The position numbers and the translations under genes were made by a program. DNA of 64,000 nucleotides, from the IMG/VR virus record IMGVR_UViG_3300001202_000001; one strand, 5' to 3'. Of this stretch, positions 1 through 64,000 are shown one piece after another (position 1 is the first letter of the stretch; every line of letters begins with the position of its first letter). The notes beneath the pieces were generated by a model. That model had not been told where the DNA came from, did not search any database, and worked only from the letters and a program-made list of their open reading frames with translations. The stretch is from a virus.

Positions 1-3000
1 AGCTGCTTCTGCTGCTGCCCTAAAAGTAGAAGTTTGATTAACATTAGTTAAAGTTGTTGCTACATCTGACGTAGTTTGCACAGCACTCTGTTGAGCGATA
101 GTGGCAGAAGCATCTGCTTCAAATTGAGCAGTAATATCTTCCAACCTAAGTTCATCAATAACAGCCTGACCACTACCATCAGGGTCGTTGAAAATTGCGA
201 CCAACCTAACAAAAGCAGTGTTCGGTCTAAATTCGTTATGGCTAGTATCACCTTCACCAGTGATAATACCCTCTCTGGTTTCCCATGCTCCGTTAGCAGC
301 AGCAGAGCCACCTAAATATCTATGAGTACCTACACCAGAAGATAGTACATTACCTGCGCTATCATAAGTAGCCAGACCTAAATAGGTTCTGTATTGACCA
401 CCATTCATAGTTACTTGCTTAAAGCGCATGATAGCTTTGTATCTGCGAGACGTATCTACAGGGTAAAACTTAGTTGAGTAAACCCATGCTCTTTGGGTAC
501 TATCAATTACACCAACTCGACCTCTTGCTCCTGCAACTGTGTCAGATGCAATAGGTGAGAAAGCAGAAGGGTGGTCTCTAATAGTTTCCTCGCTTTCTGC
601 ATAAGCTCCAGAACCGCCTTTGAAAAATACTAGACTTTCATCTGGAGATTTCATGTAAGGGTCACCTGAAATATCGAGAGTAGCTAGACGTGTAGAAGCT
701 GAAAGCTGAGCACTTGTAGCAGCACTAAGTGAGAAACCTTCTGCGCCATTTCTTGCAACCACAGCCGCAGCCTGAGCCGTTTCTGCGCCACCTCGTGCTG
801 TTTGAGCCAACGCTCTTTCATTGCTAGCTGTTTGAGCTTCTTGAGCCGCAGAAGTTTGAGACGCACTAGCAGAATTAGCACTAGATAATGAGGCAGCAGC
901 TTCTGCCGCAGATTGATTTCTAAAAGTTTCAGCTTCGTCCCTACGGGTTGTAGCTGTTAATGATGCTGCTTGTGAAGCGTTAGCAAAATTCTGTGAATCC
1001 GTTACGTGTCCAGATGTGGTTGTTACGTCAGCCGCTGTTGCCGCAGCGTGTCCTTGAGCGTCAGATTCCAAGTTAACAACTTGCTGATGTAAGGTAGTGA
1101 CATTGGCTTCTGCGGCTGTAGTTGTATCACGAGCCGAAACAGTTGTGTCTCTAGCTGCTTCCGCATCTGCTCTTGCAGTTTGAGCAGCCAACCTATCCTG
1201 TTCAACAACATCAGCAGTTTGACCCACTGCTGTTTGAGTAGCTAATACCGCAGTCAAGGAATCTGCTGACGCAATAGCAGAAGCTTCTGAAGCTTGCCTA
1301 TTAGTAACATCATCAAATTTAAGAGAGTCAATATAAGCTGTACCTGTGCCTCCGTTATGATTAACGATGAACATAAGGCGCACAAATGCTGTTCCTGCTC
1401 TAAATTGAGTAACACCATCACCTACACCTTCAATGATTCCTGTAAAATCTTGGAAATCTGTACCTGACAATAAGGCATTGTTAGCAGCAAAATATCTATG
1501 TGTACCTGACCCACCAGTAATAGCATTAAGGGAATCATCAAGGGTAACTAAACCAGCGTAGATTCTATTATTGTTTACATTAGCGTCCGCGATATGTTGC
1601 TTAACTCGGAAAGCCAGTTCGTATTTGCGAGTAGGGTCTACAGGAATGACCTTGGTAGTATATAACCAATAGTTACCTTGAACGACTGCTACCTTACCTC
1701 TAGCCCCAGCTACTCCTGTTAAGGAAGTAGGGTTGATATAATTCGGATGCGCTCTCACAGTGGCTTCATCACCTGTATAGATTCCCGAACCATTACTACC
1801 TTGGAAGTAGTACAAACTATTTTCAGGGTCTGACATATAAGGGTCTAAATCAGCATCAATAATATCTAACTGGATAGCTCTCGACTCCAGCACATCTTGG
1901 ACTACCTCTGCCGCTGAATTATTTATGATAATTTCTTTTGCATCAATTCTGGCTTCAGCATCAGCAACCTGAGTCTGTGCCAGTTGTGCTGCATCTCTAG
2001 CCGCTAAAGTGGAGGAAGCATTGTTAGCAGAATTGTTTTCAGAAATTAACGCTGCTGCCGCAGAGTCTGCTGCACTTTGAGTGTCTCCATAAGTATCTTG
2101 TAATGCCTGAATGTCGGCTTCAATATCAGAAACCAGACCAGTTACGATTTCTTGAGTAGTTACGATGTTGGCTTCATAAGTTACTTCGATGATAGGAGAG
2201 GATTGATTACCAAATACATCTAAAACTTGATAGGCAACATAATTAGTCCCATCCTCAAAAGTTAAAATAGGAGTACCATCTCTGTTCCATTGTAAACTAC
2301 CAGATGTATTGGCAGATGAACTTTGAGAAACCCAAACTTTTACACCTCTATAATCGGTATCTGATACGTCATCAAAAACCATTGTGCCTCTGGTAGACCC
2401 ATTTTGGGGAACATTGAAAGCAACATTAGCCAAGGTAATCACTGGTTTTTGTACAGAACGGGTAAAGGTACTTCCTTCATTACCTTCTGCATCAGATACA
2501 CTGACTACGACAGAGAAGTTTCTAATATCTGTAAGTCCAAAACCGTTAAAGTCAGAATAAGGAATCTCTAATTTTTTATTTTTCCAATCCGCAACCTGAT
2601 AAGTATGAACGATTGACCCATTTGTTGGGTCAACTACATCTACTTCAAACCATGCGAAATCTGGATGGGGCTTATCAGAAGCCCAACCTTCCCACTTCTC
2701 TGTAGTATCAACAGACCACTCTAAAGAAACATTACGCCCAATATAGGTTGTGTCTGAATCTTTTTTATTCTGAATAGTGACTCCTGTGATTGAGGGTAGG
2801 CCGTAGAATGGGGCGACTGTAGTTACTCGTGTTCTAACAATTTGAGGAGATTCAGAACCATCTACATTAAGCGCGTTGACCGCGAATAAATGTGTACCTG
2901 CGTCTACAGCAGCCATGCTGAATTGTTGTGCTGAACCTCTAAAGATTTCACGAGATTGACCATCATTGAAAGTGTATTTAACAGAATATTTACCACCAGC

Positions 3001-5259
3001 AATAGCTGTGCTAGGGGCTTCCCAAGTCAAGTTAATGTCATTAACCTTACCATCAGAAGTGACTCTCTCTAAAACATTGGCTGTTAATTCAAGAACAGCC
3101 GTACTATCTGGACTAGAAATATCTGGTTCATCTGAAACATCAAAAACCGTTCCGTCAAAATTATCTACCAATGCGTATTTGGAACGGTTTACTTCCAGAG
3201 CGGTAATCTTAATCTTCTCATTAGCATCATCACCTTCTTCAATACCAATAACACGGTAAGGTCTTAAATCACCTTCCGTCGCAGAAGCTACGGAGAATGA
3301 GAAGTTAGGGTCAAGCCCAAGGTCTGTAGGTAGAGCATCTTCTAATCTAACAGTTGTTGGTGTGGTAGCAACGCTACCCCAAATAACATTGGTTTCCCAA
3401 ATACCGTTAGCTGTTTGGATTCTAACTTTATAGTCAGTCACCCCACTTTCTAAAACAAGAGGCTCATTATATGTTAGAGTTCTTCGGTCTGATGAAATAT
3501 CCATGCAGCGACGTGAATGACCTTCATCCATAGCTTCATCGGCAATCAGGATAATATCGTGAGGCTCAACGTAGGCACCAAGTCGTGTCGTGGTGAAAGC
3601 CACGTTGCGAGTTTCTGTAAGGGACGTTACCAGCTTATGATAGGCTCTGTTGATAGCTTCATCAGTATCCACACAGCCGACTGCCACGAATGTAAGAGGC
3701 TTACGGCCATGAAGGTCAATATCAGCTTGGTCAAAGACACGTCGTCTATCTTCTTGGTAAGCAGGTAGAAGTTTGTTGCGGTAGACAACTGTAATGTCGT
3801 TGTATCGAGTGTTAATATCAGAGAATGAATACTGGAAGCGTCCGTTTTCAATATCCATATTGTTGAAAGTGTGAGTGGCAGTAGTATTTCTTTCCACACG
3901 CAGACGGAAGTTACCTTCTACATCCTCATAGAAGACAGCGTTACCAGCACCAGCCATGTAGGTTAGTAGTTCCATAGAATTACGAGGCGTCGTGATAGAA
4001 CCATTGAAAGTTACACGAGGACGTGTTCCACCATTAGGACGTGGGACACCAACATACGCACCAGTAACTTCGTCACAGGCGTTCCAGTATAGAGACGCTT
4101 CTAGGGCTTCATAACGAGAGAAGTTGATTGTGTGGTATGCAGCGATACCGTGAACATCGTTGTGCACGAGGTCATAGATAATCCAAGCAAGGTCATCTGT
4201 GAAAACCTTCTTAAATGTTCCATCCCAAGGGCCACCTGTGAAATCATAGCTGCGAGTTACAGGGTCAAAGATAGTAGGAACGAGAACTTCTGCCGTGTCA
4301 TAAATACCATACATTTGGGGAATGTTAGACAACTGGTCAGAGGCTTTGACAATAAGCTGAGCCATTGCTGTGTTAGGGTATGACTTCTCTTCGATTGTGA
4401 TTTGTTCAAAGGTGTCCCAAGTCAATTCACGGATAGATGTGCTAGTGGATTCAGCAGAGATTTTAGTAACTCGAATGTCGTAGGTATCAGTTGTTAATCT
4501 TGCAACGGGAATCCTAATCTCCTTCATTACTGGAGACTGTGTGCGACCATAAACTCTAACATTGTCAGAGTAAGCTGTTACACCTAGTGAGGTATCAATC
4601 GGCCCATCAGCATTATCTTGGTACTCTGCCCATGCTTGCGCTTCTGCTTGGAACTGTGTGAAACCTTGTTCAATTCTTAGTTCTTCGATACGTGAGCGAA
4701 GGGTTCCAAAAATACCTGAACCAGAATCCACAGGGTCAGGATGTGTGTATGATTGTAACCAACCAGTGTTGGAAGGTAGAGTTTGCCATGTGCCAGAAGA
4801 TGTGGGTTTAACCTCGATTCTGAATAGTAAGTCCTCATTCAACTGGTCACCATCAGTCGTGTTACGCATAAGCTGGTCGATACGAATACGAACATCAATA
4901 GCATCAATATCACCAGAAGTGGTTGTACGTGTTACAGGAGCATTCTGTGCAAGGTTAACACCTACAGAATGTCCAGAGGCTGAGCCACCAAGTAAGAACT
5001 TGATAGGGTCTGGCATCTGTGTACCTTTGTGGAAGATAAGCTGCGCGTCAGGGAAATTTAAAGTTCCGTCAGAAGCCATGAGAGGTGTGTTGGCAATGTA
5101 GAAAGACTTCATTCCATCATGTAGTTTAGACCACGGCCCCTCACCTAGACCAAGTAGAACCTCTACAGTATCTTCTGAACGAAGGTTGTCTGAAACACGA
5201 GTAGGTTCAGGAGGCTGCTTTGGGCCTTTAGCAAAAGGTAGGGTAGAAACTGAATACAT
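1..5259 (-). CDS. Host-specificity / central tail fibre protein (lambda gpJ-like); C-terminus lies beyond the window
   Basis: Absent from ORF track because there is no stop in the window. Hand translation from ATG 5259-5257 gives MYSVSTLPFAKGPKQPPEPTRVSDNLRSEDTVEVLLGLGEGPW..., a gpJ-type N-terminus. The frame stayed open in every block I translated (1-720, 781-840, 1261-1920). Follows the I/K/L/M-like genes. Confidence 0.85.
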   Translation of the reverse strand, partial: MYSVSTLPFAKGPKQPPEPTRVSDNLRSEDTVEVLLGLGEGPWSKLHDGMKSFYIANTPLMASDGTLNFPDAQLIFHKGTQMPDPIKFLLGGSASGHSVGVNLAQNAPVTRTTTSGDIDAIDVRIRIDQLMRNTTDGDQLNEDLLFRIEVKPTSSGTWQTLPSNTGWLQSYTHPDPVDSGSGIFGTLRSRIEELRIEQGFTQFQAEAQAWAEYQDNADGPIDTSLGVTAYSDNVRVYGRTQSPVMKEIRIPVARLTTDTYDIRVTKISAESTSTSIRELTWDTFEQITIEEKSYPNTAMAQLIVKASDQLSNIPQMYGIYDTAEVLVPTIFDPVTRSYDFTGGPWDGTFKKVFTDDLAWIIYDLVHNDVHGIAAYHTINFSRYEALEASLYWNACDEVTGAYVGVPRPNGGTRPRVTFNGSITTPRNSMELLTYMAGAGNAVFYEDVEGNFRLRVERNTTATHTFNNMDIENGRFQYSFSDINTRYNDITVVYRNKLLPAYQEDRRRVFDQADIDLHGRKPLTFVAVGCVDTDEAINRAYHKLVTSLTETRNVAFTTTRLGAYVEPHDIILIADEAMDEGHSRRCMDISSDRRTLTYNEPLVLESGVTDYKVRIQTANGIWETNVIWGSVATTPTTVRLEDALPTDLGLDPNFSFSVASATEGDLRPYRVIGIEEGDDANEKIKITALEVNRSKYALVDNFDGTVFDVSDEPDISSPDSTAVLELTANVLERVTSDGKVNDINLTWEAPSTAIAGGKYSVKYTFNDGQSREIFRGSAQQFSMAAVDAGTHLFAVNALNVDGSESPQIVRTRVTTVAPFYGLPSITGVTIQNKKDSDTTYIGRNVSLEWSVDTTEKWEGWASDKPHPDFAWFEVDVVDPTNGSIVHTYQVADWKNKKLEIPYSDFNGFGLTDIRNFSVVVSVSDAEGNEGSTFTRSVQKPVITLANVAFNVPQNGSTRGTMVFDDVSDTDYRGVKVWVSQSSSANTSGSLQWNRDGTPILTFEDGTNYVAYQVLDVFGNQSSPIIEVTYEANIVTTQEIVTGLVSDIEADIQALQDTYGDTQSAADSAAAALISENNSANNASSTLAARDAAQLAQTQVADAEARIDAKEIIINNSAAEVVQDVLESRAIQLDIIDADLDPYMSDPENSLYYFQGSNGSGIYTGDEATVRAHPNYINPTSLTGVAGARGKVAVVQGNYWLYTTKVIPVDPTRKYELAFRVKQHIADANVNNNRIYAGLVTLDDSLNAITGGSGTHRYFAANNALLSGTDFQDFTGIIEGVGDGVTQFRAGTAFVRLMFIVNHNGGTGTAYIDSLKFDDVTNRQASEASAIASADSLTAVLATQTAVGQTADVVEQDRLAAQTARADAEAARDTTVSARDTTTAAEANVTTLHQQVVNLESDAQGHAAATAADVTTTSGHVTDSQNFANASQAASLTATTRRDEAETFRNQSAAEAAASLSSANSASASQTSAAQEAQTASNERALAQTARGGAETAQAAAVVARNGAEGFSLSAATSAQLSASTRLATLDISGDPYMKSPDESLVFFKGGSGAYAESEETIRDHPSAFSPIASDTVAGARGRVGVIDSTQRAWVYSTKFYPVDTSRRYKAIMRFKQVTMNGGQYRTYLGLATYDSAGNVLSSGVGTHRYLGGSAAANGAWETREGIITGEGDTSHNEFRPNTAFVRLVAIFNDPDGSGQAVIDELRLEDITAQFEADASATIAQQSAVQTTSDVATTLTNVNQTSTFRAAAEAA

Positions 5260-5263
5260 GTAT

Positions 5264-5929
5264 TTAGAAAGCATTGATTGAGTTCCCCGCTGAGTAACCA
5301 TAACGATAGTTAGGGCTATAAGTCGGAACGCTAGTTCCAGAGTATGGGCCAGATGCAATATCACGAGATTTGATATTGATAGAAAGGAAGTGGCCGTAGA
5401 CAGGGAAAGTACCCCACGTCAATGGAATACGTGTACCAATCTTGGTTGTGTTACCTGTGCCAGAAATATATTTAGAGGCTTCTGGATTGGTTTGTTCAGG
5501 GGTTGTGTCTAACTTAGGAACAGGCGTTAGTAGTTGAATGATACCCCCAGCAATCATACCAATACCTGCGGAGATAAGAGCCATAGAAAGCTGTGGAGGA
5601 ATACCAAGGAACATACCCCCAACAACGAGAACAGCACCAACAATAATTTGGAAGATACCCACTTTCTTACCCGCTGTGAACGCTGGCATGAAGTGTAGCT
5701 CGTCAACCTCAAGAGGCATGTCGAGAGCATCTGGATTATCAAACCCAGCGATTTGGAAGAATAAAGTTTCTTTGAATAGGTCAGAATGTGTGCGACGCAA
5801 GTGGGACATAATTGCAGTCGTAGCTTCTCTTGCTGTTGAAACTGACAATTCCACAGGTTTACCTAGAACATCAAGGATGCCATGTAGGTGAACTTTAACC
5901 ACGTTTAACAACTCCGTCTTCTGTGACAT
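5264..5929 (-). CDS. Tail assembly protein, lambda gpI-like
   Basis: 221 aa. VKVHLHGILDVLGKPVELSVSTAREA N-terminal segment plus Gly/hydrophobic C-terminal half, directly upstream of the J-like gene. Alternative GTG start at 5902. Confidence 0.7.
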   Translation of the reverse strand: MSQKTELLNVVKVHLHGILDVLGKPVELSVSTAREATTAIMSHLRRTHSDLFKETLFFQIAGFDNPDALDMPLEVDELHFMPAFTAGKKVGIFQIIVGAVLVVGGMFLGIPPQLSMALISAGIGMIAGGIIQLLTPVPKLDTTPEQTNPEASKYISGTGNTTKIGTRIPLTWGTFPVYGHFLSINIKSRDIASGPYSGTSVPTYSPNYRYGYSAGNSINAF

Positions 5930-6233
5930 AGTATTGGGCTACGCCATTATTTCCTACGATGTAGTGTTTAAGATGTGGGTGGTTAGTAAACGCCACATAA
6001 TCATCACCACTAAGGTTATTCGTTGCAGAGGGATGTGTGTGCCATGTGGCTACAGCATTGACCAAACGGTCAGGGTCGTAAGCATATGCGAATAAGTCAG
6101 CAGAACGATACATGGCTCCAAATTCAGGGTCATGATGGTTGTTGAAAGTTTCAACGACAGTTCCATCTTCGAGTACAAATCCAAGACGTTCATTACCTTC
6201 ATCGGCATAGTTATTCAATAGCTCTTTGAGCAT
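5895..6233 (-). CDS. MPN/JAB (JAMM) domain tail-tip protein (lambda gpK-related)
   Basis: 112 aa. JAMM motif WHTHPSATNNLSGDD (HxH-x7-S-xxD). Lies in the tail-tip gene block. Confidence 0.8.
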   Translation of the reverse strand: MLKELLNNYADEGNERLGFVLEDGTVVETFNNHHDPEFGAMYRSADLFAYAYDPDRLVNAVATWHTHPSATNNLSGDDYVAFTNHPHLKHYIVGNNGVAQYYVTEDGVVKRG

Positions 6234-6738
6234 TCTCTAGCAACTCCCTCTTACGAGGTGATAATATATCGAAAAAGTCTACTTTATCAACTTCTTTCTT
6301 ACGTGAGGGAATATCCTTATGGCGCAAAATATGGGTGGTAGAGTTCTTAAACCTGAATGGGATAATTTCAGACTTCCTACCATACATTCTATGAAGCATC
6401 ATACGTGGCTCTAGCCATACAGCACAATGGTTGGCTACACCCGTGGCTGGTCTGTCACCGAAGCCGTGGATTGACATTAGTAGAACGTCAGACGTTTGCA
6501 TGTGGTTACCCCAAGGGTCACCTCGTGGGAAGTCTAAGATTTCAAATCCTTCCTTACGGAAGTTCTCTGCGAATAGGTTAAGTCCATCCCTTTCCCAACC
6601 CTCGTAACGAGCATAGTCAGCTTTGACTTCAATATCTTCCATCGTATCAAAATATTTGCTAAGAGTTGTGAGACAGTCCTCACCCTTTTCATAGGAGAAG
6701 TCCTCACCAAGAAGGTGGTTGTACTTACCTTCAAACAT
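6211..6738 (-). CDS. NlpC/P60-like tail-tip protein (lambda gpK-related)
   Basis: 175 aa. Candidate catalytic Cys in GEDCLTT and His in VANHCAVWL. Sits between the L-like and MPN genes and overlaps the MPN gene by 23 nt. Confidence 0.65.
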   Translation of the reverse strand: MFEGKYNHLLGEDFSYEKGEDCLTTLSKYFDTMEDIEVKADYARYEGWERDGLNLFAENFRKEGFEILDFPRGDPWGNHMQTSDVLLMSIHGFGDRPATGVANHCAVWLEPRMMLHRMYGRKSEIIPFRFKNSTTHILRHKDIPSRKKEVDKVDFFDILSPRKRELLENAQRAIE

Positions 6739-7235
6739 TAGATTGACACCGAAGAGAACTCAGGCTTCAAGAATTGCCTAGAAGGGATAACACCCTCCTG
6801 TCTGTCAGAGCGGCTACGAAGTTGTGCCGTGATAAGTTCACCAAGTCCTGTGATTTGAGCAATGTACCACACGTTCTTCTCATAAGCGGGAGGGTCTGCT
6901 GCTAAATTATCAGGCTTAATCTTATATCTAACTACTGTTGCTCCTTCTAAGTGACCTTCTGCAACAGGAACATGGAATACATCAAGGGGGTTACCAATCG
7001 TTAGGGTAGGTCTAATTCTCTGCTCACCAGAATTACGTTTGAAACCTGACACCTTGATAAAAGCGTCATCAAATGTCCAAGGAGTATTAACATTTGTTGG
7101 ATGCCATTGATACTCTCTACCTGAATGAGCACGAATTTTACTACCATTCACCAATGTAATATCAAAGAGTTCAATAAACTCTTGGGGATTAAGCTTTAAA
7201 CTATCTTCCTTATGACTAGCTGGAATATCTGCCAT
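6738..7235 (-). CDS. Minor tail protein, lambda gpL-like
   Basis: 165 aa. NPQEFIELFDITL ... VSGFKRNSGEQRIRPTLTIGNP ... GATVVRYKI matches the gpL-family layout. Start and stop overlap the neighbouring genes. Confidence 0.7.
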   Translation of the reverse strand: MADIPASHKEDSLKLNPQEFIELFDITLVNGSKIRAHSGREYQWHPTNVNTPWTFDDAFIKVSGFKRNSGEQRIRPTLTIGNPLDVFHVPVAEGHLEGATVVRYKIKPDNLAADPPAYEKNVWYIAQITGLGELITAQLRSRSDRQEGVIPSRQFLKPEFSSVSI

Positions 7236-7627
7236 TATGATGGATGCTCCCTGAATTTAACTTCTACGTTAGATACTAGACCTCGATTACCTGTTACTTG
7301 TGGAATTGTAAAGGGTGTATCGAATCTAACAATCACGTTGCCAAACACAGGGTGAGGGTAGATAAAGCTTTTCCATGTTCCATGCGTCTTGTAAAATTCC
7401 CAAAGGGCCATGATATTATTGTTTGCGTCAATAGTGCCTAGAGCATCAGGGTCACCATTAGGTAAGCTCTTGTAAACCATAGCGGGAAACGTCAGGCTGA
7501 ATAGTCTGAGAATAGGTTCAGAAGGTTCATTAGAGAAGCGGAAGCCTCCCTTCAATTCAATACTAGAACTGTTATCCTCTGTTGTCATTGACGGGTTCCC
7601 GTGGAAGGGAAAGTTAAAAGTTTCCAT
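7235..7627 (-). CDS. Minor tail protein (gpM position)
   Basis: 130 aa ORF in the slot between tape measure and the L-like gene. Call is by position only. Confidence 0.5.
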   Translation of the reverse strand: METFNFPFHGNPSMTTEDNSSSIELKGGFRFSNEPSEPILRLFSLTFPAMVYKSLPNGDPDALGTIDANNNIMALWEFYKTHGTWKSFIYPHPVFGNVIVRFDTPFTIPQVTGNRGLVSNVEVKFREHPS

Positions 7628-10600
7628 TAGTTCATCGCGTGTTTAATTAGCTTCTTAGTTTGTCCACCAGTAGCAATATCCTGTCCGATAACATGTAGAA
7701 TATCATCAGGGCCAAGCTGTGGTTTTTCCTCTGGAGCCATAACGTAAACATTTACCTCTTGGCTCTTACCATCTGGTAAGACCATGCTCTGTACCGTATC
7801 AGGTTTAAGAGCGGCACTACCTAGCGCATTCATTGCGTATAACTTATCCTTACCAATGCTGTCTACTGCTGATTTACGCATCATAAATTCACCAGCCTCT
7901 GCCATAATAGGAACATGGTCTCTGCCAGTGACTCCAAGGTTAGGGATTCGTCCCCCACCAGAGAACCCTTTAATAGCTCCACCACCAGAGAATGTTTGAG
8001 GGCTGAAACCGAAGGCTGCGAAAAGTTGTTTGATAGCGAAAATAGCAACTTGCTCTGCAAGAATTTTCAAGATAGCTTTCAAGATAGACTCTGCCATATC
8101 TCCAAATGCCTCGCCTACAGATTTAGCTCCAGTCGCAATATCAAAGAACGCATCCCCTAGAGAGTCAGTAGCAACATCTCCTACCTCTACAACCTTATCG
8201 GCAAAGTTGTCTGATGATAGAGAGGCTTCCTCTAACTTATCAATGTAGGCTTGAAGCCCTTCGTTCAGTGCTTCTGTCCAGTTATACATATCAGGAGCAG
8301 CTTCTCCAGTAACAGCACCAATCTCTCTCTGCAAATCTCTGATGCGTTTTTGAGATTCAATAATTTCATCTGCTTTAGCAGTAATTTCACCATCAATTTC
8401 AAGACCTTGGGCTTTCAACTGATTGATTTCTCTACTAGCTTGCTTCATTTCATCAGGGCTATAGTTGCCACCAGTGTTAGCAAGGATTTCTTCTGCTCTG
8501 CGTAGCTTAGCATCAATGTCAGCTTTAGAAGCCTCAAGAGCCGCTTGGTCAGCAGTTAGTCTAGCGAGGTTATCTGTCTTCAATAAGTCCAGTTCAGTAC
8601 GCATAGCTTTTACTTGTGCATTCTGAATTTCCCTATCAAGATTATCTTTATGAACCTGACTGAACTTACCTTTATTACTGGCGGCATCTGTTGCATCACG
8701 AGCGGCTTGTAGGTCAGCCACGGGGTTCTGTAGAGCTTCAATCTTATCATCAAAAGCCTTGGTTGCCACATCGAATGAGTCCGTTAACTCTTTCAGAGCG
8801 TTACGAATCTGAGGAACTTGTTTCTCTCTAATCTCGGTGTGCATACCATCGAATGAGAGGGCAACCTCTTCTCGTTCAGCTTTGAGAGTAGCATTAAGCT
8901 TCGTCATTTCTAGGTCTAGTAATTCTGTATCACCTGCCAAACGGAAACGTAAGTCCTCACGAGCCGCCAGTTCCTTATCAGACTGTAGCTGTAGAGCACG
9001 TTGCTTAGCTGCCTCGATTTCATTAAGTGAACTTCTCTTGGTAACTCTTTTACGCTCAAGAGCAATTTCTTTCTCAAGTTGAATCTCAAGAGACTCATAG
9101 GAAATCTTACGAGTTCTGATTTCCTTCTCAAGACTCAACTTATCCAGAGCAGCAATAACCTTTTCTCTTTCTAGGCGTAGGGAAGTAGCGAAGGTTGCTT
9201 CTGCAATCTCTCTTTCTTTGCCGTGCTTTCCTTCCCTATCTAAACGAGAAGTTTCTTGGGAAAGGGCAGCTTCTTGTTTCTCTGCCAGTCTTTCTAGGAT
9301 AGCTGCTCTACCTTGAGCAATTACATTTTCTGAATCTTTAACATCAAGAGACCTGCGGATTAAATCAATCTCACGCTGGCGGTTAGCTTGCTGTAGCTTG
9401 AATCCAGCATCAAATTCCCTTAACTGTTGGTCAGTCATTTTAACCGCAGCTTCTGCGCGAGATAATAAAGCTGCACCTGTTTGGGATAGGCCAGATGCTG
9501 CAAACTCACGCTCTTGGCCAGTTGCTTTGAACTTAGCGGTATCAGCATAACCTTCTGGAAGTGGAAGGTCTTTGTTAGTGAAGTTACTTCTATCACTCTT
9601 GGCTTTAGCAAGTTGTTGGTCTAATGAAATCAAAATAGACCGAGAAGCAGAAGCTTCATCACTACTGTTAAAGGTATTTTGGGTTACCTCACGTTTTTGC
9701 CCTGCAATAGATTGTGTGGTTTGAACAACAGGTAGGAACTTACTGGTGAACTCTTGCAAGTATCTATTTTGAGCATTGATAACAGCTTGAGCATCGGCAA
9801 TATCTTCTTCACGAGTTGTGTTATCTTGGAAACGGAAGCCGAAGTTAGAGTTTCTACCTTCTTCAATTCTTTCATTTAGCAGAGCTTCATCCTTTGGAGA
9901 CAACACTCCATTTTGCATAGCAAGTGTAAGTCTGTTGTTGTCAGCTTGAATTTTAGTCACTGCTCTGTAGAGTTCTAGGATTCCAGTATCGTTGAGCTTA
10001 CCATTATCAAATTGTCTTGCTTGTCCAACAATATCGCTGTCGAAACCAAAAGGTGATAACGTAGAAGACCTGCGGAAACCTCCATAAGCATCCTTCGGAA
10101 GGACACCAGCTAGTTTCCTACGAGCCTGTTTGGCTTGTCCTTCAAGTAGTCTTGTAGATTCATCAATGCTGGTGTTAAGTTCTACGTTACGCACGTCTAA
10201 CATAACATCACGAAGACGCTCTAACTCTGGAACTAGGTCTTGAATTTTACCATTCGTGAAATCAAATGAACCCCCAAGGTCTCCAAACTTTAATTGTAAC
10301 TCAAGGGCGATGTTATTCACCTCTTGCATACTCTCCCCAGCTTCAAAGTGACGTTGGGTAAGAATTTCAATCTCTTTGTCGATTGACCTGATGTTAGCGG
10401 TGTAAGTTTCAAGCTTACCTGAGCTTTCATCAACAGATGCTTTTAGTTCATCGACGCTCTCTGAGAAGAAATCAATACCGATTTTAGCCAAGCCAATAAC
10501 CGCTGTGATAGCTGCGATACCCCCACCAACTGGCCCCATAGCTACGAGTAAGCCTTTGTAACCTAACCCTGCGGCACGAGTGGCCGCTGCCTCTCCTAGT

Positions 10601-12615
10601 AATCCAGCGATAGAGGCTTTGCCCACAAGGTTACGCGCTAACAGAGCCGCACGGTTAGCGATTACAGCCGCTGTATAAGCAACTAAGGCAGTGGTAACAA
10701 TAGGAACTACTGGCCCAAGGTTATTCAAGCCTCGTAAGAAAAGTCCTAGAATATCAGCACCAAATTTAAGAGCGTCTACAAGTGGGCCTAGAGCCTTGGC
10801 AGCGAAAGTACCGAAGATAGATTGTAGCTGTAGACCTTTGTTAGCTAGGGCTTCCATCTGCACAGCGTTAGCTTCTGTGGCGGCAGAGGATAGTAGGAAC
10901 TTCTGACGAAGCTCCTCAATAGTGGAAGCATTGTTTGTAAGGGCGGCGTAAGCAGCACCTGCTCGGACTTCGAGAACTTGTAGAGCATCAGATGTTGTGA
11001 AACCTGCATCCTGTAGATTTTTAAGAACTCCAGTTAGCCCGTATAATTTTACGTTTACATCATCAGTAGATAGACCTAATTCTGTCAGGCGAGAGTTTAA
11101 CTTTTCTGATGGTGCAGCAAGAGCAGTAAGAATCTGTCGAAGACCTGTACCAAGTGTTGACCCTGAACGAATACCAGAGTTGGCCATAGCGCCCAACGTG
11201 GCTGTTAATTCAGAGAATGTGATGTTCTGCTCATTAGCGATGTTACCAGCATACTGTAGTCCTAGTGTTAGTTTCTCTAGGTTAAGCTTAGAGTTGTTAA
11301 CCGCAGTTGTGAATACGTTAGCGATGTTGCCAGCTTCTTCTGCTCGAAGGTTGAAGACAGAGATTGTTGAAGTAACAAGGTCAACGGCAGTCTTTAGGTC
11401 TGTACCAACAGCAGTAGCCAATAGAGTAATGTTCTGAATAGACCCTGTGATTTGTTCAACAGAGAAACCTGCCTGACCCATAATAGTGGCAGCTTCTGCA
11501 ACTTCAAGCGCGGTAAACTTAACACCTTCTGAAACCTCAACGATGGTTTTCTCAAGCTTACCCATAGATTCATCTGTAGTAGCAGTAATGGCTTGTAGTT
11601 GTGCAAACTCTCTATCTAGGTCAACAACGAATTTACCTGCGAATGAAAGTGCACGGAAAGCAAGACCCATAGCCGCGTAGTTAGCAAGCAACTGCGCCTG
11701 AATTTTCAAAAGTCCAGCACCACCATCCTTTAGACGATTGTTTAATGAGGCCAGTGGGTCAACAGAGCTTGCTGCACGAGCCTTGGCACGAGCGATACTT
11801 TCATTAAGTCTAACTTGCTCTTTCAGTTGAGCATTGGTTAGTCTCTCTTGGTTAATCTGGAACTGCTTAGCCTTAGCAATACGAGCATTCTGAATTTCAC
11901 GTTTAGCCCCAACAATGTTTCCATCTTTACGGAGAATATTAGCTCGGTCTAGGGCACTGTTAATTTTTACCTGTTGTGAGGCTACACGCTTAGAAGCAGA
12001 CTCAACCTGCTTCATAGCAGCTACTTGCTTTTCAGCAGCAGCTACATCAAGCTGACTATTTGCAAGGTTTGTGGATAGACGATTAGAACTTCTACCATCA
12101 GTGTTACCAGCGAACTGCCTAGCAGCTTCACCAGCACGTAACTTAGCAGCTTCTAATTTAACTTGGGCTTGCTTTAAGGTTAGAACTTCTCTGTTAGCAA
12201 ACTCCTGACGTGTTAGAGTTGTTAGAGCAATAGCCTGTTGCTTTTCTAATTCTGTATGGTGACTTGCTAAGCGAAGACGAGCATCCTTACTTAACTTGAG
12301 AATACGTTCAGCTTCCTGAACATTTCTCTTGGCGATAATACCACGGTCAATCGCTGCTTTACGTTCAGCTTCGGCCCCGCCGCCAGCAATGAGAGAGTTA
12401 CCTGCTCGGTCTAATTTAACATTGGAAGAGAAGCCCTGCTTGTCAGCAAGGGCTTGCAGGTTCATAAGTTTGACAACTTCACCGTTTGTGTCTTTAACTT
12501 TTTCCTCAAATCTAGCAACAGCCTTTTCAGCATTAGCAAGCTGGGTCTTCAATTTCTTGAGAGACCCTCCGTCGAAGAACTTTACTAAATACTCAATCTG
12601 TGTGTCGTCAATCAT
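7627..12615 (-). CDS. Tail tape measure protein
   Basis: 1662 aa, the longest complete ORF. Ala/Gln/Leu/Glu-rich coiled-coil with central hydrophobic Gly/Ala stretches. Immediately downstream of the chaperone frameshift pair. Confidence 0.9.
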   Translation of the reverse strand: MIDDTQIEYLVKFFDGGSLKKLKTQLANAEKAVARFEEKVKDTNGEVVKLMNLQALADKQGFSSNVKLDRAGNSLIAGGGAEAERKAAIDRGIIAKRNVQEAERILKLSKDARLRLASHHTELEKQQAIALTTLTRQEFANREVLTLKQAQVKLEAAKLRAGEAARQFAGNTDGRSSNRLSTNLANSQLDVAAAEKQVAAMKQVESASKRVASQQVKINSALDRANILRKDGNIVGAKREIQNARIAKAKQFQINQERLTNAQLKEQVRLNESIARAKARAASSVDPLASLNNRLKDGGAGLLKIQAQLLANYAAMGLAFRALSFAGKFVVDLDREFAQLQAITATTDESMGKLEKTIVEVSEGVKFTALEVAEAATIMGQAGFSVEQITGSIQNITLLATAVGTDLKTAVDLVTSTISVFNLRAEEAGNIANVFTTAVNNSKLNLEKLTLGLQYAGNIANEQNITFSELTATLGAMANSGIRSGSTLGTGLRQILTALAAPSEKLNSRLTELGLSTDDVNVKLYGLTGVLKNLQDAGFTTSDALQVLEVRAGAAYAALTNNASTIEELRQKFLLSSAATEANAVQMEALANKGLQLQSIFGTFAAKALGPLVDALKFGADILGLFLRGLNNLGPVVPIVTTALVAYTAAVIANRAALLARNLVGKASIAGLLGEAAATRAAGLGYKGLLVAMGPVGGGIAAITAVIGLAKIGIDFFSESVDELKASVDESSGKLETYTANIRSIDKEIEILTQRHFEAGESMQEVNNIALELQLKFGDLGGSFDFTNGKIQDLVPELERLRDVMLDVRNVELNTSIDESTRLLEGQAKQARRKLAGVLPKDAYGGFRRSSTLSPFGFDSDIVGQARQFDNGKLNDTGILELYRAVTKIQADNNRLTLAMQNGVLSPKDEALLNERIEEGRNSNFGFRFQDNTTREEDIADAQAVINAQNRYLQEFTSKFLPVVQTTQSIAGQKREVTQNTFNSSDEASASRSILISLDQQLAKAKSDRSNFTNKDLPLPEGYADTAKFKATGQEREFAASGLSQTGAALLSRAEAAVKMTDQQLREFDAGFKLQQANRQREIDLIRRSLDVKDSENVIAQGRAAILERLAEKQEAALSQETSRLDREGKHGKEREIAEATFATSLRLEREKVIAALDKLSLEKEIRTRKISYESLEIQLEKEIALERKRVTKRSSLNEIEAAKQRALQLQSDKELAAREDLRFRLAGDTELLDLEMTKLNATLKAEREEVALSFDGMHTEIREKQVPQIRNALKELTDSFDVATKAFDDKIEALQNPVADLQAARDATDAASNKGKFSQVHKDNLDREIQNAQVKAMRTELDLLKTDNLARLTADQAALEASKADIDAKLRRAEEILANTGGNYSPDEMKQASREINQLKAQGLEIDGEITAKADEIIESQKRIRDLQREIGAVTGEAAPDMYNWTEALNEGLQAYIDKLEEASLSSDNFADKVVEVGDVATDSLGDAFFDIATGAKSVGEAFGDMAESILKAILKILAEQVAIFAIKQLFAAFGFSPQTFSGGGAIKGFSGGGRIPNLGVTGRDHVPIMAEAGEFMMRKSAVDSIGKDKLYAMNALGSAALKPDTVQSMVLPDGKSQEVNVYVMAPEEKPQLGPDDILHVIGQDIATGGQTKKLIKHAMN

Positions 12616-13028
12616 TACATACCCATTTCGTCAAAGGCTCTACGGAAGTCTGCGGCAGTATGAACAGTTTCGGTATCTCCAGAAGTGCTAGAAGCCTTCC
12701 CTTTCTTACCAAACAACGCCGATAGCGTGTTATCCACAATACCAATGAGAGACTTCTTAACCTCTCCTGTCGTAGCGCAAGCCTCTCCTAGTTTGAGGTC
12801 TGTGCTAATCTTTACATCTTCCCATGTAATCTCCCAAATAAAGCCATTTATTTGGGAGGGCCGTTTGTCAAATACCCAACAGAGTTGTTTCTGATGGTTT
12901 AAGGTGCTGTACCATTCGAGGATAACATTGAGTTCGTCAGTTCCTCCGTCTCCGTTGTTGTTTTTTGAATGATTTCGCCCGTTGCTTTTGCCGCTTTTAG
13001 TGTCGATTCCACTTTCCTCGCGAAAAAA
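12615..13028 (-). CDS. -1 frame extension of the chaperone (gpGT-like fusion, about 230 aa)
   Basis: The ORF 12615..13052 is in the -1 frame relative to 12899..13306 (codon-start coordinates mod 3 = 2 versus 1). It is open across the slippery site and ends at the tape measure start. Confidence 0.7.
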   Translation of the reverse strand, partial: FFREESGIDTKSGKSNGRNHSKNNNGDGGTDELNVILEWYSTLNHQKQLCWVFDKRPSQINGFIWEITWEDVKISTDLKLGEACATTGEVKKSLIGIVDNTLSALFGKKGKASSTSGDTETVHTAADFRRAFDEMGM

Positions 13029-13306
13029 CCAAAGGCATGTGCTAAACCCCACTCTCCAATAGCTTCACCTTCTGCCATTGAAAGCTCGAAAGATTCAACA
13101 TCAGGATAATCCTCTGGCTCAACGCCTTTGTCGGATAATAGAATTTGTGTGATAGTCGCTAGAATAGCTGGGTCTGCGTGAGACGTTGTTAGTCCAGTCA
13201 GTCCTTCTGGAAAAATAGAGATGATTCTTAGAAGCCTTGCATAGCTCATAAAGATTTCTCTTTCTCCTACTGTGAGCGTATCGCTCGGTGCTTTAAAGTC
13301 AGTCAT
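12899..13306 (-). CDS. Tail assembly chaperone (gpG-like)
   Basis: 135 aa acidic ORF between the major tail and tape measure genes. GAGGGA RBS upstream. Contains slippery heptamer T TTT TTC. Confidence 0.75.
   Translation of the reverse strand: MTDFKAPSDTLTVGEREIFMSYARLLRIISIFPEGLTGLTTSHADPAILATITQILLSDKGVEPEDYPDVESFELSMAEGEAIGEWGLAHAFGFFARKVESTLKAAKATGEIIQKTTTETEELTNSMLSSNGTAP
13022..13028 (-). promoter_or_regulatory. Programmed -1 ribosomal frameshift heptamer T_TTT_TTC
   Basis: Minus strand reads GGT TTT TTC in the G frame (AFGFFAR). After a -1 slip it reads TTT TTT CGC (..WFFREESG) in the T frame. Confidence 0.7.
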
Positions 13307-13330
13307 ATTTGTTCTTCCCTCATAAAAGAT

Positions 13331-13360
13331 TGATGCCTTGGAAATTACTCCAAGGCATCA
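13331..13360 (-). terminator. Intrinsic terminator/attenuator after the major tail gene
   Basis: 11-bp perfect stem (13331-13341 / 13350-13360) with an 8-nt loop. On the minus strand it is followed by AUCUUUUAUG. Confidence 0.7.
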
Positions 13361-13401
13361 AGTTAATCAAGCCATATTTTGAGGGAGGGCTTTGACTATT
13401 C

Positions 13402-14169
13402 TTAGACGATAAGGCGTCCTTGAGCGCATCCGAACTCCGCGAAGTCTGCGTCTGCGTCAACCAATGAGTAAGGTTGAATCTCGAAAGGCATGTTACCATA
13501 GTCTGATGTTCCGAACTGAACATTAAAACCACGAACGATTTTCACTTTAGGGAAGTAGAAGACAACGTCTCCACCATCTGCAAGCTTACCGATAACGGCG
13601 CAAGAGTAGTAAATGTCGGCAGGGTCACCAAGGTCAAGAGCAGTAGCGCGTACTACAGAAGCACCAGAAGCAAGTACAACACCAGTTGGGACTGCGTGTG
13701 TAACTGTAAGTTCAGCGGCGGCTGTAGAAGCAACACGGTTTGCCATGATACCTTTGTTAGTTGCTACGAGGATATAGTCATCAGCAGCAAAACCTGTTTC
13801 GGATGTTACTGGGATTACTACAACGGAACCATCACCTGTTACGGCTGCTGTTGTGTCTGTTTCGACATTAGCAGTTAGTGCACCAGCGGATAGTCCTAGA
13901 CCGTAGGCCAAGTTCTTAGCTGTGTACTCGTAAACTTCTGTAGCGACGTTTAGTGTAGCGGACGTGATAACTGAGAACACAGAGCGATTCTGGATTCCTT
14001 GTCCAAGGTCAGTTGTTTCCATTTCGCCTGTGATAGCGACGTTCTTAACGAGACCGATGCTGTCGTCACTTGTCAGATTGAAAAGTTCGCCAACTGCACC
14101 GATTCGCACTTCTGCTGTTGATAGCATGAAATTGGTAGTTTTTGCAGTACCTAAATCTTTTGCGGCCAT
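13402..14169 (-). CDS. Major tail (tube) protein
   Basis: 255 aa. Sits directly upstream of the chaperone pair, has a GGAGA RBS and is followed by a terminator hairpin. Call is by position and composition. Confidence 0.75.
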   Translation of the reverse strand: MAAKDLGTAKTTNFMLSTAEVRIGAVGELFNLTSDDSIGLVKNVAITGEMETTDLGQGIQNRSVFSVITSATLNVATEVYEYTAKNLAYGLGLSAGALTANVETDTTAAVTGDGSVVVIPVTSETGFAADDYILVATNKGIMANRVASTAAAELTVTHAVPTGVVLASGASVVRATALDLGDPADIYYSCAVIGKLADGGDVVFYFPKVKIVRGFNVQFGTSDYGNMPFEIQPYSLVDADADFAEFGCAQGRLIV

Positions 14170-14205
14170 AAGGGGTCTCCATAATTATGTTGATTGTAGT
14201 ATTAC

Positions 14206-14234
14206 TTGATATTGGGTATTAGATAAAGTATTAC
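14206..14234 (+). promoter_or_regulatory. Candidate sigma70-like promoter for the RHH gene (TTGATA-17-TATTAC)
   Basis: -35 at 14206-14211 and -10 at 14229-14234. Each element overlaps one copy of the direct repeat AGTATTACTT (14198-14207, 14227-14236). Confidence 0.4.
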
Positions 14235-14257
14235 TTTTACATACTTTTGAGGGAATT

Positions 14258-14446
14258 ATGAAAACACGAGTAAGTTTAACACTTGATGCTGATGTTGAAG
14301 AAACATTACGTCTCCAAGCAACAGTCCTAGATGTGCCATTCAGCCGTTATGTTAATAAACTATTGAGAGAGAAGCTTAATGTACAGAGTGACCAAATTGA
14401 GGCCGCTCTAATTAGATTAGAACGTAAGCGTCAGGTTGAAGATTAG
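14258..14446 (+). CDS. Ribbon-helix-helix (CopG/Arc-type) DNA-binding protein
   Basis: 62 aa. RVSLTLDADVEETLRLQATVLDVPFSRYVNKLLREKL fits a beta-strand, helix, helix pattern. GAGGGA RBS. Only plus-strand gene inside the late operon. Confidence 0.7.
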   Translation: MKTRVSLTLDADVEETLRLQATVLDVPFSRYVNKLLREKLNVQSDQIEAALIRLERKRQVED

Positions 14447-14857
14447 GCTGACTGTCTGAAACGGTCTAGTCTTATTAAGCCTTACAACTGGGGAAGCCAT
14501 AAAACCTCCATCCGAAGCCATGAAACCAAGAGGGTGACCAGACTGGTGATGTAGGATTGGAATGGTTACAGTTTTACCAGCGCAGTTCTCTACCACCTGA
14601 TTAACCAAATCATTAAGCCTCTGAATCTGTGGGTCACTATGTGTACAAGCAGCAACTTTAAAACCTACCTCTCCCATAGTATCTCGTGCAGACACATAAA
14701 ACTCAAGTGGGCCAAGGAAGTCTTCCTGTTCGATGTTCTCTTCGTCGGCAGTCGAGTCGAAGTCAAAGATTTCAACAGGCGCTGGAAGCTGCTGAGCAAT
14801 ATCATAAATCCAATTAGAAATTGAAGCTTTTAGGCTTAGGTATAGGTCGTCTGTCAT
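14417..14857 (-). CDS. Tail terminator / tail completion protein (by position)
   Basis: 146 aa ORF immediately upstream of the major tail gene in the late operon. No motif recognised. Confidence 0.4.
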   Translation of the reverse strand: MTDDLYLSLKASISNWIYDIAQQLPAPVEIFDFDSTADEENIEQEDFLGPLEFYVSARDTMGEVGFKVAACTHSDPQIQRLNDLVNQVVENCAGKTVTIPILHHQSGHPLGFMASDGGFMASPVVRLNKTRPFQTVSLIFNLTLTF

Positions 14858-15522
14858 TTAATAACCTCTGGTAAATGTTTGTTTAACCACCAACGCATAA
14901 ACGAATAGAACGCAGGTCTGTAAGGATTTCTTTTACCCTTGCTCTGCTGGTTTGTCAACTTGGCATAAATATCTTGGTGAGCACTATTGAAAATATCCCT
15001 CTCAAGCTTCTTAGGTTTGAAGTTAGCATCAACCTTAGAGAAGGGTTCATGTACGACCTTGACCTGAAAGTTCTTTAAACCTGTTGCTCCTGAGGCGAAC
15101 TTACCCGTCTTAATGTTTCGTGCTGCTGTGCCAACCTGTGTGAAGCCCTTCTTGGCTCCCCTAGAGCTTTGCTCAATATAGAAGCTAGATTTACCCAATA
15201 GGTTGGTTGTTTGGCTGGATAGGTTCCTTACATCATCCTGCAAAGCCCCTGTGTTCTTGAAGAATCCAGCACCGCTAGGCTTCTTGGAAGCATAGCTGGC
15301 TGAAAGAGCAGCATACTTAGGTGTGTAGATTCCTAGAGGTGGAGCCGCAGCAGTATCTAAAGCCATAGCTGCAAACAAGTCGAAGAACTGTGATACTGAA
15401 TTTTGAACTCTGTAGTGGTCTTGCTTAGCGTTCTTACGCACCTGCTTCATAGACCCTGCCATACCTCCACTGATAATCTGGTCAATGGTAGCAGATAGTT
15501 TATTCGTATTCGATTTGGCCAA
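14854..15522 (-). CDS. Head-tail joining / neck protein (by position)
   Basis: 222 aa ORF, start/stop-coupled to its neighbours in the connector block. Confidence 0.4.
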   Translation of the reverse strand: MAKSNTNKLSATIDQIISGGMAGSMKQVRKNAKQDHYRVQNSVSQFFDLFAAMALDTAAAPPLGIYTPKYAALSASYASKKPSGAGFFKNTGALQDDVRNLSSQTTNLLGKSSFYIEQSSRGAKKGFTQVGTAARNIKTGKFASGATGLKNFQVKVVHEPFSKVDANFKPKKLERDIFNSAHQDIYAKLTNQQSKGKRNPYRPAFYSFMRWWLNKHLPEVIK

Positions 15523-16063
15523 TGTAGACTCCTAGCTGCTGGTCTACTCTCTCTACCACAGCCTTTTTAGGGTTATTCATAACCTGAATTAAATCGCCCT
15601 CGACAATGGGATAGCCTGTGATGATTTGCTGTCTCTTGACGGTTTGTCCTAGATTGTCACTGCCAGACGAACGAATCTCAAATGCAATCCAGATACCTTG
15701 TGTCCACACAGGTTGACCCTCAACCAGTTGTTTAGATACAGGGTCTCTAGTCTTAACACCTTCTCTGCCGATTGCAGCTATGTCGGTCATACCAAATAGC
15801 TTGTAGTGGGTGTATAAGTGTTTCCCTTTGAGGAACTGGTCACCGTGGTCTGCAACCAAGAAGATGCGCCCATTAGGGTCTTCGAAGGTATCTCCTACCT
15901 GTAGGATGCTGTCAGGTAGAACACGAAACAATCGTCTAGGTGAATTGAAATTAGACACACGAGTAGTTACGGGAATATCAGTCAACTGCCCGTAGAAAGA
16001 CGAACCAAGGGTTGTCTTCAATTTATACATATTCTCTTTAACAATCCTATGTAGGCTACTCAT
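15500..16063 (-). CDS. Head-tail joining protein (by position)
   Basis: 187 aa ORF in the connector block, overlapping the downstream gene. Confidence 0.4.
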   Translation of the reverse strand: MSSLHRIVKENMYKLKTTLGSSFYGQLTDIPVTTRVSNFNSPRRLFRVLPDSILQVGDTFEDPNGRIFLVADHGDQFLKGKHLYTHYKLFGMTDIAAIGREGVKTRDPVSKQLVEGQPVWTQGIWIAFEIRSSGSDNLGQTVKRQQIITGYPIVEGDLIQVMNNPKKAVVERVDQQLGVYIGQIEYE

Positions 16064-16794
16064 TACGTTGCGCTCTCTCCAGTGAATACATCAGGGTCAG
16101 GGTTGACTACTAGGAATAGGGCTGTAACGCTTCTCAATTCAGCATCAAGAGCGGGGTTTAATGCCCCGACAGCTTCATAGTATTTTCCTCTGATTTTATC
16201 TTTCAAAGCATTCATATCAGCCTCGAAGTGGGTCACAGAAATATTATCCTCTGTGTGAGTTTTGATAAGGGTCAGAGACATAATCTCTAACGCAGAACAG
16301 GCAGCAGCATATCTAATAGCTTGGTTAGCTAACTGTGCAGTGTAACCACCACCAACGAGGGCAGCATCTAAATCTGTAGTACCAAGGTCTGTACTGTTCT
16401 TAACAGTCAAGTATGTCTGGTGAAGGTCAATCATTTCATCAGGTAATACTAGGTCGGTAGCACCGACAGAATTTCTAACATCATTTTCAGTGATGATGTA
16501 TTTAGGCGCAGCTACTACCATAATAGTAATTCGGTTAGTATATGTGGTAGAACTAACATCATACTGGTACTTGAGTACGAATGTTCCCTCTGTGCCTGTG
16601 GTTGGTGTTGCTAGGGTGATAACCGTTTCGGTATCAGCAGCACCTAGTGTTGGAGTTTGCGTGGCCAGTGTGACTGTACCATCCAGTTGAGTTACTCCAT
16701 AAGTGAAAGTACCAGTATCTGGCACAACAAGTTGCCCTTGTGAGCCTTTAAACTCTACTGGAATATTTGCTGTGTCAGATACTGTAATGTACAT
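16063..16794 (-). CDS. Head-tail connector with Thr-rich Ig-like N-terminal half (by position)
   Basis: 243 aa. N-terminal beta-rich T/V/G segment and helical C-terminal half. Lies downstream of the capsid genes. Confidence 0.4.
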   Translation of the reverse strand: MYITVSDTANIPVEFKGSQGQLVVPDTGTFTYGVTQLDGTVTLATQTPTLGAADTETVITLATPTTGTEGTFVLKYQYDVSSTTYTNRITIMVVAAPKYIITENDVRNSVGATDLVLPDEMIDLHQTYLTVKNSTDLGTTDLDAALVGGGYTAQLANQAIRYAAACSALEIMSLTLIKTHTEDNISVTHFEADMNALKDKIRGKYYEAVGALNPALDAELRSVTALFLVVNPDPDVFTGESAT

Positions 16795-17234
16795 TAGTCG
16801 TTACCCTCTTGGGCTTTAGCAGCTTCTGCCTGTGCCTTAGCATGGGCTTCGTCAGCTTCTTTCTGTTTTGCAGCTTCTGCTTTGATTCGTTCAGCTTCGG
16901 CTTTCTTTGTTTCAGCAGCTTTCTTCTTAGATGCTGAGGCAGACTTAGCAGCGGCTTGTGCAGCAGCAGGGTCAGCTTTTTCATTGTCAAGGACAGCGGC
17001 AGCGATTGCGGCCTTTGCATCCTTCTTATAAGCTTCTAGGAACTCTTCATCAGTCATCTTAGTTTCGCCCAAGATAATTAGTGAGTTACGGCTAGAGGCA
17101 ATCTGCACTTGGCTGTCGTTCTGAACGACATGTGGTCGTCCTGATACATAGATTTGTGGTACTTGACGATTCAGGTGGTAACCAAAACCATCGGGTGCTT
17201 TAACAAGCATTGTTTTAGGTGTTTTCTTAGTCAT
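16794..17234 (-). CDS. Virion-module protein with Ala/Lys/Glu-rich low-complexity tail
   Basis: Start moved to ATG 17234 (MTKKTPKT..., GGGAGAA RBS). C-terminus is ...KSASASKKKAAETKKAEAERIKAEAAKQKEADEAHAKAQAEAAKAQ. Confidence 0.5.
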   Translation of the reverse strand: MTKKTPKTMLVKAPDGFGYHLNRQVPQIYVSGRPHVVQNDSQVQIASSRNSLIILGETKMTDEEFLEAYKKDAKAAIAAAVLDNEKADPAAAQAAAKSASASKKKAAETKKAEAERIKAEAAKQKEADEAHAKAQAEAAKAQEGND

Positions 17235-17268
17235 AGGATTCTCCCTGTTTAGACTGTTTCTTAATAAT

Positions 17269-17300
17269 AACCCCACCCACTGTTGTCAATGGGTGGGGTT
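17269..17300 (-). terminator. Intrinsic terminator after the major capsid gene
   Basis: 11-bp stem AACCCCACCCA / TGGGTGGGGTT with a 10-nt loop. On the minus strand it is followed by AUUAUUAAG. Confidence 0.6.
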
Positions 17301-17323
17301 GAATTTTAACGATGTAGGCTAAC

Positions 17324-18499
17324 TTAGTTAGCGTAGTCGTACACGCTGCGAGTGTCAGAGAATACTAGGCGGTAACCTGTGTTCTCAGTCTTCGTCATAG
17401 TGATAGTTTGGTTAAGGATATTACGCTCCTCTTCCTCAATATTACTATTTGCGCGTTTTAGTTCTTCAAGAGTCTCTGCACGAGAGAAACCAACTAGCTT
17501 ACCTGCTGGTGCGAAACCAGAAAGTACAGGTGTGATTGGCTGGTCGAAAATCGGGTTACGATTAACTTGGATGCCAGCGCGACCTAGTTGCTCTGCTGCT
17601 GATGTAGTCTTGTCGTCGTTATTACCGAACAACATAGTCCACTGGAAGAAAGCGTCGTAGTTCATAACTACTGTGTCAACAGGAATACCTGCTGCTGCTC
17701 TATCCATCAGCCAACGGAAGAAACGATGCCATTGGATTTGACCCGCAGTGTTAGCAGGTGCTCCAGTTACTCCAGAAATTGTAGACTGTGTTACAACAGG
17801 AGCGGCGTTGTTATTTCCATCACCATTTACAAGAACGTCAACAGCTTGTTCAGCTTTTGAGATTTCTAGCTCACGGGCAATACGCGCTAGGAAAGGTGTC
17901 AGTACGTCAAGGCGAACATTACGCTCGAACTCATAAGTTGTGCGGATAGCAGAACCATGCTTGAAGATTTGAACCTTGCTTTCACCAGCTTTGATTGAGC
18001 GTACAGGGATTTTAGAACCTTCTGGCACATAGCGTGTACCACGATTCTCTGCATCACCGTCGTCCAATTCAACCCGAACTGTCATCTCGTCCGCATCAAT
18101 AGTGCGAGAGTTGGCAATCAGATTAGAAGCTGATTCGATGTTGTCAAGACGCACTTTCCATTGGATAATGTCGTCAATAACTTCCTTAAATAGGATTTTA
18201 GTCCCAGGCCGTGTTTGGAATGTTTCCGCAGCGGCTTGGAGAACCATGCCGTTTGAGAAGTCATCACGCACAGGCATGTTGAGTTCCATCAACGCAACTT
18301 CGTAACCGCTGTGGTCGCCCACTGGCTCGATAGTTAGGTCGAGGTAATCACGAACAGAAACCCCGTATTTCTGGCATTGGTGAAGGATTGCACGACCAGC
18401 ACTGGCAGAGGCATCTGGTGATTCACCGTCGCCTAGTTTACCAAGGATAGTTTTTGCATCGCTACGCTTTGCCAATAGGTCTAAAATTGAATATCTCAT
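17324..18499 (-). CDS. Major capsid protein (lambda gpE position)
   Basis: 391 aa. Follows the decoration-like gene and scaffold and is followed by a terminator. Size and order match the lambda C/Nu3-D-E layout. Confidence 0.8.
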   Translation of the reverse strand: MRYSILDLLAKRSDAKTILGKLGDGESPDASASAGRAILHQCQKYGVSVRDYLDLTIEPVGDHSGYEVALMELNMPVRDDFSNGMVLQAAAETFQTRPGTKILFKEVIDDIIQWKVRLDNIESASNLIANSRTIDADEMTVRVELDDGDAENRGTRYVPEGSKIPVRSIKAGESKVQIFKHGSAIRTTYEFERNVRLDVLTPFLARIARELEISKAEQAVDVLVNGDGNNNAAPVVTQSTISGVTGAPANTAGQIQWHRFFRWLMDRAAAGIPVDTVVMNYDAFFQWTMLFGNNDDKTTSAAEQLGRAGIQVNRNPIFDQPITPVLSGFAPAGKLVGFSRAETLEELKRANSNIEEEERNILNQTITMTKTENTGYRLVFSDTRSVYDYAN

Positions 18500-18511
18500 T
18501 CTATTATCTCC

Positions 18512-18898
18512 TTAACCTAATACAACTTCAACTGTGTCGGTTAATACCTTAAACACAATCGGTTGTCCTGCTGCGGCTGCTGCTCCAGAGGATTTAGTAA
18601 CCCCTGCTGTAGCACTACCCACAAGTCCCTCACCTAACGCAGGTGCTGTACCTGTGAATGGGAATGAGAAACCTCCTTTAAGAGTAACAGTACCGATTTT
18701 AAAATCGCCTCTGTCCTCAAACGTATCAAGACGACCCATGATAACCTCGTTATCACCTGTCAACTTCATAGTCATTGCTGCGGAAGTATCAATAGTTACT
18801 GCCTTTCCAAGGTCGGCTTCTGTTACAGAAGACTCAAGGAAAAAAGCGTAAGTAAATTCTTCAGCGTATAGAGCGTTTAAACTTAGATTCAAAGCCAT
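18512..18898 (-). CDS. Head decoration protein (gpD position)
   Basis: 128 aa Gly/Ala/Thr-rich ORF between the scaffold and the major capsid gene. Confidence 0.5.
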   Translation of the reverse strand: MALNLSLNALYAEEFTYAFFLESSVTEADLGKAVTIDTSAAMTMKLTGDNEVIMGRLDTFEDRGDFKIGTVTLKGGFSFPFTGTAPALGEGLVGSATAGVTKSSGAAAAAGQPIVFKVLTDTVEVVLG

Positions 18899-20157
18899 TA
18901 TTTGTCTCCACGATTAGCTTTCAAGAAAGCCATCTTTTTTGCTTGCTCTGATTCAGAGGCTGCTGGTGTAGTACCTGCTGCACCGCTTTCAGAAGCGTGT
19001 AACTGGTGTAGGGCTACGCCAGTCTCCTTAATGAAATCAACCTTTTGGGTTGCAGTCATGTTTGCTGTATCAACATCTTTCTTACCAGATGCTGTAACTG
19101 CGGCAGCGAGTTGAGTGTCCATGAAGTCAGTAACAATCTTTAGCTCAGCTTTGGAATCCGCAGGAGCGTCTTCAAGTTTAGCTTTAAGGTCAGTTACCTC
19201 AGTTTCAAGGGCAGTCTTATCGGCTGTCAGTGTTGCCACTGATGCAGTTAATTCGGTGTTGGAAGCAGTTAGTTCAGTAACCTTAGCATCGGATGCGTCG
19301 AGTTTCGCTGTAAGTTGTCCTACTTCTGCACCTTTGTCGGCTAGTTGTGATAGAATCAATTTAGCGTCCATATCAAAGTCTCCTTTGGGTGTAGTTTCCT
19401 TCGACGCTTTTTCCGTCGAAGAGAAAGTTACTAGGTCAGCAATGTCAAATTCAGCATTTGCTGCTAGTTTCCTGAACATACCACTATCCTCGTAAGTCTT
19501 AGATAGCTTCTGCTTGCTAGAGCTACTAATTGTAGCTCCGTTTGAAGCCCCGCGAACAACGAGGCTCAATTCTGTCCATGAACGTAAACCTTTAGCGATA
19601 CCGTGGGTCTCTCCAGCATCAATGCTGTTCCCTTCGTCATCTGTACGTTCATAAAAATTCATAATATCTGCATCTTCTCCGAACCAGTCGAACTGTGGGT
19701 TTGCAGATGAAAGTAGTTGTTTGAAAGCTGCACCAATGCTGACTTCTGAAATCAGTCCATTGTCAATATCTCTTGTGTGCTGCGCTCGGACTGTATTACC
19801 ATCAGTCTCAGGATTGGGCATGGCGAATAGAACTCTAAGCTCGTGATTAAGACCATCTTCCGTAGGATATACGGCTCCCTCAAAGGCTTTACCAGATGGT
19901 GTTACTTGGTCTCCACCAATATCGTGTTGTAGAATAAGAGGTACGAAGCCTCCTTCTGCGTTAAGTTGTGTGGCCATTTCCTGTAGAACTGATTCTAGGA
20001 TAGTGGCACGGTCAAAAATAGTTCCTCTTTTATTTAAAGGTCTAGTGGTTACAGCAACAGTTTCAAAGACATAGAAATTCTCTGCCTTGAGTTCAGGGTC
20101 ATCAAATCCACGTTGCATGGATTGTAGCATTCTGTCTGTAATGTTAATTCGTTTCAC
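18898..20157 (-). CDS. Prohead protease / scaffold fusion protein
   Basis: 419 aa. Globular N-terminal half and a C-terminal coiled coil (LTAKLDASDAKVTELTASNTELTASVATLTADKTALETEVTDLKAKLE). Lies upstream of the decoration and capsid genes. Confidence 0.5.
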   Translation of the reverse strand: MKRINITDRMLQSMQRGFDDPELKAENFYVFETVAVTTRPLNKRGTIFDRATILESVLQEMATQLNAEGGFVPLILQHDIGGDQVTPSGKAFEGAVYPTEDGLNHELRVLFAMPNPETDGNTVRAQHTRDIDNGLISEVSIGAAFKQLLSSANPQFDWFGEDADIMNFYERTDDEGNSIDAGETHGIAKGLRSWTELSLVVRGASNGATISSSSKQKLSKTYEDSGMFRKLAANAEFDIADLVTFSSTEKASKETTPKGDFDMDAKLILSQLADKGAEVGQLTAKLDASDAKVTELTASNTELTASVATLTADKTALETEVTDLKAKLEDAPADSKAELKIVTDFMDTQLAAAVTASGKKDVDTANMTATQKVDFIKETGVALHQLHASESGAAGTTPAASESEQAKKMAFLKANRGDK

Positions 20158-20222
20158 TAGAGTTACCTACTTATGTTGTTTTTAATACTTCAAGCCCTAT
20201 TTCATTGCAAGAATTATCTTCG

Positions 20223-20558
20223 TCATAGGGACGCTTTCACTGCGTCCTTAATTCCTTGAATATTGCCAGCGAGGATTAAAGTATCGAATGCGCCAGCGTT
20301 TAATTGGTGTTCAATACTGTTATGAATACTGTTAAATTCAGTCGCTACTTGTTTTCGTCCTTCCAACAAAACATACTCGCTCATAAAGGCGGCAGCTACT
20401 CCAGATGCGTGTTGTTGGAACGTAACAGGATTTGGAATCATAGGATACATGTCTCCTTCCATTTCCTGCGTAGTATCTTCAATGGTTGGTGTCCATCCTC
20501 GTGCCATAGCTAAAGCCATTGCTACACTATCCTGAATTTCGAATGCAATTTGCGCCAT
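20223..20558 (-). CDS. Hypothetical protein (possible fibre accessory)
   Basis: Start moved to the ATG in the TAATG overlap with the upstream stop (MAQIAFEIQ...). 111 aa. Confidence 0.5.
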   Translation of the reverse strand: MAQIAFEIQDSVAMALAMARGWTPTIEDTTQEMEGDMYPMIPNPVTFQQHASGVAAAFMSEYVLLEGRKQVATEFNSIHNSIEHQLNAGAFDTLILAGNIQGIKDAVKASL

Positions 20559-22093
20559 TATGCAAGCTCCCATGTTTCAACGCCAGTAGGGGCGATTTTT
20601 CTCTTATATAGTAAACCATCAGTACCAGTTGTGATTTCTGCTTTTAAATGAGCAGGTGTCCAACCTAGTGATAGGGTTTCGTCATCCTGTGTCACAATAG
20701 CCGTTGTGGTCGTGCCATTCTGTGAACGAATAGTTGGAACGTAAGTAGGTGTACCATTTTGCACAACTACTGTAATAGGAACATCGGCTGTAACAATACC
20801 TGCTAGGAGTGCTCCATTAAGTGTTATAGAACCAGTTGATGTTTCATTAGCCACCAAACCTGCTGAAGGATGTAGCTGGTCTTCGGGTGTGGTTACTGTA
20901 ACACCGTTTCTCAATAAAGGTACTGTGTAAGCTAAATCCAGATTGCCTGTCGTCGTATTATATTCCCATACCTTAGCCTCTCCTTCGTAAGGTGAAGCGA
21001 TTGCAACTCCAGAATCTCCACCATCTCCTGTGTCGGCAATAAATAGAGGTTGGGCAACAACTTGTGACATTGCAGAAACTGGCATGGCTGGAGAAGCTTC
21101 AAGACCAGCCGAGTCAGCACCTGAATACCAACATCCCAAACCTGTGATTAGAGTTCTTGTAGCACCATTAGGTTCATAATCCGTATCAGTAGCACCAGTT
21201 GCTGCGTCAATCGCTGTTGGGCTTCCTGCTGATGTTGTGAATGTTCCCTGTGCTCCATCCCTTACATAGTACCTAGTAAGCACATTCTGATAAGGAGTGG
21301 AGAAATCTCCAGAGCGGGGCCATGAAATCAGGTCATTTGATAAAGGCATGATAAGTCGGCTATCATAGAATCTACCAACTGGGTTAGAATCCATTTGGGC
21401 GCTGTGACAGGCCATCACTGGATTGGTCGAACTGATAATATATTCTTGGTTGCCACTGGTGTATAATCTTCTGTATTCCCAAGGGTCTAATTCAATATTT
21501 TCCTGACCTTGAACAGTTACACCTGCACCATTGGTGAATTTTAATGTTGAAGCGATTGGCCCATTAACGATATGCACCCAACCTTGGTTGGTAGACGTTC
21601 CAGTAGGGTTATAAGTTTGACCATTTCTGAAACAGTACATAAAAGTTTCTTTAAAAGATAGCCCATAAGACAATAGAGGCATAGGACTTTCATCTGAGGC
21701 ATCTACTTGTTCTGAAAAACCGTAGAAACCTTGTGTTGAAGTAATGATAGCTCCAACTGGAACCCCTGTGAAACAGATAGGTTCTCCATAATTCATAAAT
21801 TCTGGCCCGTAAAGGGGAGTATTAGCTGTGAAATCAGCGCCACTAGCATAAACAAATACTGTGTTACCTGCTCCCAAAGATACTCCTTGTACCTTTCCAG
21901 AAGTAGTGTACCCCACGGCCAAGACCGTGAGGGCTGGTTGACCCGCAGCCGCGAGTAAACCTTGTTGTAAACCTAGTGTGCTACCAGATGCAACGGCTCC
22001 AGCCGCCTCTGGTGTTACAGAGGTGGCTTGAAGAGTTCTAATATCAGCGCCGACAGTCTGAAAAGCTGTCTCTAGGTTATCTTTTTGTGCCAT
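20558..22093 (-). CDS. Fibre/spike-like structural protein
   Basis: Start moved to ATG 22093 (MAQKDNLETAFQTVGADIRTLQ), 5 nt after the upstream stop. 511 aa, Gly/Thr/Ser-rich. N-terminus is paralogous to the 190-aa upstream protein. Confidence 0.5.
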   Translation of the reverse strand: MAQKDNLETAFQTVGADIRTLQATSVTPEAAGAVASGSTLGLQQGLLAAAGQPALTVLAVGYTTSGKVQGVSLGAGNTVFVYASGADFTANTPLYGPEFMNYGEPICFTGVPVGAIITSTQGFYGFSEQVDASDESPMPLLSYGLSFKETFMYCFRNGQTYNPTGTSTNQGWVHIVNGPIASTLKFTNGAGVTVQGQENIELDPWEYRRLYTSGNQEYIISSTNPVMACHSAQMDSNPVGRFYDSRLIMPLSNDLISWPRSGDFSTPYQNVLTRYYVRDGAQGTFTTSAGSPTAIDAATGATDTDYEPNGATRTLITGLGCWYSGADSAGLEASPAMPVSAMSQVVAQPLFIADTGDGGDSGVAIASPYEGEAKVWEYNTTTGNLDLAYTVPLLRNGVTVTTPEDQLHPSAGLVANETSTGSITLNGALLAGIVTADVPITVVVQNGTPTYVPTIRSQNGTTTTAIVTQDDETLSLGWTPAHLKAEITTGTDGLLYKRKIAPTGVETWELA

Positions 22094-22097
22094 GATT

Positions 22098-22670
22098 TTA
22101 AGCAGCATCCCTCGCAGTTGTATATGCCGCAGCATAATCAAATGTAGGGTCACCAATGCCAAGGTTGGTACAAGCTGTTAGTTGCTGTGGGGCTGTTAGA
22201 GATTGTGCAGAATCGTAACGAAGACGATTATCCATAGCAGTCAATAGTCCTGCAATAACTGTATCATCAGCTTGTAATTCATTTTGAATTTCAATCAATG
22301 AGTCATAAGCAGCACCAGCACCATTAGTAATCTGGTTAACAGCGGCAGTTGTCGCGGCAGAAATAGCTGCTGCTTCACGAGCGGCAACATGGTCTGATAC
22401 GTCTTGCGTACTTGCCCATGCGCTGATTGAAGGAGCGGCGATAGTTCCTTTAGCAGCTTGTACACGAGCGTCAGTTTCCGTCTGCCCCCAAGCTACACCC
22501 GCTGCGTCTACAGCAGCTTTTAGTTCATTCATAGCAAGAACAATGCTAGTTTTTTCAGTCGTCGTCAGGGCAGAAAGGTCAGCGGCTTTACCATTTAGTA
22601 AAGTCCAGATGACTTTAACGTCTGCTCCGACTGCGGAAGCGAATGCTTCAATATTTGCTTTTTGTGTCAT
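22098..22670 (-). CDS. Fibre-like protein
   Basis: 190 aa. LSALTTTEKTSIVLAMNELKAAV is a motif common in phage fibre N-terminal regions. Ala-rich helical remainder. Confidence 0.5.
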   Translation of the reverse strand: MTQKANIEAFASAVGADVKVIWTLLNGKAADLSALTTTEKTSIVLAMNELKAAVDAAGVAWGQTETDARVQAAKGTIAAPSISAWASTQDVSDHVAAREAAAISAATTAAVNQITNGAGAAYDSLIEIQNELQADDTVIAGLLTAMDNRLRYDSAQSLTAPQQLTACTNLGIGDPTFDYAAAYTTARDAA

Positions 22671-22679
22671 ACTGACCTC

Positions 22680-22922
22680 TTAAAGTTTTGCAACATTATA
22701 TAATGTTGTCAAATTAGCTAACGTACCCAAAGGGTCGTTTTCCTGAATGACGTCGATAATATCTTGGTCACTTACTGAGTCTTCTCCTTGTGGGCCTACC
22801 ACAACTCCAGTAATCGAAATTTCTGGAGGCGTTGTTTCTGCTACTAGGTCTACCTGAATATTTTGTGACTGTTTTGTAATCACAATGTTCGGTGACGAAA
22901 AGGTTGTGATTTCAATATCCAT
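22680..22922 (-). CDS. Hypothetical protein
   Basis: 80 aa ORF start/stop-coupled within the portal-proximal cassette. Confidence 0.5.
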   Translation of the reverse strand: MDIEITTFSSPNIVITKQSQNIQVDLVAETTPPEISITGVVVGPQGEDSVSDQDIIDVIQENDPLGTLANLTTLYNVAKL

Positions 22923-23251
22923 TACAACCTCGTGATTCCTCGTCGTAAGAAGATTTTACCCTCCGCGACAAATGCTTGGTCATCATCATCAAGCAACTCT
23001 ACAATATCGAAGTAATATTCCCCTTGAGTGAGCGTCCTTACAATGCTGTAAGGAACACTCATTCGCAGCACCCCGTTTGCCTCTGCTAGTAAAGTACCTG
23101 CTGTGGTACTTAGAATTAGTTCAGGACTGGTATTACGCAAATCAGACATGATACCCATTGCGAAATTCTTACCTGTAATATTTAGTGGTGTTCCAGCGGC
23201 GTCTTTTAGAACCAGACCCACATCCCATCTGCCGTTAGTTGGAAATGCCAT
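22922..23251 (-). CDS. Hypothetical beta-rich (Ig-like/BppU-N-like) protein
   Basis: 109 aa. WDVGLVLKDAAGTPLNITGKNFAMGI...GEYYFDIVEL pattern. ATGA-type coupling to the portal gene. Confidence 0.45.
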   Translation of the reverse strand: MAFPTNGRWDVGLVLKDAAGTPLNITGKNFAMGIMSDLRNTSPELILSTTAGTLLAEANGVLRMSVPYSIVRTLTQGEYYFDIVELLDDDDQAFVAEGKIFLRRGITRL

Positions 23252-24702
23252 TACTTACCTGCCTGATTACTTTTTGCAGCCCCATCCCCTTTAGATACAG
23301 ACCTGCCTAGTGGGTCTGCGTTAGGGCTAATATCGCTGTCTGCCCCATCCCCTGCTTCCACAGGATTTAGGAAGTTGGTTCCTGAGAAATCTTGAATACC
23401 ATCTGGTTTAGGTCTACCGAACATCTCTCTATGAAATTGTGTATCTGAAATTAGGCCGTAGCTAAGTAAGGTTAAGAACCTTGCTTGCTTAGTTGCCAAC
23501 TGTGGTTCAAGTTCGTCTGGTGGACGCATTTCTGCTTTCTTAAACTCAACTCTAACAATACTTTCTGAACCACCAAGGCGCATAGCATAGGTGAACATTT
23601 GGCTAAGGATATTAGCAACTGGAATATTTAACTGGTCAGAAGACATGGCGAAGATACGCGCTTCTGTGGTTGATGTGTTGATACCTGAATCGCCTCTACC
23701 AATAACTGTGGCCATTGTTTTAAGGGCTGATTGGTTGGCACTATTAAGCACTTCGATAATAGCCTTAACATCCATACTCTTTGAGGGGCCACCTTCGTTT
23801 AATAGACCCGCTTTAAACGCATCTGTGTGAACAAGGGCAGAATCTGCTCTTAGACCATTAACCTGTGCTGTGATTGCGTTAATCTGGTCAGCCATCCATT
23901 TCTTTGATAGAATAGGGTCGTCCTTGATATTTTCTGGCATAGACTTGCGTAGAACTTCCTCGGCTACCTCAATATCAATACGAGGGTAACCTGTTCTCTG
24001 CATAATCCTGTATAAATCATTGATAACCTGTTGTCTGGCTGCGATTGTGTTGACTGCTGCTGTGAAAGGTGAGCGGCTATAAATTTCAGTAGGATTCTGT
24101 CTGTAATCGTCATAGAAGAAATTTGAAATGTCCAAATTGATAGGGTCACCGTTCTGCTGCTCTTGAGAAGGTTTAAAGACATTGGGCTTGGTTTCAGTCC
24201 ATCGTAATGAGGCTGTGTCCACATGTTTAATTTCAGAGGGCTGTAAGAATTTATCAAAAACCAGTTCGTTACTGATTGAACCTCTCATAAGAAGCATGAA
24301 CTTCATATCAGTCGCAATCTGCTTGAGATTCTTTTTTCGCTGGAATTTCAAGGTATAGTCGCTAACAGTGGTCAAGGCTGTTACGAGTTTCTGTACGTCT
24401 CTTAAACCCTCTGAATCTTCTTCCCCTTCTAAATCTGTAACATGAATCTGATAATCCGTATCAGCTAGTGTCAAGTAAGCGTTTGCGGCTGCTGATACAT
24501 CAGGGTCTGAATACATCAGGGTCTTTACAAGCTCTTGGGTGTTATTTGCTGTCCTAGAAGTGAAAATATCTTCCAGATGCTCACGATAGGATGGAAGCGA
24601 GAGAGCGTTCCCCGTTCCGTCAAAGGTAGGCGTTGTAGAGACTGCCGCTTTCTTAGGATTTCCCTTTGGCGGCAGAATTTTAAAGGCGTCAAGAATGCTC
24701 AT
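23251..24702 (-). CDS. Portal protein
   Basis: 483 aa ORF immediately downstream of the large terminase. Size and order are typical. Confidence 0.75.
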   Translation of the reverse strand: MSILDAFKILPPKGNPKKAAVSTTPTFDGTGNALSLPSYREHLEDIFTSRTANNTQELVKTLMYSDPDVSAAANAYLTLADTDYQIHVTDLEGEEDSEGLRDVQKLVTALTTVSDYTLKFQRKKNLKQIATDMKFMLLMRGSISNELVFDKFLQPSEIKHVDTASLRWTETKPNVFKPSQEQQNGDPINLDISNFFYDDYRQNPTEIYSRSPFTAAVNTIAARQQVINDLYRIMQRTGYPRIDIEVAEEVLRKSMPENIKDDPILSKKWMADQINAITAQVNGLRADSALVHTDAFKAGLLNEGGPSKSMDVKAIIEVLNSANQSALKTMATVIGRGDSGINTSTTEARIFAMSSDQLNIPVANILSQMFTYAMRLGGSESIVRVEFKKAEMRPPDELEPQLATKQARFLTLLSYGLISDTQFHREMFGRPKPDGIQDFSGTNFLNPVEAGDGADSDISPNADPLGRSVSKGDGAAKSNQAGK

Positions 24703-24724
24703 TTATAAATTCCGCGAAAAGTAG

Positions 24725-26491
24725 TTAGTTCAATACACGACTTGACACTATTCTGTCAACTGTTTTTCCTCCCCCAAAACCAATCAAGTGGTCGTGTGGG
24801 TCTTTATCACCAAGTTGAGCACCTGCGATAATAATGGACTCTCGTTTGTCCTCTTTCAATTTAATCTCTACAAGCTCTTTAGCTTCTGGAGCCGCAAGTA
24901 AGTAACCAAGTGAATGGAAGAAATGGTCTCGGTTAGTCAATTTCTTCCAGACAGCAGCTTTTTCATCAACATCTTCACGAACCATGTCGCGCAAATGCAC
25001 CTCAAGGGTAGATTTATAAGTGCTATAACCCTCGAATTTCACATCCATTCTTTTCATACGAGTATGAACGAAGTCTAGGGAGCCTGTTCGGTCTAGCTGA
25101 TAATATTCAAGTTCTTTAAAGTCGTTGAGCTTAGCGCTGTTTCTGTTTGAGTATTGGGCAGGAACAATCTTACCGTTTGAGATTGCCATAATTTCTTCCG
25201 ACTTTGGAGTGTAGGGTTGTCTATCAATTAAACCCCCAACCAGATTATAGTCCTTCATAATCTGTTTAACTTCTTTGACCAAATCTCTAACAGGTACTGT
25301 TCTGAACGAGAATGGCTGCATATTGTTCTTGTTTGTACCTGTACCCAAGATGATGTTACAAATCTGACCCATATCAATACCAATCCATACAGGTCTGTCG
25401 CTACCGATGCTTGGTAGCAGAGGGGATACGTCTTTAAAGGCATGAGCGATAAGCTCGTGGGAAATCTGCATAGTACCGTCAGAATAAGGCTCACCGAGGG
25501 TTGTGTTGTAGAAACCCCTAACAAATTCCTTACCCTTATACTGGATAAGCTGTTTGATGATGTACTCTGGAGGCAAGCGGTCTGTAGAGAACGGCGAGAC
25601 TTTGTAGCCTCTGTATTCAGTAATGCTAGGGTGTGTAGCTACCCACTCTGTCAAACTGTAGTCCTTCATATCTAAAGGGGAGTGACACTTCTCACATTTC
25701 ACGTAGCAATCTTTGAAGTCGATGTGAGGAATGTGAACAGCCTCAATATCTGTTAGTAAGTCAACATCGTGAGGAAGACCTCCAACATGGACGAAGTTTC
25801 TGTTGAAAGCTGGTTCGTTGTGGTGGCCACAGGCTCCACACTTTCTTAGGAATACGTGCTTGTCTGATAATTCATATGTCTGGTGGACACCATAAGCTGG
25901 GAATGTGGGTGTAGAGAACTGCTGCTTCATCTTCCAGTCAGAGTTTTGCATACGAGAGTTTAGAAGGGCAATCATCTTCTGGTCTGATAAGTCAATTTCG
26001 TCAACGAACACTGCATCAGCGTCAATAGAGGTCGCGGCAGATTCGATAGCCGCAGCAATGTAAAGTTTGGAGCGACCAATCTCCATCAAATCTTTACGCC
26101 TGATGGGTTTCATAACTGTTGGGCCGTTAAACACCTTATCTGTCTGCACGATAGGTCTAATACGAGCATCCGAGATACGTGTGTACATGGCTTCGTTAGG
26201 TAAGGTATAAATCAGGCTTGTACCTTGGTTACGCATGAGGAATGCCAGTGCTTTACGAATCTGCCCCTCGGTTAGTCCAACCTGTGAGGGTTTGATGCAG
26301 CAGAGGTTCAAGTGCATGTCATTTAGGATTTGCGTCTGGAAAGGGTATCTGTTAGTGCTAAATGGCTTTCTATCGAGAGTCGTGTTGGCGGTCATCCACT
26401 CCACACCTGTCATATCTTTACTGTCTAACGAGAACCTATCGTTGATGCCTGACATTAAATTTTGAAATAATTGATTTTTCTGTTGACTCAT
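24725..26491 (-). CDS. terL: Terminase large subunit (lambda gpA-like)
   Basis: The track start 26518 is TTG. ATG 26491 (MSQQKNQ...) is preferred. P-loop-like IKPSQVGLTEG, Walker B-like AVFVDEIDLSD, and Cys pairs CGACGHH...CEKCHS. First gene of the late arm. Confidence 0.85.
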   Translation of the reverse strand: MSQQKNQLFQNLMSGINDRFSLDSKDMTGVEWMTANTTLDRKPFSTNRYPFQTQILNDMHLNLCCIKPSQVGLTEGQIRKALAFLMRNQGTSLIYTLPNEAMYTRISDARIRPIVQTDKVFNGPTVMKPIRRKDLMEIGRSKLYIAAAIESAATSIDADAVFVDEIDLSDQKMIALLNSRMQNSDWKMKQQFSTPTFPAYGVHQTYELSDKHVFLRKCGACGHHNEPAFNRNFVHVGGLPHDVDLLTDIEAVHIPHIDFKDCYVKCEKCHSPLDMKDYSLTEWVATHPSITEYRGYKVSPFSTDRLPPEYIIKQLIQYKGKEFVRGFYNTTLGEPYSDGTMQISHELIAHAFKDVSPLLPSIGSDRPVWIGIDMGQICNIILGTGTNKNNMQPFSFRTVPVRDLVKEVKQIMKDYNLVGGLIDRQPYTPKSEEIMAISNGKIVPAQYSNRNSAKLNDFKELEYYQLDRTGSLDFVHTRMKRMDVKFEGYSTYKSTLEVHLRDMVREDVDEKAAVWKKLTNRDHFFHSLGYLLAAPEAKELVEIKLKEDKRESIIIAGAQLGDKDPHDHLIGFGGGKTVDRIVSSRVLN

Positions 26492-26511
26492 GTATATGCC
26501 GTGGGTATAAA
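26483..26511 (+). promoter_or_regulatory. Sigma70-like early promoter TTGACT-17-TATAAA
   Basis: -35 at 26483-26488 and -10 at 26506-26511 with an exact 17-nt spacer. The -10 lies within the shared motif GTGGGTATAAA. AAGGAG RBS at 26522-26527 and ATG at 26534. Confidence 0.6.
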
Positions 26512-26533
26512 ACCTCAAATCAAGGAGATGACT

Positions 26534-26992
26534 ATGTCAGAAACACACACATATCCAGCTTTAGACGAAGGAAATATTAAAATCGTCCTCAAGCATCTGT
26601 CGGATAACCCACAGTACCTAAACGACGCTAATTGTCCTTACACCGAGGACACTAAGTCCCTATTCCTAAAGCCCACTTCTACAGATACTGGGAAGATTGT
26701 CAACAACATCCAGCGTCAGATAGATGTTCTGGATAAACTCAACGCTCAGCTTGAGCGCCAGAGTGAGCGTTTTGACAATGGGGAACTGGAACCATCAGAG
26801 GCTAATGCCTATTTCCGTCAAAGAATCAATGTAGCGCGAGAAATTCTCGAACTACAGGAGAAACTGGCCCACGTCCAGAATGTCCAAGCCTTTTATGCTC
26901 AAGTCATGGAAGTCATGGAAGATAACATGGATGTTGACCAAAGAGGAGCGGCCATTGGTCAGCTTCAAGCTATTATCGAAAAGGAAGGTTAA
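26534..26992 (+). CDS. Hypothetical coiled-coil protein, first early gene
   Basis: Start moved to ATG 26534, 6 nt after AAGGAG and downstream of the promoter. 152 aa. Confidence 0.6.
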   Translation: MSETHTYPALDEGNIKIVLKHLSDNPQYLNDANCPYTEDTKSLFLKPTSTDTGKIVNNIQRQIDVLDKLNAQLERQSERFDNGELEPSEANAYFRQRINVAREILELQEKLAHVQNVQAFYAQVMEVMEDNMDVDQRGAAIGQLQAIIEKEG

Positions 26993-26994
26993 AA

Positions 26995-29469
26995 TTGGCT
27001 AACACAATCTTTAAAGACACCGCACCTGCGTATTATGCGAAGGGTGTATCGGTTATTCCGCTGCGCGTTCACGAGAAACGACCATTCACCAATGGTTGGC
27101 AGCATTACCATAATCAGGAAGTATCTCAGACCCAGCAGACAGCTTGGTTGAACTCTTACCCAACAGGTAACATCGGCCTTGTGCTTGGTGAACAATCTGG
27201 TGTGTGCGTAATTGATATTGATACTGATGATGTAGAAATTATCAAAATCATCGAAGACATTATCCCTGCTTCCCCTTGGAAGCGTGTTGGTAAGAAAGGT
27301 TACGTTGCTGCTTATAAGTTCAATGGTACACCGACATTTCGTGTCGATGATAAGAACGGTGTTCGCTTCGTTGAACACTTATCCACCAGAACACAGGTTG
27401 TTCTACCACCATCAATTCACCCTGATACAGGTAAGCCCTATGTGGCAAACTGCGAGTTACTGTCAGTTATTGACAGTTTACCTACTTTACCACAGGATAT
27501 TGAGAGTATTCTAAGGTCTGCTTTCGAACTGGAAGGTCGTAAACTTTCAACCAATGGCTGGACGAAAATGACCTCTTATGTTTCATCTGGTTCCAGAGAT
27601 ACACAAATGATTCGTGTGGCTGGCCTTGGAGCGCGTGGTGTTGTGCGTGGCGAAACCACGTTTAAACGTGCTCTCGAAGACATGGTGGGATGGTATGAGT
27701 CCCGTGTCGAGAAAGTAGCGGGTGATGATATTGATATTGAGAAAGGTCTTCGCCGCCTAGCTGAATATGTCCGCTCTGACGTTGAGAAGGGTAGACAGTT
27801 ACCTGTAGGTTGGGATGAAGATATGACCAAAGAGCAACTTGCTGAATATGGTCTTTCCTTTACAGAAGACGACCAGCAGTGGGAGTTTGAGAAGCTACGT
27901 GATTATATTCACGAGCAGTTCTCTATTCACCCTGAAAAGTCCACTGGCAGGATTCAGGCTGTTGATAAAGTTATGAAGAAAATGAGTTCCAACAAAATGG
28001 CTCCTAAACATGCACAGCTTAGTGCCTTAGAAGAGAATATCCTTCTTGATACTATCAAATCTGGTTTTGGTAAGGGTTTGAGTTATGCAGCGATGCGTAA
28101 GCAGATTGCAGAGTTCTCTGCTGGCCCTGTTGAAGGTACTGACCATTCGCAGATTGCACGAGCAGTCCTGCGGGATATTCAAAGAGACACAAACCTTAGA
28201 CACCATAATGGTAGCTTTTGGTCTTGGGAAGGTTCTCACTGGGAACCATATGAGAAGCAGAACATTCGAGTGATGATTTCACAGAACTATGGTGACTTGC
28301 CTTATGCTCGTAAATCTTCTGACCATAAAGGTATCTTGGATATTATTGAACAGCTATGTCCACAAGACTTGAAAGACATTGATATTCAAGGCGTCAACTT
28401 TGCCAATGGTGTATTTACCGAGGATGGTAAGTTGGTTGACCACAAGCCAGAGTACGGTTTTACCTATACGCTGCCTTATAGGTATCTTCCAGATGACTCA
28501 CATCGTTGTGAGCAGTTTATGAGGTTCTTGGAGACCTGCTGGGGCCGAGATAAAGACTTTGAGGATAAGAAGCTTGCCTTGCAGGAAGCTATTTGTGCCA
28601 CAGTGTTTGGATGGTCGCCTAGATACCAGAAAGTGTTCTGCCTATATGGTGTTGCTCGTTCTGGTAAGTCACAGCTTCTGGAAATCGTAGAGGGTCTGGT
28701 TCCTAGTAACTCGGTTTCCTCTGTCAGCTTTGATAAGTGGGCAGATGGGCCAAGTCTGGTTGCCTTAGATGGTAAGTTGGTCAACATCGTTGGTGAGCTT
28801 GCGATTGACGCTAATATCCGCTCTGATATTTTCAACAAGGTCGTTGTGGGTGAACCTATCTCACTACGTCAGCTATATGGTCAAACATATCTTACGAGGC
28901 TTCGTGCTGGTCACTGGATTGGGTCTAACCATCCACCTAGCTCTAAAGACCCTTCCGAGGGTTTCAACAGACGCTGGTTGTACTTCAAGTTCAACTATCA
29001 GGTTCGACCAGAGGATATTATTCCAAATATAGGACGTAAGATTATTGCCGAGGAACGTGAGGCTATTCTAGCTTGGGCTATGGAAGCTCGTGCACGTCTA
29101 ACGAAACAACATGGGTACACTCTGTCTGAAAGCCACAAGGAGTTCACAGCTACCGTAGCGGGGTATAATGATAGTATCCGTTTTTTCGTTACGGACAGCG
29201 GCAAAGTCCAGACGCTGGGGAAGGACGAGGATGGCAAGTGGATTGGGAACCCCATTTCAGACGTCCAATTTCACGACGCATATTCGAGCTATTGTATCAC
29301 GGCGGCGGGTGTAAAGCCTGTTTCTATAAGGAGCTTCAAGCTGCGTCTCCATCAACTCGCGCAAAGTATGGGATGGGAGAGAGTAGTGGGCGAGAGCCAA
29401 ATCACAGGAGAAAAAGTGGCACTGTATTATGGAGTCACACTTGCGACAAGCAAGGCGAAGAAATTGTAG
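26995..29469 (+). CDS. Bifunctional primase-polymerase / SF3 (D5-like) helicase
   Basis: 824 aa. Prim-pol N-terminus (KGVSVIPL..KRPFTNGWQ..GVCVIDIDTDD). Walker A GVARSGKS and Walker B-like NIVGEL in the C-terminal half. Confidence 0.85.
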   Translation: MANTIFKDTAPAYYAKGVSVIPLRVHEKRPFTNGWQHYHNQEVSQTQQTAWLNSYPTGNIGLVLGEQSGVCVIDIDTDDVEIIKIIEDIIPASPWKRVGKKGYVAAYKFNGTPTFRVDDKNGVRFVEHLSTRTQVVLPPSIHPDTGKPYVANCELLSVIDSLPTLPQDIESILRSAFELEGRKLSTNGWTKMTSYVSSGSRDTQMIRVAGLGARGVVRGETTFKRALEDMVGWYESRVEKVAGDDIDIEKGLRRLAEYVRSDVEKGRQLPVGWDEDMTKEQLAEYGLSFTEDDQQWEFEKLRDYIHEQFSIHPEKSTGRIQAVDKVMKKMSSNKMAPKHAQLSALEENILLDTIKSGFGKGLSYAAMRKQIAEFSAGPVEGTDHSQIARAVLRDIQRDTNLRHHNGSFWSWEGSHWEPYEKQNIRVMISQNYGDLPYARKSSDHKGILDIIEQLCPQDLKDIDIQGVNFANGVFTEDGKLVDHKPEYGFTYTLPYRYLPDDSHRCEQFMRFLETCWGRDKDFEDKKLALQEAICATVFGWSPRYQKVFCLYGVARSGKSQLLEIVEGLVPSNSVSSVSFDKWADGPSLVALDGKLVNIVGELAIDANIRSDIFNKVVVGEPISLRQLYGQTYLTRLRAGHWIGSNHPPSSKDPSEGFNRRWLYFKFNYQVRPEDIIPNIGRKIIAEEREAILAWAMEARARLTKQHGYTLSESHKEFTATVAGYNDSIRFFVTDSGKVQTLGKDEDGKWIGNPISDVQFHDAYSSYCITAAGVKPVSIRSFKLRLHQLAQSMGWERVVGESQITGEKVALYYGVTLATSKAKKL

Positions 29470-29490
29470 ACCGAGCTTGGGTAAAACCTA

Positions 29491-29510
29491 TGTTTGATAA
29501 TATTCAAACA
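29491..29510. promoter_or_regulatory. Inverted repeat TGTTTGA-N6-TCAAACA (operator-like)
   Basis: 7-bp perfect arms in the 74-nt gap after the primase-helicase gene. Confidence 0.3.
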
Positions 29511-29543
29511 TTTTCGGAACAACAGCTAGAAATGGAGTAACCA

Positions 29544-29759
29544 ATGGCTAAACGATTTACAGAAGAAGGCTTAGTAATCCCGCGAGGTGTCTGCATGGAC
29601 AAAGACCGCGGGGGTCACTATAGGGCCACGTATAAGGGGCATAGTATTCGCTGTGCCTCTTTAGACGAGGCTATTGCCAAGAGGAAAGAACTGGTGAAGG
29701 CAGGAGTGCCTCACCCAAAATATAAGGAGTGGTTTGGTGCTAAAAAGATTAAAGCGTGA
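29544..29759 (+). CDS. Small protein with AP2-like DNA-binding signature
   Basis: 71 aa. GHYRATYKGHSIRCASLDEAIAKRKEL resembles the strand-strand-helix of AP2 domains found in phage HNH-AP2 endonucleases. Confidence 0.4.
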   Translation: MAKRFTEEGLVIPRGVCMDKDRGGHYRATYKGHSIRCASLDEAIAKRKELVKAGVPHPKYKEWFGAKKIKA

Positions 29760-29915
29760 TTGGAAACTGATAGAAACTGGTTATGGAACTTGGTCTGGCG
29801 ATGCATCAGGTACGTGCTACTATAGCCTTTTCCAATGTTCATTAACAGGTAAAAGGAAAATTTCAGGTAGTGGAACTATGTGGAGGAAACATTCCTTATG
29901 GGGATTATGTAAACA

Positions 29916-30230
29916 ATGGAAAAGGAGAGCAAATTGTTAGTAAAAATCGGAATAAATAAGTTCCTCTCTCGCCGTAGTAGGTGGCGAGAGGAATGCTTCG
30001 ACCATATTGGTTGGAAGGGTGGTAGGAAACTGCTACGTTTAAAGGGTGTTTATAAGCGCTCACTTTGGGATTGGTTCACACGTTCACGTCGTGTTCCACA
30101 AAGTGTTGCAGAAGAAATGCTAAAAGATGGAGCTATTGAACAATATATCCCTGTTCAGGGACTAGATATGGTATTGGTAAAGTGTAATGCTACTATATAT
30201 GGTGTCTATATGGATTATACTCCCTCATAA
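29916..30230 (+). CDS. Hypothetical basic protein
   Basis: 104 aa ORF. Alternative TTG start at 29934, 6 nt after AAGGAG. Confidence 0.45.
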   Translation: MEKESKLLVKIGINKFLSRRSRWREECFDHIGWKGGRKLLRLKGVYKRSLWDWFTRSRRVPQSVAEEMLKDGAIEQYIPVQGLDMVLVKCNATIYGVYMDYTPS

Positions 30231-30234
30231 ATAA

Positions 30235-30270
30235 GACCTGTGGCCCCGATTTTACTCAGGGTCACAGGTC
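30235..30270 (+). terminator. Stem-loop after gene 29916..30230
   Basis: 12-bp stem with one mismatch (GACCTGTGGCCC / GGGTCACAGGTC) and a 12-nt loop. No U-tract. Confidence 0.35.
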
Positions 30271-30344
30271 ACTTCGGCTAACAAGGAAAATTGACAGGCG
30301 AACCTGTCTATTGCTCTATAGACATTTCTGTGTATTATGTCCAC

Positions 30345-30770
30345 ATGTTTATGAACCAAGGTGTGGATTACACGTTCACAGGACGACAGGTTAGGGGCCG
30401 ACGCCAGATTATACTCCTCCGAGACATTGATTTCGGGGTTTTCGTGGTTCCCAAGGGCTTTTTATGTGACGGAGCCTCAATCCCAGCATTTGCAGACAAT
30501 TTATTCGGATTAGACCCTCTAAGACGTGAATATCTTGGTGCAGCTATTGCACATGACTATGCGTATTCGTCTAAGTGGGGGTCGAGGTGGGAGTGTGACA
30601 AATTATTCTCCCTTCTTATCTGGTATGGGTCAAAACGGGTGTTGAGGTTCGCTTTTGCCCCGATTATGCTGTTTTCGGTCAGAATTGGTGGTTTTGAGGG
30701 CTATTATGCAGAAAACCGCTCATTATTGAGCTATTATTGGTCAAAAGTGCGTGAAATCGCTCACATTTGA
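30345..30770 (+). CDS. DUF1353-like protein
   Basis: FVVPKGFLCDGASIPAFA...AAIAHDYAY pattern. The track start 30291 (TTG) overlaps a TTGACA word, so the first ATG 30345 is used. Start is uncertain. Confidence 0.55.
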   Translation: MFMNQGVDYTFTGRQVRGRRQIILLRDIDFGVFVVPKGFLCDGASIPAFADNLFGLDPLRREYLGAAIAHDYAYSSKWGSRWECDKLFSLLIWYGSKRVLRFAFAPIMLFSVRIGGFEGYYAENRSLLSYYWSKVREIAHI

Positions 30771-31081
30771 GCATTTAATCGCCAAGAAGACCTCCACGCC
30801 CATTGATGCGCCCTCAATAACATACGTTCATCCTCTAACATGTTGGTTAAACCCTCCGTACCATTGGTTCTAAGGCCATAAATGTCGTAGACCTTATCTC
30901 CAATCTTAGTCCACACATGGTCAATGTTTGTCCAAGGCTCTGCGTCAGGCCAGATTGTCTTGAGGATTCTGTAAAGTTCGAAGCAACTACCTTGTGTATA
31001 AACGTGGGTTGAGTCTGCGAAGCTAGTTCTAATAGCTCCGATTACTTCTAAAGGGTCGATGTGGTGAAAGTCTTTTGTCAT
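30761..31081 (-). CDS. Hypothetical protein, lone minus-strand gene in the early arm
   Basis: 106 aa ORF with an ATG start, convergent with the DUF1353-like gene (10-nt overlap). Confidence 0.55.
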   Translation of the reverse strand: MTKDFHHIDPLEVIGAIRTSFADSTHVYTQGSCFELYRILKTIWPDAEPWTNIDHVWTKIGDKVYDIYGLRTNGTEGLTNMLEDERMLLRAHQWAWRSSWRLNAQM

Positions 31082-31442
31082 AGGTTAGCACTAAAAGTGG
31101 GAAAGAAGGATTTTAGTTTACCTCCAACTCAGTTCACGATACTTTCATATCTGTTTAACCTGAGAGCCAGACTAAAACCACTACAGTTCGAACCTCAAAC
31201 ACTTGTTCGTTGGTTCAGAGAGCTATCTCATTAGCCTACCAGCATATCCCTCGCGAAAAGGATTATTAGCTGCATTTCCATGTCTCCCCGCTAAGGGCTA
31301 CATTTATGTCTTTACTACGGGTACAAAGGGTTGTCAACACCCAAAGTGAATTATTTGCGCGAAATGTATAGTAGGATGTGCGTGAGATGTACATTAGACA
31401 GGTGTTAGTGGCTGTTTTCTGCAAAACAGGCGTAAAAGGCTG

Positions 31443-31455
31443 TTGGGTATAAATC
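31443..31455 (+). promoter_or_regulatory. GTTGGGTATAAAT promoter-like motif (no recognisable -35)
   Basis: Same extended word as at 26501, 49988 and 53929. Located in the ORF-free region, about 340 nt upstream of ATG 31795. Confidence 0.35.
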
Positions 31456-31622
31456 AGCTTTTCGAAAAATTATAAACTACCGAGTGGCAACAGGTGTGGC
31501 GCTACACTACCACATACACCAATAAAGTGTGCTACCCTTCAACGCAATCCAAGTGAGAGTGGAAGTGTTAGTGGAACATAAGCAGAACATAACATTACGC
31601 ATTTGTAATAAATATATGCTTC

Positions 31623-31635
31623 TATTTATACCCAT
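31623..31635 (-). promoter_or_regulatory. ATGGGTATAAATA motif on the minus strand
   Basis: Reverse complement of TATTTATACCCAT. The only minus-strand copy of GGGTATAAA that I saw. Confidence 0.25.
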
Positions 31636-31654
31636 AATCATGCTAAGAATAGGT

Positions 31655-31741
31655 ATAGCCAAGGGGTTAGCCCTTGCTATCAAGCCTCACATATAGGGCT
31701 TGTGCTACACACTGTAGCAAGCGGATAAGTGTGTCTTATCC
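31655..31741 (+). other. Array of four abutting stem-loops
   Basis: H1 31655-31680 (10 bp plus a bulge), H2 31681-31702 (6 bp), H3 31703-31719 (7 bp), H4 31723-31741 (7 bp). All pairs were checked by hand. H4 contains TTATCCACT (31736-31744). Confidence 0.6.
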
Positions 31742-31752
31742 ACTAATCATAA

Positions 31753-31770
31753 TAGTCCTAGCTAGGACTA
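31753..31770. repeat. Palindrome family copy 1: TAGTCCTAGCTAGGACTA
   Basis: Perfect 18-nt palindrome, 24 nt upstream of ATG 31795. Confidence 0.9.
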
Positions 31771-31794
31771 AGACAAAAGAAAAGAGTTTTCACA

Positions 31795-32526
31795 ATGTCA
31801 AAAACAATTAAAGCAATCACAAGCCAAGCCGCTACCACATACGCAACGGATAACATCATTCCAGTATTAGAAGCCCTTGCAACCTTAGACGCTAGCACAC
31901 AAACACAAAACAAATTGCTAGCATACCACGTCTTTGAAACGTCCCTGCTAGCAGGTGATGAAAAGATTAACCATGCAATGATTGAAAAGTCTATTAACCG
32001 CACGTTTGACAAGCGCGTCACTAATAAGGGCTTGAAAGTTGCAACCTATGTTAAAGACGCTAAGCCAGCGGCCAATGGTGTTATATACACCGCTGAACAA
32101 TTCCAAGGCGATAACCCTGAATTGCATGTAATGACTGTATATGGCCATATTGCCGCCTATGAGACAGAGCAACGCAAAACAAAAACAGACACTAAGTCAG
32201 TTGTTGAACAAGCCCTTGCCGCTAGTGGTTTACCTATCGAATTAGCTGATAAGCAAATCAAGTTGGCACAAGATGGGAATGACGCCGCTATGTCTTTTGT
32301 TAAAAATGCGTCTGAAAAGTTTACCCCTGCACAAAAGGTTAGTGCTAGTGGTAGTGAAACACAAGCCACGCCGCAAGATACGCTAACAGCCGCGCTTGAT
32401 GTGCTAATTGACATGGTTACTAATGGCGATGCTACACAGGCTCACCAGTGGATTGAACAAGCGGGGGAGTTAATAGGTACTTGGACTGTTACAGAGCAAG
32501 AAACACCTATTGCACAAGCCGCATAG
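31795..32526 (+). CDS. Hypothetical protein
   Basis: 243 aa ORF with an ATG start. Its stop TAG overlaps palindrome copy 2. Confidence 0.7.
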   Translation: MSKTIKAITSQAATTYATDNIIPVLEALATLDASTQTQNKLLAYHVFETSLLAGDEKINHAMIEKSINRTFDKRVTNKGLKVATYVKDAKPAANGVIYTAEQFQGDNPELHVMTVYGHIAAYETEQRKTKTDTKSVVEQALAASGLPIELADKQIKLAQDGNDAAMSFVKNASEKFTPAQKVSASGSETQATPQDTLTAALDVLIDMVTNGDATQAHQWIEQAGELIGTWTVTEQETPIAQAA

Positions 32527-32540
32527 TCCTAACTAGGACT
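32525..32540. repeat. Palindrome family copy 2: AGTCCTAACTAGGACT
   Basis: 6-bp arms around AACT. Overlaps the stop codon at 32524-32526. Confidence 0.9.
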
Positions 32541-32554
32541 TTACGAAATACTAT

Positions 32555-32570
32555 CACGGCTTAGGCCGTG
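32555..32570 (+). other. Small hairpin CACGGC-TTAG-GCCGTG
   Basis: 6-bp stem and 4-nt loop, 29 nt after the stop of 31795..32526. No U-tract. Confidence 0.3.
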
Positions 32571-32669
32571 GTAGTGGAAGTCGCACTCTTCTACAGAGTG
32601 CCTCCCCAAACTCGCCCCTTAAAGAGCGCGACTTCCATAAATCCGCGACTTTTTCAGAAAGCTAGTATT

Positions 32670-32963
32670 ATGTTACCTTTTTCGACCCAAATCACACAGC
32701 CACAAGGCACGAATTACGTTGTGGAATTTCTGAACAAAAACCGCGACATTATTTTCAAATTTGAGACTGCGGATTGGTCTCTGGCAAAAAACCTTGAAGA
32801 AAACGCAATTATGCTTTTTTACAAGTGGCAAGAAGTTCGCGCTCTACAAACGTCCAATTCTGGCTGGCCTACTTTCGCAATACTCTGTGACGCGATGTAT
32901 TTCCCAACTCGCACAGGTGCTCATGCTGTTATCTATACGGAGATTGAAAATGCTTATCTCTGA
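32670..32963 (+). CDS. Hypothetical protein
   Basis: Start moved to the first ATG (MLPFSTQ...). The track start is a GTG inside the hairpin region. Weak RBS. Confidence 0.45.
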   Translation: MLPFSTQITQPQGTNYVVEFLNKNRDIIFKFETADWSLAKNLEENAIMLFYKWQEVRALQTSNSGWPTFAILCDAMYFPTRTGAHAVIYTEIENAYL

Positions 32964-33303
32964 CGCATTAGTCCTAGCTAGGACTCCTCAAGAATATAAG
33001 GCTGTGTTAGCGCACTCTGCTATCCATAAAACACTCGACCCAAAAGCTAGACTTGCATATCTGCGAGTGTTCCACTTCCACCCCCACCAACACCCTGACC
33101 TCGCGCAAGTCATATACGACGAGCATCCACTTGACCCACAGCATCCTTTTGCTCTAACACTTAGTAGGCGTCGTCGTGTTAGTCGTAGTGGAACACCAGT
33201 CGAAATTCCCTCGCTTGGGCCAATTCAAGATGTGCCGACAAGTGGCGAATGGGAAGGATTTGGCGATATTCGTATCATTGTGAGCAGATGCGTGAGGCGT
33301 TAG
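32950..33303 (+). CDS. Hypothetical His/Pro-rich protein
   Basis: Start moved to ATG 32950, 8 nt after GGAG (MLISDALVLARTPQEY...). Palindrome copy 3 begins 20 nt after the start. Confidence 0.5.
   Translation: MLISDALVLARTPQEYKAVLAHSAIHKTLDPKARLAYLRVFHFHPHQHPDLAQVIYDEHPLDPQHPFALTLSRRRRVSRSGTPVEIPSLGPIQDVPTSGEWEGFGDIRIIVSRCVRR
32970..32985. repeat. Palindrome family copy 3: AGTCCTAGCTAGGACT
   Basis: Perfect 16-nt palindrome inside codons 7-12 of 32950..33303. Confidence 0.9.
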
Positions 33304-33370
33304 TGGCCGTGGTAGTGTGAGTGAGGGCACAGTTTTGGTTAAAAGTGCGACATTCTGCCATACCATATGT

Positions 33371-33395
33371 TGTGTCTAAATGAAAAATAGACACA
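33371..33395 (+). other. Hairpin TGTGTCTA-N9-TAGACACA
   Basis: 8-bp perfect stem, 68 nt after the stop at 33303. No U-tract. Confidence 0.4.
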
Positions 33396-33712
33396 AGAGA
33401 CCACTTTCACAACCTTTGGGTGTAAATAAAAGTGTTTGACAACCTGACCACTGAAAACCGTTGTAAACCAATGGGTTAACTTGCAAAGACTCGTGAAAAT
33501 TGTTCATTTTACCCTAAATAAGTGTTGGATATATGTTTGTATATTTTTCTCTATTTCTAAGTAATGGAAAAAATAGTAATATATAGATTACAGTATTTTA
33601 TATAATATAGAAATCACTAGGGTCGTACCAACACTTTTAAATCGGCTAAGCTATTGAAATCATTGGCCCGAACCCAAATAACAAACACTTTTTGAAATGG
33701 AGTTTTATACCC

Positions 33713-33874
33713 ATGTCCGAAGCCCAAATTAAAATACTGTTAGAAAACAATGAGTTAGACTTACTCATAGTTTTACTAAAGAACGCATACGGCAGAGCAG
33801 TCTTAAATCCCAAGAAAGCCCAACGTATTTCACGCCTACTAAGTAAACTGTATCAACTCAAGAAAACAGGATAG
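33713..33874 (+). CDS. Small hypothetical protein
   Basis: MSEAQIKILLENNELDLL... from the first ATG. The track start 33692 is TTG. Confidence 0.45.
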   Translation: MSEAQIKILLENNELDLLIVLLKNAYGRAVLNPKKAQRISRLLSKLYQLKKTG

Positions 33875-33879
33875 TTCCA

Positions 33880-34473
33880 ATGAAACTTTCATTCCTTCTT
33901 TTATATCAAACTGAAACTGAACGTCACACCCAAGCTGTTTACGATGGTCGCACCTTACCTATTCAATGCACTAAGGCTAAGAACGGTGGTTATTTACTTC
34001 ACTTCTTTGGTGAATCATTCTCTCTTGAGTTAAAGGCTCTTTACTTCAAAGTGTGGCAACATCCTTCTCACAATGGAGTTACTGCCTACTTTGATACTCT
34101 CAAAGAATTAAGACAATGGTTGTCCGCAGAGTTAAACTTAATCTATGAGCCTGATGATATGCGTCGTGAAGCTGCTCACTTAGTTGGACGCACAAAGCTT
34201 AGGAAAGATGTAATCAACGCTCTTACAAAAGGTCTTAGACCTTTTGATAAGGATTTAGTGTCACTCTGTGAAATACGAACGGCCTTCAACTCACACCCTA
34301 AACGACTACTATCTGTACGCACACTTGGTGACATACTATACTCACAAGGAGGTAGGTCACTAGGACAGATTTGGACAGGTAAAAGCCGTTCAAGCCTATG
34401 GGCAATTAAGAATGTTGACTTTTGGCAGAACCAGACAGGTAGAGACGCAGGTGTCTACTACAAAAAGTCCTAA
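33880..34473 (+). CDS. Hypothetical protein
   Basis: 197 aa ORF. Its stop TAA lies inside palindrome copy 4. Confidence 0.65.
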   Translation: MKLSFLLLYQTETERHTQAVYDGRTLPIQCTKAKNGGYLLHFFGESFSLELKALYFKVWQHPSHNGVTAYFDTLKELRQWLSAELNLIYEPDDMRREAAHLVGRTKLRKDVINALTKGLRPFDKDLVSLCEIRTAFNSHPKRLLSVRTLGDILYSQGGRSLGQIWTGKSRSSLWAIKNVDFWQNQTGRDAGVYYKKS

Positions 34474-34481
34474 CTAGGACT
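34466..34481. repeat. Palindrome family copy 4: AGTCCTAACTAGGACT
   Basis: Overlaps the stop at 34471-34473 and lies 32 nt upstream of ATG 34514. Confidence 0.9.
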
Positions 34482-34513
34482 ACCACCCCTACTCTCACTC
34501 ACAGGAGCACGAC

Positions 34514-34918
34514 ATGTTAATTCACCTAAATACTCAAGAGAAGCTTGACGAGTTTGTGAACGACAACCGTGAGGCACTAATTGAATATTATTTGTCAACA
34601 AAAGAGGAAATTGGAAACGAAGAAGATTATTGGTTCTCTTACCCTATTCCTGCTGTAGACCCTCAATCTGTACAAGACCGCTTAGACCTTAACTTCTACG
34701 TTACAGATGATACCGAAGAGATGAGTTTAACAGCCTATGCTACCAAACTAACAGAAATAGGAACTCTGGAGATTGACACCTCAATTTACACTACAGTATT
34801 CTCTGCTTTAGTACACTGTCTTGAATGTGAACACATATTTCATAACATTGATACCTGTCCCTGTTGCGGGAATAATGACCCATTAAAAACTGTATATCTA
34901 CAATGGATACTAACATGA
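34514..34918 (+). CDS. Hypothetical protein with C-terminal zinc ribbon
   Basis: 134 aa. CLECEH...CPCCGNND at the C-terminus. Confidence 0.6.
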   Translation: MLIHLNTQEKLDEFVNDNREALIEYYLSTKEEIGNEEDYWFSYPIPAVDPQSVQDRLDLNFYVTDDTEEMSLTAYATKLTEIGTLEIDTSIYTTVFSALVHCLECEHIFHNIDTCPCCGNNDPLKTVYLQWILT

Positions 34919-35151
34919 CCTTCCAAACAAACCATGCTCTAGTCGAAGCCGCTGAAAATGCTATCGCCTTACAAGCAGAGCCACAACTACCAAAACTCTA
35001 CAAGGTAGCAATGGAAGAAATCCAGACTGTCACGATTGAGATAGCTGCGGACTCACCAGAGGATGCTTTAAAGCGTGTAGGCAAGGGCCAAGGAGAAATC
35101 CTTAGCACTTCATGGAAAAGCCGCCTACCTGAAACTGCGAGGATTGTGTAA
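34903..35151 (+). CDS. Hypothetical protein
   Basis: 82 aa ORF overlapping its neighbours. Alternative ATG at 34915. Confidence 0.5.
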   Translation: MDTNMTFQTNHALVEAAENAIALQAEPQLPKLYKVAMEEIQTVTIEIAADSPEDALKRVGKGQGEILSTSWKSRLPETARIV

Positions 35152-35447
35152 TGTCCTACGACATATTCTTCAACAACCGCACATTCAACATCACGTCGAA
35201 CATAACTCCCATGACCAAAGCCGCTGGCTTATACCTACCTGACCTACACGGACTAACAGGAGCACAAGCACAGCCACGTCTAGCCTCTTGCCTGATGTAT
35301 CTGACCAACTACAACAACTCACGCTCACTGCGTAAGCTAGAGCCTATCAATGGTTGGGGAACACTCGACCACACAATCACATTCTTAACCCGTCTATACT
35401 TCACCTTAAACGAAGACTTAGACCAAGTAATAGGAGTTCACTCGTGA
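35151..35447 (+). CDS. Hypothetical protein
   Basis: 98 aa ORF with an ATG in a TAATG overlap with the upstream stop. Confidence 0.6.
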   Translation: MSYDIFFNNRTFNITSNITPMTKAAGLYLPDLHGLTGAQAQPRLASCLMYLTNYNNSRSLRKLEPINGWGTLDHTITFLTRLYFTLNEDLDQVIGVHS

Positions 35448-35608
35448 GACACTTAACAGCAATAGTCCTACTAGGACTCTCACTATCAGCTTGTAAGCCT
35501 CTACCCTCATACACAATGAACGTAGAAGGGTATTGTGCTACAGCCTCACAACCACAAATCTGCAAACAATATGTGTCAGCATATGTAAACGGGAGACGAG
35601 CACCATGA
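35444..35608 (+). CDS. Small lipoprotein
   Basis: GTG start 7 nt after AGGAG, overlapping the upstream stop (GTGA). VRHLTAIVLLGLSLSAC has a lipobox LSAC. The mature part (about 37 aa) has 3 further Cys. Confidence 0.55.
   Translation: MRHLTAIVLLGLSLSACKPLPSYTMNVEGYCATASQPQICKQYVSAYVNGRRAP
35464..35478. repeat. Palindrome family copy 5: AGTCCTACTAGGACT
   Basis: 15-nt version that begins 20 nt after the GTG start of the lipoprotein gene. Confidence 0.85.
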
Positions 35609-35889
35609 AACTCAACGACACAGAAATCGAACTAATCGGACAAGACCCTGAAACTATCAAGGAAGCCCTTAACAAAGAGTTCCCAACTCGCGAGTCACTA
35701 ATTGGCTCAAGCATCACAGCTTATGGAGACGAGTTTGTCATGTTGGAGCAGAACCTCGGTATGCAGTGGATTTACTTCTTTATGAAGTTGATGGACACAG
35801 ATACCACAGGACTTGCAGCCACACTAGGTACGGATGAAACTTCACCACGTCGCAACATTCGCTGGACTTTTGAAGAGGGAACAAACTAA
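35605..35889 (+). CDS. Hypothetical protein
   Basis: Start moved to the ATG in an ATGA overlap with the lipoprotein stop (MKLNDTEIELIG...). Confidence 0.55.
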   Translation: MKLNDTEIELIGQDPETIKEALNKEFPTRESLIGSSITAYGDEFVMLEQNLGMQWIYFFMKLMDTDTTGLAATLGTDETSPRRNIRWTFEEGTN

Positions 35890-36479
35890 TGCCAACAGGA
35901 TATACAGCATCCGTACAAGACGGAACAATAACAACTCTACAAGAATATGCCCTTAGTTGTGCCAGAGCATTTGGTGCAACTATCACAATGAGGGATGAAC
36001 CTGCTGATGCAGTAATTCCTGACGAGTTCGAACCTTCACCCTATCACAAAGATGCAATCGTAACAGCTAAGGCTAAGATTGATGCTTGGTTTGATATGAC
36101 AGATTTGCAGCGAGACGAAGCCTATGGTGAGTATTGTTTGCAAGTCACGAAAGACTATGAAGCTACGATTGAAAAAGCTCAAGGCTATCGTGATAATTAT
36201 GAGGCTATGTTAGAAAAGGTTGAAGCTTGGGAAGCACCTACGGCTGACCATACTAACTTCCGAGACTTCATGCTAAAGCAATTACGGGAGTCAATCGACT
36301 TTGACTGCTCCACAACTCACACTAAGTCTACACCAATGACTAAGGATGATTGGGTTACAGAACAAGAACGCAGCTTAGCTTGGTCATTAAACTACCACCA
36401 AGAGAATTGGGCAGACGAACAGAAGCGCTGTCGTGAACGCTCTAAGTGGGTTAATGACTTACGTGATAGCCTCACTTAG
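35889..36479 (+). CDS. Hypothetical protein
   Basis: 196 aa ORF, TAATG-coupled to the upstream gene. Confidence 0.65.
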   Translation: MPTGYTASVQDGTITTLQEYALSCARAFGATITMRDEPADAVIPDEFEPSPYHKDAIVTAKAKIDAWFDMTDLQRDEAYGEYCLQVTKDYEATIEKAQGYRDNYEAMLEKVEAWEAPTADHTNFRDFMLKQLRESIDFDCSTTHTKSTPMTKDDWVTEQERSLAWSLNYHQENWADEQKRCRERSKWVNDLRDSLT

Positions 36480-36481
36480 TT

Positions 36482-36781
36482 ATGAAAACCCTGCTATTCA
36501 GGAATAACACTTTCACTCACCATATTGGCTTTCAAGCTGAAAACAACGAAACCTACGGTGAGTTGAAAGTGAAAACTCGTGAGCAAGCTGAAATATATTT
36601 CAAAAAGTACGCAGCGATTTATTGCCTTGACCCAATTCTACCATTTGCCCATAAAGATTTACTAGGAGCAGGTGGCTTAGGTAAGAAAGACGATAGACCT
36701 GCTTATGTTTGCTGGACAGCAACATTCAGAATGATGGAGAGAATAAATGACGAAACAAGATATATTCGCCCTAGCCTGTGA
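36482..36781 (+). CDS. Hypothetical protein
   Basis: 99 aa ORF, 2 nt after the upstream stop. Confidence 0.55.
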   Translation: MKTLLFRNNTFTHHIGFQAENNETYGELKVKTREQAEIYFKKYAAIYCLDPILPFAHKDLLGAGGLGKKDDRPAYVCWTATFRMMERINDETRYIRPSL

Positions 36782-37196
36782 CCTCGCGGCAGAGTACCAC
36801 GAGGGCCAGCAATACCACGAAGATGGAAACGGCTACTACCTCGACCACTTACTGCCAGTAGCCACATCAGCTACTCGTTTCGCACAACCTTGGCTCCATC
36901 CACTCGATGTTCAAACTGTGGGAGTTCTACACGACATTCTCGAAGATACAGAGTGTACAGCAGATGTTTTACTCGATAAGGGTATTCCAGCTTATCTGGT
37001 GGAAGCCGTGATTCTACTGACAAAATCTTCGACAACAAATCGTCGGGACTACATTACCAACTTAATGCTAAACCCCTTATCCCACTGCGTGAAAATCGCA
37101 GACTCCCACTTCAACCTCACCCAGTCACTGATTGAACGCAACTATCGCCGCGTCAAGAAGTACACTGAAAACCTCACATGGATGATGATACAATGA
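36747..37196 (+). CDS. HD-domain (p)ppGpp hydrolase-like protein (RelA/SpoT hydrolase fold)
   Basis: 149 aa. H in YYLDHLLPVA and HD..ED in GVLHDILEDTECT. No synthetase domain. Confidence 0.7.
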   Translation: MTKQDIFALACDLAAEYHEGQQYHEDGNGYYLDHLLPVATSATRFAQPWLHPLDVQTVGVLHDILEDTECTADVLLDKGIPAYLVEAVILLTKSSTTNRRDYITNLMLNPLSHCVKIADSHFNLTQSLIERNYRRVKKYTENLTWMMIQ

Positions 37197-37477
37197 AACT
37201 CGCACTAACACTAGCACTCACACTCACAGCCACTCTTGCACTAGGTGGGTGTGGCGAGACAACTGAACTTAAGTTCCCTCGTGAGCACAGAGCTAGTTAC
37301 ACTTGCTCAATCGACCAGTGGGAAATGGTAAAGAAACGTATTAACGTCTGTGAGCAGTCTGGATTAAAGAGAAGTTGCCCAAATTATGCCATACGTGCAG
37401 AGTGCACCTATAAAGGAGACCTGATTGATGATAACAGTAACTCTAACCAAGAAGAAACCACGACCACACCCAATTAG
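37193..37477 (+). CDS. Lipoprotein
   Basis: Start moved to the ATG in an ATGA overlap with the HD gene stop. MKLALTLALTLTATLALGGC has a lipobox LGGC. The mature part has 4 further Cys. Confidence 0.6.
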   Translation: MKLALTLALTLTATLALGGCGETTELKFPREHRASYTCSIDQWEMVKKRINVCEQSGLKRSCPNYAIRAECTYKGDLIDDNSNSNQEETTTTPN

Positions 37478-37601
37478 CTTCGCATTATTTCAACTAGAAG
37501 ATGATGCAAGACCCGATATGGTAGCTGTAGTTGTAGAGATAGGTTACCCTATCATTCCAAATCCAGCCGCAAACAATCACAAACGCCAGTTTGCAGCTTG
37601 A
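37428..37601 (+). CDS. Possible small ORF (57 aa), not in track
   Basis: ATG 9 nt after AAGGAG. MITVTLTKKKPRPHPISFALFQLEDD... Overlaps the lipoprotein 3' end by 50 nt in another frame. Confidence 0.3.
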   Translation: MITVTLTKKKPRPHPISFALFQLEDDARPDMVAVVVEIGYPIIPNPAANNHKRQFAA

Positions 37602-37603
37602 CA

Positions 37604-37619
37604 AGTCTTAACTAGGACT
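37604..37619. repeat. Palindrome family copy 6: AGTCTTAACTAGGACT
   Basis: One arm mismatch. 29 nt upstream of ATG 37649. Confidence 0.8.
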
Positions 37620-37648
37620 TTAATACCCAAATTAACAAGGAAAACATT

Positions 37649-38230
37649 ATGACCAAAACTTACACTGTGGGTGAAATCCCAAAGAACAGACCATTCCGAG
37701 TTAAAGGCTCTGATATTGAACTTATCAAAACTCCTGATGGAGTTATGGCGAACACAACAGAGGGACTATCAATCATTGACATTGCTATACTAATGCGCGT
37801 CAACGACGAGACCGAAACTGACTCAATTCGCCCGATTTATACTATCGACCCTACCACAATCGTCGCCTCATTCCAGAATAACTTCCTGATGGACACTGGA
37901 GACGGTTATACGCTCGAAACATTCACCCCTGATGGTGAAGTTCACTTCGCACGATACTTTAGACCTCAAAACCTACATCGCGCTGTAGCGGCTTTACAGG
38001 AGCTTATGCCAGAGCAAATTCCACATTGGGCTAACACCCATATCACCCGACCCAATGGGTCACAGCAATACACAGCGTCTGATGTGTATAATGCTATTCG
38101 CGACACGTTCTTTATTGGTTATGACGGAGCCTTAAACTCTGTTGAATACATGGAACGTGTTTTAGCAGACGATGGATGGGTCTTCAATGACCTCACACAG
38201 GAGCAAACACTAACATCAAACGGAGACTAA
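37649..38230 (+). CDS. Hypothetical protein
   Basis: 193 aa ORF with AAGGAAAA upstream. Confidence 0.65.
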   Translation: MTKTYTVGEIPKNRPFRVKGSDIELIKTPDGVMANTTEGLSIIDIAILMRVNDETETDSIRPIYTIDPTTIVASFQNNFLMDTGDGYTLETFTPDGEVHFARYFRPQNLHRAVAALQELMPEQIPHWANTHITRPNGSQQYTASDVYNAIRDTFFIGYDGALNSVEYMERVLADDGWVFNDLTQEQTLTSNGD

Positions 38231-38231
38231 T

Positions 38232-38441
38232 ATGTCACAAACTACAACACAAACAAGTTCTGGAGGCATTGGCGTTCTAGGACTACTAGGAGTTCTATTC
38301 GTAGGACTTAAACTCGGCGGCGTAATCGACTGGTCTTGGTGGTATGTCACCATGCCCTTCTGGATTGGCTTCGCTATCCTCGCAGCAATTCTAGGCATCA
38401 TTGGTGTAATCTGGTTGTTCGCAACTATCTTAGGACGTTAA
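38232..38441 (+). CDS. Small membrane protein (2 predicted TM helices)
   Basis: 69 aa. GIGVLGLLGVLFVGLKLGG and MPFWIGFAILAAILGIIGVIWLFATIL. Confidence 0.6.
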   Translation: MSQTTTQTSSGGIGVLGLLGVLFVGLKLGGVIDWSWWYVTMPFWIGFAILAAILGIIGVIWLFATILGR

Positions 38442-38953
38442 CTCTTCAACCTAATATAACCAGAATAATCTGCATCCAAGTACCTAACTAAGGTTCTTCT
38501 AGGAATGCCAGATTTGAACGAACAGTCAGAGATAGACTCATAGAGTTTACCTCTGACTAACACTGGAATATATTTAGCTTTGGATAGATTGATTCTATGG
38601 ACATTTGAAAATTTAATACCTCTCCTAACCATGCTCATTTTAGCCTTTGAGTTATTACTATGGAGTCTACCTCCTAAACCTCCAGAAGAGAGATTGTAAC
38701 ACATTGGGTTTGAACTATCGACTAAGAGAGCTTCATACTCAAAAGCATCCTCCCTAGTATTAAACTCTCTCAAAACTTGTCGCTTAAAGCTGTCTCGACC
38801 ATATTTACGAATAGCTGCTTTCAAGGCGACTCCGCTACCCAAGTAGCGACAAGGATTACATTTACAGGAGTGAACTCCGATGTAATATTTACCATTGACT
38901 AGGTTAGTGGTTTTATATACTAAATGTTTCATGCTGATTGTCTCCTGTGACAT
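38438..38953 (-). CDS. GIY-YIG homing endonuclease (free-standing)
   Basis: 171 aa. VYKTTNLVNGKYYIGVH ... YLGSG ... R..E motifs. Opposite strand to all its neighbours. Confidence 0.8.
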   Translation of the reverse strand: MSQETISMKHLVYKTTNLVNGKYYIGVHSCKCNPCRYLGSGVALKAAIRKYGRDSFKRQVLREFNTREDAFEYEALLVDSSNPMCYNLSSGGLGGRLHSNNSKAKMSMVRRGIKFSNVHRINLSKAKYIPVLVRGKLYESISDCSFKSGIPRRTLVRYLDADYSGYIRLKS

Positions 38954-39021
38954 TAGTGTGGGTGGACTCTGCTAAGTCGCGACCTACAAACATTATCAAC
39001 AAAACAGAAGGAAAGTCAATT

Positions 39022-39165
39022 ATGGCCTACAACAAGCAAAGAGCCGAGTGTTTCAAGAAGCGTTCACTACATGACCTAGAACGTATTCGCGATAGTGGGT
39101 CACTTTCAGCGGCGGCTGCTCAATACGAAATTGACAGACGCAACCGTACCAACAACAAAAAGTAG
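39022..39165 (+). CDS. Small hypothetical protein
   Basis: Start moved to ATG 39022 after GAAGGAAAG. The upstream part of the track ORF overlaps the GIY-YIG gene start. Confidence 0.4.
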   Translation: MAYNKQRAECFKKRSLHDLERIRDSGSLSAAAAQYEIDRRNRTNNKK

Positions 39166-39174
39166 GAGGTAATC

Positions 39175-39468
39175 ATGTCTAAACTAAACTGCGCCAACTG
39201 TGGAGAAGTTTTTGTTTATATGCTCGATTGCCCCACAGAAATACTTCACTACGAGGATAACTCGGAGGGCTTCTGCTGTGAAGACTGTATGCACCAATAC
39301 TTCGACATGGAAGAATGTGCATATTGTGAAGAAACTCACGTCTGCGAACATTACGATGAACGTGAAACTTATGAAGGCAGAACTTGTAGTCAAGACTGTC
39401 ATGAGGAAGCCATGTACTTATGGGGCCAAAACCACGGCGACCCTAACTACGAACACAGGACGTACTAA
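39175..39468 (+). CDS. Acidic Cys/His-rich (zinc-binding-like) protein
   Basis: 97 aa with 11 Cys including CANC and CCEDC. Many Asp/Glu/His. GGAGG RBS. Its stop is 1 nt before the macro domain start. Confidence 0.6.
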   Translation: MSKLNCANCGEVFVYMLDCPTEILHYEDNSEGFCCEDCMHQYFDMEECAYCEETHVCEHYDERETYEGRTCSQDCHEEAMYLWGQNHGDPNYEHRTY

Positions 39469-39469
39469 G

Positions 39470-40015
39470 ATGAAAATTCAAATCATAAAAGGCGACATAA
39501 CACGGGTTGAAGCTGATGTAGTTGTAAACGCTGCTAACAACCTTCTGCGTAATGGTGCAGGAGTATGTGGTGCAGTTCACAAAGCTGCTGGCCCTGAACT
39601 TGAAGAATGGTGTAACCACTTCATGCGTAATCGCAATGAGATAGAGATTGGAACAGTTCCAATTTCACCTTCCTTCAACATGGAAAACTGCTCACACATA
39701 GCTCATACAGTCGGCCCCATCTATCAAAACTGGCATGACCTGAACGAGGCTTTACTAGAAGCGGCCTACCACTCAACATTTATCGCAGCTTCCAAGATGG
39801 GTGCAACATCTATAGCGTTCCCTTGTATCTCAACAGGCATCTATGGTTACCCACCTGAAAAAGCCGTGAAGGTAGTTAGACAAGCTCTACTAGATACAGG
39901 CTTTAAAGGGTCAGTAAAACTTGTATGTTTTTCTGACAGTGACTACGCCCTATATAAGAAGGTAATTAAACCTTTTTCCTTAAAGATTTCAAAGACTTAC
40001 AGAAAGTTCTTATGA
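39470..40015 (+). CDS. Macro domain protein (ADP-ribose binding/hydrolase fold)
   Basis: Start moved to ATG 39470. IIKGDITRVEADVVVNAANNLLRNGAGVCGAVHKAAG ... AFPCISTGIYGYP are canonical macrodomain motifs. Confidence 0.85.
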   Translation: MKIQIIKGDITRVEADVVVNAANNLLRNGAGVCGAVHKAAGPELEEWCNHFMRNRNEIEIGTVPISPSFNMENCSHIAHTVGPIYQNWHDLNEALLEAAYHSTFIAASKMGATSIAFPCISTGIYGYPPEKAVKVVRQALLDTGFKGSVKLVCFSDSDYALYKKVIKPFSLKISKTYRKFL

Positions 40016-40599
40016 TTATTTCAGAGCAAAAATTCATCCAATATCTAGCACTCATGGGCGCAATGTTTATGGTGATAGGTTTTGCAAGTGGACGCTGGAC
40101 AGCAGCGCCAGAAATTAAAACAGAGTATGTTACAAAAACTCGGACAGAAGTTAAAATTGTCCGACAATTCGTAACAAGCAATGTTGAACGAGAATGCCTA
40201 GCACAAGCGATATATTCCGAATCTCGGTCAGAGTCCCAGCTAGGACAATTAGCCGTTGGTTCCGTTATTATGAACAGAGTTAGCGATAACCGATACCCTG
40301 ACACAATCTGCGGTGTGGTAGAATATAAGAATAAGGGAGTTTATCACTTTTCTTACCAATACAGAAAAGACCCTAACTTTTACCATACAGCCAGAGTATT
40401 TGCAAACATGCAGGTCTCTGCTATTGAGTTAGAAGCTAGGGAGAAAGCATATGAAGTGGCTGATAAGATTTTGGATGGTGAGCGTAATTTGCCAGAAACT
40501 TCTCTCAATTACCATAGCACTGCTGTCTCACCTGATTGGGCAAAAGACCTCACTTTTTATAAACAGATAGGGTTACACAAATATTACACAGGATTTTGA
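40012..40599 (+). CDS. SleB/Hydrolase_2-type cell wall hydrolase with N-terminal signal-anchor (SAR-like endolysin)
   Basis: 195 aa. N-terminal TM YLALMGAMFMVIGFASG. CLAQAIYSESRSESQLGQLAVGSVIMNRV...YPDTICGVV motif. Confidence 0.8.
   Translation: MIISEQKFIQYLALMGAMFMVIGFASGRWTAAPEIKTEYVTKTRTEVKIVRQFVTSNVERECLAQAIYSESRSESQLGQLAVGSVIMNRVSDNRYPDTICGVVEYKNKGVYHFSYQYRKDPNFYHTARVFANMQVSAIELEAREKAYEVADKILDGERNLPETSLNYHSTAVSPDWAKDLTFYKQIGLHKYYTGF
40232..40247. repeat. Degenerate palindrome-family copy: AGTCCCAGCTAGGACA
   Basis: Two mismatches to the consensus, inside the endolysin gene. Confidence 0.4.
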
Positions 40600-40600
40600 T

Positions 40601-40852
40601 ATGAAATCAATTATACATGTAAACCGACAACACATTGCAATGAACGCGAAGGACAACGGTAATCGTCCTGTCTACACAATTAAGCGAGGCGGTAAAACTA
40701 TCTATGCTCGTGAAGTAGAAATACTCGGCCCTTCAAAGCTAATTTACAATGGTTCACAGTTAAATTGTGGCGCACGAGCTTGGATTGAAACCAACGCAGA
40801 ACTCAACCTAATAGATGAAATGACTTTTAAGGAGGCTAGAAATGCCAGCTAG
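40601..40852 (+). CDS. Hypothetical protein
   Basis: 83 aa ORF, 1 nt after the endolysin stop. Confidence 0.6.
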   Translation: MKSIIHVNRQHIAMNAKDNGNRPVYTIKRGGKTIYAREVEILGPSKLIYNGSQLNCGARAWIETNAELNLIDEMTFKEARNAS

Positions 40853-41003
40853 AATGAACACACCTTCACGAATAGAATTAACCTTCCATGCAGCACTGAC
40901 TGGTTTTTGCAGTGATGAAACAATGTCAGTTGACAGAGTTATAGAATATGCTCAACAAATAACAAAAGCAGTACATGGTGAGGAATACACAGGTAAAAAC
41001 TAA
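40842..41003 (+). CDS. Small ORF (53 aa), not in track
   Basis: ATG 6 nt after AAGGAGG. MPARMNTPSRIELTFHAALTGFCSDETMSVDRVIEYAQQITKAVHGEEYTGKN. Confidence 0.45.
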   Translation: MPARMNTPSRIELTFHAALTGFCSDETMSVDRVIEYAQQITKAVHGEEYTGKN

Positions 41004-41053
41004 ATTAGTTGTTGACAGCCACATATAATCCAGAGTAAGACGTGCAAATCAAT

Positions 41054-41130
41054 TCCCTACGGCCCCGACTGGCATGGGGGAAGCACTGTTAATGCTTTCG
41101 TTCTTGGTTCGAGTCCAAGGTAGGGAGCCA
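41054..41130 (+). tRNA. tRNA-Asn (GUU), CCA encoded
   Basis: Acceptor TCCCTAC/GTAGGGA. D stem CCCC/GGGG. Anticodon arm AAGCA-CTGTTAA-TGCTT. T arm CTTGG-TTCGAGT-CCAAG. G at position 8 is unusual. Confidence 0.8.
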
Positions 41131-41150
41131 AACAAAATGGAGAATATATT

Positions 41151-41258
41151 GTGAGCAACGCAATGACAAAACGAAATACAAAAGCTCACTTCCATAAGGG
41201 AGTGTTCTCCCGTGCCTGTATCAACCACCTATCACTAAACCCCCAACCGACTCTGTAA
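41151..41258 (+). CDS. Possible 35-aa basic peptide between tRNAs
   Basis: GTG 8 nt after GGAG. VSNAMTKRNTKAHFHKGVFSRACINHLSLNPQPTL. Could equally be non-coding spacer. Confidence 0.25.
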   Translation: MSNAMTKRNTKAHFHKGVFSRACINHLSLNPQPTL

Positions 41259-41263
41259 ATATA

Positions 41264-41338
41264 CAGGGACGAAGAGGCTGGGTCATCGCTATGCTTTGGA
41301 AGCACTGAAGTCGGGTTCGATTCCCGAGTTCCTGACCA
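41264..41338 (+). tRNA. tRNA-like element with UGG (Pro) loop; possibly a degenerate or pseudo-tRNA
   Basis: Good acceptor CAGGGAC/GTTCCTG, T arm TCGGG-TTCGATT-CCCGA and CCA. The anticodon stem pairs only 3 bp around TTTGGAA and the D stem only 2 bp. Confidence 0.35.
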
Positions 41339-41339
41339 A

Positions 41340-41414
41340 TGCGGCGTAGTTTAGTGGTAAAACGTCGGAATTTGACTCCGAAGAGCGCTGGTTCGAATCC
41401 AGCCGCCGCATCCA
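41340..41414 (+). tRNA. tRNA-Gln (UUG), CCA encoded
   Basis: Acceptor TGCGGCG/CGCCGCA. D arm GTTT-AGTGGTA-AAAC. Anticodon arm TCGGA-ATTTGAC-TCCGA. T arm GCTGG-TTCGAAT-CCAGC. Confidence 0.85.
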
Positions 41415-41435
41415 AAATGTCAAAACAGAATCTAA

Positions 41436-41511
41436 TCTAGGTAAAGTAGAATGGTTGACACGCTTGCTTGTGACGCAAGAGCATGAGGTTCGAATCCTCT
41501 ACCTAGTACCA
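41436..41511 (+). tRNA. tRNA-His (GUG)-like, atypical
   Basis: Perfect anticodon arm CTTGC-TTGTGAC-GCAAG and T loop TTCGAAT. There are U.U mismatches at 1:72 and 49:65, and the D stem pairs only about 2 bp. Confidence 0.5.
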
Positions 41512-41516
41512 AATAA

Positions 41517-41606
41517 GGACTCGTGAACCGAGTGGTCGAAGGTATCGGACTTTTAATCCGACGAGGTTTATCCTCCGCGTGGGTTCAAATCCCACCGAGT
41601 CCTCCA
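41517..41606 (+). tRNA. Class II (long variable arm) tRNA with UUU anticodon
   Basis: Acceptor GGACTCG/CGAGTCC (7 bp). Ser/Tyr-like D arm ACC-GAGTGGTCGAA-GGT. Anticodon arm TCGGA-CTTTTAA-TCCGA. 17-nt variable arm with GAGG/CCTC stem. T arm GTGGG-TTCAAAT-CCCAC. U73 then CCA. Confidence 0.7.
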
Positions 41607-41683
41607 AAAATGCAAGGCGGCTGTCCCACGCAGTAGGTAAGTCTTAGGGGTGACACTAAGATGGAATATAGGGACACACTTAT

Positions 41684-41759
41684 AGTACGGTGGCCGAGGT
41701 AGTTTAGGTGCTGGATTGCAAATCCAGTTACGTGGGTGCAACTCCCACTCGTACTTCCA
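41684..41759 (+). tRNA. tRNA-Cys (GCA), CCA encoded
   Basis: Acceptor AGTACGG/TCGTACT (one G.U). Anticodon arm CTGGA-TTGCAAA-TCCAG. T arm GTGGG-TGCAACT-CCCAC, where G at position 55 is unusual. Confidence 0.7.
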
Positions 41760-41788
41760 CTAACACTAACACAAAGAAAGGACTAACA

Positions 41789-42025
41789 ATGACAGAAATA
41801 ACAGGACGCCTTGAGCGCTGGACAGTAGGAGCTACATTCACCGCCACTAATGAATATATAATTTGGGGAGACTGCTATGAAGACTCCCGCAATCGTTTCC
41901 CTGATAGTACGCCTATTCATACATCGGGAATACTCCTATCAGATTACCCTATTGACGAACTCAAAGAAGGTATGATAGTGAAAACACGCAACTCAACTTA
42001 TCTGTTGGGTAAAACCATTCGGTAA
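41789..42025 (+). CDS. Hypothetical protein
   Basis: Start moved to ATG 41789 (MTEITGRLERW...) because the track start lies inside tRNA-Cys. Confidence 0.55.
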   Translation: MTEITGRLERWTVGATFTATNEYIIWGDCYEDSRNRFPDSTPIHTSGILLSDYPIDELKEGMIVKTRNSTYLLGKTIR

Positions 42026-42040
42026 CACAGGAGAAGAAGA

Positions 42041-42397
42041 ATGAAAACTATCACAAAAATTAAAATGCGTCGGTTCATCAACCGCCGTTCAAATGGAGTA
42101 GTTGAGCAGCTAGAAAAGCTAGTAGCTAAACTACAAACTTGGATTGCCAAGCTAGACGCAGAGCAAGACGCCGCTAACCAAGCTATGAAGCAAGAAATTG
42201 CAGCTATCAAGAATGGTGCAGAAACAGAAGTTGAACGCCTAGAATATTTGATTGCAGAAGCTAAGGCAAATGCTATCGATGCAGAAGCTGCGGTTACTGA
42301 TGAATACACAGCAATCATCAATGAAGCCAAAGGTGAAGCTGAACGTGCTCGTCAAGTTGAGCATAACATGAAAACACTCGTTGGAAGTCCTACTTAG
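42041..42397 (+). CDS. Hypothetical coiled-coil protein
   Basis: 118 aa with a GGAGAAG RBS. Its stop TAG lies inside palindrome copy 7. Confidence 0.6.
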   Translation: MKTITKIKMRRFINRRSNGVVEQLEKLVAKLQTWIAKLDAEQDAANQAMKQEIAAIKNGAETEVERLEYLIAEAKANAIDAEAAVTDEYTAIINEAKGEAERARQVEHNMKTLVGSPT

Positions 42398-42401
42398 GAC
42401 T
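42386..42401. repeat. Palindrome family copy 7: AGTCCTACTTAGGACT
   Basis: 6-bp arms. Overlaps the stop at 42395-42397 and lies 9 nt upstream of the tRNA-like element. Confidence 0.85.
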
Positions 42402-42410
42402 TCTGACTAT

Positions 42411-42493
42411 GCGGGTCTAGTCGTGGCTGCCTTCTAAGCAGCTAAGCGTAATCGGAACTGAAAATGGGGGTTCGAGTCCCTTGGCCCGTGCCA
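42411..42493 (+). tRNA. 83-nt tRNA-like element with UCU (Arg) loop and no D arm
   Basis: Solid acceptor GCGGGTC/GGCCCGT, T arm GGGGG-TTCGAGT-CCCTT and GCCA end. Perfect arm GCTGC-CTTCTAA-GCAGC sits only 8 nt after the acceptor and is followed by a 23-nt unpaired stretch. Confidence 0.35.
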
Positions 42494-42520
42494 CTTTGGA
42501 AAATCAATAAGGAAATAAAC

Positions 42521-42850
42521 ATGGAATACTCTGATACTGAAAAAGCCCAAATTCAAGCTTTGGGTGCTAGTGCATCTAACAAACAGAAAACTGCTCCCCG
42601 ACGTAAACCTCGTGCAGTGTATATTGTACAAGAAGGCGAGGGTGGCCCAATCTATCGGATTGAAACGCCAGAGTCTTATGCTGGACGAAAGCAAATTTCT
42701 TCGAGCAACGTAACGTCTCTTAAAAAACTCGCACGAATTAAGCGTGTGCGTGATAGAGGTTATGTCAAACGTCTAGCAACTAATGCAGATGTTCGTCGCT
42801 ATGGCCCTGCAATCGTAATGCCAGCAGGTGACGAGAAAGCCGCAGCATGA
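42521..42850 (+). CDS. Hypothetical basic protein
   Basis: Start moved to ATG 42521 after AAGGAAA. The track start lies inside the tRNA-like element. Confidence 0.55.
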   Translation: MEYSDTEKAQIQALGASASNKQKTAPRRKPRAVYIVQEGEGGPIYRIETPESYAGRKQISSSNVTSLKKLARIKRVRDRGYVKRLATNADVRRYGPAIVMPAGDEKAAA

Positions 42851-43035
42851 TTAAGTTAGAAACTTACTCTGAACAAGTAGGGCCGAGACGAGATAAGTCT
42901 TGGCGCTACAAAATCACACTTGGAACTCGCTCTCCAATCAGATTGACTAATGTATGGCCGAAAGGTTATGCAACAGAGCAAGCTGCCAAGAAAGCTGGGA
43001 GACGAGCCATTGATAGGTTTAAAAGAGAACTCTGA
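42847..43035 (+). CDS. Hypothetical protein
   Basis: 62 aa ORF with an ATGA overlap with the upstream stop. Confidence 0.5.
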   Translation: MIKLETYSEQVGPRRDKSWRYKITLGTRSPIRLTNVWPKGYATEQAAKKAGRRAIDRFKREL

Positions 43036-43081
43036 AAATGCCATAGCTTTAAAGGAATGTCTAACTCGCAATAAAGACACT

Positions 43082-43255
43082 ATGGTTCCCAGAAAGCCAT
43101 ACTTCGAGTTCCTACGGGACTGGAATGAGGTTGCATTTAAGGATAAAATGAACCATGATGCTTGGACAGAGTTTCATTCTCGTAGGGGTGACCCTATAAA
43201 AGTGAGGACTTTGTATTTGCGTAAACTACTGGAGGCTTATGATGGGCGTAGCTAA
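43082..43255 (+). CDS. Hypothetical protein (start uncertain)
   Basis: In frame with track ORF 42950..43255. ATG 43082 avoids the 86-nt overlap with 42847..43035. No clear RBS. Confidence 0.35.
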   Translation: MVPRKPYFEFLRDWNEVAFKDKMNHDAWTEFHSRRGDPIKVRTLYLRKLLEAYDGRS

Positions 43256-43760
43256 AGAATTAGAGAGAATGTTTAATCGTCTGCAAGTCAGCGACGAATA
43301 TACTTTTCCTGAATTTATTCTTGGTGAACTCAATCACCTTAATTGGGAATTGAAAGTCCCCGTTAGGGAAACCATGCGTAGACGTGGGGTAACCTACCAG
43401 AGAGTTAGGCATCGCCCTAGATTAAAGTACAAAGGCAAAACTGATTACTTGAACAGACAGTTATTCAGACACTTTATGTCAGATGATATTGAAGGGAAAA
43501 AACTAATCCCTAACGGTTCAAGGCAGGACTATAACCCACACCACTGGCGAGTAGGTGCGGAGGAAGTGAAGAAACCAGTGTCCGTGCAAACAACTCCGAC
43601 TGTAATTGACCCCGAAGTTTATCAACTCGTTGAAGAACTGAAAAGACGGGAAAATGCTGGAGAAGATGTTTGGCAGGGTGTAGACGAAATGTTTACAGAA
43701 TTGGAAATCGCTCAAGCCAAAGAGATTATGAATGACGAAATCAGAGAGAACGAAGCTTAA
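43239..43760 (+). CDS. Hypothetical protein
   Basis: 173 aa ORF. Confidence 0.6.
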   Translation: MMGVAKELERMFNRLQVSDEYTFPEFILGELNHLNWELKVPVRETMRRRGVTYQRVRHRPRLKYKGKTDYLNRQLFRHFMSDDIEGKKLIPNGSRQDYNPHHWRVGAEEVKKPVSVQTTPTVIDPEVYQLVEELKRRENAGEDVWQGVDEMFTELEIAQAKEIMNDEIRENEA

Positions 43761-44061
43761 AAGAGCTTGGGTAACCAAACTCAAACAAACTTTAGGCTGT
43801 GCTGTATGTGGTATTGGGGTTCCCGAAGCACTACAGTTCCACCATCTTGAAGACCACGTTAAAGAAAAATCAATCTCTAGGCTGTTATCCAATAGTGCTG
43901 GACTACCAAAAATAATGGTTGAAATTGAAAAATGTAGTTGCTTGTGTAGCAATCATCATTTAATGCTGCATAGTGAGAAATACAAGATGCCAAAATTGAA
44001 ACCAATTATTGTACCTAAGTTCATGAAGGACTTAGCTAAAAAGCAGGGAATTTTAAAATGA
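43732..44061 (+). CDS. HNH endonuclease
   Basis: 109 aa. CAVCG...LQFHHLEDH...CLCSNHHLMLH (Cys pairs plus an HNH His/Asn/His pattern). Confidence 0.7.
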   Translation: MTKSERTKLKRAWVTKLKQTLGCAVCGIGVPEALQFHHLEDHVKEKSISRLLSNSAGLPKIMVEIEKCSCLCSNHHLMLHSEKYKMPKLKPIIVPKFMKDLAKKQGILK

Positions 44062-44315
44062 GAAAACCCTTCCCATTTACCTTACTCGTTAGTGCACGAG
44101 ACGAGGATATAACTCCCGTAATCCAAACTGCCATTGGTAAATATATCCAAGAGGTAGCAACACAAATATACCCCACTGCCCCCGCTGCGGACATTGAGCG
44201 TATTTATCGACAGCAGCATCAACCACACTACGAGGCACTTGCCCTCTTAATTACAAAGGAACTAAAAGACTATGCCAAAACTTCTACCTCTAATCCTAGT
44301 AGGGGGACTACCTAA
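44058..44315 (+). CDS. Hypothetical protein
   Basis: 85 aa ORF with an ATGA overlap with the HNH stop. Confidence 0.5.
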   Translation: MRKPFPFTLLVSARDEDITPVIQTAIGKYIQEVATQIYPTAPAADIERIYRQQHQPHYEALALLITKELKDYAKTSTSNPSRGTT

Positions 44316-44781
44316 ATCAGGAAAATCCTCTTTCATCAACCGAATTGCCCCTTCAATAAAAGGAGTAAAGGTTTTCAATGATGAAAGCTATGTATCACAG
44401 GTCAACCCACGAGGCCGAGACTACGCCCTAGACTACGCAGAAAATGCTGAAAATCTTGTCAGGCAAGCAATGGTTAAGGATGTTGCACTAGCGGCTTACA
44501 ACAGAAAACCTGTTATTGCTGAAAGCAGCTTTTTTGTCGATGCAGCCATTAGAGCAGAGTATCGTCAAAAGACTTTAACTCGTGACCATATGCCTATCTA
44601 TGTGTCAGTTTTTATCCCTGAAAAAATCAGGAACAAAAACAAGGTACTTGACAAGTACACAGAAGCTGATAACCAAATGCTGATGCAACGCAACAAACGG
44701 CCTCGAAAGGGCGAAGGATTTGTTGTCATGTCAGTGAGAGAGGTGATTGAATACCTCAAAGAGTATAATGGAACTATCTAA
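44272..44781 (+). CDS. P-loop kinase (polynucleotide/nucleoside kinase-like)
   Basis: 169 aa. Walker A GGLPKSGKSSF, and PVIAESSF comparable to the T4 Pnk kinase-domain layout. No phosphatase domain. Confidence 0.55.
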   Translation: MPKLLPLILVGGLPKSGKSSFINRIAPSIKGVKVFNDESYVSQVNPRGRDYALDYAENAENLVRQAMVKDVALAAYNRKPVIAESSFFVDAAIRAEYRQKTLTRDHMPIYVSVFIPEKIRNKNKVLDKYTEADNQMLMQRNKRPRKGEGFVVMSVREVIEYLKEYNGTI

Positions 44782-44992
44782 ACTTTTGAGAGCCGTGAGG
44801 AAACAAGCTATCAACGAATGTCAGGCTCTGGTTCGTAAGAACCCTGACGACGATAGATATGTACTCGCGGCTCGAATGTCAGACTTGAAATTACTCAAGC
44901 CTTTGACGCCAGAAATTAACACATTAAAACAGGAATACGAAAATGCAACTGAAAAAAGAGAAAATCAAGCACCAGTCGGGAGGACTGTCTAA
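44768..44992 (+). CDS. Hypothetical protein
   Basis: The track start 44747 is TTG. The first ATG 44768 is used (MELSKLLRAV...). Confidence 0.4.
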   Translation: MELSKLLRAVRKQAINECQALVRKNPDDDRYVLAARMSDLKLLKPLTPEINTLKQEYENATEKRENQAPVGRTV

Positions 44993-47237
44993 CGTAACAG
45001 CTTTTGGCCTAGATGCTTCAAGCGCCTCCACTATTATCGGAATGTTAACTCGCCAATACAGTGACCCTGAAATGGCTTTCATTCGCGAAACTTCTTCTAA
45101 TGCCTACGACGCCCATATAGCCGCAGGTACAACTGACAAAGCTTTTGACATTCATATCCCAACTAACTTTGCCCCACACGTAGAAATTCGTGATTACGGC
45201 ACAGGTTTGTCAAAAGACTTCATGCTAAACAAGTACACACAGGTTGGTCACTCAACAAAACGTAAGAGTAACAACCAAATTGGCGGCTTTGGTATTGGTC
45301 GATTGAGCTTCCTAATTGTGACAGAGCAAGCAGCTATTACTTCATATCATAATGGTATGAAAGCCAGCTACACTGTTAATTATGATGCTGATGGTCAGTT
45401 GCTTATCTCTCTTACAGATGAACGCGAGACTACTGAACCTAATGGTTTACGCCTTAAATTCCCTGTACAAACAAACCGCATCAAGGCTTTCCAAGTCGCT
45501 GCTGAAAAATACTTTAGCCGCGTATCTGCAACTCTACCAAACTTCAAAGGTGAACCTTTACAAATTACACCACCTGCCTACTCTCATAAGACAGACCGCT
45601 GGGGTGTACGGACAAATGGTTCAACAGGAGTTATCTATGCTGTTATGGGTAATATCGCTTATCCAGTTAAAACAGACACTCTAAAGTATGATAGCAAATT
45701 TAACGATGTTCGGTCTTTGCTGGACTCACGCCTAGATTTATTCTTCAATATTGGTGAGGTTATCCCTGTGCCAACTCGTGAGAATTTGGATATGTGTGAC
45801 CAAACTGTGGATGGTCTACTAAAAGCTCTGACAGATGCTAAAACAGAACTCGTGACCACTCTTGAAGCACAGATTGCGAGTTCAGCTAACCGCTGGCAAG
45901 CTTACAAAGCTTGGAATCAAATGTATTCCGCAGCGTCTTACGAGTTTGGTGCTGTATTACGTGACCTTGACCTAAAATATAAAGGTGAAGAAGTTTATCG
46001 CATGAAGTTCGACTTCGGTAATATCGTGAAAATGATTGACGACCCCTCTGCTTCTACAGACCCAAAAGACCCTAGCTTTGGAAAGCAGCTTTCTTCCCGT
46101 CAGCTTACTTTCCACTCACGTCGTGAGTCAAGCTGGAACTCAAATAGTAAGTTCTCATGGTCTAAAGGTAACACGGAAGTTAGCTCTAATCACAGAGACT
46201 TCCTGACACACGTATTTATTTACAATGATGTTAAGAAGGGTATTCGCCCAACTATCGACTATAACTTACAGAATGCCTCTACTCGTATCGAACTGGTAAC
46301 TGGCCCACGCGAAGCATGGGATAAGTTTATGGCTCGTGAGATTGACCGTGGTGTCAATAAGAAAGCTTTCCGTTACGCTAGTAAGCTTCTGCCTAAGCCT
46401 AAATCTGCTAAGGTTAAACCAACTAATGTTCAGATAGATTATATCAGTAGCACCAGAAGTCTACACTCCAATCTTTGGGGAAGCTTCTGTAACTACAAAG
46501 ATATTAGTGGTTTTGATGGTAAGCAGTATTATGTTCGGGCTAGTAACTTCTGTGTCGAAGATGATGTACTTGAACTTTATCAGAAGTTAAAGAACTACAC
46601 AAAATTAGGTTTATTAGAACCTATTAACATTATCGTGGTCAACAAGAAAAATGTTCCCTATATCCAAGATGATTGGGAACCTCTTGAAAACTACGTGAAA
46701 GTTGACCCAAAGAAGGTCAAGAAAAAGAAGAGACTGGTACGTCAAGCCCTATACTTGGGTATGAAGAAAGCCTATCTCGCAGACATGCTGTCTGATAACT
46801 TCGAAGACCACAAACTGGTCTCTAGCTCCAGACGATGGAGTGAAATTGCACAGAAGAGGGTCACAACAAAACGTGATAGACCTCTTGGCGCTTTGCTTAA
46901 AGATAATCGTGATGTATTCCTAGCTGTGGAAGACATGCGCTATCTGGTTAACAAACTTAACTCTCAAATTGCAGAGTTAGGAGCCACCCAACCACTACAG
47001 GAATTTTCCCGTCAAGTGATTGGCCGCGAAGGTTGGCTTGAGGACAATGCTTATGAAGCATTGGCTGACTCATATGAGCTTGATTATCAGGCTTTAAGAG
47101 ACGCAGCAACAGCACAGAGTCGAGGTATGGATATTACTGTTGACTATGTAAATTCTCAAGTCTACTACGTCGTGGAACACATGGGAGGTCGAGGAAGATT
47201 TGACCTCAATCAACTTAAAAAGGAAATATCAAAATGA
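44943..47237 (+). CDS. rIIA: rIIA-like protein (GHKL ATPase N-terminus)
   Basis: 764 aa. IRETSSNAYDAH, RDYGTGLS and IGGFGIGRLSFL parallel T4 rIIA VRELITNMIDAH, RDFGPGMS and IGGFGLGSKSPF. Confidence 0.85.
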   Translation: MQLKKEKIKHQSGGLSNVTAFGLDASSASTIIGMLTRQYSDPEMAFIRETSSNAYDAHIAAGTTDKAFDIHIPTNFAPHVEIRDYGTGLSKDFMLNKYTQVGHSTKRKSNNQIGGFGIGRLSFLIVTEQAAITSYHNGMKASYTVNYDADGQLLISLTDERETTEPNGLRLKFPVQTNRIKAFQVAAEKYFSRVSATLPNFKGEPLQITPPAYSHKTDRWGVRTNGSTGVIYAVMGNIAYPVKTDTLKYDSKFNDVRSLLDSRLDLFFNIGEVIPVPTRENLDMCDQTVDGLLKALTDAKTELVTTLEAQIASSANRWQAYKAWNQMYSAASYEFGAVLRDLDLKYKGEEVYRMKFDFGNIVKMIDDPSASTDPKDPSFGKQLSSRQLTFHSRRESSWNSNSKFSWSKGNTEVSSNHRDFLTHVFIYNDVKKGIRPTIDYNLQNASTRIELVTGPREAWDKFMAREIDRGVNKKAFRYASKLLPKPKSAKVKPTNVQIDYISSTRSLHSNLWGSFCNYKDISGFDGKQYYVRASNFCVEDDVLELYQKLKNYTKLGLLEPINIIVVNKKNVPYIQDDWEPLENYVKVDPKKVKKKKRLVRQALYLGMKKAYLADMLSDNFEDHKLVSSSRRWSEIAQKRVTTKRDRPLGALLKDNRDVFLAVEDMRYLVNKLNSQIAELGATQPLQEFSRQVIGREGWLEDNAYEALADSYELDYQALRDAATAQSRGMDITVDYVNSQVYYVVEHMGGRGRFDLNQLKKEISK

Positions 47238-48085
47238 CAAAAACAATTACAACTATCCCACATACATGGACAGGAAATACACTAAGCTTCACCGACCTAC
47301 GGGACGGTGAACAACATGTAGTACCAAACACTCATGTCAGCTACACTCGGATTAAACAAGCAATCCAAGCAGACGACATTGATACTGCGGTTCGCCTGTT
47401 CAACTTCGAAGAAAGTGTTGCAATCCAATCCAACGGGTCTGTAACTATCGAAGACGGTGTTGTCTCTTATAAGGGATTACCCGTGACTAACTCAATCTCG
47501 GAAATGATTGTTCGCATGATGCGTGAAGGTTTAGACTTCCAGCCTCTTGCAAACTTCCTAGCCAAGATTTTGGAAAATCCTTCATACAGTTCTCGTGAGC
47601 AACTGCATGGATTTATTGAGAAGTATCTATTCTCGATTACTCCAGAAGGAAACTTCCTAGCTTATCGTGTCGTTACCCACGATTGGAAAGATAAGCACAC
47701 ACGGTCTATTGACAACTCTGTCGGTACAACTGTTACCATGCCTCGTGATGAAGTAGACGAAAATCCTAATCGGACTTGTTCTGCTGGATTGCATGTGTGT
47801 GGTAGAAGCTACGTTAAGAGTTTCAAACACGGCAATGACAGGCTAACGCTTGTTTCAGTCAATCCTCGCGATGTGGTCGCTATCCCTACTGACTACAACG
47901 ATGCTAAGATGCGTGTATGCGAATACACGGTTATTGGCGAGATTGGCGAAAACTTCCAAGAGAGTGAAGTCTCTCCTGTTGCACGAACTAAGAAAGTTCA
48001 GATGCGCGACAAAAATGGACGTTTCACGTCGCAAATGGCATTCGAGCCTATCCCGAAAGCCGAACTCGACACAAATTGGGACTAG
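47234..48085 (+). CDS. rIIB: rIIB-like protein
   Basis: 283 aa. CSAGLHVCGRSYVKSF...VNPRDVVAIPTDYNDAKMRVCEYTV closely parallels T4 rIIB CSRGLHVCSKSYIRHF...VHPRDVVSIPIDYNDAKMRTCQYEV. Confidence 0.85.
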   Translation: MTKTITTIPHTWTGNTLSFTDLRDGEQHVVPNTHVSYTRIKQAIQADDIDTAVRLFNFEESVAIQSNGSVTIEDGVVSYKGLPVTNSISEMIVRMMREGLDFQPLANFLAKILENPSYSSREQLHGFIEKYLFSITPEGNFLAYRVVTHDWKDKHTRSIDNSVGTTVTMPRDEVDENPNRTCSAGLHVCGRSYVKSFKHGNDRLTLVSVNPRDVVAIPTDYNDAKMRVCEYTVIGEIGENFQESEVSPVARTKKVQMRDKNGRFTSQMAFEPIPKAELDTNWD

Positions 48086-48107
48086 CGGGAAGGTCTTCCG
48101 CACCGAG

Positions 48108-48152
48108 TAACCTTCACGACTCTTTTATTATCGTTTTGAGTCGTGGAGGTTA
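48108..48152 (+). terminator. Long stem-loop after rIIB
   Basis: 15-bp stem TAACCTTCACGACTC / GAGTCGTGGAGGTTA (one G.U) with a U-rich 15-nt loop. Followed by CAUUUAAC. Confidence 0.5.
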
Positions 48153-48186
48153 CATTTAACATAACACAGAAACAGAAAGATATACT

Positions 48187-48924
48187 ATGTACGATATACG
48201 TGAAAAAGCCCTACGGCGCTTCGAAGCAGGTGAGCGTAAGCCCCTGTTAACTCGTGGTAACCCTAAGACTGAAAAGTCTGTCAAGAAAGGTTACTTAACT
48301 GCAATTCTACACTTATCCCCTGCCGACATGGTTGCAAAGAAAACTTTGTGTCCATTCGCCTCTGCTGGCTGTAAAGCCGCGTGTTTAAACACGGCTGGAC
48401 GTGGTGCTCTACATATGATGAAGGGTGATGCTCACCCTGTTCAAGATGCTCGTGCACTACGCACAATTTGGTGGGAAAAATCTCGTCAAAGTTTCTTAGT
48501 TCAGTTGAAGAGAGAAATTACAAACTTCATCAAGTATTCTAAGTCAAAGGGTTTAACTCCCTGTATTCGACTTAATGGTACATCTGATATTCTTTGGGAA
48601 CGTCACGATATTATTCAGAAGTTCCCTGATGTTCAATTTTATGATTATACTAAAATTCCTAATCGTAAAAACCTACCAGACAACTATCACCTGACGTTTT
48701 CAGCAGTTGAGGACAATGACAACTCTTCTGCACTAACACTTGCACAAGGTACAAACGTAGCTGCTGTATTCCACAAGCTGCCTAAGACTTGGCTTGGCTA
48801 CCCTGTGGTAGATGGAGACGATACAGACCTACGTTTCCTAGACCCTAAAGGTGTTGTCATAGGTCTTAAAGCGAAAGGACAAGCTAAAAATGACACGTCA
48901 GGCTTTGTTAAAAAAGCGGCATAA
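48187..48924 (+). CDS. Conserved phage protein with a Cys cluster (CPFASAGCKAAC)
   Basis: 245 aa ORF with a C-x6-C-x3-C motif near the N-terminus. Function not recognised with confidence. Confidence 0.6.
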   Translation: MYDIREKALRRFEAGERKPLLTRGNPKTEKSVKKGYLTAILHLSPADMVAKKTLCPFASAGCKAACLNTAGRGALHMMKGDAHPVQDARALRTIWWEKSRQSFLVQLKREITNFIKYSKSKGLTPCIRLNGTSDILWERHDIIQKFPDVQFYDYTKIPNRKNLPDNYHLTFSAVEDNDNSSALTLAQGTNVAAVFHKLPKTWLGYPVVDGDDTDLRFLDPKGVVIGLKAKGQAKNDTSGFVKKAA

Positions 48925-49022
48925 GTTTAGACCGCAACCCGTTGTACTACTACCTATAGCTTACTCTCGACCATCTAGGGAGCTTGAAATGGTATTCAAC
49001 ACAGAAACAGGAGAACTAGAAC

Positions 49023-49253
49023 GTGGCCAAAGTAATAGACCGAATCATAACGTGGTTTTTCTCTACTAAGACTTTTATTTTCGGACAAAATCCTCCACAG
49101 GAATATAAAGAAATGTGTTGCTGTGGAGATTACATAGACCATTACCCTGATGGTCATTCTCCAGTATCAGCATACTGGTACTATAGAACTCCCTCTTTGT
49201 GGGAAAGGATTAAAGATAGAAGGAATCCAAAATGGTTAAGACATGGTTCATAA
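49023..49253 (+). CDS. Hypothetical protein
   Basis: 76 aa. GTG start 9 nt after AGGAG. CCCGDY...H motif. Confidence 0.4.
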   Translation: MAKVIDRIITWFFSTKTFIFGQNPPQEYKEMCCCGDYIDHYPDGHSPVSAYWYYRTPSLWERIKDRRNPKWLRHGS

Positions 49254-49588
49254 TTAGAGAAAAGAACTCTGGTAAACACCTACCCTGTAGGACAGGTCGT
49301 ACCATGAGTTATACGGCTCTAAAACTTACAGATGAAAAACCTCCACGCTTATTCGCTAAGCGTGGACACGCGACACAAGCTATGGCTTGTTGGAAGAAAG
49401 GTATCTTAATGCCTAAATATGTGGAGCCTAGAGAAGACCAATTATCAAATTGGGGCTTACAGCTACACCAAGCAGGTATCATGGATGAAGACCTTAGAAC
49501 CAACAGCTATGTTGCACATGCTGTGCAAGGAAGAGAAAATACAGACCTAGAGGTCGTGGAAATTACAATAGGAGACTTCAATGGGTGA
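49232..49588 (+). CDS. Hypothetical protein
   Basis: 118 aa ORF with an ATG start, overlapping the upstream gene by 22 nt. Confidence 0.5.
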   Translation: MVKTWFIIREKNSGKHLPCRTGRTMSYTALKLTDEKPPRLFAKRGHATQAMACWKKGILMPKYVEPREDQLSNWGLQLHQAGIMDEDLRTNSYVAHAVQGRENTDLEVVEITIGDFNG

Positions 49589-49973
49589 GAAGACATTTAG
49601 ACCTAGAGGTAACTTAGTTAATGGCCCTATATTGACTTTTGTTCCAGAACAGAAAAAGCATTATAAAGACCTGAATAAAATGTCGAAGTCGGAAATAGAT
49701 ACTCTTTTCTCCGACTTAGCTAAAGAACAGAAGGTTAATACTTTATGGGCTTGTAGAGGCTGTGGAGAAGTTCATAAAGTTCAGAATACAAACATTATTC
49801 AAACTCACTACTATATCAGCCCACATGGTTGCACTGGTGGTGACTACTGGCTCTCTGGAGAAAGACAGTTAGAATGTTCCGACTGTGGAGCCATTAACAG
49901 ACTAATCAACGAGGAAAATCTTCCTGCAAGCAGCTACTTCAAAGAAGTAACTTTGACGCACGAACATAGTTGA
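49581..49973 (+). CDS. Hypothetical zinc-ribbon protein
   Basis: 130 aa. CRGCGEVH ... CSDCGAIN. Confidence 0.55.
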   Translation: MGEKTFRPRGNLVNGPILTFVPEQKKHYKDLNKMSKSEIDTLFSDLAKEQKVNTLWACRGCGEVHKVQNTNIIQTHYYISPHGCTGGDYWLSGERQLECSDCGAINRLINEENLPASSYFKEVTLTHEHS

Positions 49974-49998
49974 CAAGAATACCTTCGTTGGGTATAAA
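49970..49998 (+). promoter_or_regulatory. Sigma70-like promoter TTGACA-17-TATAAA
   Basis: -35 at 49970-49975 (overlapping the stop of the upstream gene). -10 at 49993-49998 within GTTGGGTATAAAT. 80 nt upstream of the KTSC gene. Confidence 0.6.
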
Positions 49999-50077
49999 TG
50001 AAAAGTTGAAAAATTTTTCAGAAAAGGGGAGCGACTTTTCAACGCTCACAAACAGAAACATAAATGGAGAAAATAAC

Positions 50078-50314
50078 ATGAAACCTGTACAAGTAGACTC
50101 AAGCATGATTAAGACAATCGCATACATCACACGTCAAAATGCCGATGGAACTATCGACTATAAATTGCGCGTTATGTTCAATAGCGGAGACGTCTATGAC
50201 TACGCAGAAGTTCCACTCGATATTTACAACCGAGTTATCTCTGCCAAATCAGTAGGCAAAACTTTCAACGTACTCGTCAAAGACGGTGGTTATGATTTCA
50301 CAAAGTTCAACTAG
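50078..50314 (+). CDS. KTSC domain protein
   Basis: Start moved to the ATG after GGAGAAAA. VDSSMIKTIAY...LRVMFNSGDVYDYAEVPLDIYNRVISAKSVGKTFN fits the KTSC domain pattern. Confidence 0.7.
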   Translation: MKPVQVDSSMIKTIAYITRQNADGTIDYKLRVMFNSGDVYDYAEVPLDIYNRVISAKSVGKTFNVLVKDGGYDFTKFN

Positions 50315-50666
50315 ACAACAAGTCATAGAACTGTGGGAAACCACTGGATTTAATGCGAAGTATATTGCATATAAATTCGGCCTGACAGAGCAATCTGTCA
50401 GGTCAATCGTTCAGGGCATTAAAGGGCCAAAGAAAGAAAAACACGCACTATCTGGCTATCATAGAGCAATCGGCATGAAGCTGATTGACAAGAGGTTAGA
50501 GAGTAAGTTAAGTAGAAAAGAATTTGCAGCCGCTTGTGGAATGTCCCACTTTAGGCTAAGTGACTTAGAGAAAGGTTATGATGAAATCACAATTTCCGAA
50601 CTCATATTCGCAGAACTCCTCACGGACGTTGCGTTATTGGACACAGCGCTACTGGAGAATGAGTAA
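50292..50666 (+). CDS. Helix-turn-helix transcriptional regulator (two HTH-like segments)
   Basis: AKYIAYKFGLTEQSVRSIVQG and an XRE-like LSRKEFAAACGMSHFRLSDLEKG. The track start 50286 is GTG and the ATG is at 50292. Confidence 0.6.
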   Translation: MISQSSTRQQVIELWETTGFNAKYIAYKFGLTEQSVRSIVQGIKGPKKEKHALSGYHRAIGMKLIDKRLESKLSRKEFAAACGMSHFRLSDLEKGYDEITISELIFAELLTDVALLDTALLENE

Positions 50667-50826
50667 ACAACTCCGAGCTAGGAAGCAGGAGATTGGTCTC
50701 ACTAGAATGACCAAGAATTATCTGAAAGAATGTCCCCTTGAGCACACCCGCTTGAGACAATTAGTAGAGGCTTATCAATGTCAACTGTCAACTGTTATGG
50801 TGTCCACTCCGATGAAGTCGGCCTAA
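50659..50826 (+). CDS. Small hypothetical protein
   Basis: ATG directly after a GGAGA (CTGGAGA) RBS-like word, which is unusually close spacing. MSKQLRARKQEIGLTRMTKNYL... Overlaps the upstream stop. Confidence 0.4.
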   Translation: MSKQLRARKQEIGLTRMTKNYLKECPLEHTRLRQLVEAYQCQLSTVMVSTPMKSA

Positions 50827-51350
50827 GATACCTCGTCCAAGACACAATAACCAACGCTTATGGTTTCTCTAAACAGGAACCATTTGAAGTAGAGACGACG
50901 TTTGGTCACGGAAAATGTCCTCACAGACATAAAATTACAAAGGACAAAAAAGGTTCGAAGCATAGAGCAGCTTGGGTTGCCAGCCCTGTTCCACTACCAC
51001 TAAGTGGTTCAGTCGCACATCGTGATGAAGATATTGGAATACTCGCAGCATTCAGCGGAGCACATATTATACCAGCGTGGATGATAAATGCACACACTTT
51101 GAAAGCTAGATTATTCGTGTCTAACATTACAACATTGATTATCCCAAACTGTACTTTCCAACAAGCTGATATGCTCAACGAAATTCAGTCGGGACTGGAC
51201 ACATACACAGGTAAGGTAATTTTCCAAGGAGACTTCTACTTTGACTCCACAATGGAGAGATTACCTAAACTACCAGAAGACCTAACGGTCAAAGAAGCAA
51301 AGCGTATAGGCTTAGCTAACATGAGCAACTACCTACGGGAGAAAGACTAA
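50778..51350 (+). CDS. Hypothetical protein
   Basis: 190 aa ORF with an ATG start. Confidence 0.5.
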   Translation: MSTVNCYGVHSDEVGLRYLVQDTITNAYGFSKQEPFEVETTFGHGKCPHRHKITKDKKGSKHRAAWVASPVPLPLSGSVAHRDEDIGILAAFSGAHIIPAWMINAHTLKARLFVSNITTLIIPNCTFQQADMLNEIQSGLDTYTGKVIFQGDFYFDSTMERLPKLPEDLTVKEAKRIGLANMSNYLREKD

Positions 51351-51766
51351 TGAGCATGAGAACACCAACATGGCGATGCAATCGCAAACTAATGGCAGCA
51401 GGAATTAAACTCGCAAGCTATGCAGTGACTGACCCTTTCCGTGAAGGATGGACAGAAGAACAATTCCATCTAACCTACAACAACACTCTAATTGCTTCTT
51501 TAAAGCGTTCCACAGTTGAGTTCTTAAAGGACTTCATGCGTAAGCACGAAAACAGCGTATTACCCTGCCAAGAGGGTGGAGCATACTCTGATAGGATTGT
51601 AATGTTCGAAGAAGAACAAGATGATGCTGATAAAGACCCTTGGACTATCATTCACGTCTATGAGGATAATGAAATCAGAGCACGTATGGGTCTAGGTGAT
51701 GCAAAATTACTGGTTGGTTTCCTAGAAGAATATAAACCACCTAAGCAAGAAACAGAAGAAGAATAA
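51350..51766 (+). CDS. Hypothetical protein
   Basis: 138 aa ORF, TAATG-coupled to the upstream gene. Confidence 0.6.
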   Translation: MSMRTPTWRCNRKLMAAGIKLASYAVTDPFREGWTEEQFHLTYNNTLIASLKRSTVEFLKDFMRKHENSVLPCQEGGAYSDRIVMFEEEQDDADKDPWTIIHVYEDNEIRARMGLGDAKLLVGFLEEYKPPKQETEEE

Positions 51767-51781
51767 TTCAAGGAATAATCA

Positions 51782-53155
51782 ATGAGCAAGTTCGAACTTT
51801 GGGACTCACAGATACAAGACCTAGCATGGTTTATGAATAACCCTCGTGGTTGCAACTTTAGTGACCCTGGGACTGGTAAGACACCTGTAACGTGTAAATG
51901 GTTCGAGTGGCTGTGGAAATACAAGGGAATTAAGGGAGTCTTTTCTGGCCCTAAATCCCTGTTACAGAAGAATTATAACGAGTTCTTTGATTTCACAGAC
52001 TTTGCTCCCCATGAAATTCAAGTTGTTGATGGAACTCCCAAGCAGAGAGCCAGACAAATGGCAAATAAGGACGCGAAAGTCCTTATCATGGGCTATAAGA
52101 GGTTCACCGACGACTGGAGAACTCTTAAAGAACATCACCCCACGTTAAAGGCTCACGCCATTGACGAGTGGCATCTTGGTTTCAAGACTAATGAGGCAGA
52201 GAGGACAATGGAATTGTATAGGGCTATGAGAGATATGCCTTATATGATGCCAATGACGGGGTCACCCATTGATGGTGGATTACATACGGTATATCCCTTA
52301 CTTCGATTGGTGGCCCCTCAATACTATCCTAGCTACACAACCTTTATAAACCAACATGGTATTGTTGACCCAACTTACGGAGGAGTTGTTGCTTGGAGAG
52401 GTCACGATAAAATCAAGACTCTTCTAGGTAGACATTCTATCCGCAGAACTTTCGAAGATGTTCATGGTGACGAGTTCCCATTCATCACAGCAGAGCCTTG
52501 TAAGCAATTTGCTTCACAGCAAAAAGCTTACGACGAAATGCACGAAACTGGAATGACAGAACTGGATGATGATTTCTTAGTCGCTACAGAAGGTGGAGTT
52601 AATGCTCTGCGATGTAGACAACTACTAGCACATCCAGAGACGTTTGGTATCACTGGCCCTAATGGTCGTGATGCCGCATTAAAAGACCATCTGCTTAATC
52701 ACAAGCGGAATGGTAAACCACTAATCATGTACTCTGCTTTCGTGGCAGAGCAGGAGAGAGTAACTAAGATGTGTCAAGACATGGGCATAACAGTACAACT
52801 ATTGAATGGAACTGTTAAGAACCCAAACATTGATGCAGAATTTAGAGCAGGTAAGTTTCAAGTAGTTGTTGCTTCACCCGCTGTTGCTAGTGTAGGCTTT
52901 AACTGGCCACACGTAGACCATGTGATATTTTTATCACTTGATTATAGTGACACCAACTTTACCCAAGCTTTCAAACGAGCTATTCGTGGGAAGCGAGGAA
53001 CTAAGTTATTGGTAACGATTCTATTCTATCCTGACACAGTTGAGCGTAAAGTTTGCTGCATCATTGATGATAAGTCTCGAACTGCCAATAAAGTTGATAG
53101 TACATATCGTGAATTATTTTTACGTCATGCTATTGACAAGGCTACTCACAGCTAG
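51782..53155 (+). CDS. SNF2/DEAD-like superfamily 2 helicase
   Basis: 457 aa. Walker A DPGTGKT, DExH box AIDEWH and a C-terminal helicase lobe (VVVASPAVASVGFNW). Confidence 0.8.
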   Translation: MSKFELWDSQIQDLAWFMNNPRGCNFSDPGTGKTPVTCKWFEWLWKYKGIKGVFSGPKSLLQKNYNEFFDFTDFAPHEIQVVDGTPKQRARQMANKDAKVLIMGYKRFTDDWRTLKEHHPTLKAHAIDEWHLGFKTNEAERTMELYRAMRDMPYMMPMTGSPIDGGLHTVYPLLRLVAPQYYPSYTTFINQHGIVDPTYGGVVAWRGHDKIKTLLGRHSIRRTFEDVHGDEFPFITAEPCKQFASQQKAYDEMHETGMTELDDDFLVATEGGVNALRCRQLLAHPETFGITGPNGRDAALKDHLLNHKRNGKPLIMYSAFVAEQERVTKMCQDMGITVQLLNGTVKNPNIDAEFRAGKFQVVVASPAVASVGFNWPHVDHVIFLSLDYSDTNFTQAFKRAIRGKRGTKLLVTILFYPDTVERKVCCIIDDKSRTANKVDSTYRELFLRHAIDKATHS

Positions 53156-53211
53156 TAAGTGAGACTCGTCTTAACAAGGACGAAACAGAAAAAGTAACAT
53201 ATACAAACAAA

Positions 53212-53886
53212 ATGGAGAAAAATATGTCAGAACAAAACGCAATGGATAAAGCAATCGCCGCCGCTAAAGAGGCCGCAGAAAACGCCCCCACAGTAATCGA
53301 AGGTAATACGGCTGTCGCAACAGCGCCAGCAAAACCTGCTACAGCACTAACACTTGATGATTTCCAACGTGAAACACCAGATGTTGACGCTTGGCTAAAG
53401 ATTGATGTGGATGGTTTTAATCTACGAGACCAAGCAGTTGACGGTTATGCTGGTGCGACTCTCCGAGTAGCATTTATCCTAGACGACTTTACAGCTTGTA
53501 AGCGTTTGAACTACGGCAACCCAGCTACTTATTGCACGACTTTCGATGGTGTTTACGCCACTGATGGTCAGCTATGGAGTGCTGTTGTTGACCAAGGACG
53601 ACGTGCAACAGGTAATGCTAATCTCAAAGATTATAGCTCTGTAAATGTTCAAGGACAACTTCTTGACGATGCAGGTGGAGCTAAAGCTGGTGATACAATC
53701 GGCTACGGTACATCTAAGACTCAAGGCAAACCTCTTAACTCTTTGATTAAAGCAATCGGAGCGGCAGGTTATGGTACAGATGAAGCTGTAGAAGTGGAAA
53801 TCGGTATCGAGGTTATCAGTAACTCTAAGGGTCATAAGTGGGCAGTACATACCTACAAGATTCTAGGAGCCTACAACGAAGAATAA
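53212..53886 (+). CDS. Hypothetical protein (replication-module; possible ssDNA-binding role unproven)
   Basis: 224 aa ORF between the helicase and the ligase. Alternative ATG at 53224. Confidence 0.55.
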   Translation: MEKNMSEQNAMDKAIAAAKEAAENAPTVIEGNTAVATAPAKPATALTLDDFQRETPDVDAWLKIDVDGFNLRDQAVDGYAGATLRVAFILDDFTACKRLNYGNPATYCTTFDGVYATDGQLWSAVVDQGRRATGNANLKDYSSVNVQGQLLDDAGGAKAGDTIGYGTSKTQGKPLNSLIKAIGAAGYGTDEAVEVEIGIEVISNSKGHKWAVHTYKILGAYNEE

Positions 53887-53911
53887 ATAGCGCCTCCAAT
53901 CGCTAAAGAAG

Positions 53912-53934
53912 CCCACGGCGTTACGCGCCGTGGG
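53912..53934 (+). terminator. GC-rich hairpin CCCACGGCG-TTACG-CGCCGTGGG
   Basis: 9-bp perfect stem, 26 nt after the stop at 53886. Its 3' arm merges into the GGGTATAAAT motif. Confidence 0.5.
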
Positions 53935-53941
53935 TATAAAT
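53929..53941 (+). promoter_or_regulatory. CGTGGGTATAAAT promoter-like motif
   Basis: Shares the word with 26501, 31443 and 49988. 42 nt upstream of the ligase ATG. No -35 hexamer. Confidence 0.35.
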
Positions 53942-53982
53942 TTGGATAGAAAAAATTTTTAAAAATATGAAAGGACGTTGCT

Positions 53983-54963
53983 ATGTCAAAAGGACACATT
54001 AAATTCCCATCTATCGGTAGCTTTGCTAACATGATTAAATTCAGAGATAGGTTCAGAAGTAAAACAGAGACAGCTACTTTTGGTACTAAGATTAAACTGC
54101 ATGGAACTAATGCAGGAGTTCGTATTAGAGACGGAGAGATTAAAGTTCAGTCAAGAGGACGGGACATTTCTGTAGGTAAGGACAACTATGGTTTTGCTAA
54201 TTGGGTTGACCTACATAAGAGCCACTTCGAAATCGCTCGTCGTTTGTCTGTCACTACCACCAACACTATCATCATCTATGGAGAGTGGGCTGGAGAGGGA
54301 GTACAAAAGAGCGTAGCAGTATCAAAAGCACCTAAAGCTTTCTATGTATTCGCAATCTGTATTATGGCTGCTGGCGGTAGCAAGAGATATATCGTAGAGC
54401 CTAGTGTGATTGAACAATATGTTCCAGCCGCAGAAGGTTTGTACATTCTACCTTGGTTTAAAGAGCCTGTTAAGGTTGACTTCGGCAACTCTTTCAATAC
54501 TCCAGAAGTTGTAGCAACTTACCTGAATGAGGAAGTTGCTAAGATTGATGAAGTTGACCCCTATATAAAAGACCTATACGGAATTGAGGCTGTGGGGGAA
54601 GGACTCGTAGGCTACTGCCTAGACGAGCTTGAAGAGTCAGGCTGGTGGTTCAAGGTTAAGGGTTCCAAGCACACTGTTAACGACGAAGCAAAGATTGCAA
54701 AGGTTCAGAGACGTGCTGGTCAAGAGTACCATGACCTAGCAGAGGCTTTCCTGACAGAGGGACGTTTCAACCAAGCTATCTTCGAGAAGAATTTAGACTT
54801 CGACAAAAAGAACACTGGCCCGTTCCTATCATGGGTGATGCAGGACATTCAGAAAGAGTCTTCTAATGAGCGCGAAGAACTCCAGATTGAATGGAGACTA
54901 TGGGCAGGTATTTTGTCTAAGGGAGCGCGGGAATGGTTCCTAGCGAAGTGTGATGCAGTCTAG
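53983..54963 (+). CDS. Rnl2-family RNA ligase
   Basis: 326 aa. KLHGTNAGV (KxHGTN motif I), IYGEWAGEGVQKSV..AFYVFAI, GEGLVGY and WFKVKGSKH parallel T4 Rnl2 KIHGTNFSL, VFGEFAGPGIQKNV..DFYVFDI, AEGYVLK and AIKCKNSKF. Confidence 0.75.
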   Translation: MSKGHIKFPSIGSFANMIKFRDRFRSKTETATFGTKIKLHGTNAGVRIRDGEIKVQSRGRDISVGKDNYGFANWVDLHKSHFEIARRLSVTTTNTIIIYGEWAGEGVQKSVAVSKAPKAFYVFAICIMAAGGSKRYIVEPSVIEQYVPAAEGLYILPWFKEPVKVDFGNSFNTPEVVATYLNEEVAKIDEVDPYIKDLYGIEAVGEGLVGYCLDELEESGWWFKVKGSKHTVNDEAKIAKVQRRAGQEYHDLAEAFLTEGRFNQAIFEKNLDFDKKNTGPFLSWVMQDIQKESSNEREELQIEWRLWAGILSKGAREWFLAKCDAV

Positions 54964-55228
54964 TAAAGTTTTAATTACAGATAGGTTGCGTAAGAAACAG
55001 GATGGTAAAGCACGAGTGTTTTACCATCCAGAAAACGTACCCTTTGGAACGCCTGTAATTTATCAGGTCATGTTGAATGGTGGAGAGATAGTTATAACAG
55101 ACTCTCGCATTTATGCTCTAGCTTATGCTGATGGTATCAACCACCTACACGTTTACGGAAAACACAAAGTCTTTCCACGTAAGATGTGTTTCGAACAGGA
55201 AAATTTAGAACATATGGAAACTTTATGA
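54950..55228 (+). CDS. Hypothetical protein
   Basis: 92 aa ORF overlapping both neighbours. Confidence 0.45.
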   Translation: MMQSSKVLITDRLRKKQDGKARVFYHPENVPFGTPVIYQVMLNGGEIVITDSRIYALAYADGINHLHVYGKHKVFPRKMCFEQENLEHMETL

Positions 55229-56004
55229 AGTATCAAATTATAGACGGTAACAATCTCATGCACAGACTCGTGCACACAGACCCCTACCCCCTCAAATCAT
55301 TCATGTACGCTGTACACGGAGCGCAGTACCCTATCATCGTTTGGGATGGTTACAATGCTCTAGCAGAGAGACGTAAAATCTATCCAGAGTACAAGGTCAA
55401 TAGAAACAGTAAACCAAAAGACCCCATCACTTATGAGTCAATGGATATTGCCAGAAGAATTTGTGAGAACCTTGAGTGTATTCAGGTAAGGGTAGACGGT
55501 TTCGAGGCTGATGATGTAATTGCCCACATGGTAGACCTGTTAGGTAAAGATAACGTGACCTACATCCACTCAAACGATATTGACTTGGCTGGATTTGGAA
55601 TCCCAACTCTCTATACTAAACCTGTTCCAGACCATCTTAAACTTTACAAGACTCTGGTTGGTAAGTCGTCTGATAATGTTAAAGGGCTTCGCCTGTTCGG
55701 GCCGAAGGCTTGGGAGAAATTAGAAGATTGGGAAAAGAATAATATAGAGTTTCTTTTATCGGGAATTAACTGTTTTAATTTCACTATATCTCCCCTTGGA
55801 ACTAATATTACACCTAGTTTGGTTTCCGATGATAAATTAAAAGATAAACTGTTAGACAACCTAGATAATTTAAAGAAGCTATGGCAAATCTCTAACTTCT
55901 TACCTGTACCCCAAGAGGCTTTGGATAAAGGCACGATAAAAGGTACAGAAAATATGCAGGAAATTGAAATGATTAGGAGTCAGTACCTGTTATGGAACGA
56001 GTAA
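55225..56004 (+). CDS. 5'-3' exonuclease / flap endonuclease
   Basis: Start moved to the ATG in an ATGA overlap. MKYQIIDGNNLMHR, VWDG, GFEADD and H3TH-like LVGKSSDNVKGL. Confidence 0.8.
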   Translation: MKYQIIDGNNLMHRLVHTDPYPLKSFMYAVHGAQYPIIVWDGYNALAERRKIYPEYKVNRNSKPKDPITYESMDIARRICENLECIQVRVDGFEADDVIAHMVDLLGKDNVTYIHSNDIDLAGFGIPTLYTKPVPDHLKLYKTLVGKSSDNVKGLRLFGPKAWEKLEDWEKNNIEFLLSGINCFNFTISPLGTNITPSLVSDDKLKDKLLDNLDNLKKLWQISNFLPVPQEALDKGTIKGTENMQEIEMIRSQYLLWNE

Positions 56005-58538
56005 TTATACCACAAGACATTCTTATCGACGCAAGAAACGTAGATGAAATGTTACCCAAGTTAATGGAAGAGTTTGAACCTTCCGACACAAATGGTTTTG
56101 ACCTTGAGACTTTCGACAAGGCTCACGATGCTTTGGCAGCATACTGTAAGTCTAAGCGAAAGCTAGTGTTTGACATTAACAGAACTAAAATCACAGGCTT
56201 CTCTATCTATGCCAAAGATAATAGTCAGAGCTATTACTTCAACATCTTCCACAAGGATGTAGAGAATAGAATCCCACTTGAGAAAGTAATCCCATTACTT
56301 GACCTGCTGACTCGTGAGGATAAACTTTTGATTGCCCACAATTCAGTGTTCGAACTGACCATGACAAAGATGGTGTGGGGTTATGACCTGTGCCGAAATG
56401 ATAACGTAATCTGTACCATGATTATGGCCGTAACAGCTTACAACCCTGATGAATACAGGATTGAAGACTTTACAGAGCAGCGTATGAAACCAATGGCTCC
56501 CCTGTTAAAGGATATTAAGGAAGCTTTCACTCCTGATGCGGAAGGTAATTACCCGACATACAATCTCAATGAGGAACAGAGAAGAATCATCGGACAGGTT
56601 GCCTCTAAGACTTCCACTTCCACTTTCAGTTACAATGGTATGGTGAATAACATTACCTTCACCTATGGCTTAAAGAGAATGGTAGAGAGATTCTTCGGAC
56701 ACAAGATGCAAACCTTTAAAGAGACACTAGAAGCTGGTAACGCTGCTCACATGGGAGAGCTAACAGGTGAGCAAACATGCTCATACGGTGCTGATGATGC
56801 GTTTTGGGCTGTGAAAATCTACGACCACTTGTTTAACTACATGCTGAACTCAAACCCGAAGGCTCTACAAACTTTCTATACTCAAGAGAACCCTATGGCC
56901 CAACACTACAGCCAAATGTGGGCTAACGGTATGCAAATTGACCAAGAGGCAGTTGCTTCAAGCATCCAGAGAGAGCGTAAGGCTATGGCTCAAATCCTAA
57001 GAGACCTCAAGGTAGCTATCAAGGGAGCACTTCCGTTTCCTGATGAATACAATGAGGCCATGTTGAAGCATAACAAAATCTATCGTAACAACTCTGACAA
57101 ATACCGTCAGGCTATTATAGACTTCTCTAACTTACCTGACAGTGACGACGACTACACTATGGTAAGACAAGTGAAGTCAGCGATTACAAAGGCATGGTCT
57201 CAAGAGAAAGGTGACAAGGAATCTAAGTCAGTCAACCTCAACTACTACGTCACAATGCAGACAGTGTTGTATGACCTTCTACAGTTGAAGCCACAGTACA
57301 ACCAAGGTAAGTTAACAGCAGATAAAGATGCCCGTCGTAACCTAGCTGACGCGAACAAAGATGTTCCAGTTATCAAGACTCTAACGAGCTTGAGTAGGGT
57401 GGAACAGGCTGTGTCTCTATACCTGACGCCTTACTCTGCTCTTATCAACCCAACCACAGGTAAGATTCACCCTGTAGTGTCGTCAGAATTGGCTACAAGA
57501 CGCCTTGCAATGAAAGACCCTAACGGTATGCAACTGGCTAAGAGAGGGGAGTCTGTGTACATCAGAGGCTTCTACCTTCCAGATGAACCAGAGCATGTAA
57601 TCATTTCACTAGATTGGTCACAAGTCGAACTGGTTTTGATTGGTGAGCTTTCAGGAGACCCTGAATTTGCTGCTTGCTACAGTAGTGTACCTTATGAAGA
57701 CCTACACTCGGTTGCAGCCGCACCTCTAGCGGCTAAAATGGATAAGGTTCCATACACTCTTGAAGAGTTCAAGGCTCTTGAGAAGAAGCTATACAAGAAA
57801 CACCGTAACGAGCTAGGTAAAGGTTCCAACTTCGAATACTGGTACTCTGGTGGCCTATGGACACTTGCTACTAAGTTAAAACTATCCTTCGAGGATGCTA
57901 AAGAGCTTGCACAAAGATACGCTGACAAGTTCCATGTCGCAGAGGCATGGAGAAAAGGTGTAATCATGGACGCAGCTTTGAACGGACACATAGAGCTACC
58001 AGATGGTACAAGACGTGTACGCTTCGAGTCCACAGCAGAGTGGAAGAGATTGATGCAATCATTCTTCGCAGGACACCCAGCAGTGAAAGCCTTTGGTGAG
58101 CAAGTCATTCGCAAGATTCAGAAGCGCTCTGGTAACCAAGCTGTTAATGCTTTAATCCAAGGTAGCTGTGCTACCCTAGCTAAGAGAAGCGCAGAACGCA
58201 TCGTTAAAGAGTGTAAGAAGCGTGGATTAAGAGTTAGGTTTATGATGCCTATTCACGACGAGCTTGTTTGGTCTGTACACAATGAAGATGTGTTAGAGTT
58301 CCTAGCAGTCGCGAGACAGTGTATGACAACTCACCCTGATATTATTTCTAATTTGGTGCTTGACTGTACAGCATCAATAGGTAATACTTTCCGTCCATAC
58401 GATAAAGAGAACGCCCCATTCGGGCAAATCGAATTGGACGAGTTGCCACTTGAGTTCTGTGTAACCACAGAGGAAGAGGGTAGAGCAACCGAGGAAGAAA
58501 CTAAGGCAGTCGTAGACTACCTGATGAAAGGAAAATAA
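55992..58538 (+). CDS. Family A DNA polymerase with 3'-5' proofreading exonuclease
   Basis: 848 aa. Exo motifs FDLETF, HNSVFEL and YGADDA. Pol motif A SLDWSQVELVLIG, motif B KGSNFEYWYSG and motif C PIHDELVW. Confidence 0.9.
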   Translation: MERVIIPQDILIDARNVDEMLPKLMEEFEPSDTNGFDLETFDKAHDALAAYCKSKRKLVFDINRTKITGFSIYAKDNSQSYYFNIFHKDVENRIPLEKVIPLLDLLTREDKLLIAHNSVFELTMTKMVWGYDLCRNDNVICTMIMAVTAYNPDEYRIEDFTEQRMKPMAPLLKDIKEAFTPDAEGNYPTYNLNEEQRRIIGQVASKTSTSTFSYNGMVNNITFTYGLKRMVERFFGHKMQTFKETLEAGNAAHMGELTGEQTCSYGADDAFWAVKIYDHLFNYMLNSNPKALQTFYTQENPMAQHYSQMWANGMQIDQEAVASSIQRERKAMAQILRDLKVAIKGALPFPDEYNEAMLKHNKIYRNNSDKYRQAIIDFSNLPDSDDDYTMVRQVKSAITKAWSQEKGDKESKSVNLNYYVTMQTVLYDLLQLKPQYNQGKLTADKDARRNLADANKDVPVIKTLTSLSRVEQAVSLYLTPYSALINPTTGKIHPVVSSELATRRLAMKDPNGMQLAKRGESVYIRGFYLPDEPEHVIISLDWSQVELVLIGELSGDPEFAACYSSVPYEDLHSVAAAPLAAKMDKVPYTLEEFKALEKKLYKKHRNELGKGSNFEYWYSGGLWTLATKLKLSFEDAKELAQRYADKFHVAEAWRKGVIMDAALNGHIELPDGTRRVRFESTAEWKRLMQSFFAGHPAVKAFGEQVIRKIQKRSGNQAVNALIQGSCATLAKRSAERIVKECKKRGLRVRFMMPIHDELVWSVHNEDVLEFLAVARQCMTTHPDIISNLVLDCTASIGNTFRPYDKENAPFGQIELDELPLEFCVTTEEEGRATEEETKAVVDYLMKGK

Positions 58539-58539
58539 A

Positions 58540-58722
58540 ATGACCTTACTAGGTTACACATGGACAGCTATCTTTAGTTTTGTTTGTTTGTTCTGGAGCT
58601 TATGTTTTGGTGCATTCTTCGACCATGAGTTCCTAGATGTGGTCGCTATAGTATCAGCATCGTACCTCGGCTTCATCGTATGTCCTTTGTACAGGGCGTA
58701 CAAATATGAAACCAAACAATAA
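58540..58722 (+). CDS. Small membrane protein
   Basis: 60 aa with two hydrophobic helices, 1 nt after the polymerase stop. Confidence 0.45.
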   Translation: MTLLGYTWTAIFSFVCLFWSLCFGAFFDHEFLDVVAIVSASYLGFIVCPLYRAYKYETKQ

Positions 58723-59179
58723 AGGTAAAGAGGTTGAAACTCTATTCCAAACAACGCTAGAGACTGCCTTTAAAAAGGCAGTCTTTATCGAAAGATTTAC
58801 AGACACGGCAGATGCAACTGCTAAAGCCAATGGGCGTGGACGTAGGACAGGACGTAAGAAAACTGTCGTTATAGTCGAGGCTCAACCCGCAGACTTTATG
58901 GTGACACTCAATGGTGTCACTGCCTACACAGAGGTAAAGGACTGCAACAACAAGACGTCGTTCCCCTTCGGCAACATCACAACCAGCCAAATGAATGCGG
59001 CTAAGAGACAAGTGGCTGCAAAGGGATTATACTTCTTCGTTATTCATCATCAAGGACAATGGCACTGTGTTCCTGCCAAGGTTATCCTTGAAACAACGAC
59101 TAGGAAGTCTCTCCCTTGGAAAGACTTACAACCCTATCAGTTGAAGAAGCTGGTAGATATTAAAAGGTACTTTAAATAA
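58706..59179 (+). CDS. RecU-like PD-(D/E)XK nuclease / Holliday junction resolvase
   Basis: 157 aa. PADFMV...TEVKD (D...E.K core), FPFGNITTSQ and GLYFFVIH resemble the RecU layout. Confidence 0.55.
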   Translation: MKPNNKGKEVETLFQTTLETAFKKAVFIERFTDTADATAKANGRGRRTGRKKTVVIVEAQPADFMVTLNGVTAYTEVKDCNNKTSFPFGNITTSQMNAAKRQVAAKGLYFFVIHHQGQWHCVPAKVILETTTRKSLPWKDLQPYQLKKLVDIKRYFK

Positions 59180-59772
59180 TGGCAAGACACGGATTAAATC
59201 CAGACACATTCAATAAACATGGTGGCATGACCGACATTATGATTGATATTGAAACAGACGGGCTTGACGCTCGTAAGAATAGCATGGTTCAACTCGCTGC
59301 TAAGAAATTCAATTTCAAGACAGGCCAGATTGGTGATGATGTATTCATCGCTAACATCAAACCACTAGAAGGAAGGGTACAAGACCCTAATACAATGGAG
59401 TGGTGGTCTAAACAAGACGCAGCCATTAGAGAAGGTGTGTTTGAGAATCCTCTTGACGCTAAGCTAGTAATGGATGCCTTTGCAGATTGGTGCTACCCAC
59501 AAAATACGCTACACTTTTGGGGTAAACCTACACACTTTGATTTCGTTTGGATTCAGTCCTACTACGAAGAACTTCAAATCCCCATGCCATTCCATTATAG
59601 AATGGCTAAAGATATGAACAGTGTTATTACAGGTATGTACCATCCAAAGGACAGACCTCCTGATTCAGAAGTTCCCTATAAGGATATTGGTGGAGCACAT
59701 AACGCATTGAGCGATGTGATTAACCAGATTTCGGAGTTACTTGCACATGAAAAACACGCACGAACTTACTAA
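59179..59772 (+). CDS. DEDDh (DnaQ-like) 3'-5' exonuclease
   Basis: 197 aa. ExoI MIDIETDGL and ExoIII GGAHNALSD. Confidence 0.75.
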   Translation: MARHGLNPDTFNKHGGMTDIMIDIETDGLDARKNSMVQLAAKKFNFKTGQIGDDVFIANIKPLEGRVQDPNTMEWWSKQDAAIREGVFENPLDAKLVMDAFADWCYPQNTLHFWGKPTHFDFVWIQSYYEELQIPMPFHYRMAKDMNSVITGMYHPKDRPPDSEVPYKDIGGAHNALSDVINQISELLAHEKHARTY

Positions 59773-60751
59773 TGGTGGTAAGCTACTAACCATTGGTGAC
59801 CCACACTTAGGGCGTACATTCACTACGAATGTGCCTCTTGAGTTCAGGGGCATCAGGGAACAACAGCTAAGAGATAGATACACAGAACTATTGAACACGC
59901 CAGACATGAACTACATCTGTATGATGGGCGACCTGTTTGACGAGTTTGATGTTCCTAATGATGTAATCCTGTTCGCATGGCAGACCTTAATGACAGCAGC
60001 ATTGGCTAACCCCAACACTATGTATATCTTCAACAGAGGTAATCACGACGAGTCTCGTAACACGTCTCTGAAATCCTCATGGGCTGTGTTCAAAGAAATG
60101 TCAGACCGAGCAGGTCTAGTTAATGTTAAGGTGATGGGAGACGATGTAGAGGTTATTGGTAAAATTGGTATCGTACCTTGGCATCCTTTCCACTCACCAG
60201 AAGAAATGGTATCAAATCTAATTGGTTATATGGAAGCAGCCAACTGGCCGTGTGTGCTAGATTACGTGTTAACTCACAATGATGTTAGCACCTATGGTTC
60301 AGACCACGACCCTCAAAACCTAATGGATTTCAAAGGTTTAGCTAAACTAACTGATGTAGTCCTCAACGGCCACGTCCACGTAGCAGGAGAACTAGAACCA
60401 ATAGAAGGTCTCAAAGTAATCAACACAGGCTCTATGATGCCTCTCAATTTTGCAGAGGATAAGACAGGAGATATGTTTGTGACCTTAACCTTGGAGCAAT
60501 TCAACAAGGTAGATACCAAAACACTTGAGGGTAAGTCCGTGAGAGTTTTATTGAAACCCGATGATGAAGCTCCAGACCCAATCAAATGTCTACAATTTAA
60601 AGTAAAACGAGTAAGCGAAAAAGGAACAGAAGAAGTAGGAGAGGTTAAGCCAGAAGATTTTGAATTAAAAACTCTGTACGACACAGCTATGACTGGAGTT
60701 GCTGACCCTTTAAACACAGAAATTTGGGAGTCCATCAAGGACAAATTATAA
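59741..60751 (+). CDS. SbcD/Mre11-like nuclease
   Basis: 336 aa. Metallophosphoesterase motifs GDPHLG, GDLFD, GNHD and NGHVH. Confidence 0.8.
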   Translation: MHMKNTHELTNGGKLLTIGDPHLGRTFTTNVPLEFRGIREQQLRDRYTELLNTPDMNYICMMGDLFDEFDVPNDVILFAWQTLMTAALANPNTMYIFNRGNHDESRNTSLKSSWAVFKEMSDRAGLVNVKVMGDDVEVIGKIGIVPWHPFHSPEEMVSNLIGYMEAANWPCVLDYVLTHNDVSTYGSDHDPQNLMDFKGLAKLTDVVLNGHVHVAGELEPIEGLKVINTGSMMPLNFAEDKTGDMFVTLTLEQFNKVDTKTLEGKSVRVLLKPDDEAPDPIKCLQFKVKRVSEKGTEEVGEVKPEDFELKTLYDTAMTGVADPLNTEIWESIKDKL

Positions 60752-60752
60752 T

Positions 60753-62501
60753 ATGTTCCAAACACTAAAGTTTGAGGTTCAATTTAAGAATCCTCGCAAA
60801 GGACACAGTGGAAACTTTAAAGATAGTCATACCTTCAAAAAGGGTATGACTTTAATCTACGGTGCAAACGAAAAAGGTAAAAGCCTTAGAGCCGAGTACC
60901 TACGGTTTGCCCTATGGGGAAGAAAAGCCCTACGAGGTAAGGTCAGCGACTATAAGAAGCTGGTTGTAGATGTAGAGTTTCAACTGAAAGGAGTGGATTA
61001 TAGAATCCATAGAACCAAAAGTGATGCAACAATTTACCAAGGTGGCACGCCTATGGCTACAGGAACAAGTCCAGTTAACGATAAGATTGAAACTCTATTC
61101 GGATATGACATGGAAGTGTTCGACCTAGCCAATGCTGTATTGCAGGGTGAGGTAGAGGCACTAGGTAAGATGCAACCAGCAAGGCGTAAAGCCTTGGTTG
61201 ATAACCTGATTGGCTTAGGTGTTATAGACAGTACAATTAAAGACCTTGTGGAGACACGTAAGGCTTCCAAGGTGGCTCTAGCTACTCTTGAGTCTAATCT
61301 TATTGAGCCAGAGAAACCCAGTGTTTCACTAACACTAACAGAAGACGAAATCGTAGACTTCCCAAAGGTTAAACAGGATTATATCCGAGGATTAGCCATT
61401 GATAATGAACTACTTGGTCTTGGTGTTAGTCAACCAGAGAAACCAGAACCTTCTTATGATTGGGGTTTAGCTGAAATGTTCTCTGAATATCATCAACTCA
61501 TGCTGGCTCACGATGTAGCGGTTAAGTACCTTAATCGTATGCCAGATGTAGACGATACAGGTATGACCTTAGACGAGATTAGGGAAGCCTACACACAGGC
61601 TCTATCCTACGAGGCTTGTGAGAACGTAGAGTGTCCAGAGTGTGAGCACACATTCAACCCCTCGGGTTTTGAACAGCCTAAGCTAAGCTCTAAACAATGC
61701 GTAGCTCTAAGAGAACAGCAGCAACAGTTTAACCAATGGGTAGAAGCTAATGAAGCAGCCGTTAAAGCAGAGGTAACCCTGAACGATTACCTTGATGGTG
61801 CTAGCGCAGAAGCTATTGTAGCAGCTAAGAAAGGTGCTGACACTTATAAACAGGCTTTGATTGTTTATGATATGGCTCTCAAGGCTAATGAAGTATCAGA
61901 GAAGCGTAGACAGAAGCTAGAACAGGAACACATAAACTTAATCAAATACTCTGGAGATTTCAGAGAATATGAGAAAAAGTACAATGAGACCTTGACAGCA
62001 GCCCAACTTATCAGGCAGTATGATACCTATAAAAAGGCGTATGACACCCAGTTGGAAAAGGTGGAAACGCTCCGAGCGGAAGTAGAGAATTACGATACTG
62101 CCATTGTCGGTTTGAGAAATCTAAAGACGAGCATTAAGTCTTACCTTGTTCCAAGTTTGAACAAAGTGGCTTCTGCCTATCTGTCTCAAATGACCGATGG
62201 TTCACGTAGCTCTGTAGTTATTAGTGAGAACTTTGACATTGTAGTCGATGGACAACCAATGGAAGCACTCTCTGGTTCAGCGAAAGCTGTTGCCAACTTA
62301 GCTATCCGTCTAGCCCTTGGGCAGACGCTAACGAACTCTGTTTTCTCTGTCCTAATGGCAGATGAAATTGATGCCGCAATGGATAAGGAAAGAGCGGATT
62401 ACACAGCTAAGTGTCTCCGCAAATTGACTGGTAAGATTAAACAAATCATTATTATCAGTCATAAGAAACTTGAAGCAGATAATTACGTGGAGTTAACGTG
62501 A
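60753..62501 (+). CDS. SbcC/Rad50-like ATPase
   Basis: 582 aa. Walker A GANEKGKS, central coiled coil with CxxC hook (CPECEH), signature LSGSAK and Walker B LMADEID. Confidence 0.8.
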   Translation: MFQTLKFEVQFKNPRKGHSGNFKDSHTFKKGMTLIYGANEKGKSLRAEYLRFALWGRKALRGKVSDYKKLVVDVEFQLKGVDYRIHRTKSDATIYQGGTPMATGTSPVNDKIETLFGYDMEVFDLANAVLQGEVEALGKMQPARRKALVDNLIGLGVIDSTIKDLVETRKASKVALATLESNLIEPEKPSVSLTLTEDEIVDFPKVKQDYIRGLAIDNELLGLGVSQPEKPEPSYDWGLAEMFSEYHQLMLAHDVAVKYLNRMPDVDDTGMTLDEIREAYTQALSYEACENVECPECEHTFNPSGFEQPKLSSKQCVALREQQQQFNQWVEANEAAVKAEVTLNDYLDGASAEAIVAAKKGADTYKQALIVYDMALKANEVSEKRRQKLEQEHINLIKYSGDFREYEKKYNETLTAAQLIRQYDTYKKAYDTQLEKVETLRAEVENYDTAIVGLRNLKTSIKSYLVPSLNKVASAYLSQMTDGSRSSVVISENFDIVVDGQPMEALSGSAKAVANLAIRLALGQTLTNSVFSVLMADEIDAAMDKERADYTAKCLRKLTGKIKQIIIISHKKLEADNYVELT

Positions 62502-62920
62502 ACGTACAACAAGCAAAAGCAAATGTAGATGCTCTCCTGCCAAAGCAGCGAGAAGAACTACAAACCCTCTTAATCAGAGGTAAGGACTACCTACACGTAG
62601 CTCGGAAGTTAAAGATTTCCACAACCACGGTTCGTAACTTCGATATTATTACCAATGGTAGGTATGTCGTTAGTGAGGATGGTTATGGTAAAGTCTCTAT
62701 GAGAAAGTATATCATCAGTAGACGTTACATTGACCAAGAGTGGCCAGCTATGGATGATGTTGTTATCGAGAACACCCGTAAGGATTACGATGCTGGTAAA
62801 GTAGAAATGGTAACAGGCCGTGATGGTTTTTATCAACTTCTTTATAGAATCCCACGCACACGAATTGATAAGAAACGGAAACCATATTTTGAGGGAGTGA
62901 ATGATGCAACAATATCTTAA
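62498..62920 (+). CDS. HTH protein (sigma region 4 / LuxR-like N-terminus)
   Basis: 140 aa. GTG start in a GTGA overlap. [35 protein letters not shown]. Confidence 0.5.
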
Positions 62921-63797
62921 TCTATTAAAAGATATTCAAGACAACGGCGTCTTCACTGGAGACCGAACAGGGACAGGCACACAGTCTGTCTTTGGTCGCC
63001 AGTTACGCTTCGACATGAAAGATGGTTTCCCTCTGCTAACCACTAAGAAGCTCTACACTAGAGCCATTATCCATGAACTCCTATGGTTCATCAGTGGTTC
63101 CACTAACACTAAGTATCTCACTGACAATGATGTGAATATTTGGAATGAGTGGGCTGACGAAAACGGAGACCTTGGGCCTGTGTATGGAGCGCAGTGGAGA
63201 GCTTGGCCTAAAGGTGAGAGTTGTACCACTTGCTATGGGTCAGGTAAACTAAACGACGCCGAGGCGGGAGACATTTTCTATGATGAATGGGATTGTCCTG
63301 ACTGCAACGGTAGGGGTGAGTTTGTTGTAGACCAACTAGCACAAGTGATTGAAGGAATTAGGACTAATCCTAATGGTCGTCGTCACATCATTAGTGCATG
63401 GAATGTACCACAGATTCAAGACATGGCTCTACCACCTTGTCACTGCCTAATGCAGTTCAAGGTGTATGGGGATAAGTTACACCTCCAACTATACCAGCGT
63501 AGTGCTGACGTATTCTTAGGAGTGCCATTTAATGTTGCATCCTATGCACTTCTACTAGGTATGGTTGCTCAAGTGACAGGATTAAAAGCAGGTGAATTTA
63601 TCCATACCTTTGGAGACGTTCATATTTATAACAATCATCAGGAACAGGTTACCGAACAGCTAACACGGAAGCCTTATATGAAGCCTACGCTTCTATTAAA
63701 TCCTGATGTAAAGGAAATTGACGACTTTACATTTGATGATATTGAGATTAAAGGCTACACAAGCTGGCCCTCAATCAAAGGCGAAGTGTCAGTCTAA
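62901..63797 (+). CDS. thyA: Thymidylate synthase ThyA with Cys-rich insertion
   Basis: 298 aa. [25 protein letters not shown] (catalytic Cys), [23 protein letters not shown]. Carries an extra 33 aa relative to E. coli ThyA after RAWP. Confidence 0.9.
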
Positions 63798-63814
63798 CAT
63801 AAGGAAAATTTAAA

Positions 63815-64000
63815 ATGGAAAGCCTAACAAGAACATCCATCATGATTTCAGATGGAACTTTTCACGATGTTTACAATTTGAGAGCAACAGCTTTCACCTT
63901 AGAGAACATTGCAATTTCACTTGGAAACGTCTGCCGATGGGGTGGACATTTAGGAGAGGTCACAAGCTCACCAGTTAGGACACGTAGAATACAGGCGCGT
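63815..64000 (+). CDS. Hypothetical protein, 5' fragment (runs off window)
   Basis: ATG 9 nt after AAGGA. MESLTRTSIMISDGTFHDVYNL...ISLGNVCRWGGH. Open to the window end. Weak resemblance to phage HD-phosphohydrolase N-termini. Confidence 0.45.
   Translation, partial: MESLTRTSIMISDGTFHDVYNLRATAFTLENIAISLGNVCRWGGHLGEVTSSPVRTRRIQAR

What the first reader, a model, noticed from the sequence alone, without database searches (positions are those of the whole stretch)
31082..31794. Roughly 710-nt ORF-free region ending in a tight array of stem-loops
No ORF of 60 aa or more and no convincing small ORF lies between the leftward gene (30761..31081) and ATG 31795. A GTTGGGTATAAAT promoter-like word (31443-31455) would drive a leader or ncRNA of about 330 nt.

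The last 120 nt are almost entirely self-complementary. Four abutting hairpins occupy 31655-31680, 31681-31702, 31703-31719 and 31723-31741. They are followed by palindrome copy 1 at 31753-31770. Hairpin 4 contains TTATCCACT (31736-31744), an 8/9 match to the DnaA box TTATCCACA as I recall it.

The region also holds a minus-strand GGGTATAAA word at 31625-31633. Candidate roles are a structured regulatory RNA or leader, a replication origin, or a bidirectional control region for the only leftward early gene.
Basis: partly seen in the sequence, partly recalled or inferred. Interest (0 to 1): 0.62.

Follow-up and report, generated by a model that had tools for sequence, protein, structure and literature searches.

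The report
Two structured RNA leaders, back to back
This gene-free stretch of an uncultivated ~80-kb phage is a two-way control region: leftward, a divergent copy of the orphan "manA" riboswitch-candidate RNA leads into a small gene, and rightward, a promoter-like box is followed by a previously uncatalogued ~340-base leader folded into hairpins that related phages preserve by compensating mutations.

Summary
There is no conserved ORF, and all five stem-loops sit at the stated coordinates (z = -4.5).

**Hairpin array.** Seven related phage lineages keep the tandem array although its sequence falls to 44-55% identity. Hairpin 3 pairs in 7 of 7 lineages, with compensatory changes in 3 of its 6 pairs.

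**DnaA box.** It is chance. It is the 3' arm of hairpin 4, relatives do not keep it, and such matches are not enriched in the window.

The left third (31095-31302, minus strand) matches Rfam manA (39 bits, below the 55.2-bit cut-off; E = 1.5e-6). It ends 13 nt before the leftward YunG-like gene. A 95-98% identical phage lacks it entirely.

**Best reading.** Two divergent promoters drive two structured leaders:
- P-left drives the manA-like leader and then the YunG-like gene.
- GGGTATAAAT drives a ~340-nt leader and then the 243-aa gene.

The leader's last hairpin belongs to a palindrome family that punctuates the early genes and is replaced as a set in distant relatives.

**Limits.** Function is inferred (mRNA stability, processing or translation control). 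This scan has reported similar structured phage leaders and hairpin-punctuated operons in other genomes.

The parts
30761..31081 (-). Leftward gene, 106 aa, Phage_YunG-like (function unknown).
   Evidence: Pfam PF24591 3e-13, PHROG 4814 1.5e-16. There is no Shine-Dalgarno sequence before the ATG.
31095..31302 (-). manA-like structured RNA: the 5' leader of the leftward gene. Its 3' end lies 13 nt from the ATG.
   Evidence: Rfam RF01745, 39.1 bits (cut-off 55.2), model positions 1-192 of 192, E = 4e-8 locally and 1.5e-6 for the whole window. A homologous copy in relative L007 scores 52.1 bits. The two copies differ by compensatory changes in three helices, read from the two cmscan alignments.
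31098..31330 (.). Block M: a presence/absence cassette holding the manA-like RNA and a -10-like hexamer.
   Evidence: Present in the window and L005. In G001 (95-98% identical flanks) it is replaced by 15 nt. G001, 99% complete, has no manA match anywhere.
31309..31337 (-). Inferred leftward promoter: -35 TTGACA (31337-31332), 17-nt spacer, weak -10 TAAAGA (31314-31309). The predicted start is about 31302.
   Evidence: Read from the sequence. TTGACA lies in the flank shared by all relatives. The predicted start coincides with the first base of the manA match. The consensus scan did not call it, so this is inference only.
31355..31391 (.). Two copies of a 14-nt direct repeat between the divergent promoters: TTGCGCGAAATGTA (31355-31368) and GTGCGTGAGATGTA (31378-31391).
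   Evidence: Read from the sequence. The second copy is better kept in G001 and L005 (GTGCGCGAAATGTG). A role as a regulator binding site is inferred.
31400..31443 (.). Block S: a presence/absence block containing the hairpin CTGTTTTCTGCAAAACAG (31412-31429) and one copy of GTGTTAGTGG.
   Evidence: Present in the window and G001, absent in L005. The 10-nt word recurs at 31565-31574.
31443..31455 (+). Promoter-like word GTTGGGTATAAAT, with -10 TATAAA at 31448-31453 and no -35.
   Evidence: GGGTATAAA occurs 6 times against 0.27 expected. The copies at 26503 and 49990 have TTGACT / TTGACA exactly 17 nt upstream of TATAAA. The word is conserved in 7 of 8 lineages.
31464..31477 (+). A5T-rich box GAAAAATTATAAAC just downstream of the -10.
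   Evidence: An AAAAATT core is kept in 7 of the 8 lineages; L006 reads ATTTTGG at that position. Similar GAAAAATTTTT boxes follow the GGGTATAAA words at 49990 and 53932. Its role is unknown.
31478..31577 (+). 5' domain of the rightward leader: a small variable hairpin (CUACC...GGU), hairpin A (UACAC 31515-31519 / GUGUG 31527-31531, A-rich 7-nt loop), the conserved single-stranded CUACCCUU (31532-31539), and GTGRRR hexamer repeats (31551-31574).
   Evidence: Nucleotide identity is 62-68% in all pairs of lineages, equal to or above the adjacent coding gene. Hairpin A is the only helix of this domain that RNAalifold keeps in 7 lineages. Its stem is fully swapped in L008 (ACAC/GUGU to GUGU/ACAU). 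One search also predicts a GGGUA / UACCC helix, but its 5' arm lies in the promoter-like word upstream of the predicted start and both arms are nearly invariant, so it is set aside.
31578..31652 (+). AU-rich variable linker. It contains ATTTATACCCA (31624-31634), the inverted copy of the promoter word.
   Evidence: This is the least conserved segment (40-66% identity). L007 carries an extra 17-bp hairpin here. The inverted repeat is perfect over 11 nt and is kept in 4 of 7 lineages.
31655..31741 (+). Four abutting hairpins: H1 31655-31680, H2 31681-31702, H3 31703-31719, H4 31723-31741.
   Evidence: Fold z = -4.5. All 7 lineages fold into the same tandem array, z = -3.7 to -5.4. H3 is 100% paired with 3 of 6 pairs compensatory. 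H3 and H4 together are 92% paired, covariation 0.564 against 0.239 shuffled, 0 of 500 shuffles as high. The plus strand folds better than the minus strand in 5 of 7 lineages.
31753..31770 (+). H5: the palindromic hairpin TAGTCCTAGCTAGGACTA, a member of a family that punctuates the early genes.
   Evidence: AGTCC-N5-6-GGACT has 6 exact copies in the window against 0.23 expected, placed at gene starts and stops. Distant relatives carry a different palindrome at the same positions: L018 ACTAGSCTAGT three times, L020 GTTTACC-NN-GGTAAAC three times.
31781..31797 (+). Ribosome-binding region AAAGAG (31781-31786) and the ATG of the 243-aa gene.
   Evidence: AGAAAAGAGTTT is invariant in the closer relatives, including those that lack the hairpins (L013, L014).
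31795..32526 (+). The gene served by the leader: 243 aa, all-helical, no recognisable family.
   Evidence: Only 7 protein clusters were found. AlphaFold pLDDT is 75, with no significant fold, Pfam or PDB match.

Best explanation
The 710-nt gap is a divergent control region holding two structured 5' leaders.

**Leftward.** A weak sigma-70-type promoter is inferred: shared -35 TTGACA, with the -10 inside the cassette. Transcription would start at about 31302 and produce a divergent manA-type RNA that runs to 13 nt before the SD-less ATG of the YunG-like gene. By analogy with manA RNAs elsewhere, it acts in cis on that gene, as a ligand- or factor-dependent fold next to the start codon. It is an optional cassette.

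**Rightward.** The GGGTATAAAT word serves as the -10 of a promoter, with a start near 31460. The transcript carries a ~335-nt untranslated leader made of these parts, in order:
- a conserved 5' hairpin plus the UACCCUU box;
- an AU-rich linker;
- four tandem hairpins;
- a family hairpin (H5);
- the ribosome-binding site of the 243-aa gene.

The hairpins most likely work in the RNA. They could keep the long untranslated leader free of Rho and of 5'-end-dependent decay. H5 could be a recognition or processing point shared with the other gene boundaries. Together these would set the stability and translation of the first gene of the accessory early operon.

**Shown:** the sequence features, their conservation, covariation and indel polymorphism.

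**Inferred:** both promoters, both transcription starts, and every functional step.
For: **manA-like RNA**
- Full-length match with E = 1.5e-6 for the whole window.
- A second, better copy in L007 at 52.1 bits.
- It lies on the same strand as a gene, immediately upstream of it, in both phages.
- Compensatory differences between the two copies: GGAAA/UUUCC against GGGAC/GUCCC, and UCC/GGA against UGC/GCA.
- The predicted start of TTGACA-17-TAAAGA coincides with model position 1.

**Rightward promoter**
- The word is 20-fold over-represented.
- Two copies have a perfect -35 at 17 bp, one of them at the terL / early-gene divergence.
- It is conserved in 7 of 8 lineages.

**Rightward leader**
- No conserved ORF.
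- The 5' domain is as conserved as the coding gene.
- The tandem hairpins are kept in all 7 lineages although sequence identity is 44-55%.
- RNAalifold finds 12 of 61 pairs with compensatory double changes.
- H3 and H4 counts: 92% paired, 0 of 500 shuffles reach the covariation score, and slid controls give 32-47% paired.
- At least 9 G.U cells, and the plus strand folds better (-354 against -325 kcal/mol summed), point to a single plus strand. This is the sense strand of the downstream gene.
- L012 turns the H5 palindrome into a non-palindromic hairpin with a G.U pair.
Against: - Both promoters are consensus guesses.
- The 31445 promoter has no -35. P-left has only a 3/6 -10 and was not called by the scan.
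- The manA score is below Rfam's gathering cut-off.
- Only 7 lineages exist, some of them mosaic: L005 equals the window in the 5' domain, and L008 equals L005 in the array. Covariation statistics are therefore thin.
- In two lineages the minus strand folds as well as the plus strand.
- G.T pairs are also tolerated in single-stranded DNA, so RNA against ssDNA is not settled.
- More distant homologues of the 243-aa gene (L013, L014) lack the hairpins. A near-identical phage lacks manA. Neither element is therefore essential.
Confidence: 0.6

Rival explanations
1. The rightward element is a free-standing non-coding RNA of about 300 nt rather than a leader. It would start at the GGGTATAAAT promoter, end or be cut at H5, and act in trans on host or phage targets. 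The 243-aa gene would be expressed by read-through.
For: - H5-type hairpins also sit right after stop codons, as if they mark 3' ends.
- The 5' domain is more conserved than the downstream protein in distant pairs.
- Homologues of the 243-aa gene can exist without the hairpins (L013, L014).
Against: - In all 8 lineages that have it, the element directly abuts the ribosome-binding site of the same gene.
- No U-tract follows any hairpin, so there is no intrinsic terminator.
- It has no Rfam match.
Confidence: 0.15
2. The region is a replication origin or single-strand initiation site. Hexamer repeats and an AT-rich stretch would bind and melt, and the plus-strand hairpins would form in unwound DNA as a loading or priming signal for the phage Prim-Pol/D5-type primase-helicase encoded 2 kb upstream.
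For: - GTGRRR hexamer repeats (31551-31574) and GTGTTAGTGG on both sides of the promoter.
- An AT-rich linker.
- L020 has three 27-nt direct repeats just upstream.
- Strand-biased hairpins with G.T pairs are also compatible with ssDNA.
- A P4-family primase gene is nearby.
- The cumulative GC skew has a local maximum at about 30-32 kb.
Against: - The DnaA-box word is chance and is not conserved.
- The repeats differ between lineages and are absent in L017.
- The array always ends exactly at a ribosome-binding site and follows a promoter-like word.
- The GC-skew feature is dominated by one gene (28-30 kb).
- No initiator-type protein was identified next to it.
Confidence: 0.1
3. The features act as double-stranded DNA sites. 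The palindromes and the TGGGTATAAAT / ATTTATACCCA inverted repeat would be operators or face-to-face promoters, so that convergent transcription or a repressor loop sets the balance between leftward and rightward expression. The hairpin potential would be incidental.
For: - An 11-nt perfect inverted repeat 169 nt apart, kept in 4 lineages.
- In L006 both arms changed together.
- H5 is a perfect 18-nt palindrome with an invariant outer sequence in the closer relatives.
- Direct repeats lie between the divergent promoters.
Against: - H1-H4 change sequence freely while keeping pairing, with G.U pairs. Protein operators do not do this.
- H5 copies have 5- or 6-nt centres and become non-palindromic in L012 and L020.
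- The minus-strand word lacks a -35 and the A5T box, and it is missing in L018 and L020.
Confidence: 0.07

Closest known systems
manA RNA motif (Rfam RF01745; Weinberg et al. 2010, PMC2864571)
   Same: - Full-length alignment to the multi-stem consensus.
- Conserved AAUAA, UA-GGUG, UG-GGUAA and UCCCAC(U)UU blocks.
- It sits directly upstream of a gene on the same strand.
- It is carried by phages.
   Different: - It scores below the family cut-off (39 and 52 bits against 55.2).
- The carrier is not a T4-like cyanophage. It is an ~80-kb phage whose nearest named relatives by terminase infect Achromobacter, Pseudoalteromonas, Caulobacter and Acinetobacter.
- The downstream genes (a YunG-like protein; in L007 an 82-aa membrane protein) are not among those the paper lists (mannose/fructose metabolism, nucleotide synthesis, ibpA, photosynthesis).
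- It is an indel cassette that a 95-98% identical phage lacks.
Structured 5' leaders and intercistronic hairpins of phage early mRNAs (T7 RNase III R-sites, the lambda N leader, the SP82 5' stabiliser; from my own knowledge)
   Same: A promoter-proximal untranslated RNA is packed with hairpins before the first gene of an early operon. Related hairpins recur at gene boundaries.
   Different: Stems are 6-10 bp, too short for classic RNase III sites. No sequence or Rfam similarity exists. The boundary hairpin is lineage-specific and is replaced as a set.
Processive antitermination RNAs near phage early promoters (lambda nut boxA/boxB, HK022 put; from my own knowledge)
   Same: A hairpin with an A-rich loop followed by a conserved pyrimidine-rich single-stranded box lies shortly after an early promoter. 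Some relatives encode a 17-aa arginine-rich peptide next door.
   Different: - It does not match the boxA or boxB consensus as I recall them (not tested with a tool).
- The peptide gene is absent from the window, L007, L018 and L020.
- No terminators were found for it to override.
- Nothing was tested.
Structured phage leaders and hairpin-punctuated variable operons reported earlier by this scan (e1-3539566, e1-1123486, e1-1132044)
   Same: A gene-free gap with a promoter-like box and a folded leader kept by compensatory changes. Conserved hairpins lie between genes of a fast-shuffling operon.
   Different: The genomes and sequences differ and no homology has been shown. Those reports are unchecked notes.

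Membership tests
manA RNA (RF01745) | Covariance-model score at or above the curated gathering score (55.2 bits). | tested here: not met
   Window 39.1 bits. Relative L007 52.1 bits. E-values are nevertheless 1.5e-6 (64-kb search) and 1.3e-12.
manA RNA (RF01745) | The whole consensus architecture is present: P1 hairpin, closing helix of the junction, and internal stems. | tested here: met
   Model positions 1-192 of 192 are aligned without truncation in both copies. The window copy has two non-canonical pairs in P1 and a weak fourth stem.
manA RNA (RF01745) | Helices are supported by compensatory changes. | tested here: inconclusive
   Only two independent copies exist. They differ by double changes in the closing helix (GGAAA/UUUCC against GGGAC/GUCCC) and in the second stem (UCC/GGA against UGC/GCA), read. 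That is too few sequences for statistics.
manA RNA (RF01745) | Position in the potential 5' UTR of a gene on the same strand. | tested here: met
   It ends 13 nt before the YunG-like ATG. In L007 it ends 21 nt before an 82-aa ORF.
manA RNA (RF01745) | The proposed pseudoknot and ligand-dependent switching. | not testable with these tools
   The paper itself marks the pseudoknot as uncertain. No ligand is known.
DnaA-dependent origin (oriC / lambda-type) | A cluster of conserved DnaA boxes. | tested here: not met
   There is one 8/9 box. The window has 22 such matches against 17 expected. The box is not kept in L005, L006, L007, L017, L018 or L020.
DnaA-dependent origin (oriC / lambda-type) | An adjacent AT-rich unwinding element and initiator repeats. 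| tested here: inconclusive
   An AT-rich linker (31578-31652) and hexamer repeats exist. They are the least conserved parts.
Sigma-70-type promoter (rightward, 31445) | -10 and -35 hexamers at 16-18 bp. | tested here: inconclusive
   The -10 TATAAA is present with no -35, and the scan did not call it. Sister copies of the same word do have TTGACT / TTGACA at 17 bp.
Intrinsic terminator | A GC-rich hairpin followed by a U-tract on the transcribed strand. | tested here: not met
   On the plus strand no U-tract follows H1-H5. The scan calls only H5 read on the minus strand, with a TATTATGATT tail.
RNase III processing site | A roughly 20-bp or longer double helix. | tested here: not met
   Stems are 6-10 bp.
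GUCCY-hairpin motif (Weinberg 2010) | A short hairpin flanked by GUC and CY. | tested here: not met
   In H5 the GUCCU letters are inside the stem, not flanking it (for the definition, for the sequence).

The most novel reading that the evidence does not exclude
The leader and the gene-boundary palindromes could be parts of one lineage-specific RNA recognition system. A phage-encoded factor would read the family hairpin (AGUCC...GGACU here; a different palindrome, swapped as a whole set, in L018 and L020) to process, protect or anti-terminate the early accessory transcript. The 5' hairpin with its UACCCUU box would be the loading site. In some relatives the neighbouring 17-aa arginine-rich peptide would be the RNA-binding partner, as a minimal N-like system.
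Probability: 0.12. Interest if true: 0.7.

Novelty: new variant of a known kind. Interest (0 to 1): 0.5.

Why it matters
**manA.** It is an orphan riboswitch candidate with no known ligand. Divergent copies outside cyanophages sit in front of new gene types and exist as a natural presence/absence pair in nearly identical phages. That widens the comparative set and offers a ready-made genetic contrast.

**The rightward leader.** It adds an uncatalogued, covariation-supported RNA to the growing set of structured phage leaders. Its last hairpin ties it to a gene-boundary hairpin family that is replaced in concert between lineages. This pattern points to a sequence-specific reader and can be tested.

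**Annotation.** The origin and DnaA-box idea can be dropped.

Tried and rejected
**Known RNA families.** Permissive Rfam scans of the region and of the whole window gave only manA and tRNAs. The relatives L017-L020 gave nothing.

**Named phages.** There was no DNA match for the region or for the manA segment, and no protein match for the 243-aa gene.

**More relatives**
- The IMG/VR scans (protein and DNA-pattern) gave only G001, L005 and L022, which is the L017 lineage; the two JGI metagenome scans gave nothing.
- Three further lineages came only through primase homologues.
- A GTDB genome hit in Pacificibacter (L021) lies in an unrelated context at roughly the chance rate, and I judged it chance.

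**Function of the 243-aa protein.** AlphaFold followed by Foldseek against PDB and BFVD, plus Pfam and PDB sequence searches, gave nothing significant. Scattered DnaA C-terminal-domain hits at E about 1-3 were not backed by Pfam.

**Small conserved ORF in the leader.** Rejected.

**Long CGCUACACU / AGUGUUAGUG helix in the 5' domain.** It was predicted from the close relatives and was not kept once distant lineages were added.

**A GGGUAUAAA / UUUAUACCC RNA helix.** It cannot be reconciled with a start downstream of the -10, so it is left open.

**H2-loop / H4-loop kissing.** CACA with UGUG here, and UGC with GCA in L020; L017 and L018 do not fit.

**Could not be done**
- Whether L006 uses a different promoter word genome-wide: its record is not held.
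Full report
**1. What the window is**

The window is a phage genome segment. Terminase, portal and capsid genes lie on the minus strand up to 26.5 kb. The plus strand then carries a Prim-Pol/D5 primase, rIIA/rIIB, DNA polymerase, helicase, RNA ligase and six tRNAs.

The window's own assembly is not held. The nearest held record is an 80.6-kb, 99%-complete IMG/VR virus, G001, which is 95-98% identical around the finding. By terminase, the nearest named phages are ~80-kb phages of Achromobacter, Pseudoalteromonas, Caulobacter and Acinetobacter, at 37-43% identity. No named phage shares the region's DNA.

**2. The observation**

- The gap holds only ORFs of 45-58 aa. None keeps its frame or boundaries in relatives.
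- RNAfold of 31640-31800 returns the five hairpins exactly as listed, with z = -4.5.
- The array lies about 2.7 SD below the mean folding energy of all 120-nt windows. The gap after the 243-aa gene (32527-32660) is folded even more tightly.
- GGGTATAAA is 20-fold over-represented.
- The plus copy at 31445 and the minus copy at 31625 form an 11-nt perfect inverted repeat.

**3.

A permissive Rfam scan finds manA (RF01745) on the minus strand at 31095-31302. All 192 model positions align, at 39.1 bits against a gathering score of 55.2. E is 4e-8 locally and 1.5e-6 for the whole window. The match ends 13 nt before the ATG of the leftward gene, which is a Phage_YunG-like protein.

Relative L007 carries a better copy (52.1 bits, E = 1.3e-12). 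There it lies after the YunG-like gene and 21 nt before an 82-aa membrane-protein ORF.

The two copies share the consensus blocks. They differ by double, pair-preserving changes in the closing helix (GGAAA/UUUCC against GGGAC/GUCCC) and in the second stem (UCC/GGA against UGC/GCA).

manA is an orphan riboswitch candidate described from marine metagenomes, two gamma-proteobacteria and T4-like cyanophages. It lies upstream of sugar, nucleotide, chaperone and photosynthesis genes (PMC2864571). The present carrier and its downstream genes are new for it. I file it as a probable divergent homologue. It is not a threshold-passing member.

**4. A mosaic of small blocks**

Aligning the window, G001 and L005 shows three discrete presence/absence blocks within 400 nt.

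| Block | Window coordinates | Content | Present in | Absent from |
|---|---|---|---|---|
| M | 31098-31330 | manA cassette | window, L005 | G001 (15 unrelated nt instead) |
| R | between 31399 and 31400 | ~125 nt with a Shine-Dalgarno sequence and a leftward 17-aa arginine-rich ORF | G001, L005, L006, L008, L017 | window |
| S | 31400-31443 | hairpin and GTGTTAGTGG | window, G001 | L005 |

G001 has no manA match anywhere in its genome.

Other relatives place different cargo in the same gap. L006 has an I-TevI-like endonuclease gene; I read leftward small-ORF cargo in the gaps of L017, L018 and L020 from their sequence only (no ORF was called or translated there); and L007 has a lipoprotein, a YunG-like gene, manA and membrane ORFs. 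The gap is therefore an insertion and recombination hot spot. manA is accessory.

**5. The leftward promoter (inferred)**

The minus-strand TTGACA (31337-31332) lies in the flank shared by all relatives.

- In the window it is followed, after 17 nt, by TAAAGA inside the cassette. The predicted start, about 31302, is the first base of the manA match.
- In G001 the same TTGACA is followed, after 17 nt, by TTTAGT, only 8 nt before the ATG. That would give an almost leaderless mRNA.

Both -10 hexamers are weak and the consensus scan did not call them. This step is inference.

**6. The rightward promoter-like word**

The GGGTATAAA copies at 26503 and 49990 have TTGACT / TTGACA exactly 17 nt upstream of TATAAA. 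The 26503 copy sits at the divergence between terL and the first early gene. The word therefore behaves as a -10 region.

The copy at 31445 has no -35. It is followed by an A5T-rich box, as are the copies at 49990 and 53932. The word is kept in 7 of 8 lineages, and the AAAAATT core in 7 of 8 (L006 reads ATTTTGG).

**7. The rightward leader in relatives**

Homologues of the 243-aa gene form only 7 protein clusters. Contigs fetched through them and through primase homologues give these lineages: the window (identical to G001 here), L005, L006, L007, L008, L017 (same lineage as L022), L018 and L020, plus a partial L012.

All lineages keep the same order of parts:
- the promoter word;
- the A5T box;
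- a small variable hairpin;
- hairpin A (UACAC-N7-GUGUG) followed by UACCCUU;
- an AU-rich variable linker;
- four tandem hairpins;
- a palindromic hairpin;
- the ribosome-binding site.

Nucleotide identity between lineages, by segment:

| Segment | Identity |
|---|---|
| 5' domain | 62-68% in every pair |
| Coding gene | 52-68% |
| Linker | 40-66% |
| Hairpin array | down to 44-55% |

Despite that divergence, every lineage's array still folds into tandem hairpins with z = -3.7 to -5.4.

**8. Covariation**

- RNAalifold on the six closer sequences gives 61 pairs, 12 of them with compensatory double changes.
- On a seven-lineage alignment of H2-H4, the structure I wrote for H3 and H4 is 92% paired. 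Seven of 13 pairs have changes on both sides. The covariation score is 0.564 against 0.239 for shuffles (0 of 500 reach it), and slid controls are only 32-47% paired.
- H3 alone is paired in 7 of 7 lineages. Its stem reads GCUACA, GCCUCA, GCCCU, GCUACG, GCUGGA or GCCCCG, each with the matching partner.
- H4 changes from GGAUAAG/CUUAUCC to GGACAAG/CUUGUCC (L017), GUGUAAG/CUUAUAC (L006) and GUAACCC/GGGUUGC (L018).
- G.U cells are frequent, and the plus strand folds better in 5 of 7 lineages (sum -354 against -325 kcal/mol).

The constraint therefore acts on a single plus strand, which is the sense strand of the downstream gene.

The sample is small and partly mosaic, so the statistics are suggestive and do not amount to proof. 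In the 5' domain only hairpin A survives the addition of distant lineages. A longer helix predicted from the close relatives does not survive. One search also predicts a pairing between GGGUA of the promoter-like word and UACCC of the box. I set that helix aside because both arms are nearly invariant and its 5' arm lies upstream of the predicted start.

**9. The DnaA box and the origin idea**

TTATCC is the 3' arm of H4. The following AC, which makes the 8/9 match, exists only in the window and G001. Relatives read TTATCCTTC, TTATACGAA, TTATCCCTT or CTTGTCCCT, or have a wholly different arm. One-mismatch DnaA boxes are at chance frequency in the window (22 against 17 +/- 4).

Hexamer repeats and an AT-rich linker exist, but they are the least conserved parts. 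The array always ends at a ribosome-binding site. I keep an origin or ssDNA priming site as a 10% rival.

**10. H5 and the boundary hairpins**

AGTCC-N5-6-GGACT has six exact copies in the window (0.23 expected). All lie at starts or stops of early plus-strand genes.

- The centre varies in length and sequence.
- L012 has a non-palindromic version with a G.U pair.
- In L018 and L020 the same positions before and after the 243-aa homologue carry a different palindrome, repeated three times in each: ACTAGSCTAGT and GTTTACC-NN-GGTAAAC.

The family is thus a hairpin whose sequence is replaced in concert within a genome. That fits a sequence-specific reader or repeated gene conversion. It fits poorly with a fixed double-stranded operator.

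The gap after the 243-aa gene is a second conserved hairpin array with a covarying stem.

**11. Mechanism**

*Shown:*
- two structured elements on opposite strands, each abutting a start codon;
- conservation with compensatory change;
- modular gain and loss.

*Inferred:*
- divergent promoters;
- a cis-acting manA-type leader controlling an SD-less start;
- a long rightward leader whose hairpins protect it from Rho and from decay;
- an H5 hairpin shared with the other gene boundaries as a processing, protection or recognition point.

None of the hairpins has a U-tract after it, and stems of 6-10 bp are too short for classic RNase III sites. Neither of those two standard mechanisms fits as such.

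The 243-aa protein gave no clue. It is all-helical, with pLDDT 75 and no significant fold, Pfam or PDB match.

**12. Novelty and score**

The manA-like RNA is a new, divergent member of a known orphan family, found in a new carrier and a new gene context. The rightward leader matches no Rfam family and is a new instance of a known kind, the structured phage leader with boundary hairpins. This scan has reported that kind several times in other genomes.

Interest is moderate. The structures are real and conserved, the origin idea is removed, but function remains inferred.

Noticed in passing
L002 1976-2029 (-); L005 2526-2579 (-); L006 1785-1838 (-); L008 2539-2592 (-); L017 9375-9428 (-); absent from the window between 31399 and 31400: A conserved leftward micro-ORF of exactly 17 aa lies behind a GGAGG Shine-Dalgarno sequence. 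It is extremely arginine/lysine-rich: MLKRRYRRRQRRLNRMF, MLKQRYRRAARREARRI, MLKKRKKRVERRKRRSI. It resembles an arginine-rich RNA-binding motif. It is present in five relatives and missing in the window, L007, L018 and L020.
   Followed up: partly
window 32527-32669: The gap after the 243-aa gene is the most tightly folded 120-nt stretch of the window (z = -5.4). It holds the family palindrome overlapping the stop codon, an 11-bp hairpin that covaries in relatives, and a long hairpin. GGAAGTCGC could pair either with GCGACTTCC or with the next GCGACTTTTT, which is an attenuator-like alternative. The box TAAATCNGNGACTTTTT is conserved.
   Followed up: partly
L018 9790, 10541, 10825; L020 10109, 10921, 11082: Distant relatives replace the whole AGTCC...GGACT palindrome family with a different palindrome of their own at the same gene boundaries. 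This is concerted replacement.
   Followed up: partly
window 49990-50030 and 53932-53975; also 31445-31480: Three of the plus-strand GGGTATAAAT words are followed 8-10 nt later by an A5-6/T4-5 box: GAAAAATTTTTC, AGAAAAAATTTTTAAAAAT, GAAAAATTATAAAC. This may be a promoter subclass or an operator.
   Followed up: no
L020 9690-9780: Three direct repeats of about 27 nt (GCTGATAGCGTCCATCCTGTGACTTC) lie immediately upstream of the GGGTATAAAT word in the most distant relative. They look like iterons or activator sites. The TGTGAC / TGGGAC hexamers recur inside its leader.
   Followed up: no
L012 1-19; L017 end at 9866; L012-L014 all start about 100 nt before the gene: Several metagenome contigs break inside or next to the family palindrome. 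L012 begins with a Nextera adapter remnant (AGATGTGTATAAGAGACAG). The palindrome family seems to fragment assemblies.
   Followed up: no
window 33692-33720: The minus-strand GGGTATAAA at 33704 reads TTTTATACCCATG on the plus strand, between a GGAG and the ATG of a small plus-strand ORF. The same TTTATACCCATG string occurs in the leaders of L005 and L008. Its meaning is unknown.
   Followed up: no
L007 2700-2790: L007 carries an extra perfect 17-bp hairpin (TTATTGATAAACGATAA / TTATCGTTTATCAATAA) inserted in the linker of its leader. It also has a CACCUCCUU word identical to the 3' end of 16S rRNA, as I recall that sequence, next to hairpin A.
   Followed up: no

Follow-up and report, generated by a model that had tools for sequence, protein, structure and literature searches.

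Dyad-symmetric repeats at early gene boundaries of an uncultured tailed phage: possible docking sites for a dimeric regulator

Described repeat families

The closest precedent for the palindrome described here is the family of 17-bp dyad repeats in Cluster O mycobacteriophages; their function is unknown, and similar evidence led the authors of that study to propose them, too, as regulator sites (PMC4351075). Further descriptive precedents are the PeSL cassettes (PMC2839356, PMC4122927), the L5 stoperators (PMC9283540), and the operator and RNA motifs of Aca regulators. The latter proteins recognise inverted repeats both in DNA and as hairpins in RNA, with mRNA binding demonstrated for Aca2 and Aca1, and their control can extend to anti-defence operons nearby (PMC13551039). 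A first, sequence-only reading of this DNA recognised the element from no described phage regulatory system, which in the light of these cases was too strong.

Sequence and distribution of the palindrome

The window, i.e. the whole 64-kb stretch of DNA analysed, belongs to an uncultured tailed phage of ~80 kb and carries the palindrome family in the early accessory region (Table 1). The pattern AGTCYT-N{3,4}-AGGACT matched seven times, at 31754 in copy 1 and at the first letter of each of the other copies, and nowhere else in the 64 kb. In 100 dinucleotide-preserving shuffles the mean was 0.06 matches, and the 13 strand-matches of the window were reached in none. The family noticed by eye is thus real, with all seven copies in place and far above shuffled controls, and the same search confirmed its absence from the structural arm (5-26.5 kb) and the replication block (44-64 kb). 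The half-site hexamers alone were seen 24 and 23 times versus 14-15.5 expected, counts that include the copies' own, and are near expectation elsewhere. The degenerate eighth copy did not hold up: matches with at most two mismatches numbered 8 versus 2.85 expected, and the sequence at 40232 is probably a chance match outside the family.

All exact 16-mers of a close relative's complete 80.6-kb genome fall within the same ~12-kb region. Among 185,579 bacterial and archaeal species (one genome per species) the exact 16-mer occurs only as seven singletons; hence it is neither a host repeat nor the site of a host regulon.

Table 1 Palindrome copies and associated features of the window
Feature	Sequence	Coordinates	Strand	Remarks
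Element consensus	AGTCCTA-RY-TAGGACT			16 bp; 7+2+7 dyad (7-bp arms, 2-bp centre)
Copy 1	TAGTCCTAGCTAGGACTA	31753..31770	.	18-bp perfect dyad
Copy 2	AGTCCTAACTAGGACT	32525..32540	.	Overlaps TAG stop of gene 31795-32526
Copy 3	AGTCCTAGCTAGGACT	32970..32985	.	Starts 7 nt past TGA of 32670-32963
Copy 4	AGTCCTAACTAGGACT	34466..34481	.	TAA stop of 33880-34473 in its centre
Copy 5	AGTCCTACTAGGACT	35464..35478	.	15-mer, 1-nt centre; starts 17 nt past TGA of 35151-35447
Copy 6	AGTCTTAACTAGGACT	37604..37619	.	One arm change C>T; G.U pairing possible in + strand RNA
Copy 7	AGTCCTACTTAGGACT, extends to GAAGTCCTACTTAGGACTTC	42386..42401	.	Contains TAG stop of 42041-42397
Degenerate "eighth copy"	AGTCCCAGCTAGGACA	40232..40247	.	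Two mismatches; within cell-wall hydrolase gene 40012-40599
Promoter-like frame		37598..37626	+	TTGACA (37598-37603), 17-nt spacer, TAATAC (37621-37626)
Four covarying hairpins		31660..31741	+	Adjoin copy 1 on its upstream side; structured leader or small RNA
Double-HTH protein, candidate reader		50286..50663	+	126 aa; HTH_28 residues 10-44, HTH_3 residues 68-107
Ribbon-helix-helix protein (CopG/Arc-like), alternative candidate reader		14258..14446	+	62 aa; against the structural operon's direction

Placement at gene boundaries

Six of the seven copies have their first letter between -16 and +20 nt from the end of a stop codon, a range that covers 8.3% of positions (binomial P = 2e-6). On either strand, two of the palindrome's three frames hold a TAG or TAA and the third reads V-L-(A/L)-(R/G)-(T/L); an entering ORF therefore ends there or must use the single open frame, and the association with stop codons is partly built in. 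The proposal that the copies are locked to start and stop codons consequently stands for the positions, with stops in or against the palindrome at 32524-26, 34471-73 and 42395-97 and ATGs 25-32 nt past a copy at 31795, 34514 and 37649, and is overstated in strength.

Copy 1 ends a non-coding stretch of ~700 bp; the first accessory gene has its ATG (31795) 25 nt downstream of it. Copy 4 is followed by a CA-rich leader and an AGGAG Shine-Dalgarno sequence before the ATG at 34514, and copy 6 starts 3 nt past the TGA of 37425-37601, with the next ATG at 37649. The two copies inside ORFs (32970 and 35464) are both read in the single open frame: copy 3 lies within codons 7-12 (L-V-L-A-R-T) of the overlapping gene 32950-33303 and copy 5 encodes I-V-L-L-G-L in a lipoprotein signal peptide (35444-35608). 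The same 15-mer occurs in the relative L078 (7745), where the signal peptide is fused to a different mature protein. Both copies start 20 nt past their start codons (32950 and 35444), as had been noticed; as a rule this offset fails, copy 3 being kept in all five relatives and its L085 counterpart lying in the same open frame 17 nt past the ATG. The 20-nt pair follows from there being only one open frame, at two junctions of overlapping or abutting genes.

Conservation in related genomes

The arms are conserved in related phages: both 7-bp arms are identical in ~34 copies from six related genomes, with flanking proteins only 48-65% identical, while the 2-bp centre drifts between orthologous sites (GC, AC, GT, AT). 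Orthologues of copy 1 in L078, L080/L083, L085 and L082 have identical arms around GC or GT. For copy 2 the centre is GC in L078, L080, L083 and L082 and AC in L085; the protein encoded upstream (31795-32526) shares only 54-65% identity with its orthologues. Copy 7 is identical in a relative (L039 4674 / L078 15411), and the orthologues of copy 6 in L078, L082 and L083 read AGTCCT, i.e. without the C>T change.

Four hairpins adjoining copy 1 served as an internal control for ordinary hairpin evolution in these genomes. Seven of their pairs changed on both sides, a covariation score reached in none of 500 shuffles, whereas the six pairs of the palindrome show no variation in the same alignment, which argues for a constraint on the sequence and not on pairing alone.

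Around copy 6 the palindrome plus one T makes up the 17-nt spacer between TTGACA and a -10-like TAATAC, which is without the usual final T. The window, L078, L082 and L083 share the ~50-nt block TTGACA-palindrome-TTAATACCCAAA..TAACAAGGA unchanged, amid upstream DNA that differs in L082 and a downstream gene that differs in L078 and L082. A consensus promoter scan did not list TTGACA-N17-TAATAC at copy 6 and gave no promoter enrichment (29 sites versus 29.9 expected).

Dyads of sister lineages

Six lineages of this phage group (that of the window, KB12-38, JWF, Seuss and two IMG/VR contigs) each possess their own dyad of 13-18 bp, in 5-10 copies versus at most 0.06 expected per shuffle, located in the arm downstream of the primase and adjoining stop codons or Shine-Dalgarno sites. 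This occurrence of different palindromes in the same places of related phages, together with the letter-for-letter conservation of the element in distant relatives, is the basis for reading it as a probable docking site for a regulator. Across the lineages, the hairpins have predicted energies between 0 and -10.7 kcal/mol: 0.0 for the L105 dyad (TTTAAC-N-GTTAAA, in a genome of 64% GC), -1.3 to -2.5 for the JWF 13-mer, -1.9 and -2.8 for the 13-mer and 15-mer of Seuss, and -8.3/-10.7 for KB12-38. The common property is thus dyad symmetry; RNA stability is not shared.

Protein site or RNA hairpin

We give about even chances to the proposal that the palindrome is the sequence-specific site of a dimeric phage regulator controlling the early cassettes. 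The sites, placed where one block of closely spaced early accessory genes meets the next, would all be bound by a homodimeric phage-encoded regulator once it has accumulated, and the bound regulator may shut down or partition early-arm transcription. Copy 6 would place it on the spacer of the promoter-like sequence; at the other copies it could act as a roadblock between the stop codon of one cistron and the next ribosome-binding site. The transcribed palindrome is predicted to fold as a 6-bp tetraloop hairpin, so that the regulator may also bind the mRNA by the ribosome-binding site.

A protein-independent role of the same hairpin, acting in cis in the polycistronic early mRNA, is less probable, at the upper end of unlikely. 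It could shield the upstream cistron's 3' end from exonucleases, cause transcription to attenuate or pause, or insulate neighbouring cistrons from each other in translation, and would be a weak cousin of the PeSL cassette stem-loop, an experimentally supported precedent (PMC2839356). In its favour, all copies lie in co-directionally transcribed DNA directly after stop codons, and the stem (-6.3 kcal/mol) exceeds a predicted probability of 0.8 in 26 of the 30 contexts on the sense strand; the probability is, however, about as high on the antisense strand. Variation speaks on both sides. Arm variants that would pair as G.U in sense-strand RNA (window 37604, L082 19400, JWF 76940 and 79165) and covariation of the outermost pair in JWF (G-C to A-T) and KB12-38 favour base-pairing and weaken the case for a regulator site, but none of the six core pairs shows a compensatory change in ~34 copies. 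Likewise, the centre differs by 1 nt within lineages (15-mer and 16-mer in the window, N2/N3 in L102, N1/N2 in L105), which many dimeric HTH proteins tolerate poorly and a loop of 3 or 4 nt easily. In contrast, positions 7 (A) and 10 (T) are conserved and complementary inside the would-be loop, where they could not pair in an RNA tetraloop and would be expected in a duplex site for a symmetric dimer; complementarity likewise runs into the loop in the dyads of KB12-38, JWF, Seuss and L105.

As none of the seven copies is followed by a U-tract, the palindrome is not an intrinsic terminator, and with a 6-bp stem it is far too short to be a plausible RNase III processing site, as had been suggested. 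With the upstream stop inside or against it in three of seven copies, the hairpin would there be melted by terminating ribosomes. The dyads of L105, Seuss and JWF are too weak for structural hairpins, whereas those of KB12-38 and L102 resemble terminator or attenuator hairpins with a U-rich tail: the KB12-38 dyad is one of several interchangeable GC-rich hairpins before the same conserved AT-rich tail and ribosome-binding site, and the L102 dyads have A-rich and T-rich flanks. These two lineages, together with a promoter-like context in only one of seven copies, count against a regulator site. The sequence-only reading left the choice between operator and RNA hairpin open. Both survive, and the evidence leans towards sequence-specific protein recognition because the arms are invariant over deep divergence beside covarying hairpins, because complementarity enters the would-be loop and some sister dyads cannot fold as RNA, and because copy 6 fills the promoter-like spacer in a block that is invariant amid different flanking genes.

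Recombination and selfish spread

A PeSL-type linker or mobile regulatory cassette, i.e. microhomology for swaps of accessory genes between co-infecting phages, would explain the conservation by repeated exchange and not by a regulatory role. The accessory region is indeed mosaic between close relatives. Islands of ~50 nt comprising palindrome and leader stand amid non-homologous genes, at copy 4 (window 34466/L078 5730, conserved also in L082) and at copy 6 (window 37604/L078 9530/L082 15603), and extra copies adjoin lineage-specific genes (L078 7353; L082 10828 and 16999). Breakpoints fall within 70 nt of a copy 2.3 times as often as random positions do (40 of 200 versus ~8.7%). However, junctions with a palindrome are breakpoints no more often (13/42) than those without one (90/239; Fisher P = 0.49, on counts that are not independent and make the test weak in both directions), so gene boundaries in general explain the enrichment. 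Moreover, 16 bp is short for homologous recombination, and the retention of orthologous copies at set positions, in genomes whose proteins share 48-65% identity, points to purifying selection on every site. The linker role is thus not supported, and we consider it improbable.

A selfish or neutral miniature palindromic element spread through tolerant intergenic sites, or a homing endonuclease target, in either case without function for the phage, is the most improbable explanation: the region does hold GIY-YIG (38438-38953, minus strand; a presence/absence polymorphism) and HNH (43732-44061) endonuclease genes, and stops in two frames would restrict an inserting element to gene ends, but neither a transposase nor a RAYT-like gene turned up in the Pfam scan of 70 ORFs, target-site duplications are absent, as are element ends reaching past the 16 bp, the arms are kept at orthologous sites over deep divergence amid extensively diverged flanks, independent lineages each keep a dyad of their own in comparable positions, and a homing endonuclease normally has one target site, in a conserved gene.

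Candidate regulators

As reader of the favoured regulator site, the strongest candidate is the conserved double-HTH protein 50286-50663, the only HTH found in the Pfam scan, which covered all non-structural ORFs and some small ORFs of the structural arm. Its gene adjoins a KTSC gene and is syntenic with PJWF_00066 of JWF and gp77 of Seuss. The AF2 model (pLDDT 80) has a C-terminal half that resembles dimeric XRE regulators, with weak E-values; such regulators bind inverted repeats. Its recognition helices do not vary in the lineage of the window and are different in JWF and Seuss, so that they differ between lineages with different dyads, which together with the synteny suggests this protein as the reader; the correlation of helix and dyad could arise from shared phylogeny alone. 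The gene lies 8 kb from the palindrome region with no palindrome nearby, which weakens the link.

The alternative candidate, the ribbon-helix-helix protein 14258-14446, matches CopG_antitoxin with E = 7.6e-5, below the Pfam cut-off, and an Arc-like gene occupies the corresponding unusual location in JWF. It is disfavoured as the reader because a different repeat, AGTATTACTT, occurs twice upstream of its own gene.

Genomic context

The window corresponds to positions 13513-77512 of an 81.6-kb contig from an uncultured siphovirus-type phage. Its TerL shares 37-43% identity with those of Achromobacter phage JWF, Pseudoalteromonas phage KB12-38 and Caulobacter phage Seuss. No near-identical or close DNA relative was present among 50,697 GenBank phage records; relatives were drawn from IMG/VR, ENA and Logan assemblies, the distant ones through homologues of the gene between palindrome copies 1 and 2 (48-65% protein identity).

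Main features of the window
Feature	Position	Strand or direction	Remarks
Structural arm		leftward	GpA-type TerL, portal, capsid genes, 1662-aa ORF
RHH protein (62 aa, CopG/Arc-like)	14258-14446		backwards within the structural arm
PrimPol/D5 primase	26995-29469		opens the rightward arm
Small genes, mostly of unknown function	a ~12-kb stretch following the primase	rightward arm	
GIY-YIG homing-endonuclease gene	38438-38953	minus	free-standing
Six tRNA genes (Asn, Pro, Gln, His, Lys, Cys)	41054-41759	+	inside the accessory arm
HNH homing-endonuclease gene	43732-44061	+	free-standing
Replication/nucleotide-metabolism block			rIIA/rIIB-like, SNF2 helicase, RNA ligase, PolA, RecU, SbcCD-like, ThyA
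rIIA/rIIB-like (HATPase_c_3) genes and RNA-repair-like set	44943-48085, 53983-54963, 59179-60751	+	
Double-HTH protein	50286-50663		HTH_28 and HTH_3

Copies, anatomy and placement of the palindrome

The palindrome family is real, under selection and located at gene boundaries. The pattern AGTCYT-N3-4-AGGACT matched seven sites (31754, 32525, 32970, 34466, 35464, 37604 and 42386), all positions named by the sequence-only reading, compared with a mean of 0.06 chance matches in dinucleotide-preserving shuffles. It matched nowhere else in the 64-kb window, which bears out the confinement to the early accessory region. The proposed degenerate eighth copy at 40232 had to be dropped as not credible, since matches with two mismatches are at chance level: allowing them added 40232 and 49089, with 2.85 expected by chance. 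Half-site hexamers alone occur elsewhere in the window at about their expected frequency, and a de novo scan of the window returned no second family of short perfect hairpins.

The architecture is a 7+2+7 dyad, AGTCCTA-RY-TAGGACT. Beside the form AGTCCTAGCTAGGACT stands the 15-mer variant at 35464 with a 1-bp centre (7+1+7), and the copy at 37604 has a C>T change in its left arm. Within the window's lineage the copies have no common sequence beyond 16 bp, which rules out a longer element or extended conserved flanks, unlike in KB12-38.

The seven copies lie within 10.7 kb, none of them deep within an ORF. Measured from where a stop codon ends, six of the seven start at -16 to +20 nt, a zone that comprises 8.3% of the positions in the region (binomial P = 2e-6). 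The seventh lies 25 nt upstream of the ATG of the first accessory gene and closes a non-coding stretch of ~700 bp. The copies had been described as locked to start and stop codons; the association with stops held, but much of it is explained by the TAG or TAA built into the palindrome in two of three frames on either strand. The sole open frame reads V-L-(A/L)-(R/G)-(T/L). Because of the stops in two frames, an ORF that meets the palindrome either ends there, as at three copies, or uses the single open frame. Both in-ORF copies obey this rule and are sited where genes overlap or abut, the one at 35464 encoding part of a lipoprotein signal peptide and the one at 32970 part of a conserved N-terminus. 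The palindrome-bearing junctions lie between blocks of overlapping or tightly packed genes.

The lipoprotein gene (35444-35608) and its counterpart in the close relative L078 (7725-7973) encode different small lipoproteins that have only the signal-peptide DNA (MxHLTAIVLLGLSLSAC) in common. There the 15-mer palindrome sits inside a 50-bp homology island, and the mature-protein sequences are unrelated.

Conservation among relatives

Conservation of the arms in related phages, named earlier as a check on the family, was found in six genomes, the window and five others, where both arms are identical in ~34 copies. In the complete 80.6-kb genome of one relative, all 8 copies fall within ~12 kb of the corresponding arm. 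The centre is GC, AC, GT, AT or CT and differs even at orthologous sites, with diverged flanks. The asymmetric centres AC and GT are both seen on the sense strand, orthologous sites included, and with AC, GT, GC and AT all represented the centre offers no usable strand bias. Single-mismatch arm variants are rare. Some are G.U-compatible in the sense RNA (37604, and 19400 in the relative L082) and others are not (5245 in L083, another relative with the palindrome, and 13100 in L082).

A collection scan with AGTCCTANNTAGGACT returned two multi-copy IMG/VR contigs and ~70 unrelated singletons; in IMG/VR the palindrome is multi-copy in related contigs only. Among bacteria and archaea (one genome per species, 185,579 species) the commonest 16-mer was found as only 7 singletons. 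A host repeat of the REP type or a regulon site of a host transcription factor was therefore rejected as unlikely, provided that the host is represented.

Operator site or RNA hairpin

We give about an even chance to the reading in which a dimeric regulator of the phage recognises the palindrome by its sequence and controls the early accessory arm. Its main rival, a hairpin acting as RNA independently of any protein, we consider rather unlikely. Such a hairpin is predicted to form with P > 0.8, although its stem is weak (-6.3 kcal/mol). An internal control comes from four hairpins at 31660-31741 (+), directly next to a palindrome copy: in an alignment of five sequences, seven of their pairs were changed on both sides, with a covariation score of 0.287 vs 0.146 in shuffles, reached by 0 of 500 shuffles. 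The six pairs of the adjacent palindrome were invariant in that alignment. Ordinary hairpins of these genomes thus drift through compensatory changes, which the palindrome lacks; the sample is small, at five sequences, with the contrast lying within one alignment.

The hairpins at 31660-31741 lie just upstream of the first accessory gene and match no Rfam family; their covariation suggests a structured leader or a small RNA.

No T-rich sequence follows the copies, in agreement with the earlier statement that they are not classic intrinsic terminators. A terminator scan listed copies on the minus strand only, where a few T follow by chance, and a Rho-independent terminator was rejected for want of a U-tract. 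A substrate of RNase III needs roughly two helical turns, an extended stem of ~20 bp. The palindrome stem measures 6-9 bp and its flanks are complementary at ~7 of 21 pairs, near chance; with a stem of only 6 bp and pairing that stops at the flanks, the suggested RNase III processing site was rejected. None of the copies matched an Rfam 15 family at the gathering threshold in the window, nor did copies 1-3 at E <= 1 in a search of 31-34 kb.

A consistent promoter context was ruled out, being found at copy 6 only. Here a perfect TTGACA and TAATAC stand 17 nt apart, with the copy filling the spacer; the -10-like hexamer does not have the canonical last T, and the consensus promoter scan did not call the site. 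The surrounding block of ~50 nt is invariant in four genomes, and the upstream DNA (in L082) and the downstream gene (in L078 and L082) differ. No convincing promoter was found at the other six copies, and the consensus scan gave no overall enrichment.

Islands of "palindrome plus leader" are present between unrelated genes. In four genomes, homology breakpoints near copies were 2.3-fold more frequent than at random positions. Compared with gene junctions the excess vanished: breakpoints were carried by 13 of 42 junctions with a palindrome vs 90 of 239 others (Fisher P = 0.49). Given that breaks show no excess at palindrome junctions over the rest, a recombination hot spot like those of the promoter-early stem-loop (PeSL) cassettes is not supported. 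Lastly, ParB/parS sites, integrase or recombinase sites and promoters of a phage RNA polymerase (N4-type hairpin) were discarded, as the corresponding proteins were absent from a Pfam scan of 70 ORFs.

Different dyads in sister lineages

The palindrome is one instance of a trait common to a phage group. When related phages were scanned de novo, each proved to have its own dyad family, always downstream of the primase in that arm and beside stop codons or Shine-Dalgarno sites; shuffles gave at most 0.06 chance copies per family.

Dyad families of related phages and IMG/VR contigs
Phage or contig	Dyad	Copies	Placement
KB12-38	CGGGGTAACGTTACCCCG	10	followed by conserved AT-rich tail and ribosome-binding site
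JWF	GGTTCGT-N-ACGAACC	10 unique	mostly 13-25 nt before ATG; also in the terminal repeat
Seuss	TTTACCT-S-AGGTAAA	5 unique	overlapping Shine-Dalgarno
L102 (IMG/VR)	GTGCAG-N2-3-CTGCAC	9	near stop codons/ribosome-binding sites; A-rich and T-rich flanks
L105 (IMG/VR)	TTTAAC-N1-2-GTTAAA	8	near stop, Shine-Dalgarno or start codons

The predicted hairpin energies range from 0.0 kcal/mol for the L105 dyad, the weakest, in a genome of 64% GC, to -8.3 (16-mer) and -10.7 kcal/mol (18-mer) for KB12-38. In all families but that of L102 the arms are complementary to within 1-2 nt of the centre, which takes in bases that an RNA loop would have to leave unpaired; the centres of L102 are variable and lack complementarity. 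Because the energies span such a range and complementarity approaches the centre, dyad symmetry is the common denominator, which speaks for a symmetric dimer reading the DNA as a duplex. The dyads of KB12-38 and L102 resemble terminator or attenuator hairpins with U-rich tails, and within three lineages the centre length differs by 1 nt. Given these features, and since other hairpins can stand in for the dyad before the same tail in KB12-38, the lineages may not all use their dyads alike.

KB12-38 is a temperate siphovirus, a distant relative of the window phage, that encodes an integrase and carries a PeSL-like cassette. This intergenic cassette of ~55 nt (L086/L089, 34-77 kb) occurs 12 times and consists of a hairpin, TTAATTAAACTAAAAC and GGATTGAca-ATG, with the GGATTGA-ATG part in 11. 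The hairpin is the CGGGGTAACGTTACCCCG dyad in seven of the 12 and another GC-rich hairpin in four others. Contig L102 has a second dyad type, ACTATC-N-GATAGT, five times within 540 bp (13002-13538), and L106 has ATGATA-N-TATCAT four times in regulatory gaps (9169 and 15057-15399). Both look like classical operator clusters, unlike the dispersed families.

Candidate regulators

The Pfam scan comprised all non-structural and some small structural-arm ORFs. The double-HTH protein was its single HTH protein. Its gene lies beside a KTSC gene, in synteny with PJWF_00066 of JWF and gp77 of Seuss, and the two-HTH layout is common to all three. The recognition helices LTEQSVR and MSHFRL are invariant in the window's lineage (60-100% identity) and differ in the JWF and Seuss orthologues. 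The AF2 model (pLDDT 80) resembles dimeric XRE regulators (ClgR, restriction-modification controller C proteins, SinR and HipB), with weak Foldseek E values of 0.014-0.09. Together these traits would fit a reader evolving in step with the dyad, a correlation that shared phylogeny alone would give equally. The last copy lies 8 kb upstream of the gene, around which there is no palindrome.

The second candidate is the RHH protein, for which JWF has an Arc-like gene at the corresponding position. The gene is preceded (14200-14446, +) by a direct repeat, AGTATTACTT, present twice and unlike the palindrome. Cross-lineage tblastn with the HTH and RHH proteins gave zero matches; their counterparts were established by synteny plus Pfam. 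The first early gene (31795-32526), which lies between two copies, was considered as a possible regulator, and its AF2 model (pLDDT 75) had no meaningful PDB match. Neither an integrase nor a CI-like repressor was found among the 70 scanned ORFs or the called genes of the ~4 kb to the right of the window.

A wider proposal, which we hold to be unlikely, extends the regulator reading to the ~80-kb siphoviruses as a group (JWF, Seuss, KB12-38 and the uncultured lineage): the lineage dyads would form an "address code" that marks cassette boundaries and is read by the double-HTH regulator. Each lineage would tag the boundaries of its early accessory or counter-defence cassettes with its own dyad of 13-18 bp. 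The co-evolving regulator would read this dyad as duplex DNA, as an operator or roadblock, and also as an RNA hairpin beside the ribosome-binding site, so that one protein could turn off the whole early arm. A gene newly landing behind a dyad would gain correct temporal control automatically. Because the dyads differ between lineages, during a co-infection each regulator would act on none but its own genome.

Comparison with known repeat systems

The nearest precedent, by analogy, is the 17-bp repeat TGTTCGG-NNN-CCGAACA of Corndog and other Cluster O mycobacteriophages, whose function is unknown and for which a dimeric DNA-binding protein was inferred (PMC4351075). Like the palindrome, these repeats have invariant inverted arms of 7 bp around a short variable centre, occur in many intergenic copies, clustered mainly in the non-structural arm, and play no part in the indels by which relatives differ (PMC4351075). 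They have no site in the host genome, and as in the window phage a small DNA-binding gene is reversed inside the structural operon (PMC4351075). Sequence, phage group and host are unrelated; the palindrome shows no homology to the Cluster O repeat TGTTCGGNNNCCGAACA, and since the sequences differ the relationship is one of analogy. The Cluster O centre has 3 bp and that of the palindrome 2 bp. More than 30 copies are spread genome-wide in Cluster O, about one third of them in ORFs, whereas the palindrome has 7-8 copies in ~11 kb, all at gene junctions. Furthermore, unlike the Cluster O repeats, the palindrome is limited in its placement by the built-in stop codons and has sister lineages that each possess their own dyad.

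Proteins of the Aca type are HTH or RHH dimers that damp strongly expressed early counter-defence genes from short inverted repeats; Aca2 and Aca1 bind 5' UTR hairpins too, and some Aca proteins reach neighbouring counter-defence operons (PMC13551039). Since such dimers bind inverted repeats as DNA and hairpins as RNA, an Aca-like regulator would account for the palindrome showing signals of both the DNA and the RNA kind. However, aca genes lie within the operon that they control, with inverted repeats overlapping the promoter. In our case the HTH gene is 8 kb away, the sites extend over 11 kb and the RHH gene belongs to the structural arm. No known acr or aca family was identified.

The stoperators of Cluster A phages, bound by L5 gp71 (PMC9283540, PMC6550527), and the 22-bp repeats of T1 and Stevie (PMC4319613) resemble the palindrome as one short site in many copies, mostly intergenic, near stop or start codons and in transcribed operons rather than promoters. 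In L5, the repressor-bound sites block elongation (PMC9283540, PMC6550527). Both repeat types are asymmetric, oriented with transcription and served by a monomeric repressor, in contrast to the perfect dyad of the palindrome.

The PeSL cassettes of T4-like myoviruses (PMC2839356, PMC4122927) likewise place short conserved stem-loop elements amid small orphan genes of a hyperplastic early region and form islands of element homology amid unrelated genes. They are the closest functional analogue of the KB12-38 family, which fits them closely with its GGGG...CCCC stem, AT-rich tail, ribosome-binding site and ~10 repeats. The palindrome departs from them, its copies having only 16 bp in common, with no sigma-70 promoter at six of the seven copies, a stem of -6.3 kcal/mol, no U-tract and no breakpoint excess at its junctions over other gene junctions.

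The early region of phage T7 has hairpin-forming intrinsic terminators and RNase III sites between its early cistrons. Unlike these, the palindrome has no U-tract and a stem of 6 bp, and is conserved in sequence, not in structure. The palindrome strings of any lineage were not found in the literature searched.

A few phage groups were already known to have dispersed invariant dyad repeats, the best-described case being Cluster O. The palindrome is not categorically new, and it is the comparative pattern that makes the role of such repeats directly testable. The analysis adds a dyad family with all copies at cassette boundaries, an internal control indicating constraint on sequence and not on structure, and at least six lineages of one phage group that each keep a different dyad at like positions alongside a conserved double-HTH protein. 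An anecdote becomes a comparative system that yields testable predictions on swapping specificity from one lineage to another. If the regulator model were true, it would explain how fast-evolving early and counter-defence gene sets are kept under one temporal switch and would provide compact orthogonal operator-repressor pairs for engineering. If instead the hairpin model were true, PeSL-type cassettes would extend from T4-like myoviruses to siphoviruses.

Other features of the genome

The ORF list looks empty in the first 5300 nt because one giant ORF passes the window edge. A minus-strand frame in 1-5300 has more than 1766 codons without a stop and continues past the left edge, encoding a giant tail or host-recognition protein. 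Stop-codon recoding, considered for these ORF-poor first 5 kb, was rejected in favour of this single ORF.

The rIIA/rIIB-like genes are named rIIA/rIIB in the annotation of Seuss and correspond to PF26926 in relatives. The accompanying RNA-repair-like set consists of an RNA ligase, an Rv2179c-like 3'-5' exoribonuclease, a metallophosphatase and an AAA_33 kinase-like domain.

Several segments distinguish the window from L078, which is 97% identical. The GIY-YIG gene is absent there, a different segment of 305 bp taking its place, and insertions are found on both sides of parts of the tRNA cluster. A 234-bp segment (31097-31330) is also missing from L078; it coincides with a full-length match to the manA RNA motif (RF01745) at 31095-31302 (minus), which at 39.1 bits fell short of the gathering score, 55.2 (E = 6.8e-8 over the 3 kb searched).

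The motif GTG-[GT]TAGTGG-[AC] occurs five to six times (31405, 31568, 32571, 33185 and 33300, +), within or adjacent to the two long non-coding stretches (31100-31790 and 33304-33710), and is kept after palindrome copy 2 in relatives. It could be an iteron or a promoter element.

Finally, the same accessory arm of L082 (18759-20750) carries genes for a Prs-like phosphoribosyltransferase and NAMPT beside a Macro-domain gene. We take these genes to suggest an NAD+-salvage counter-defence, which would fit anti-defence cargo in the accessory arm.
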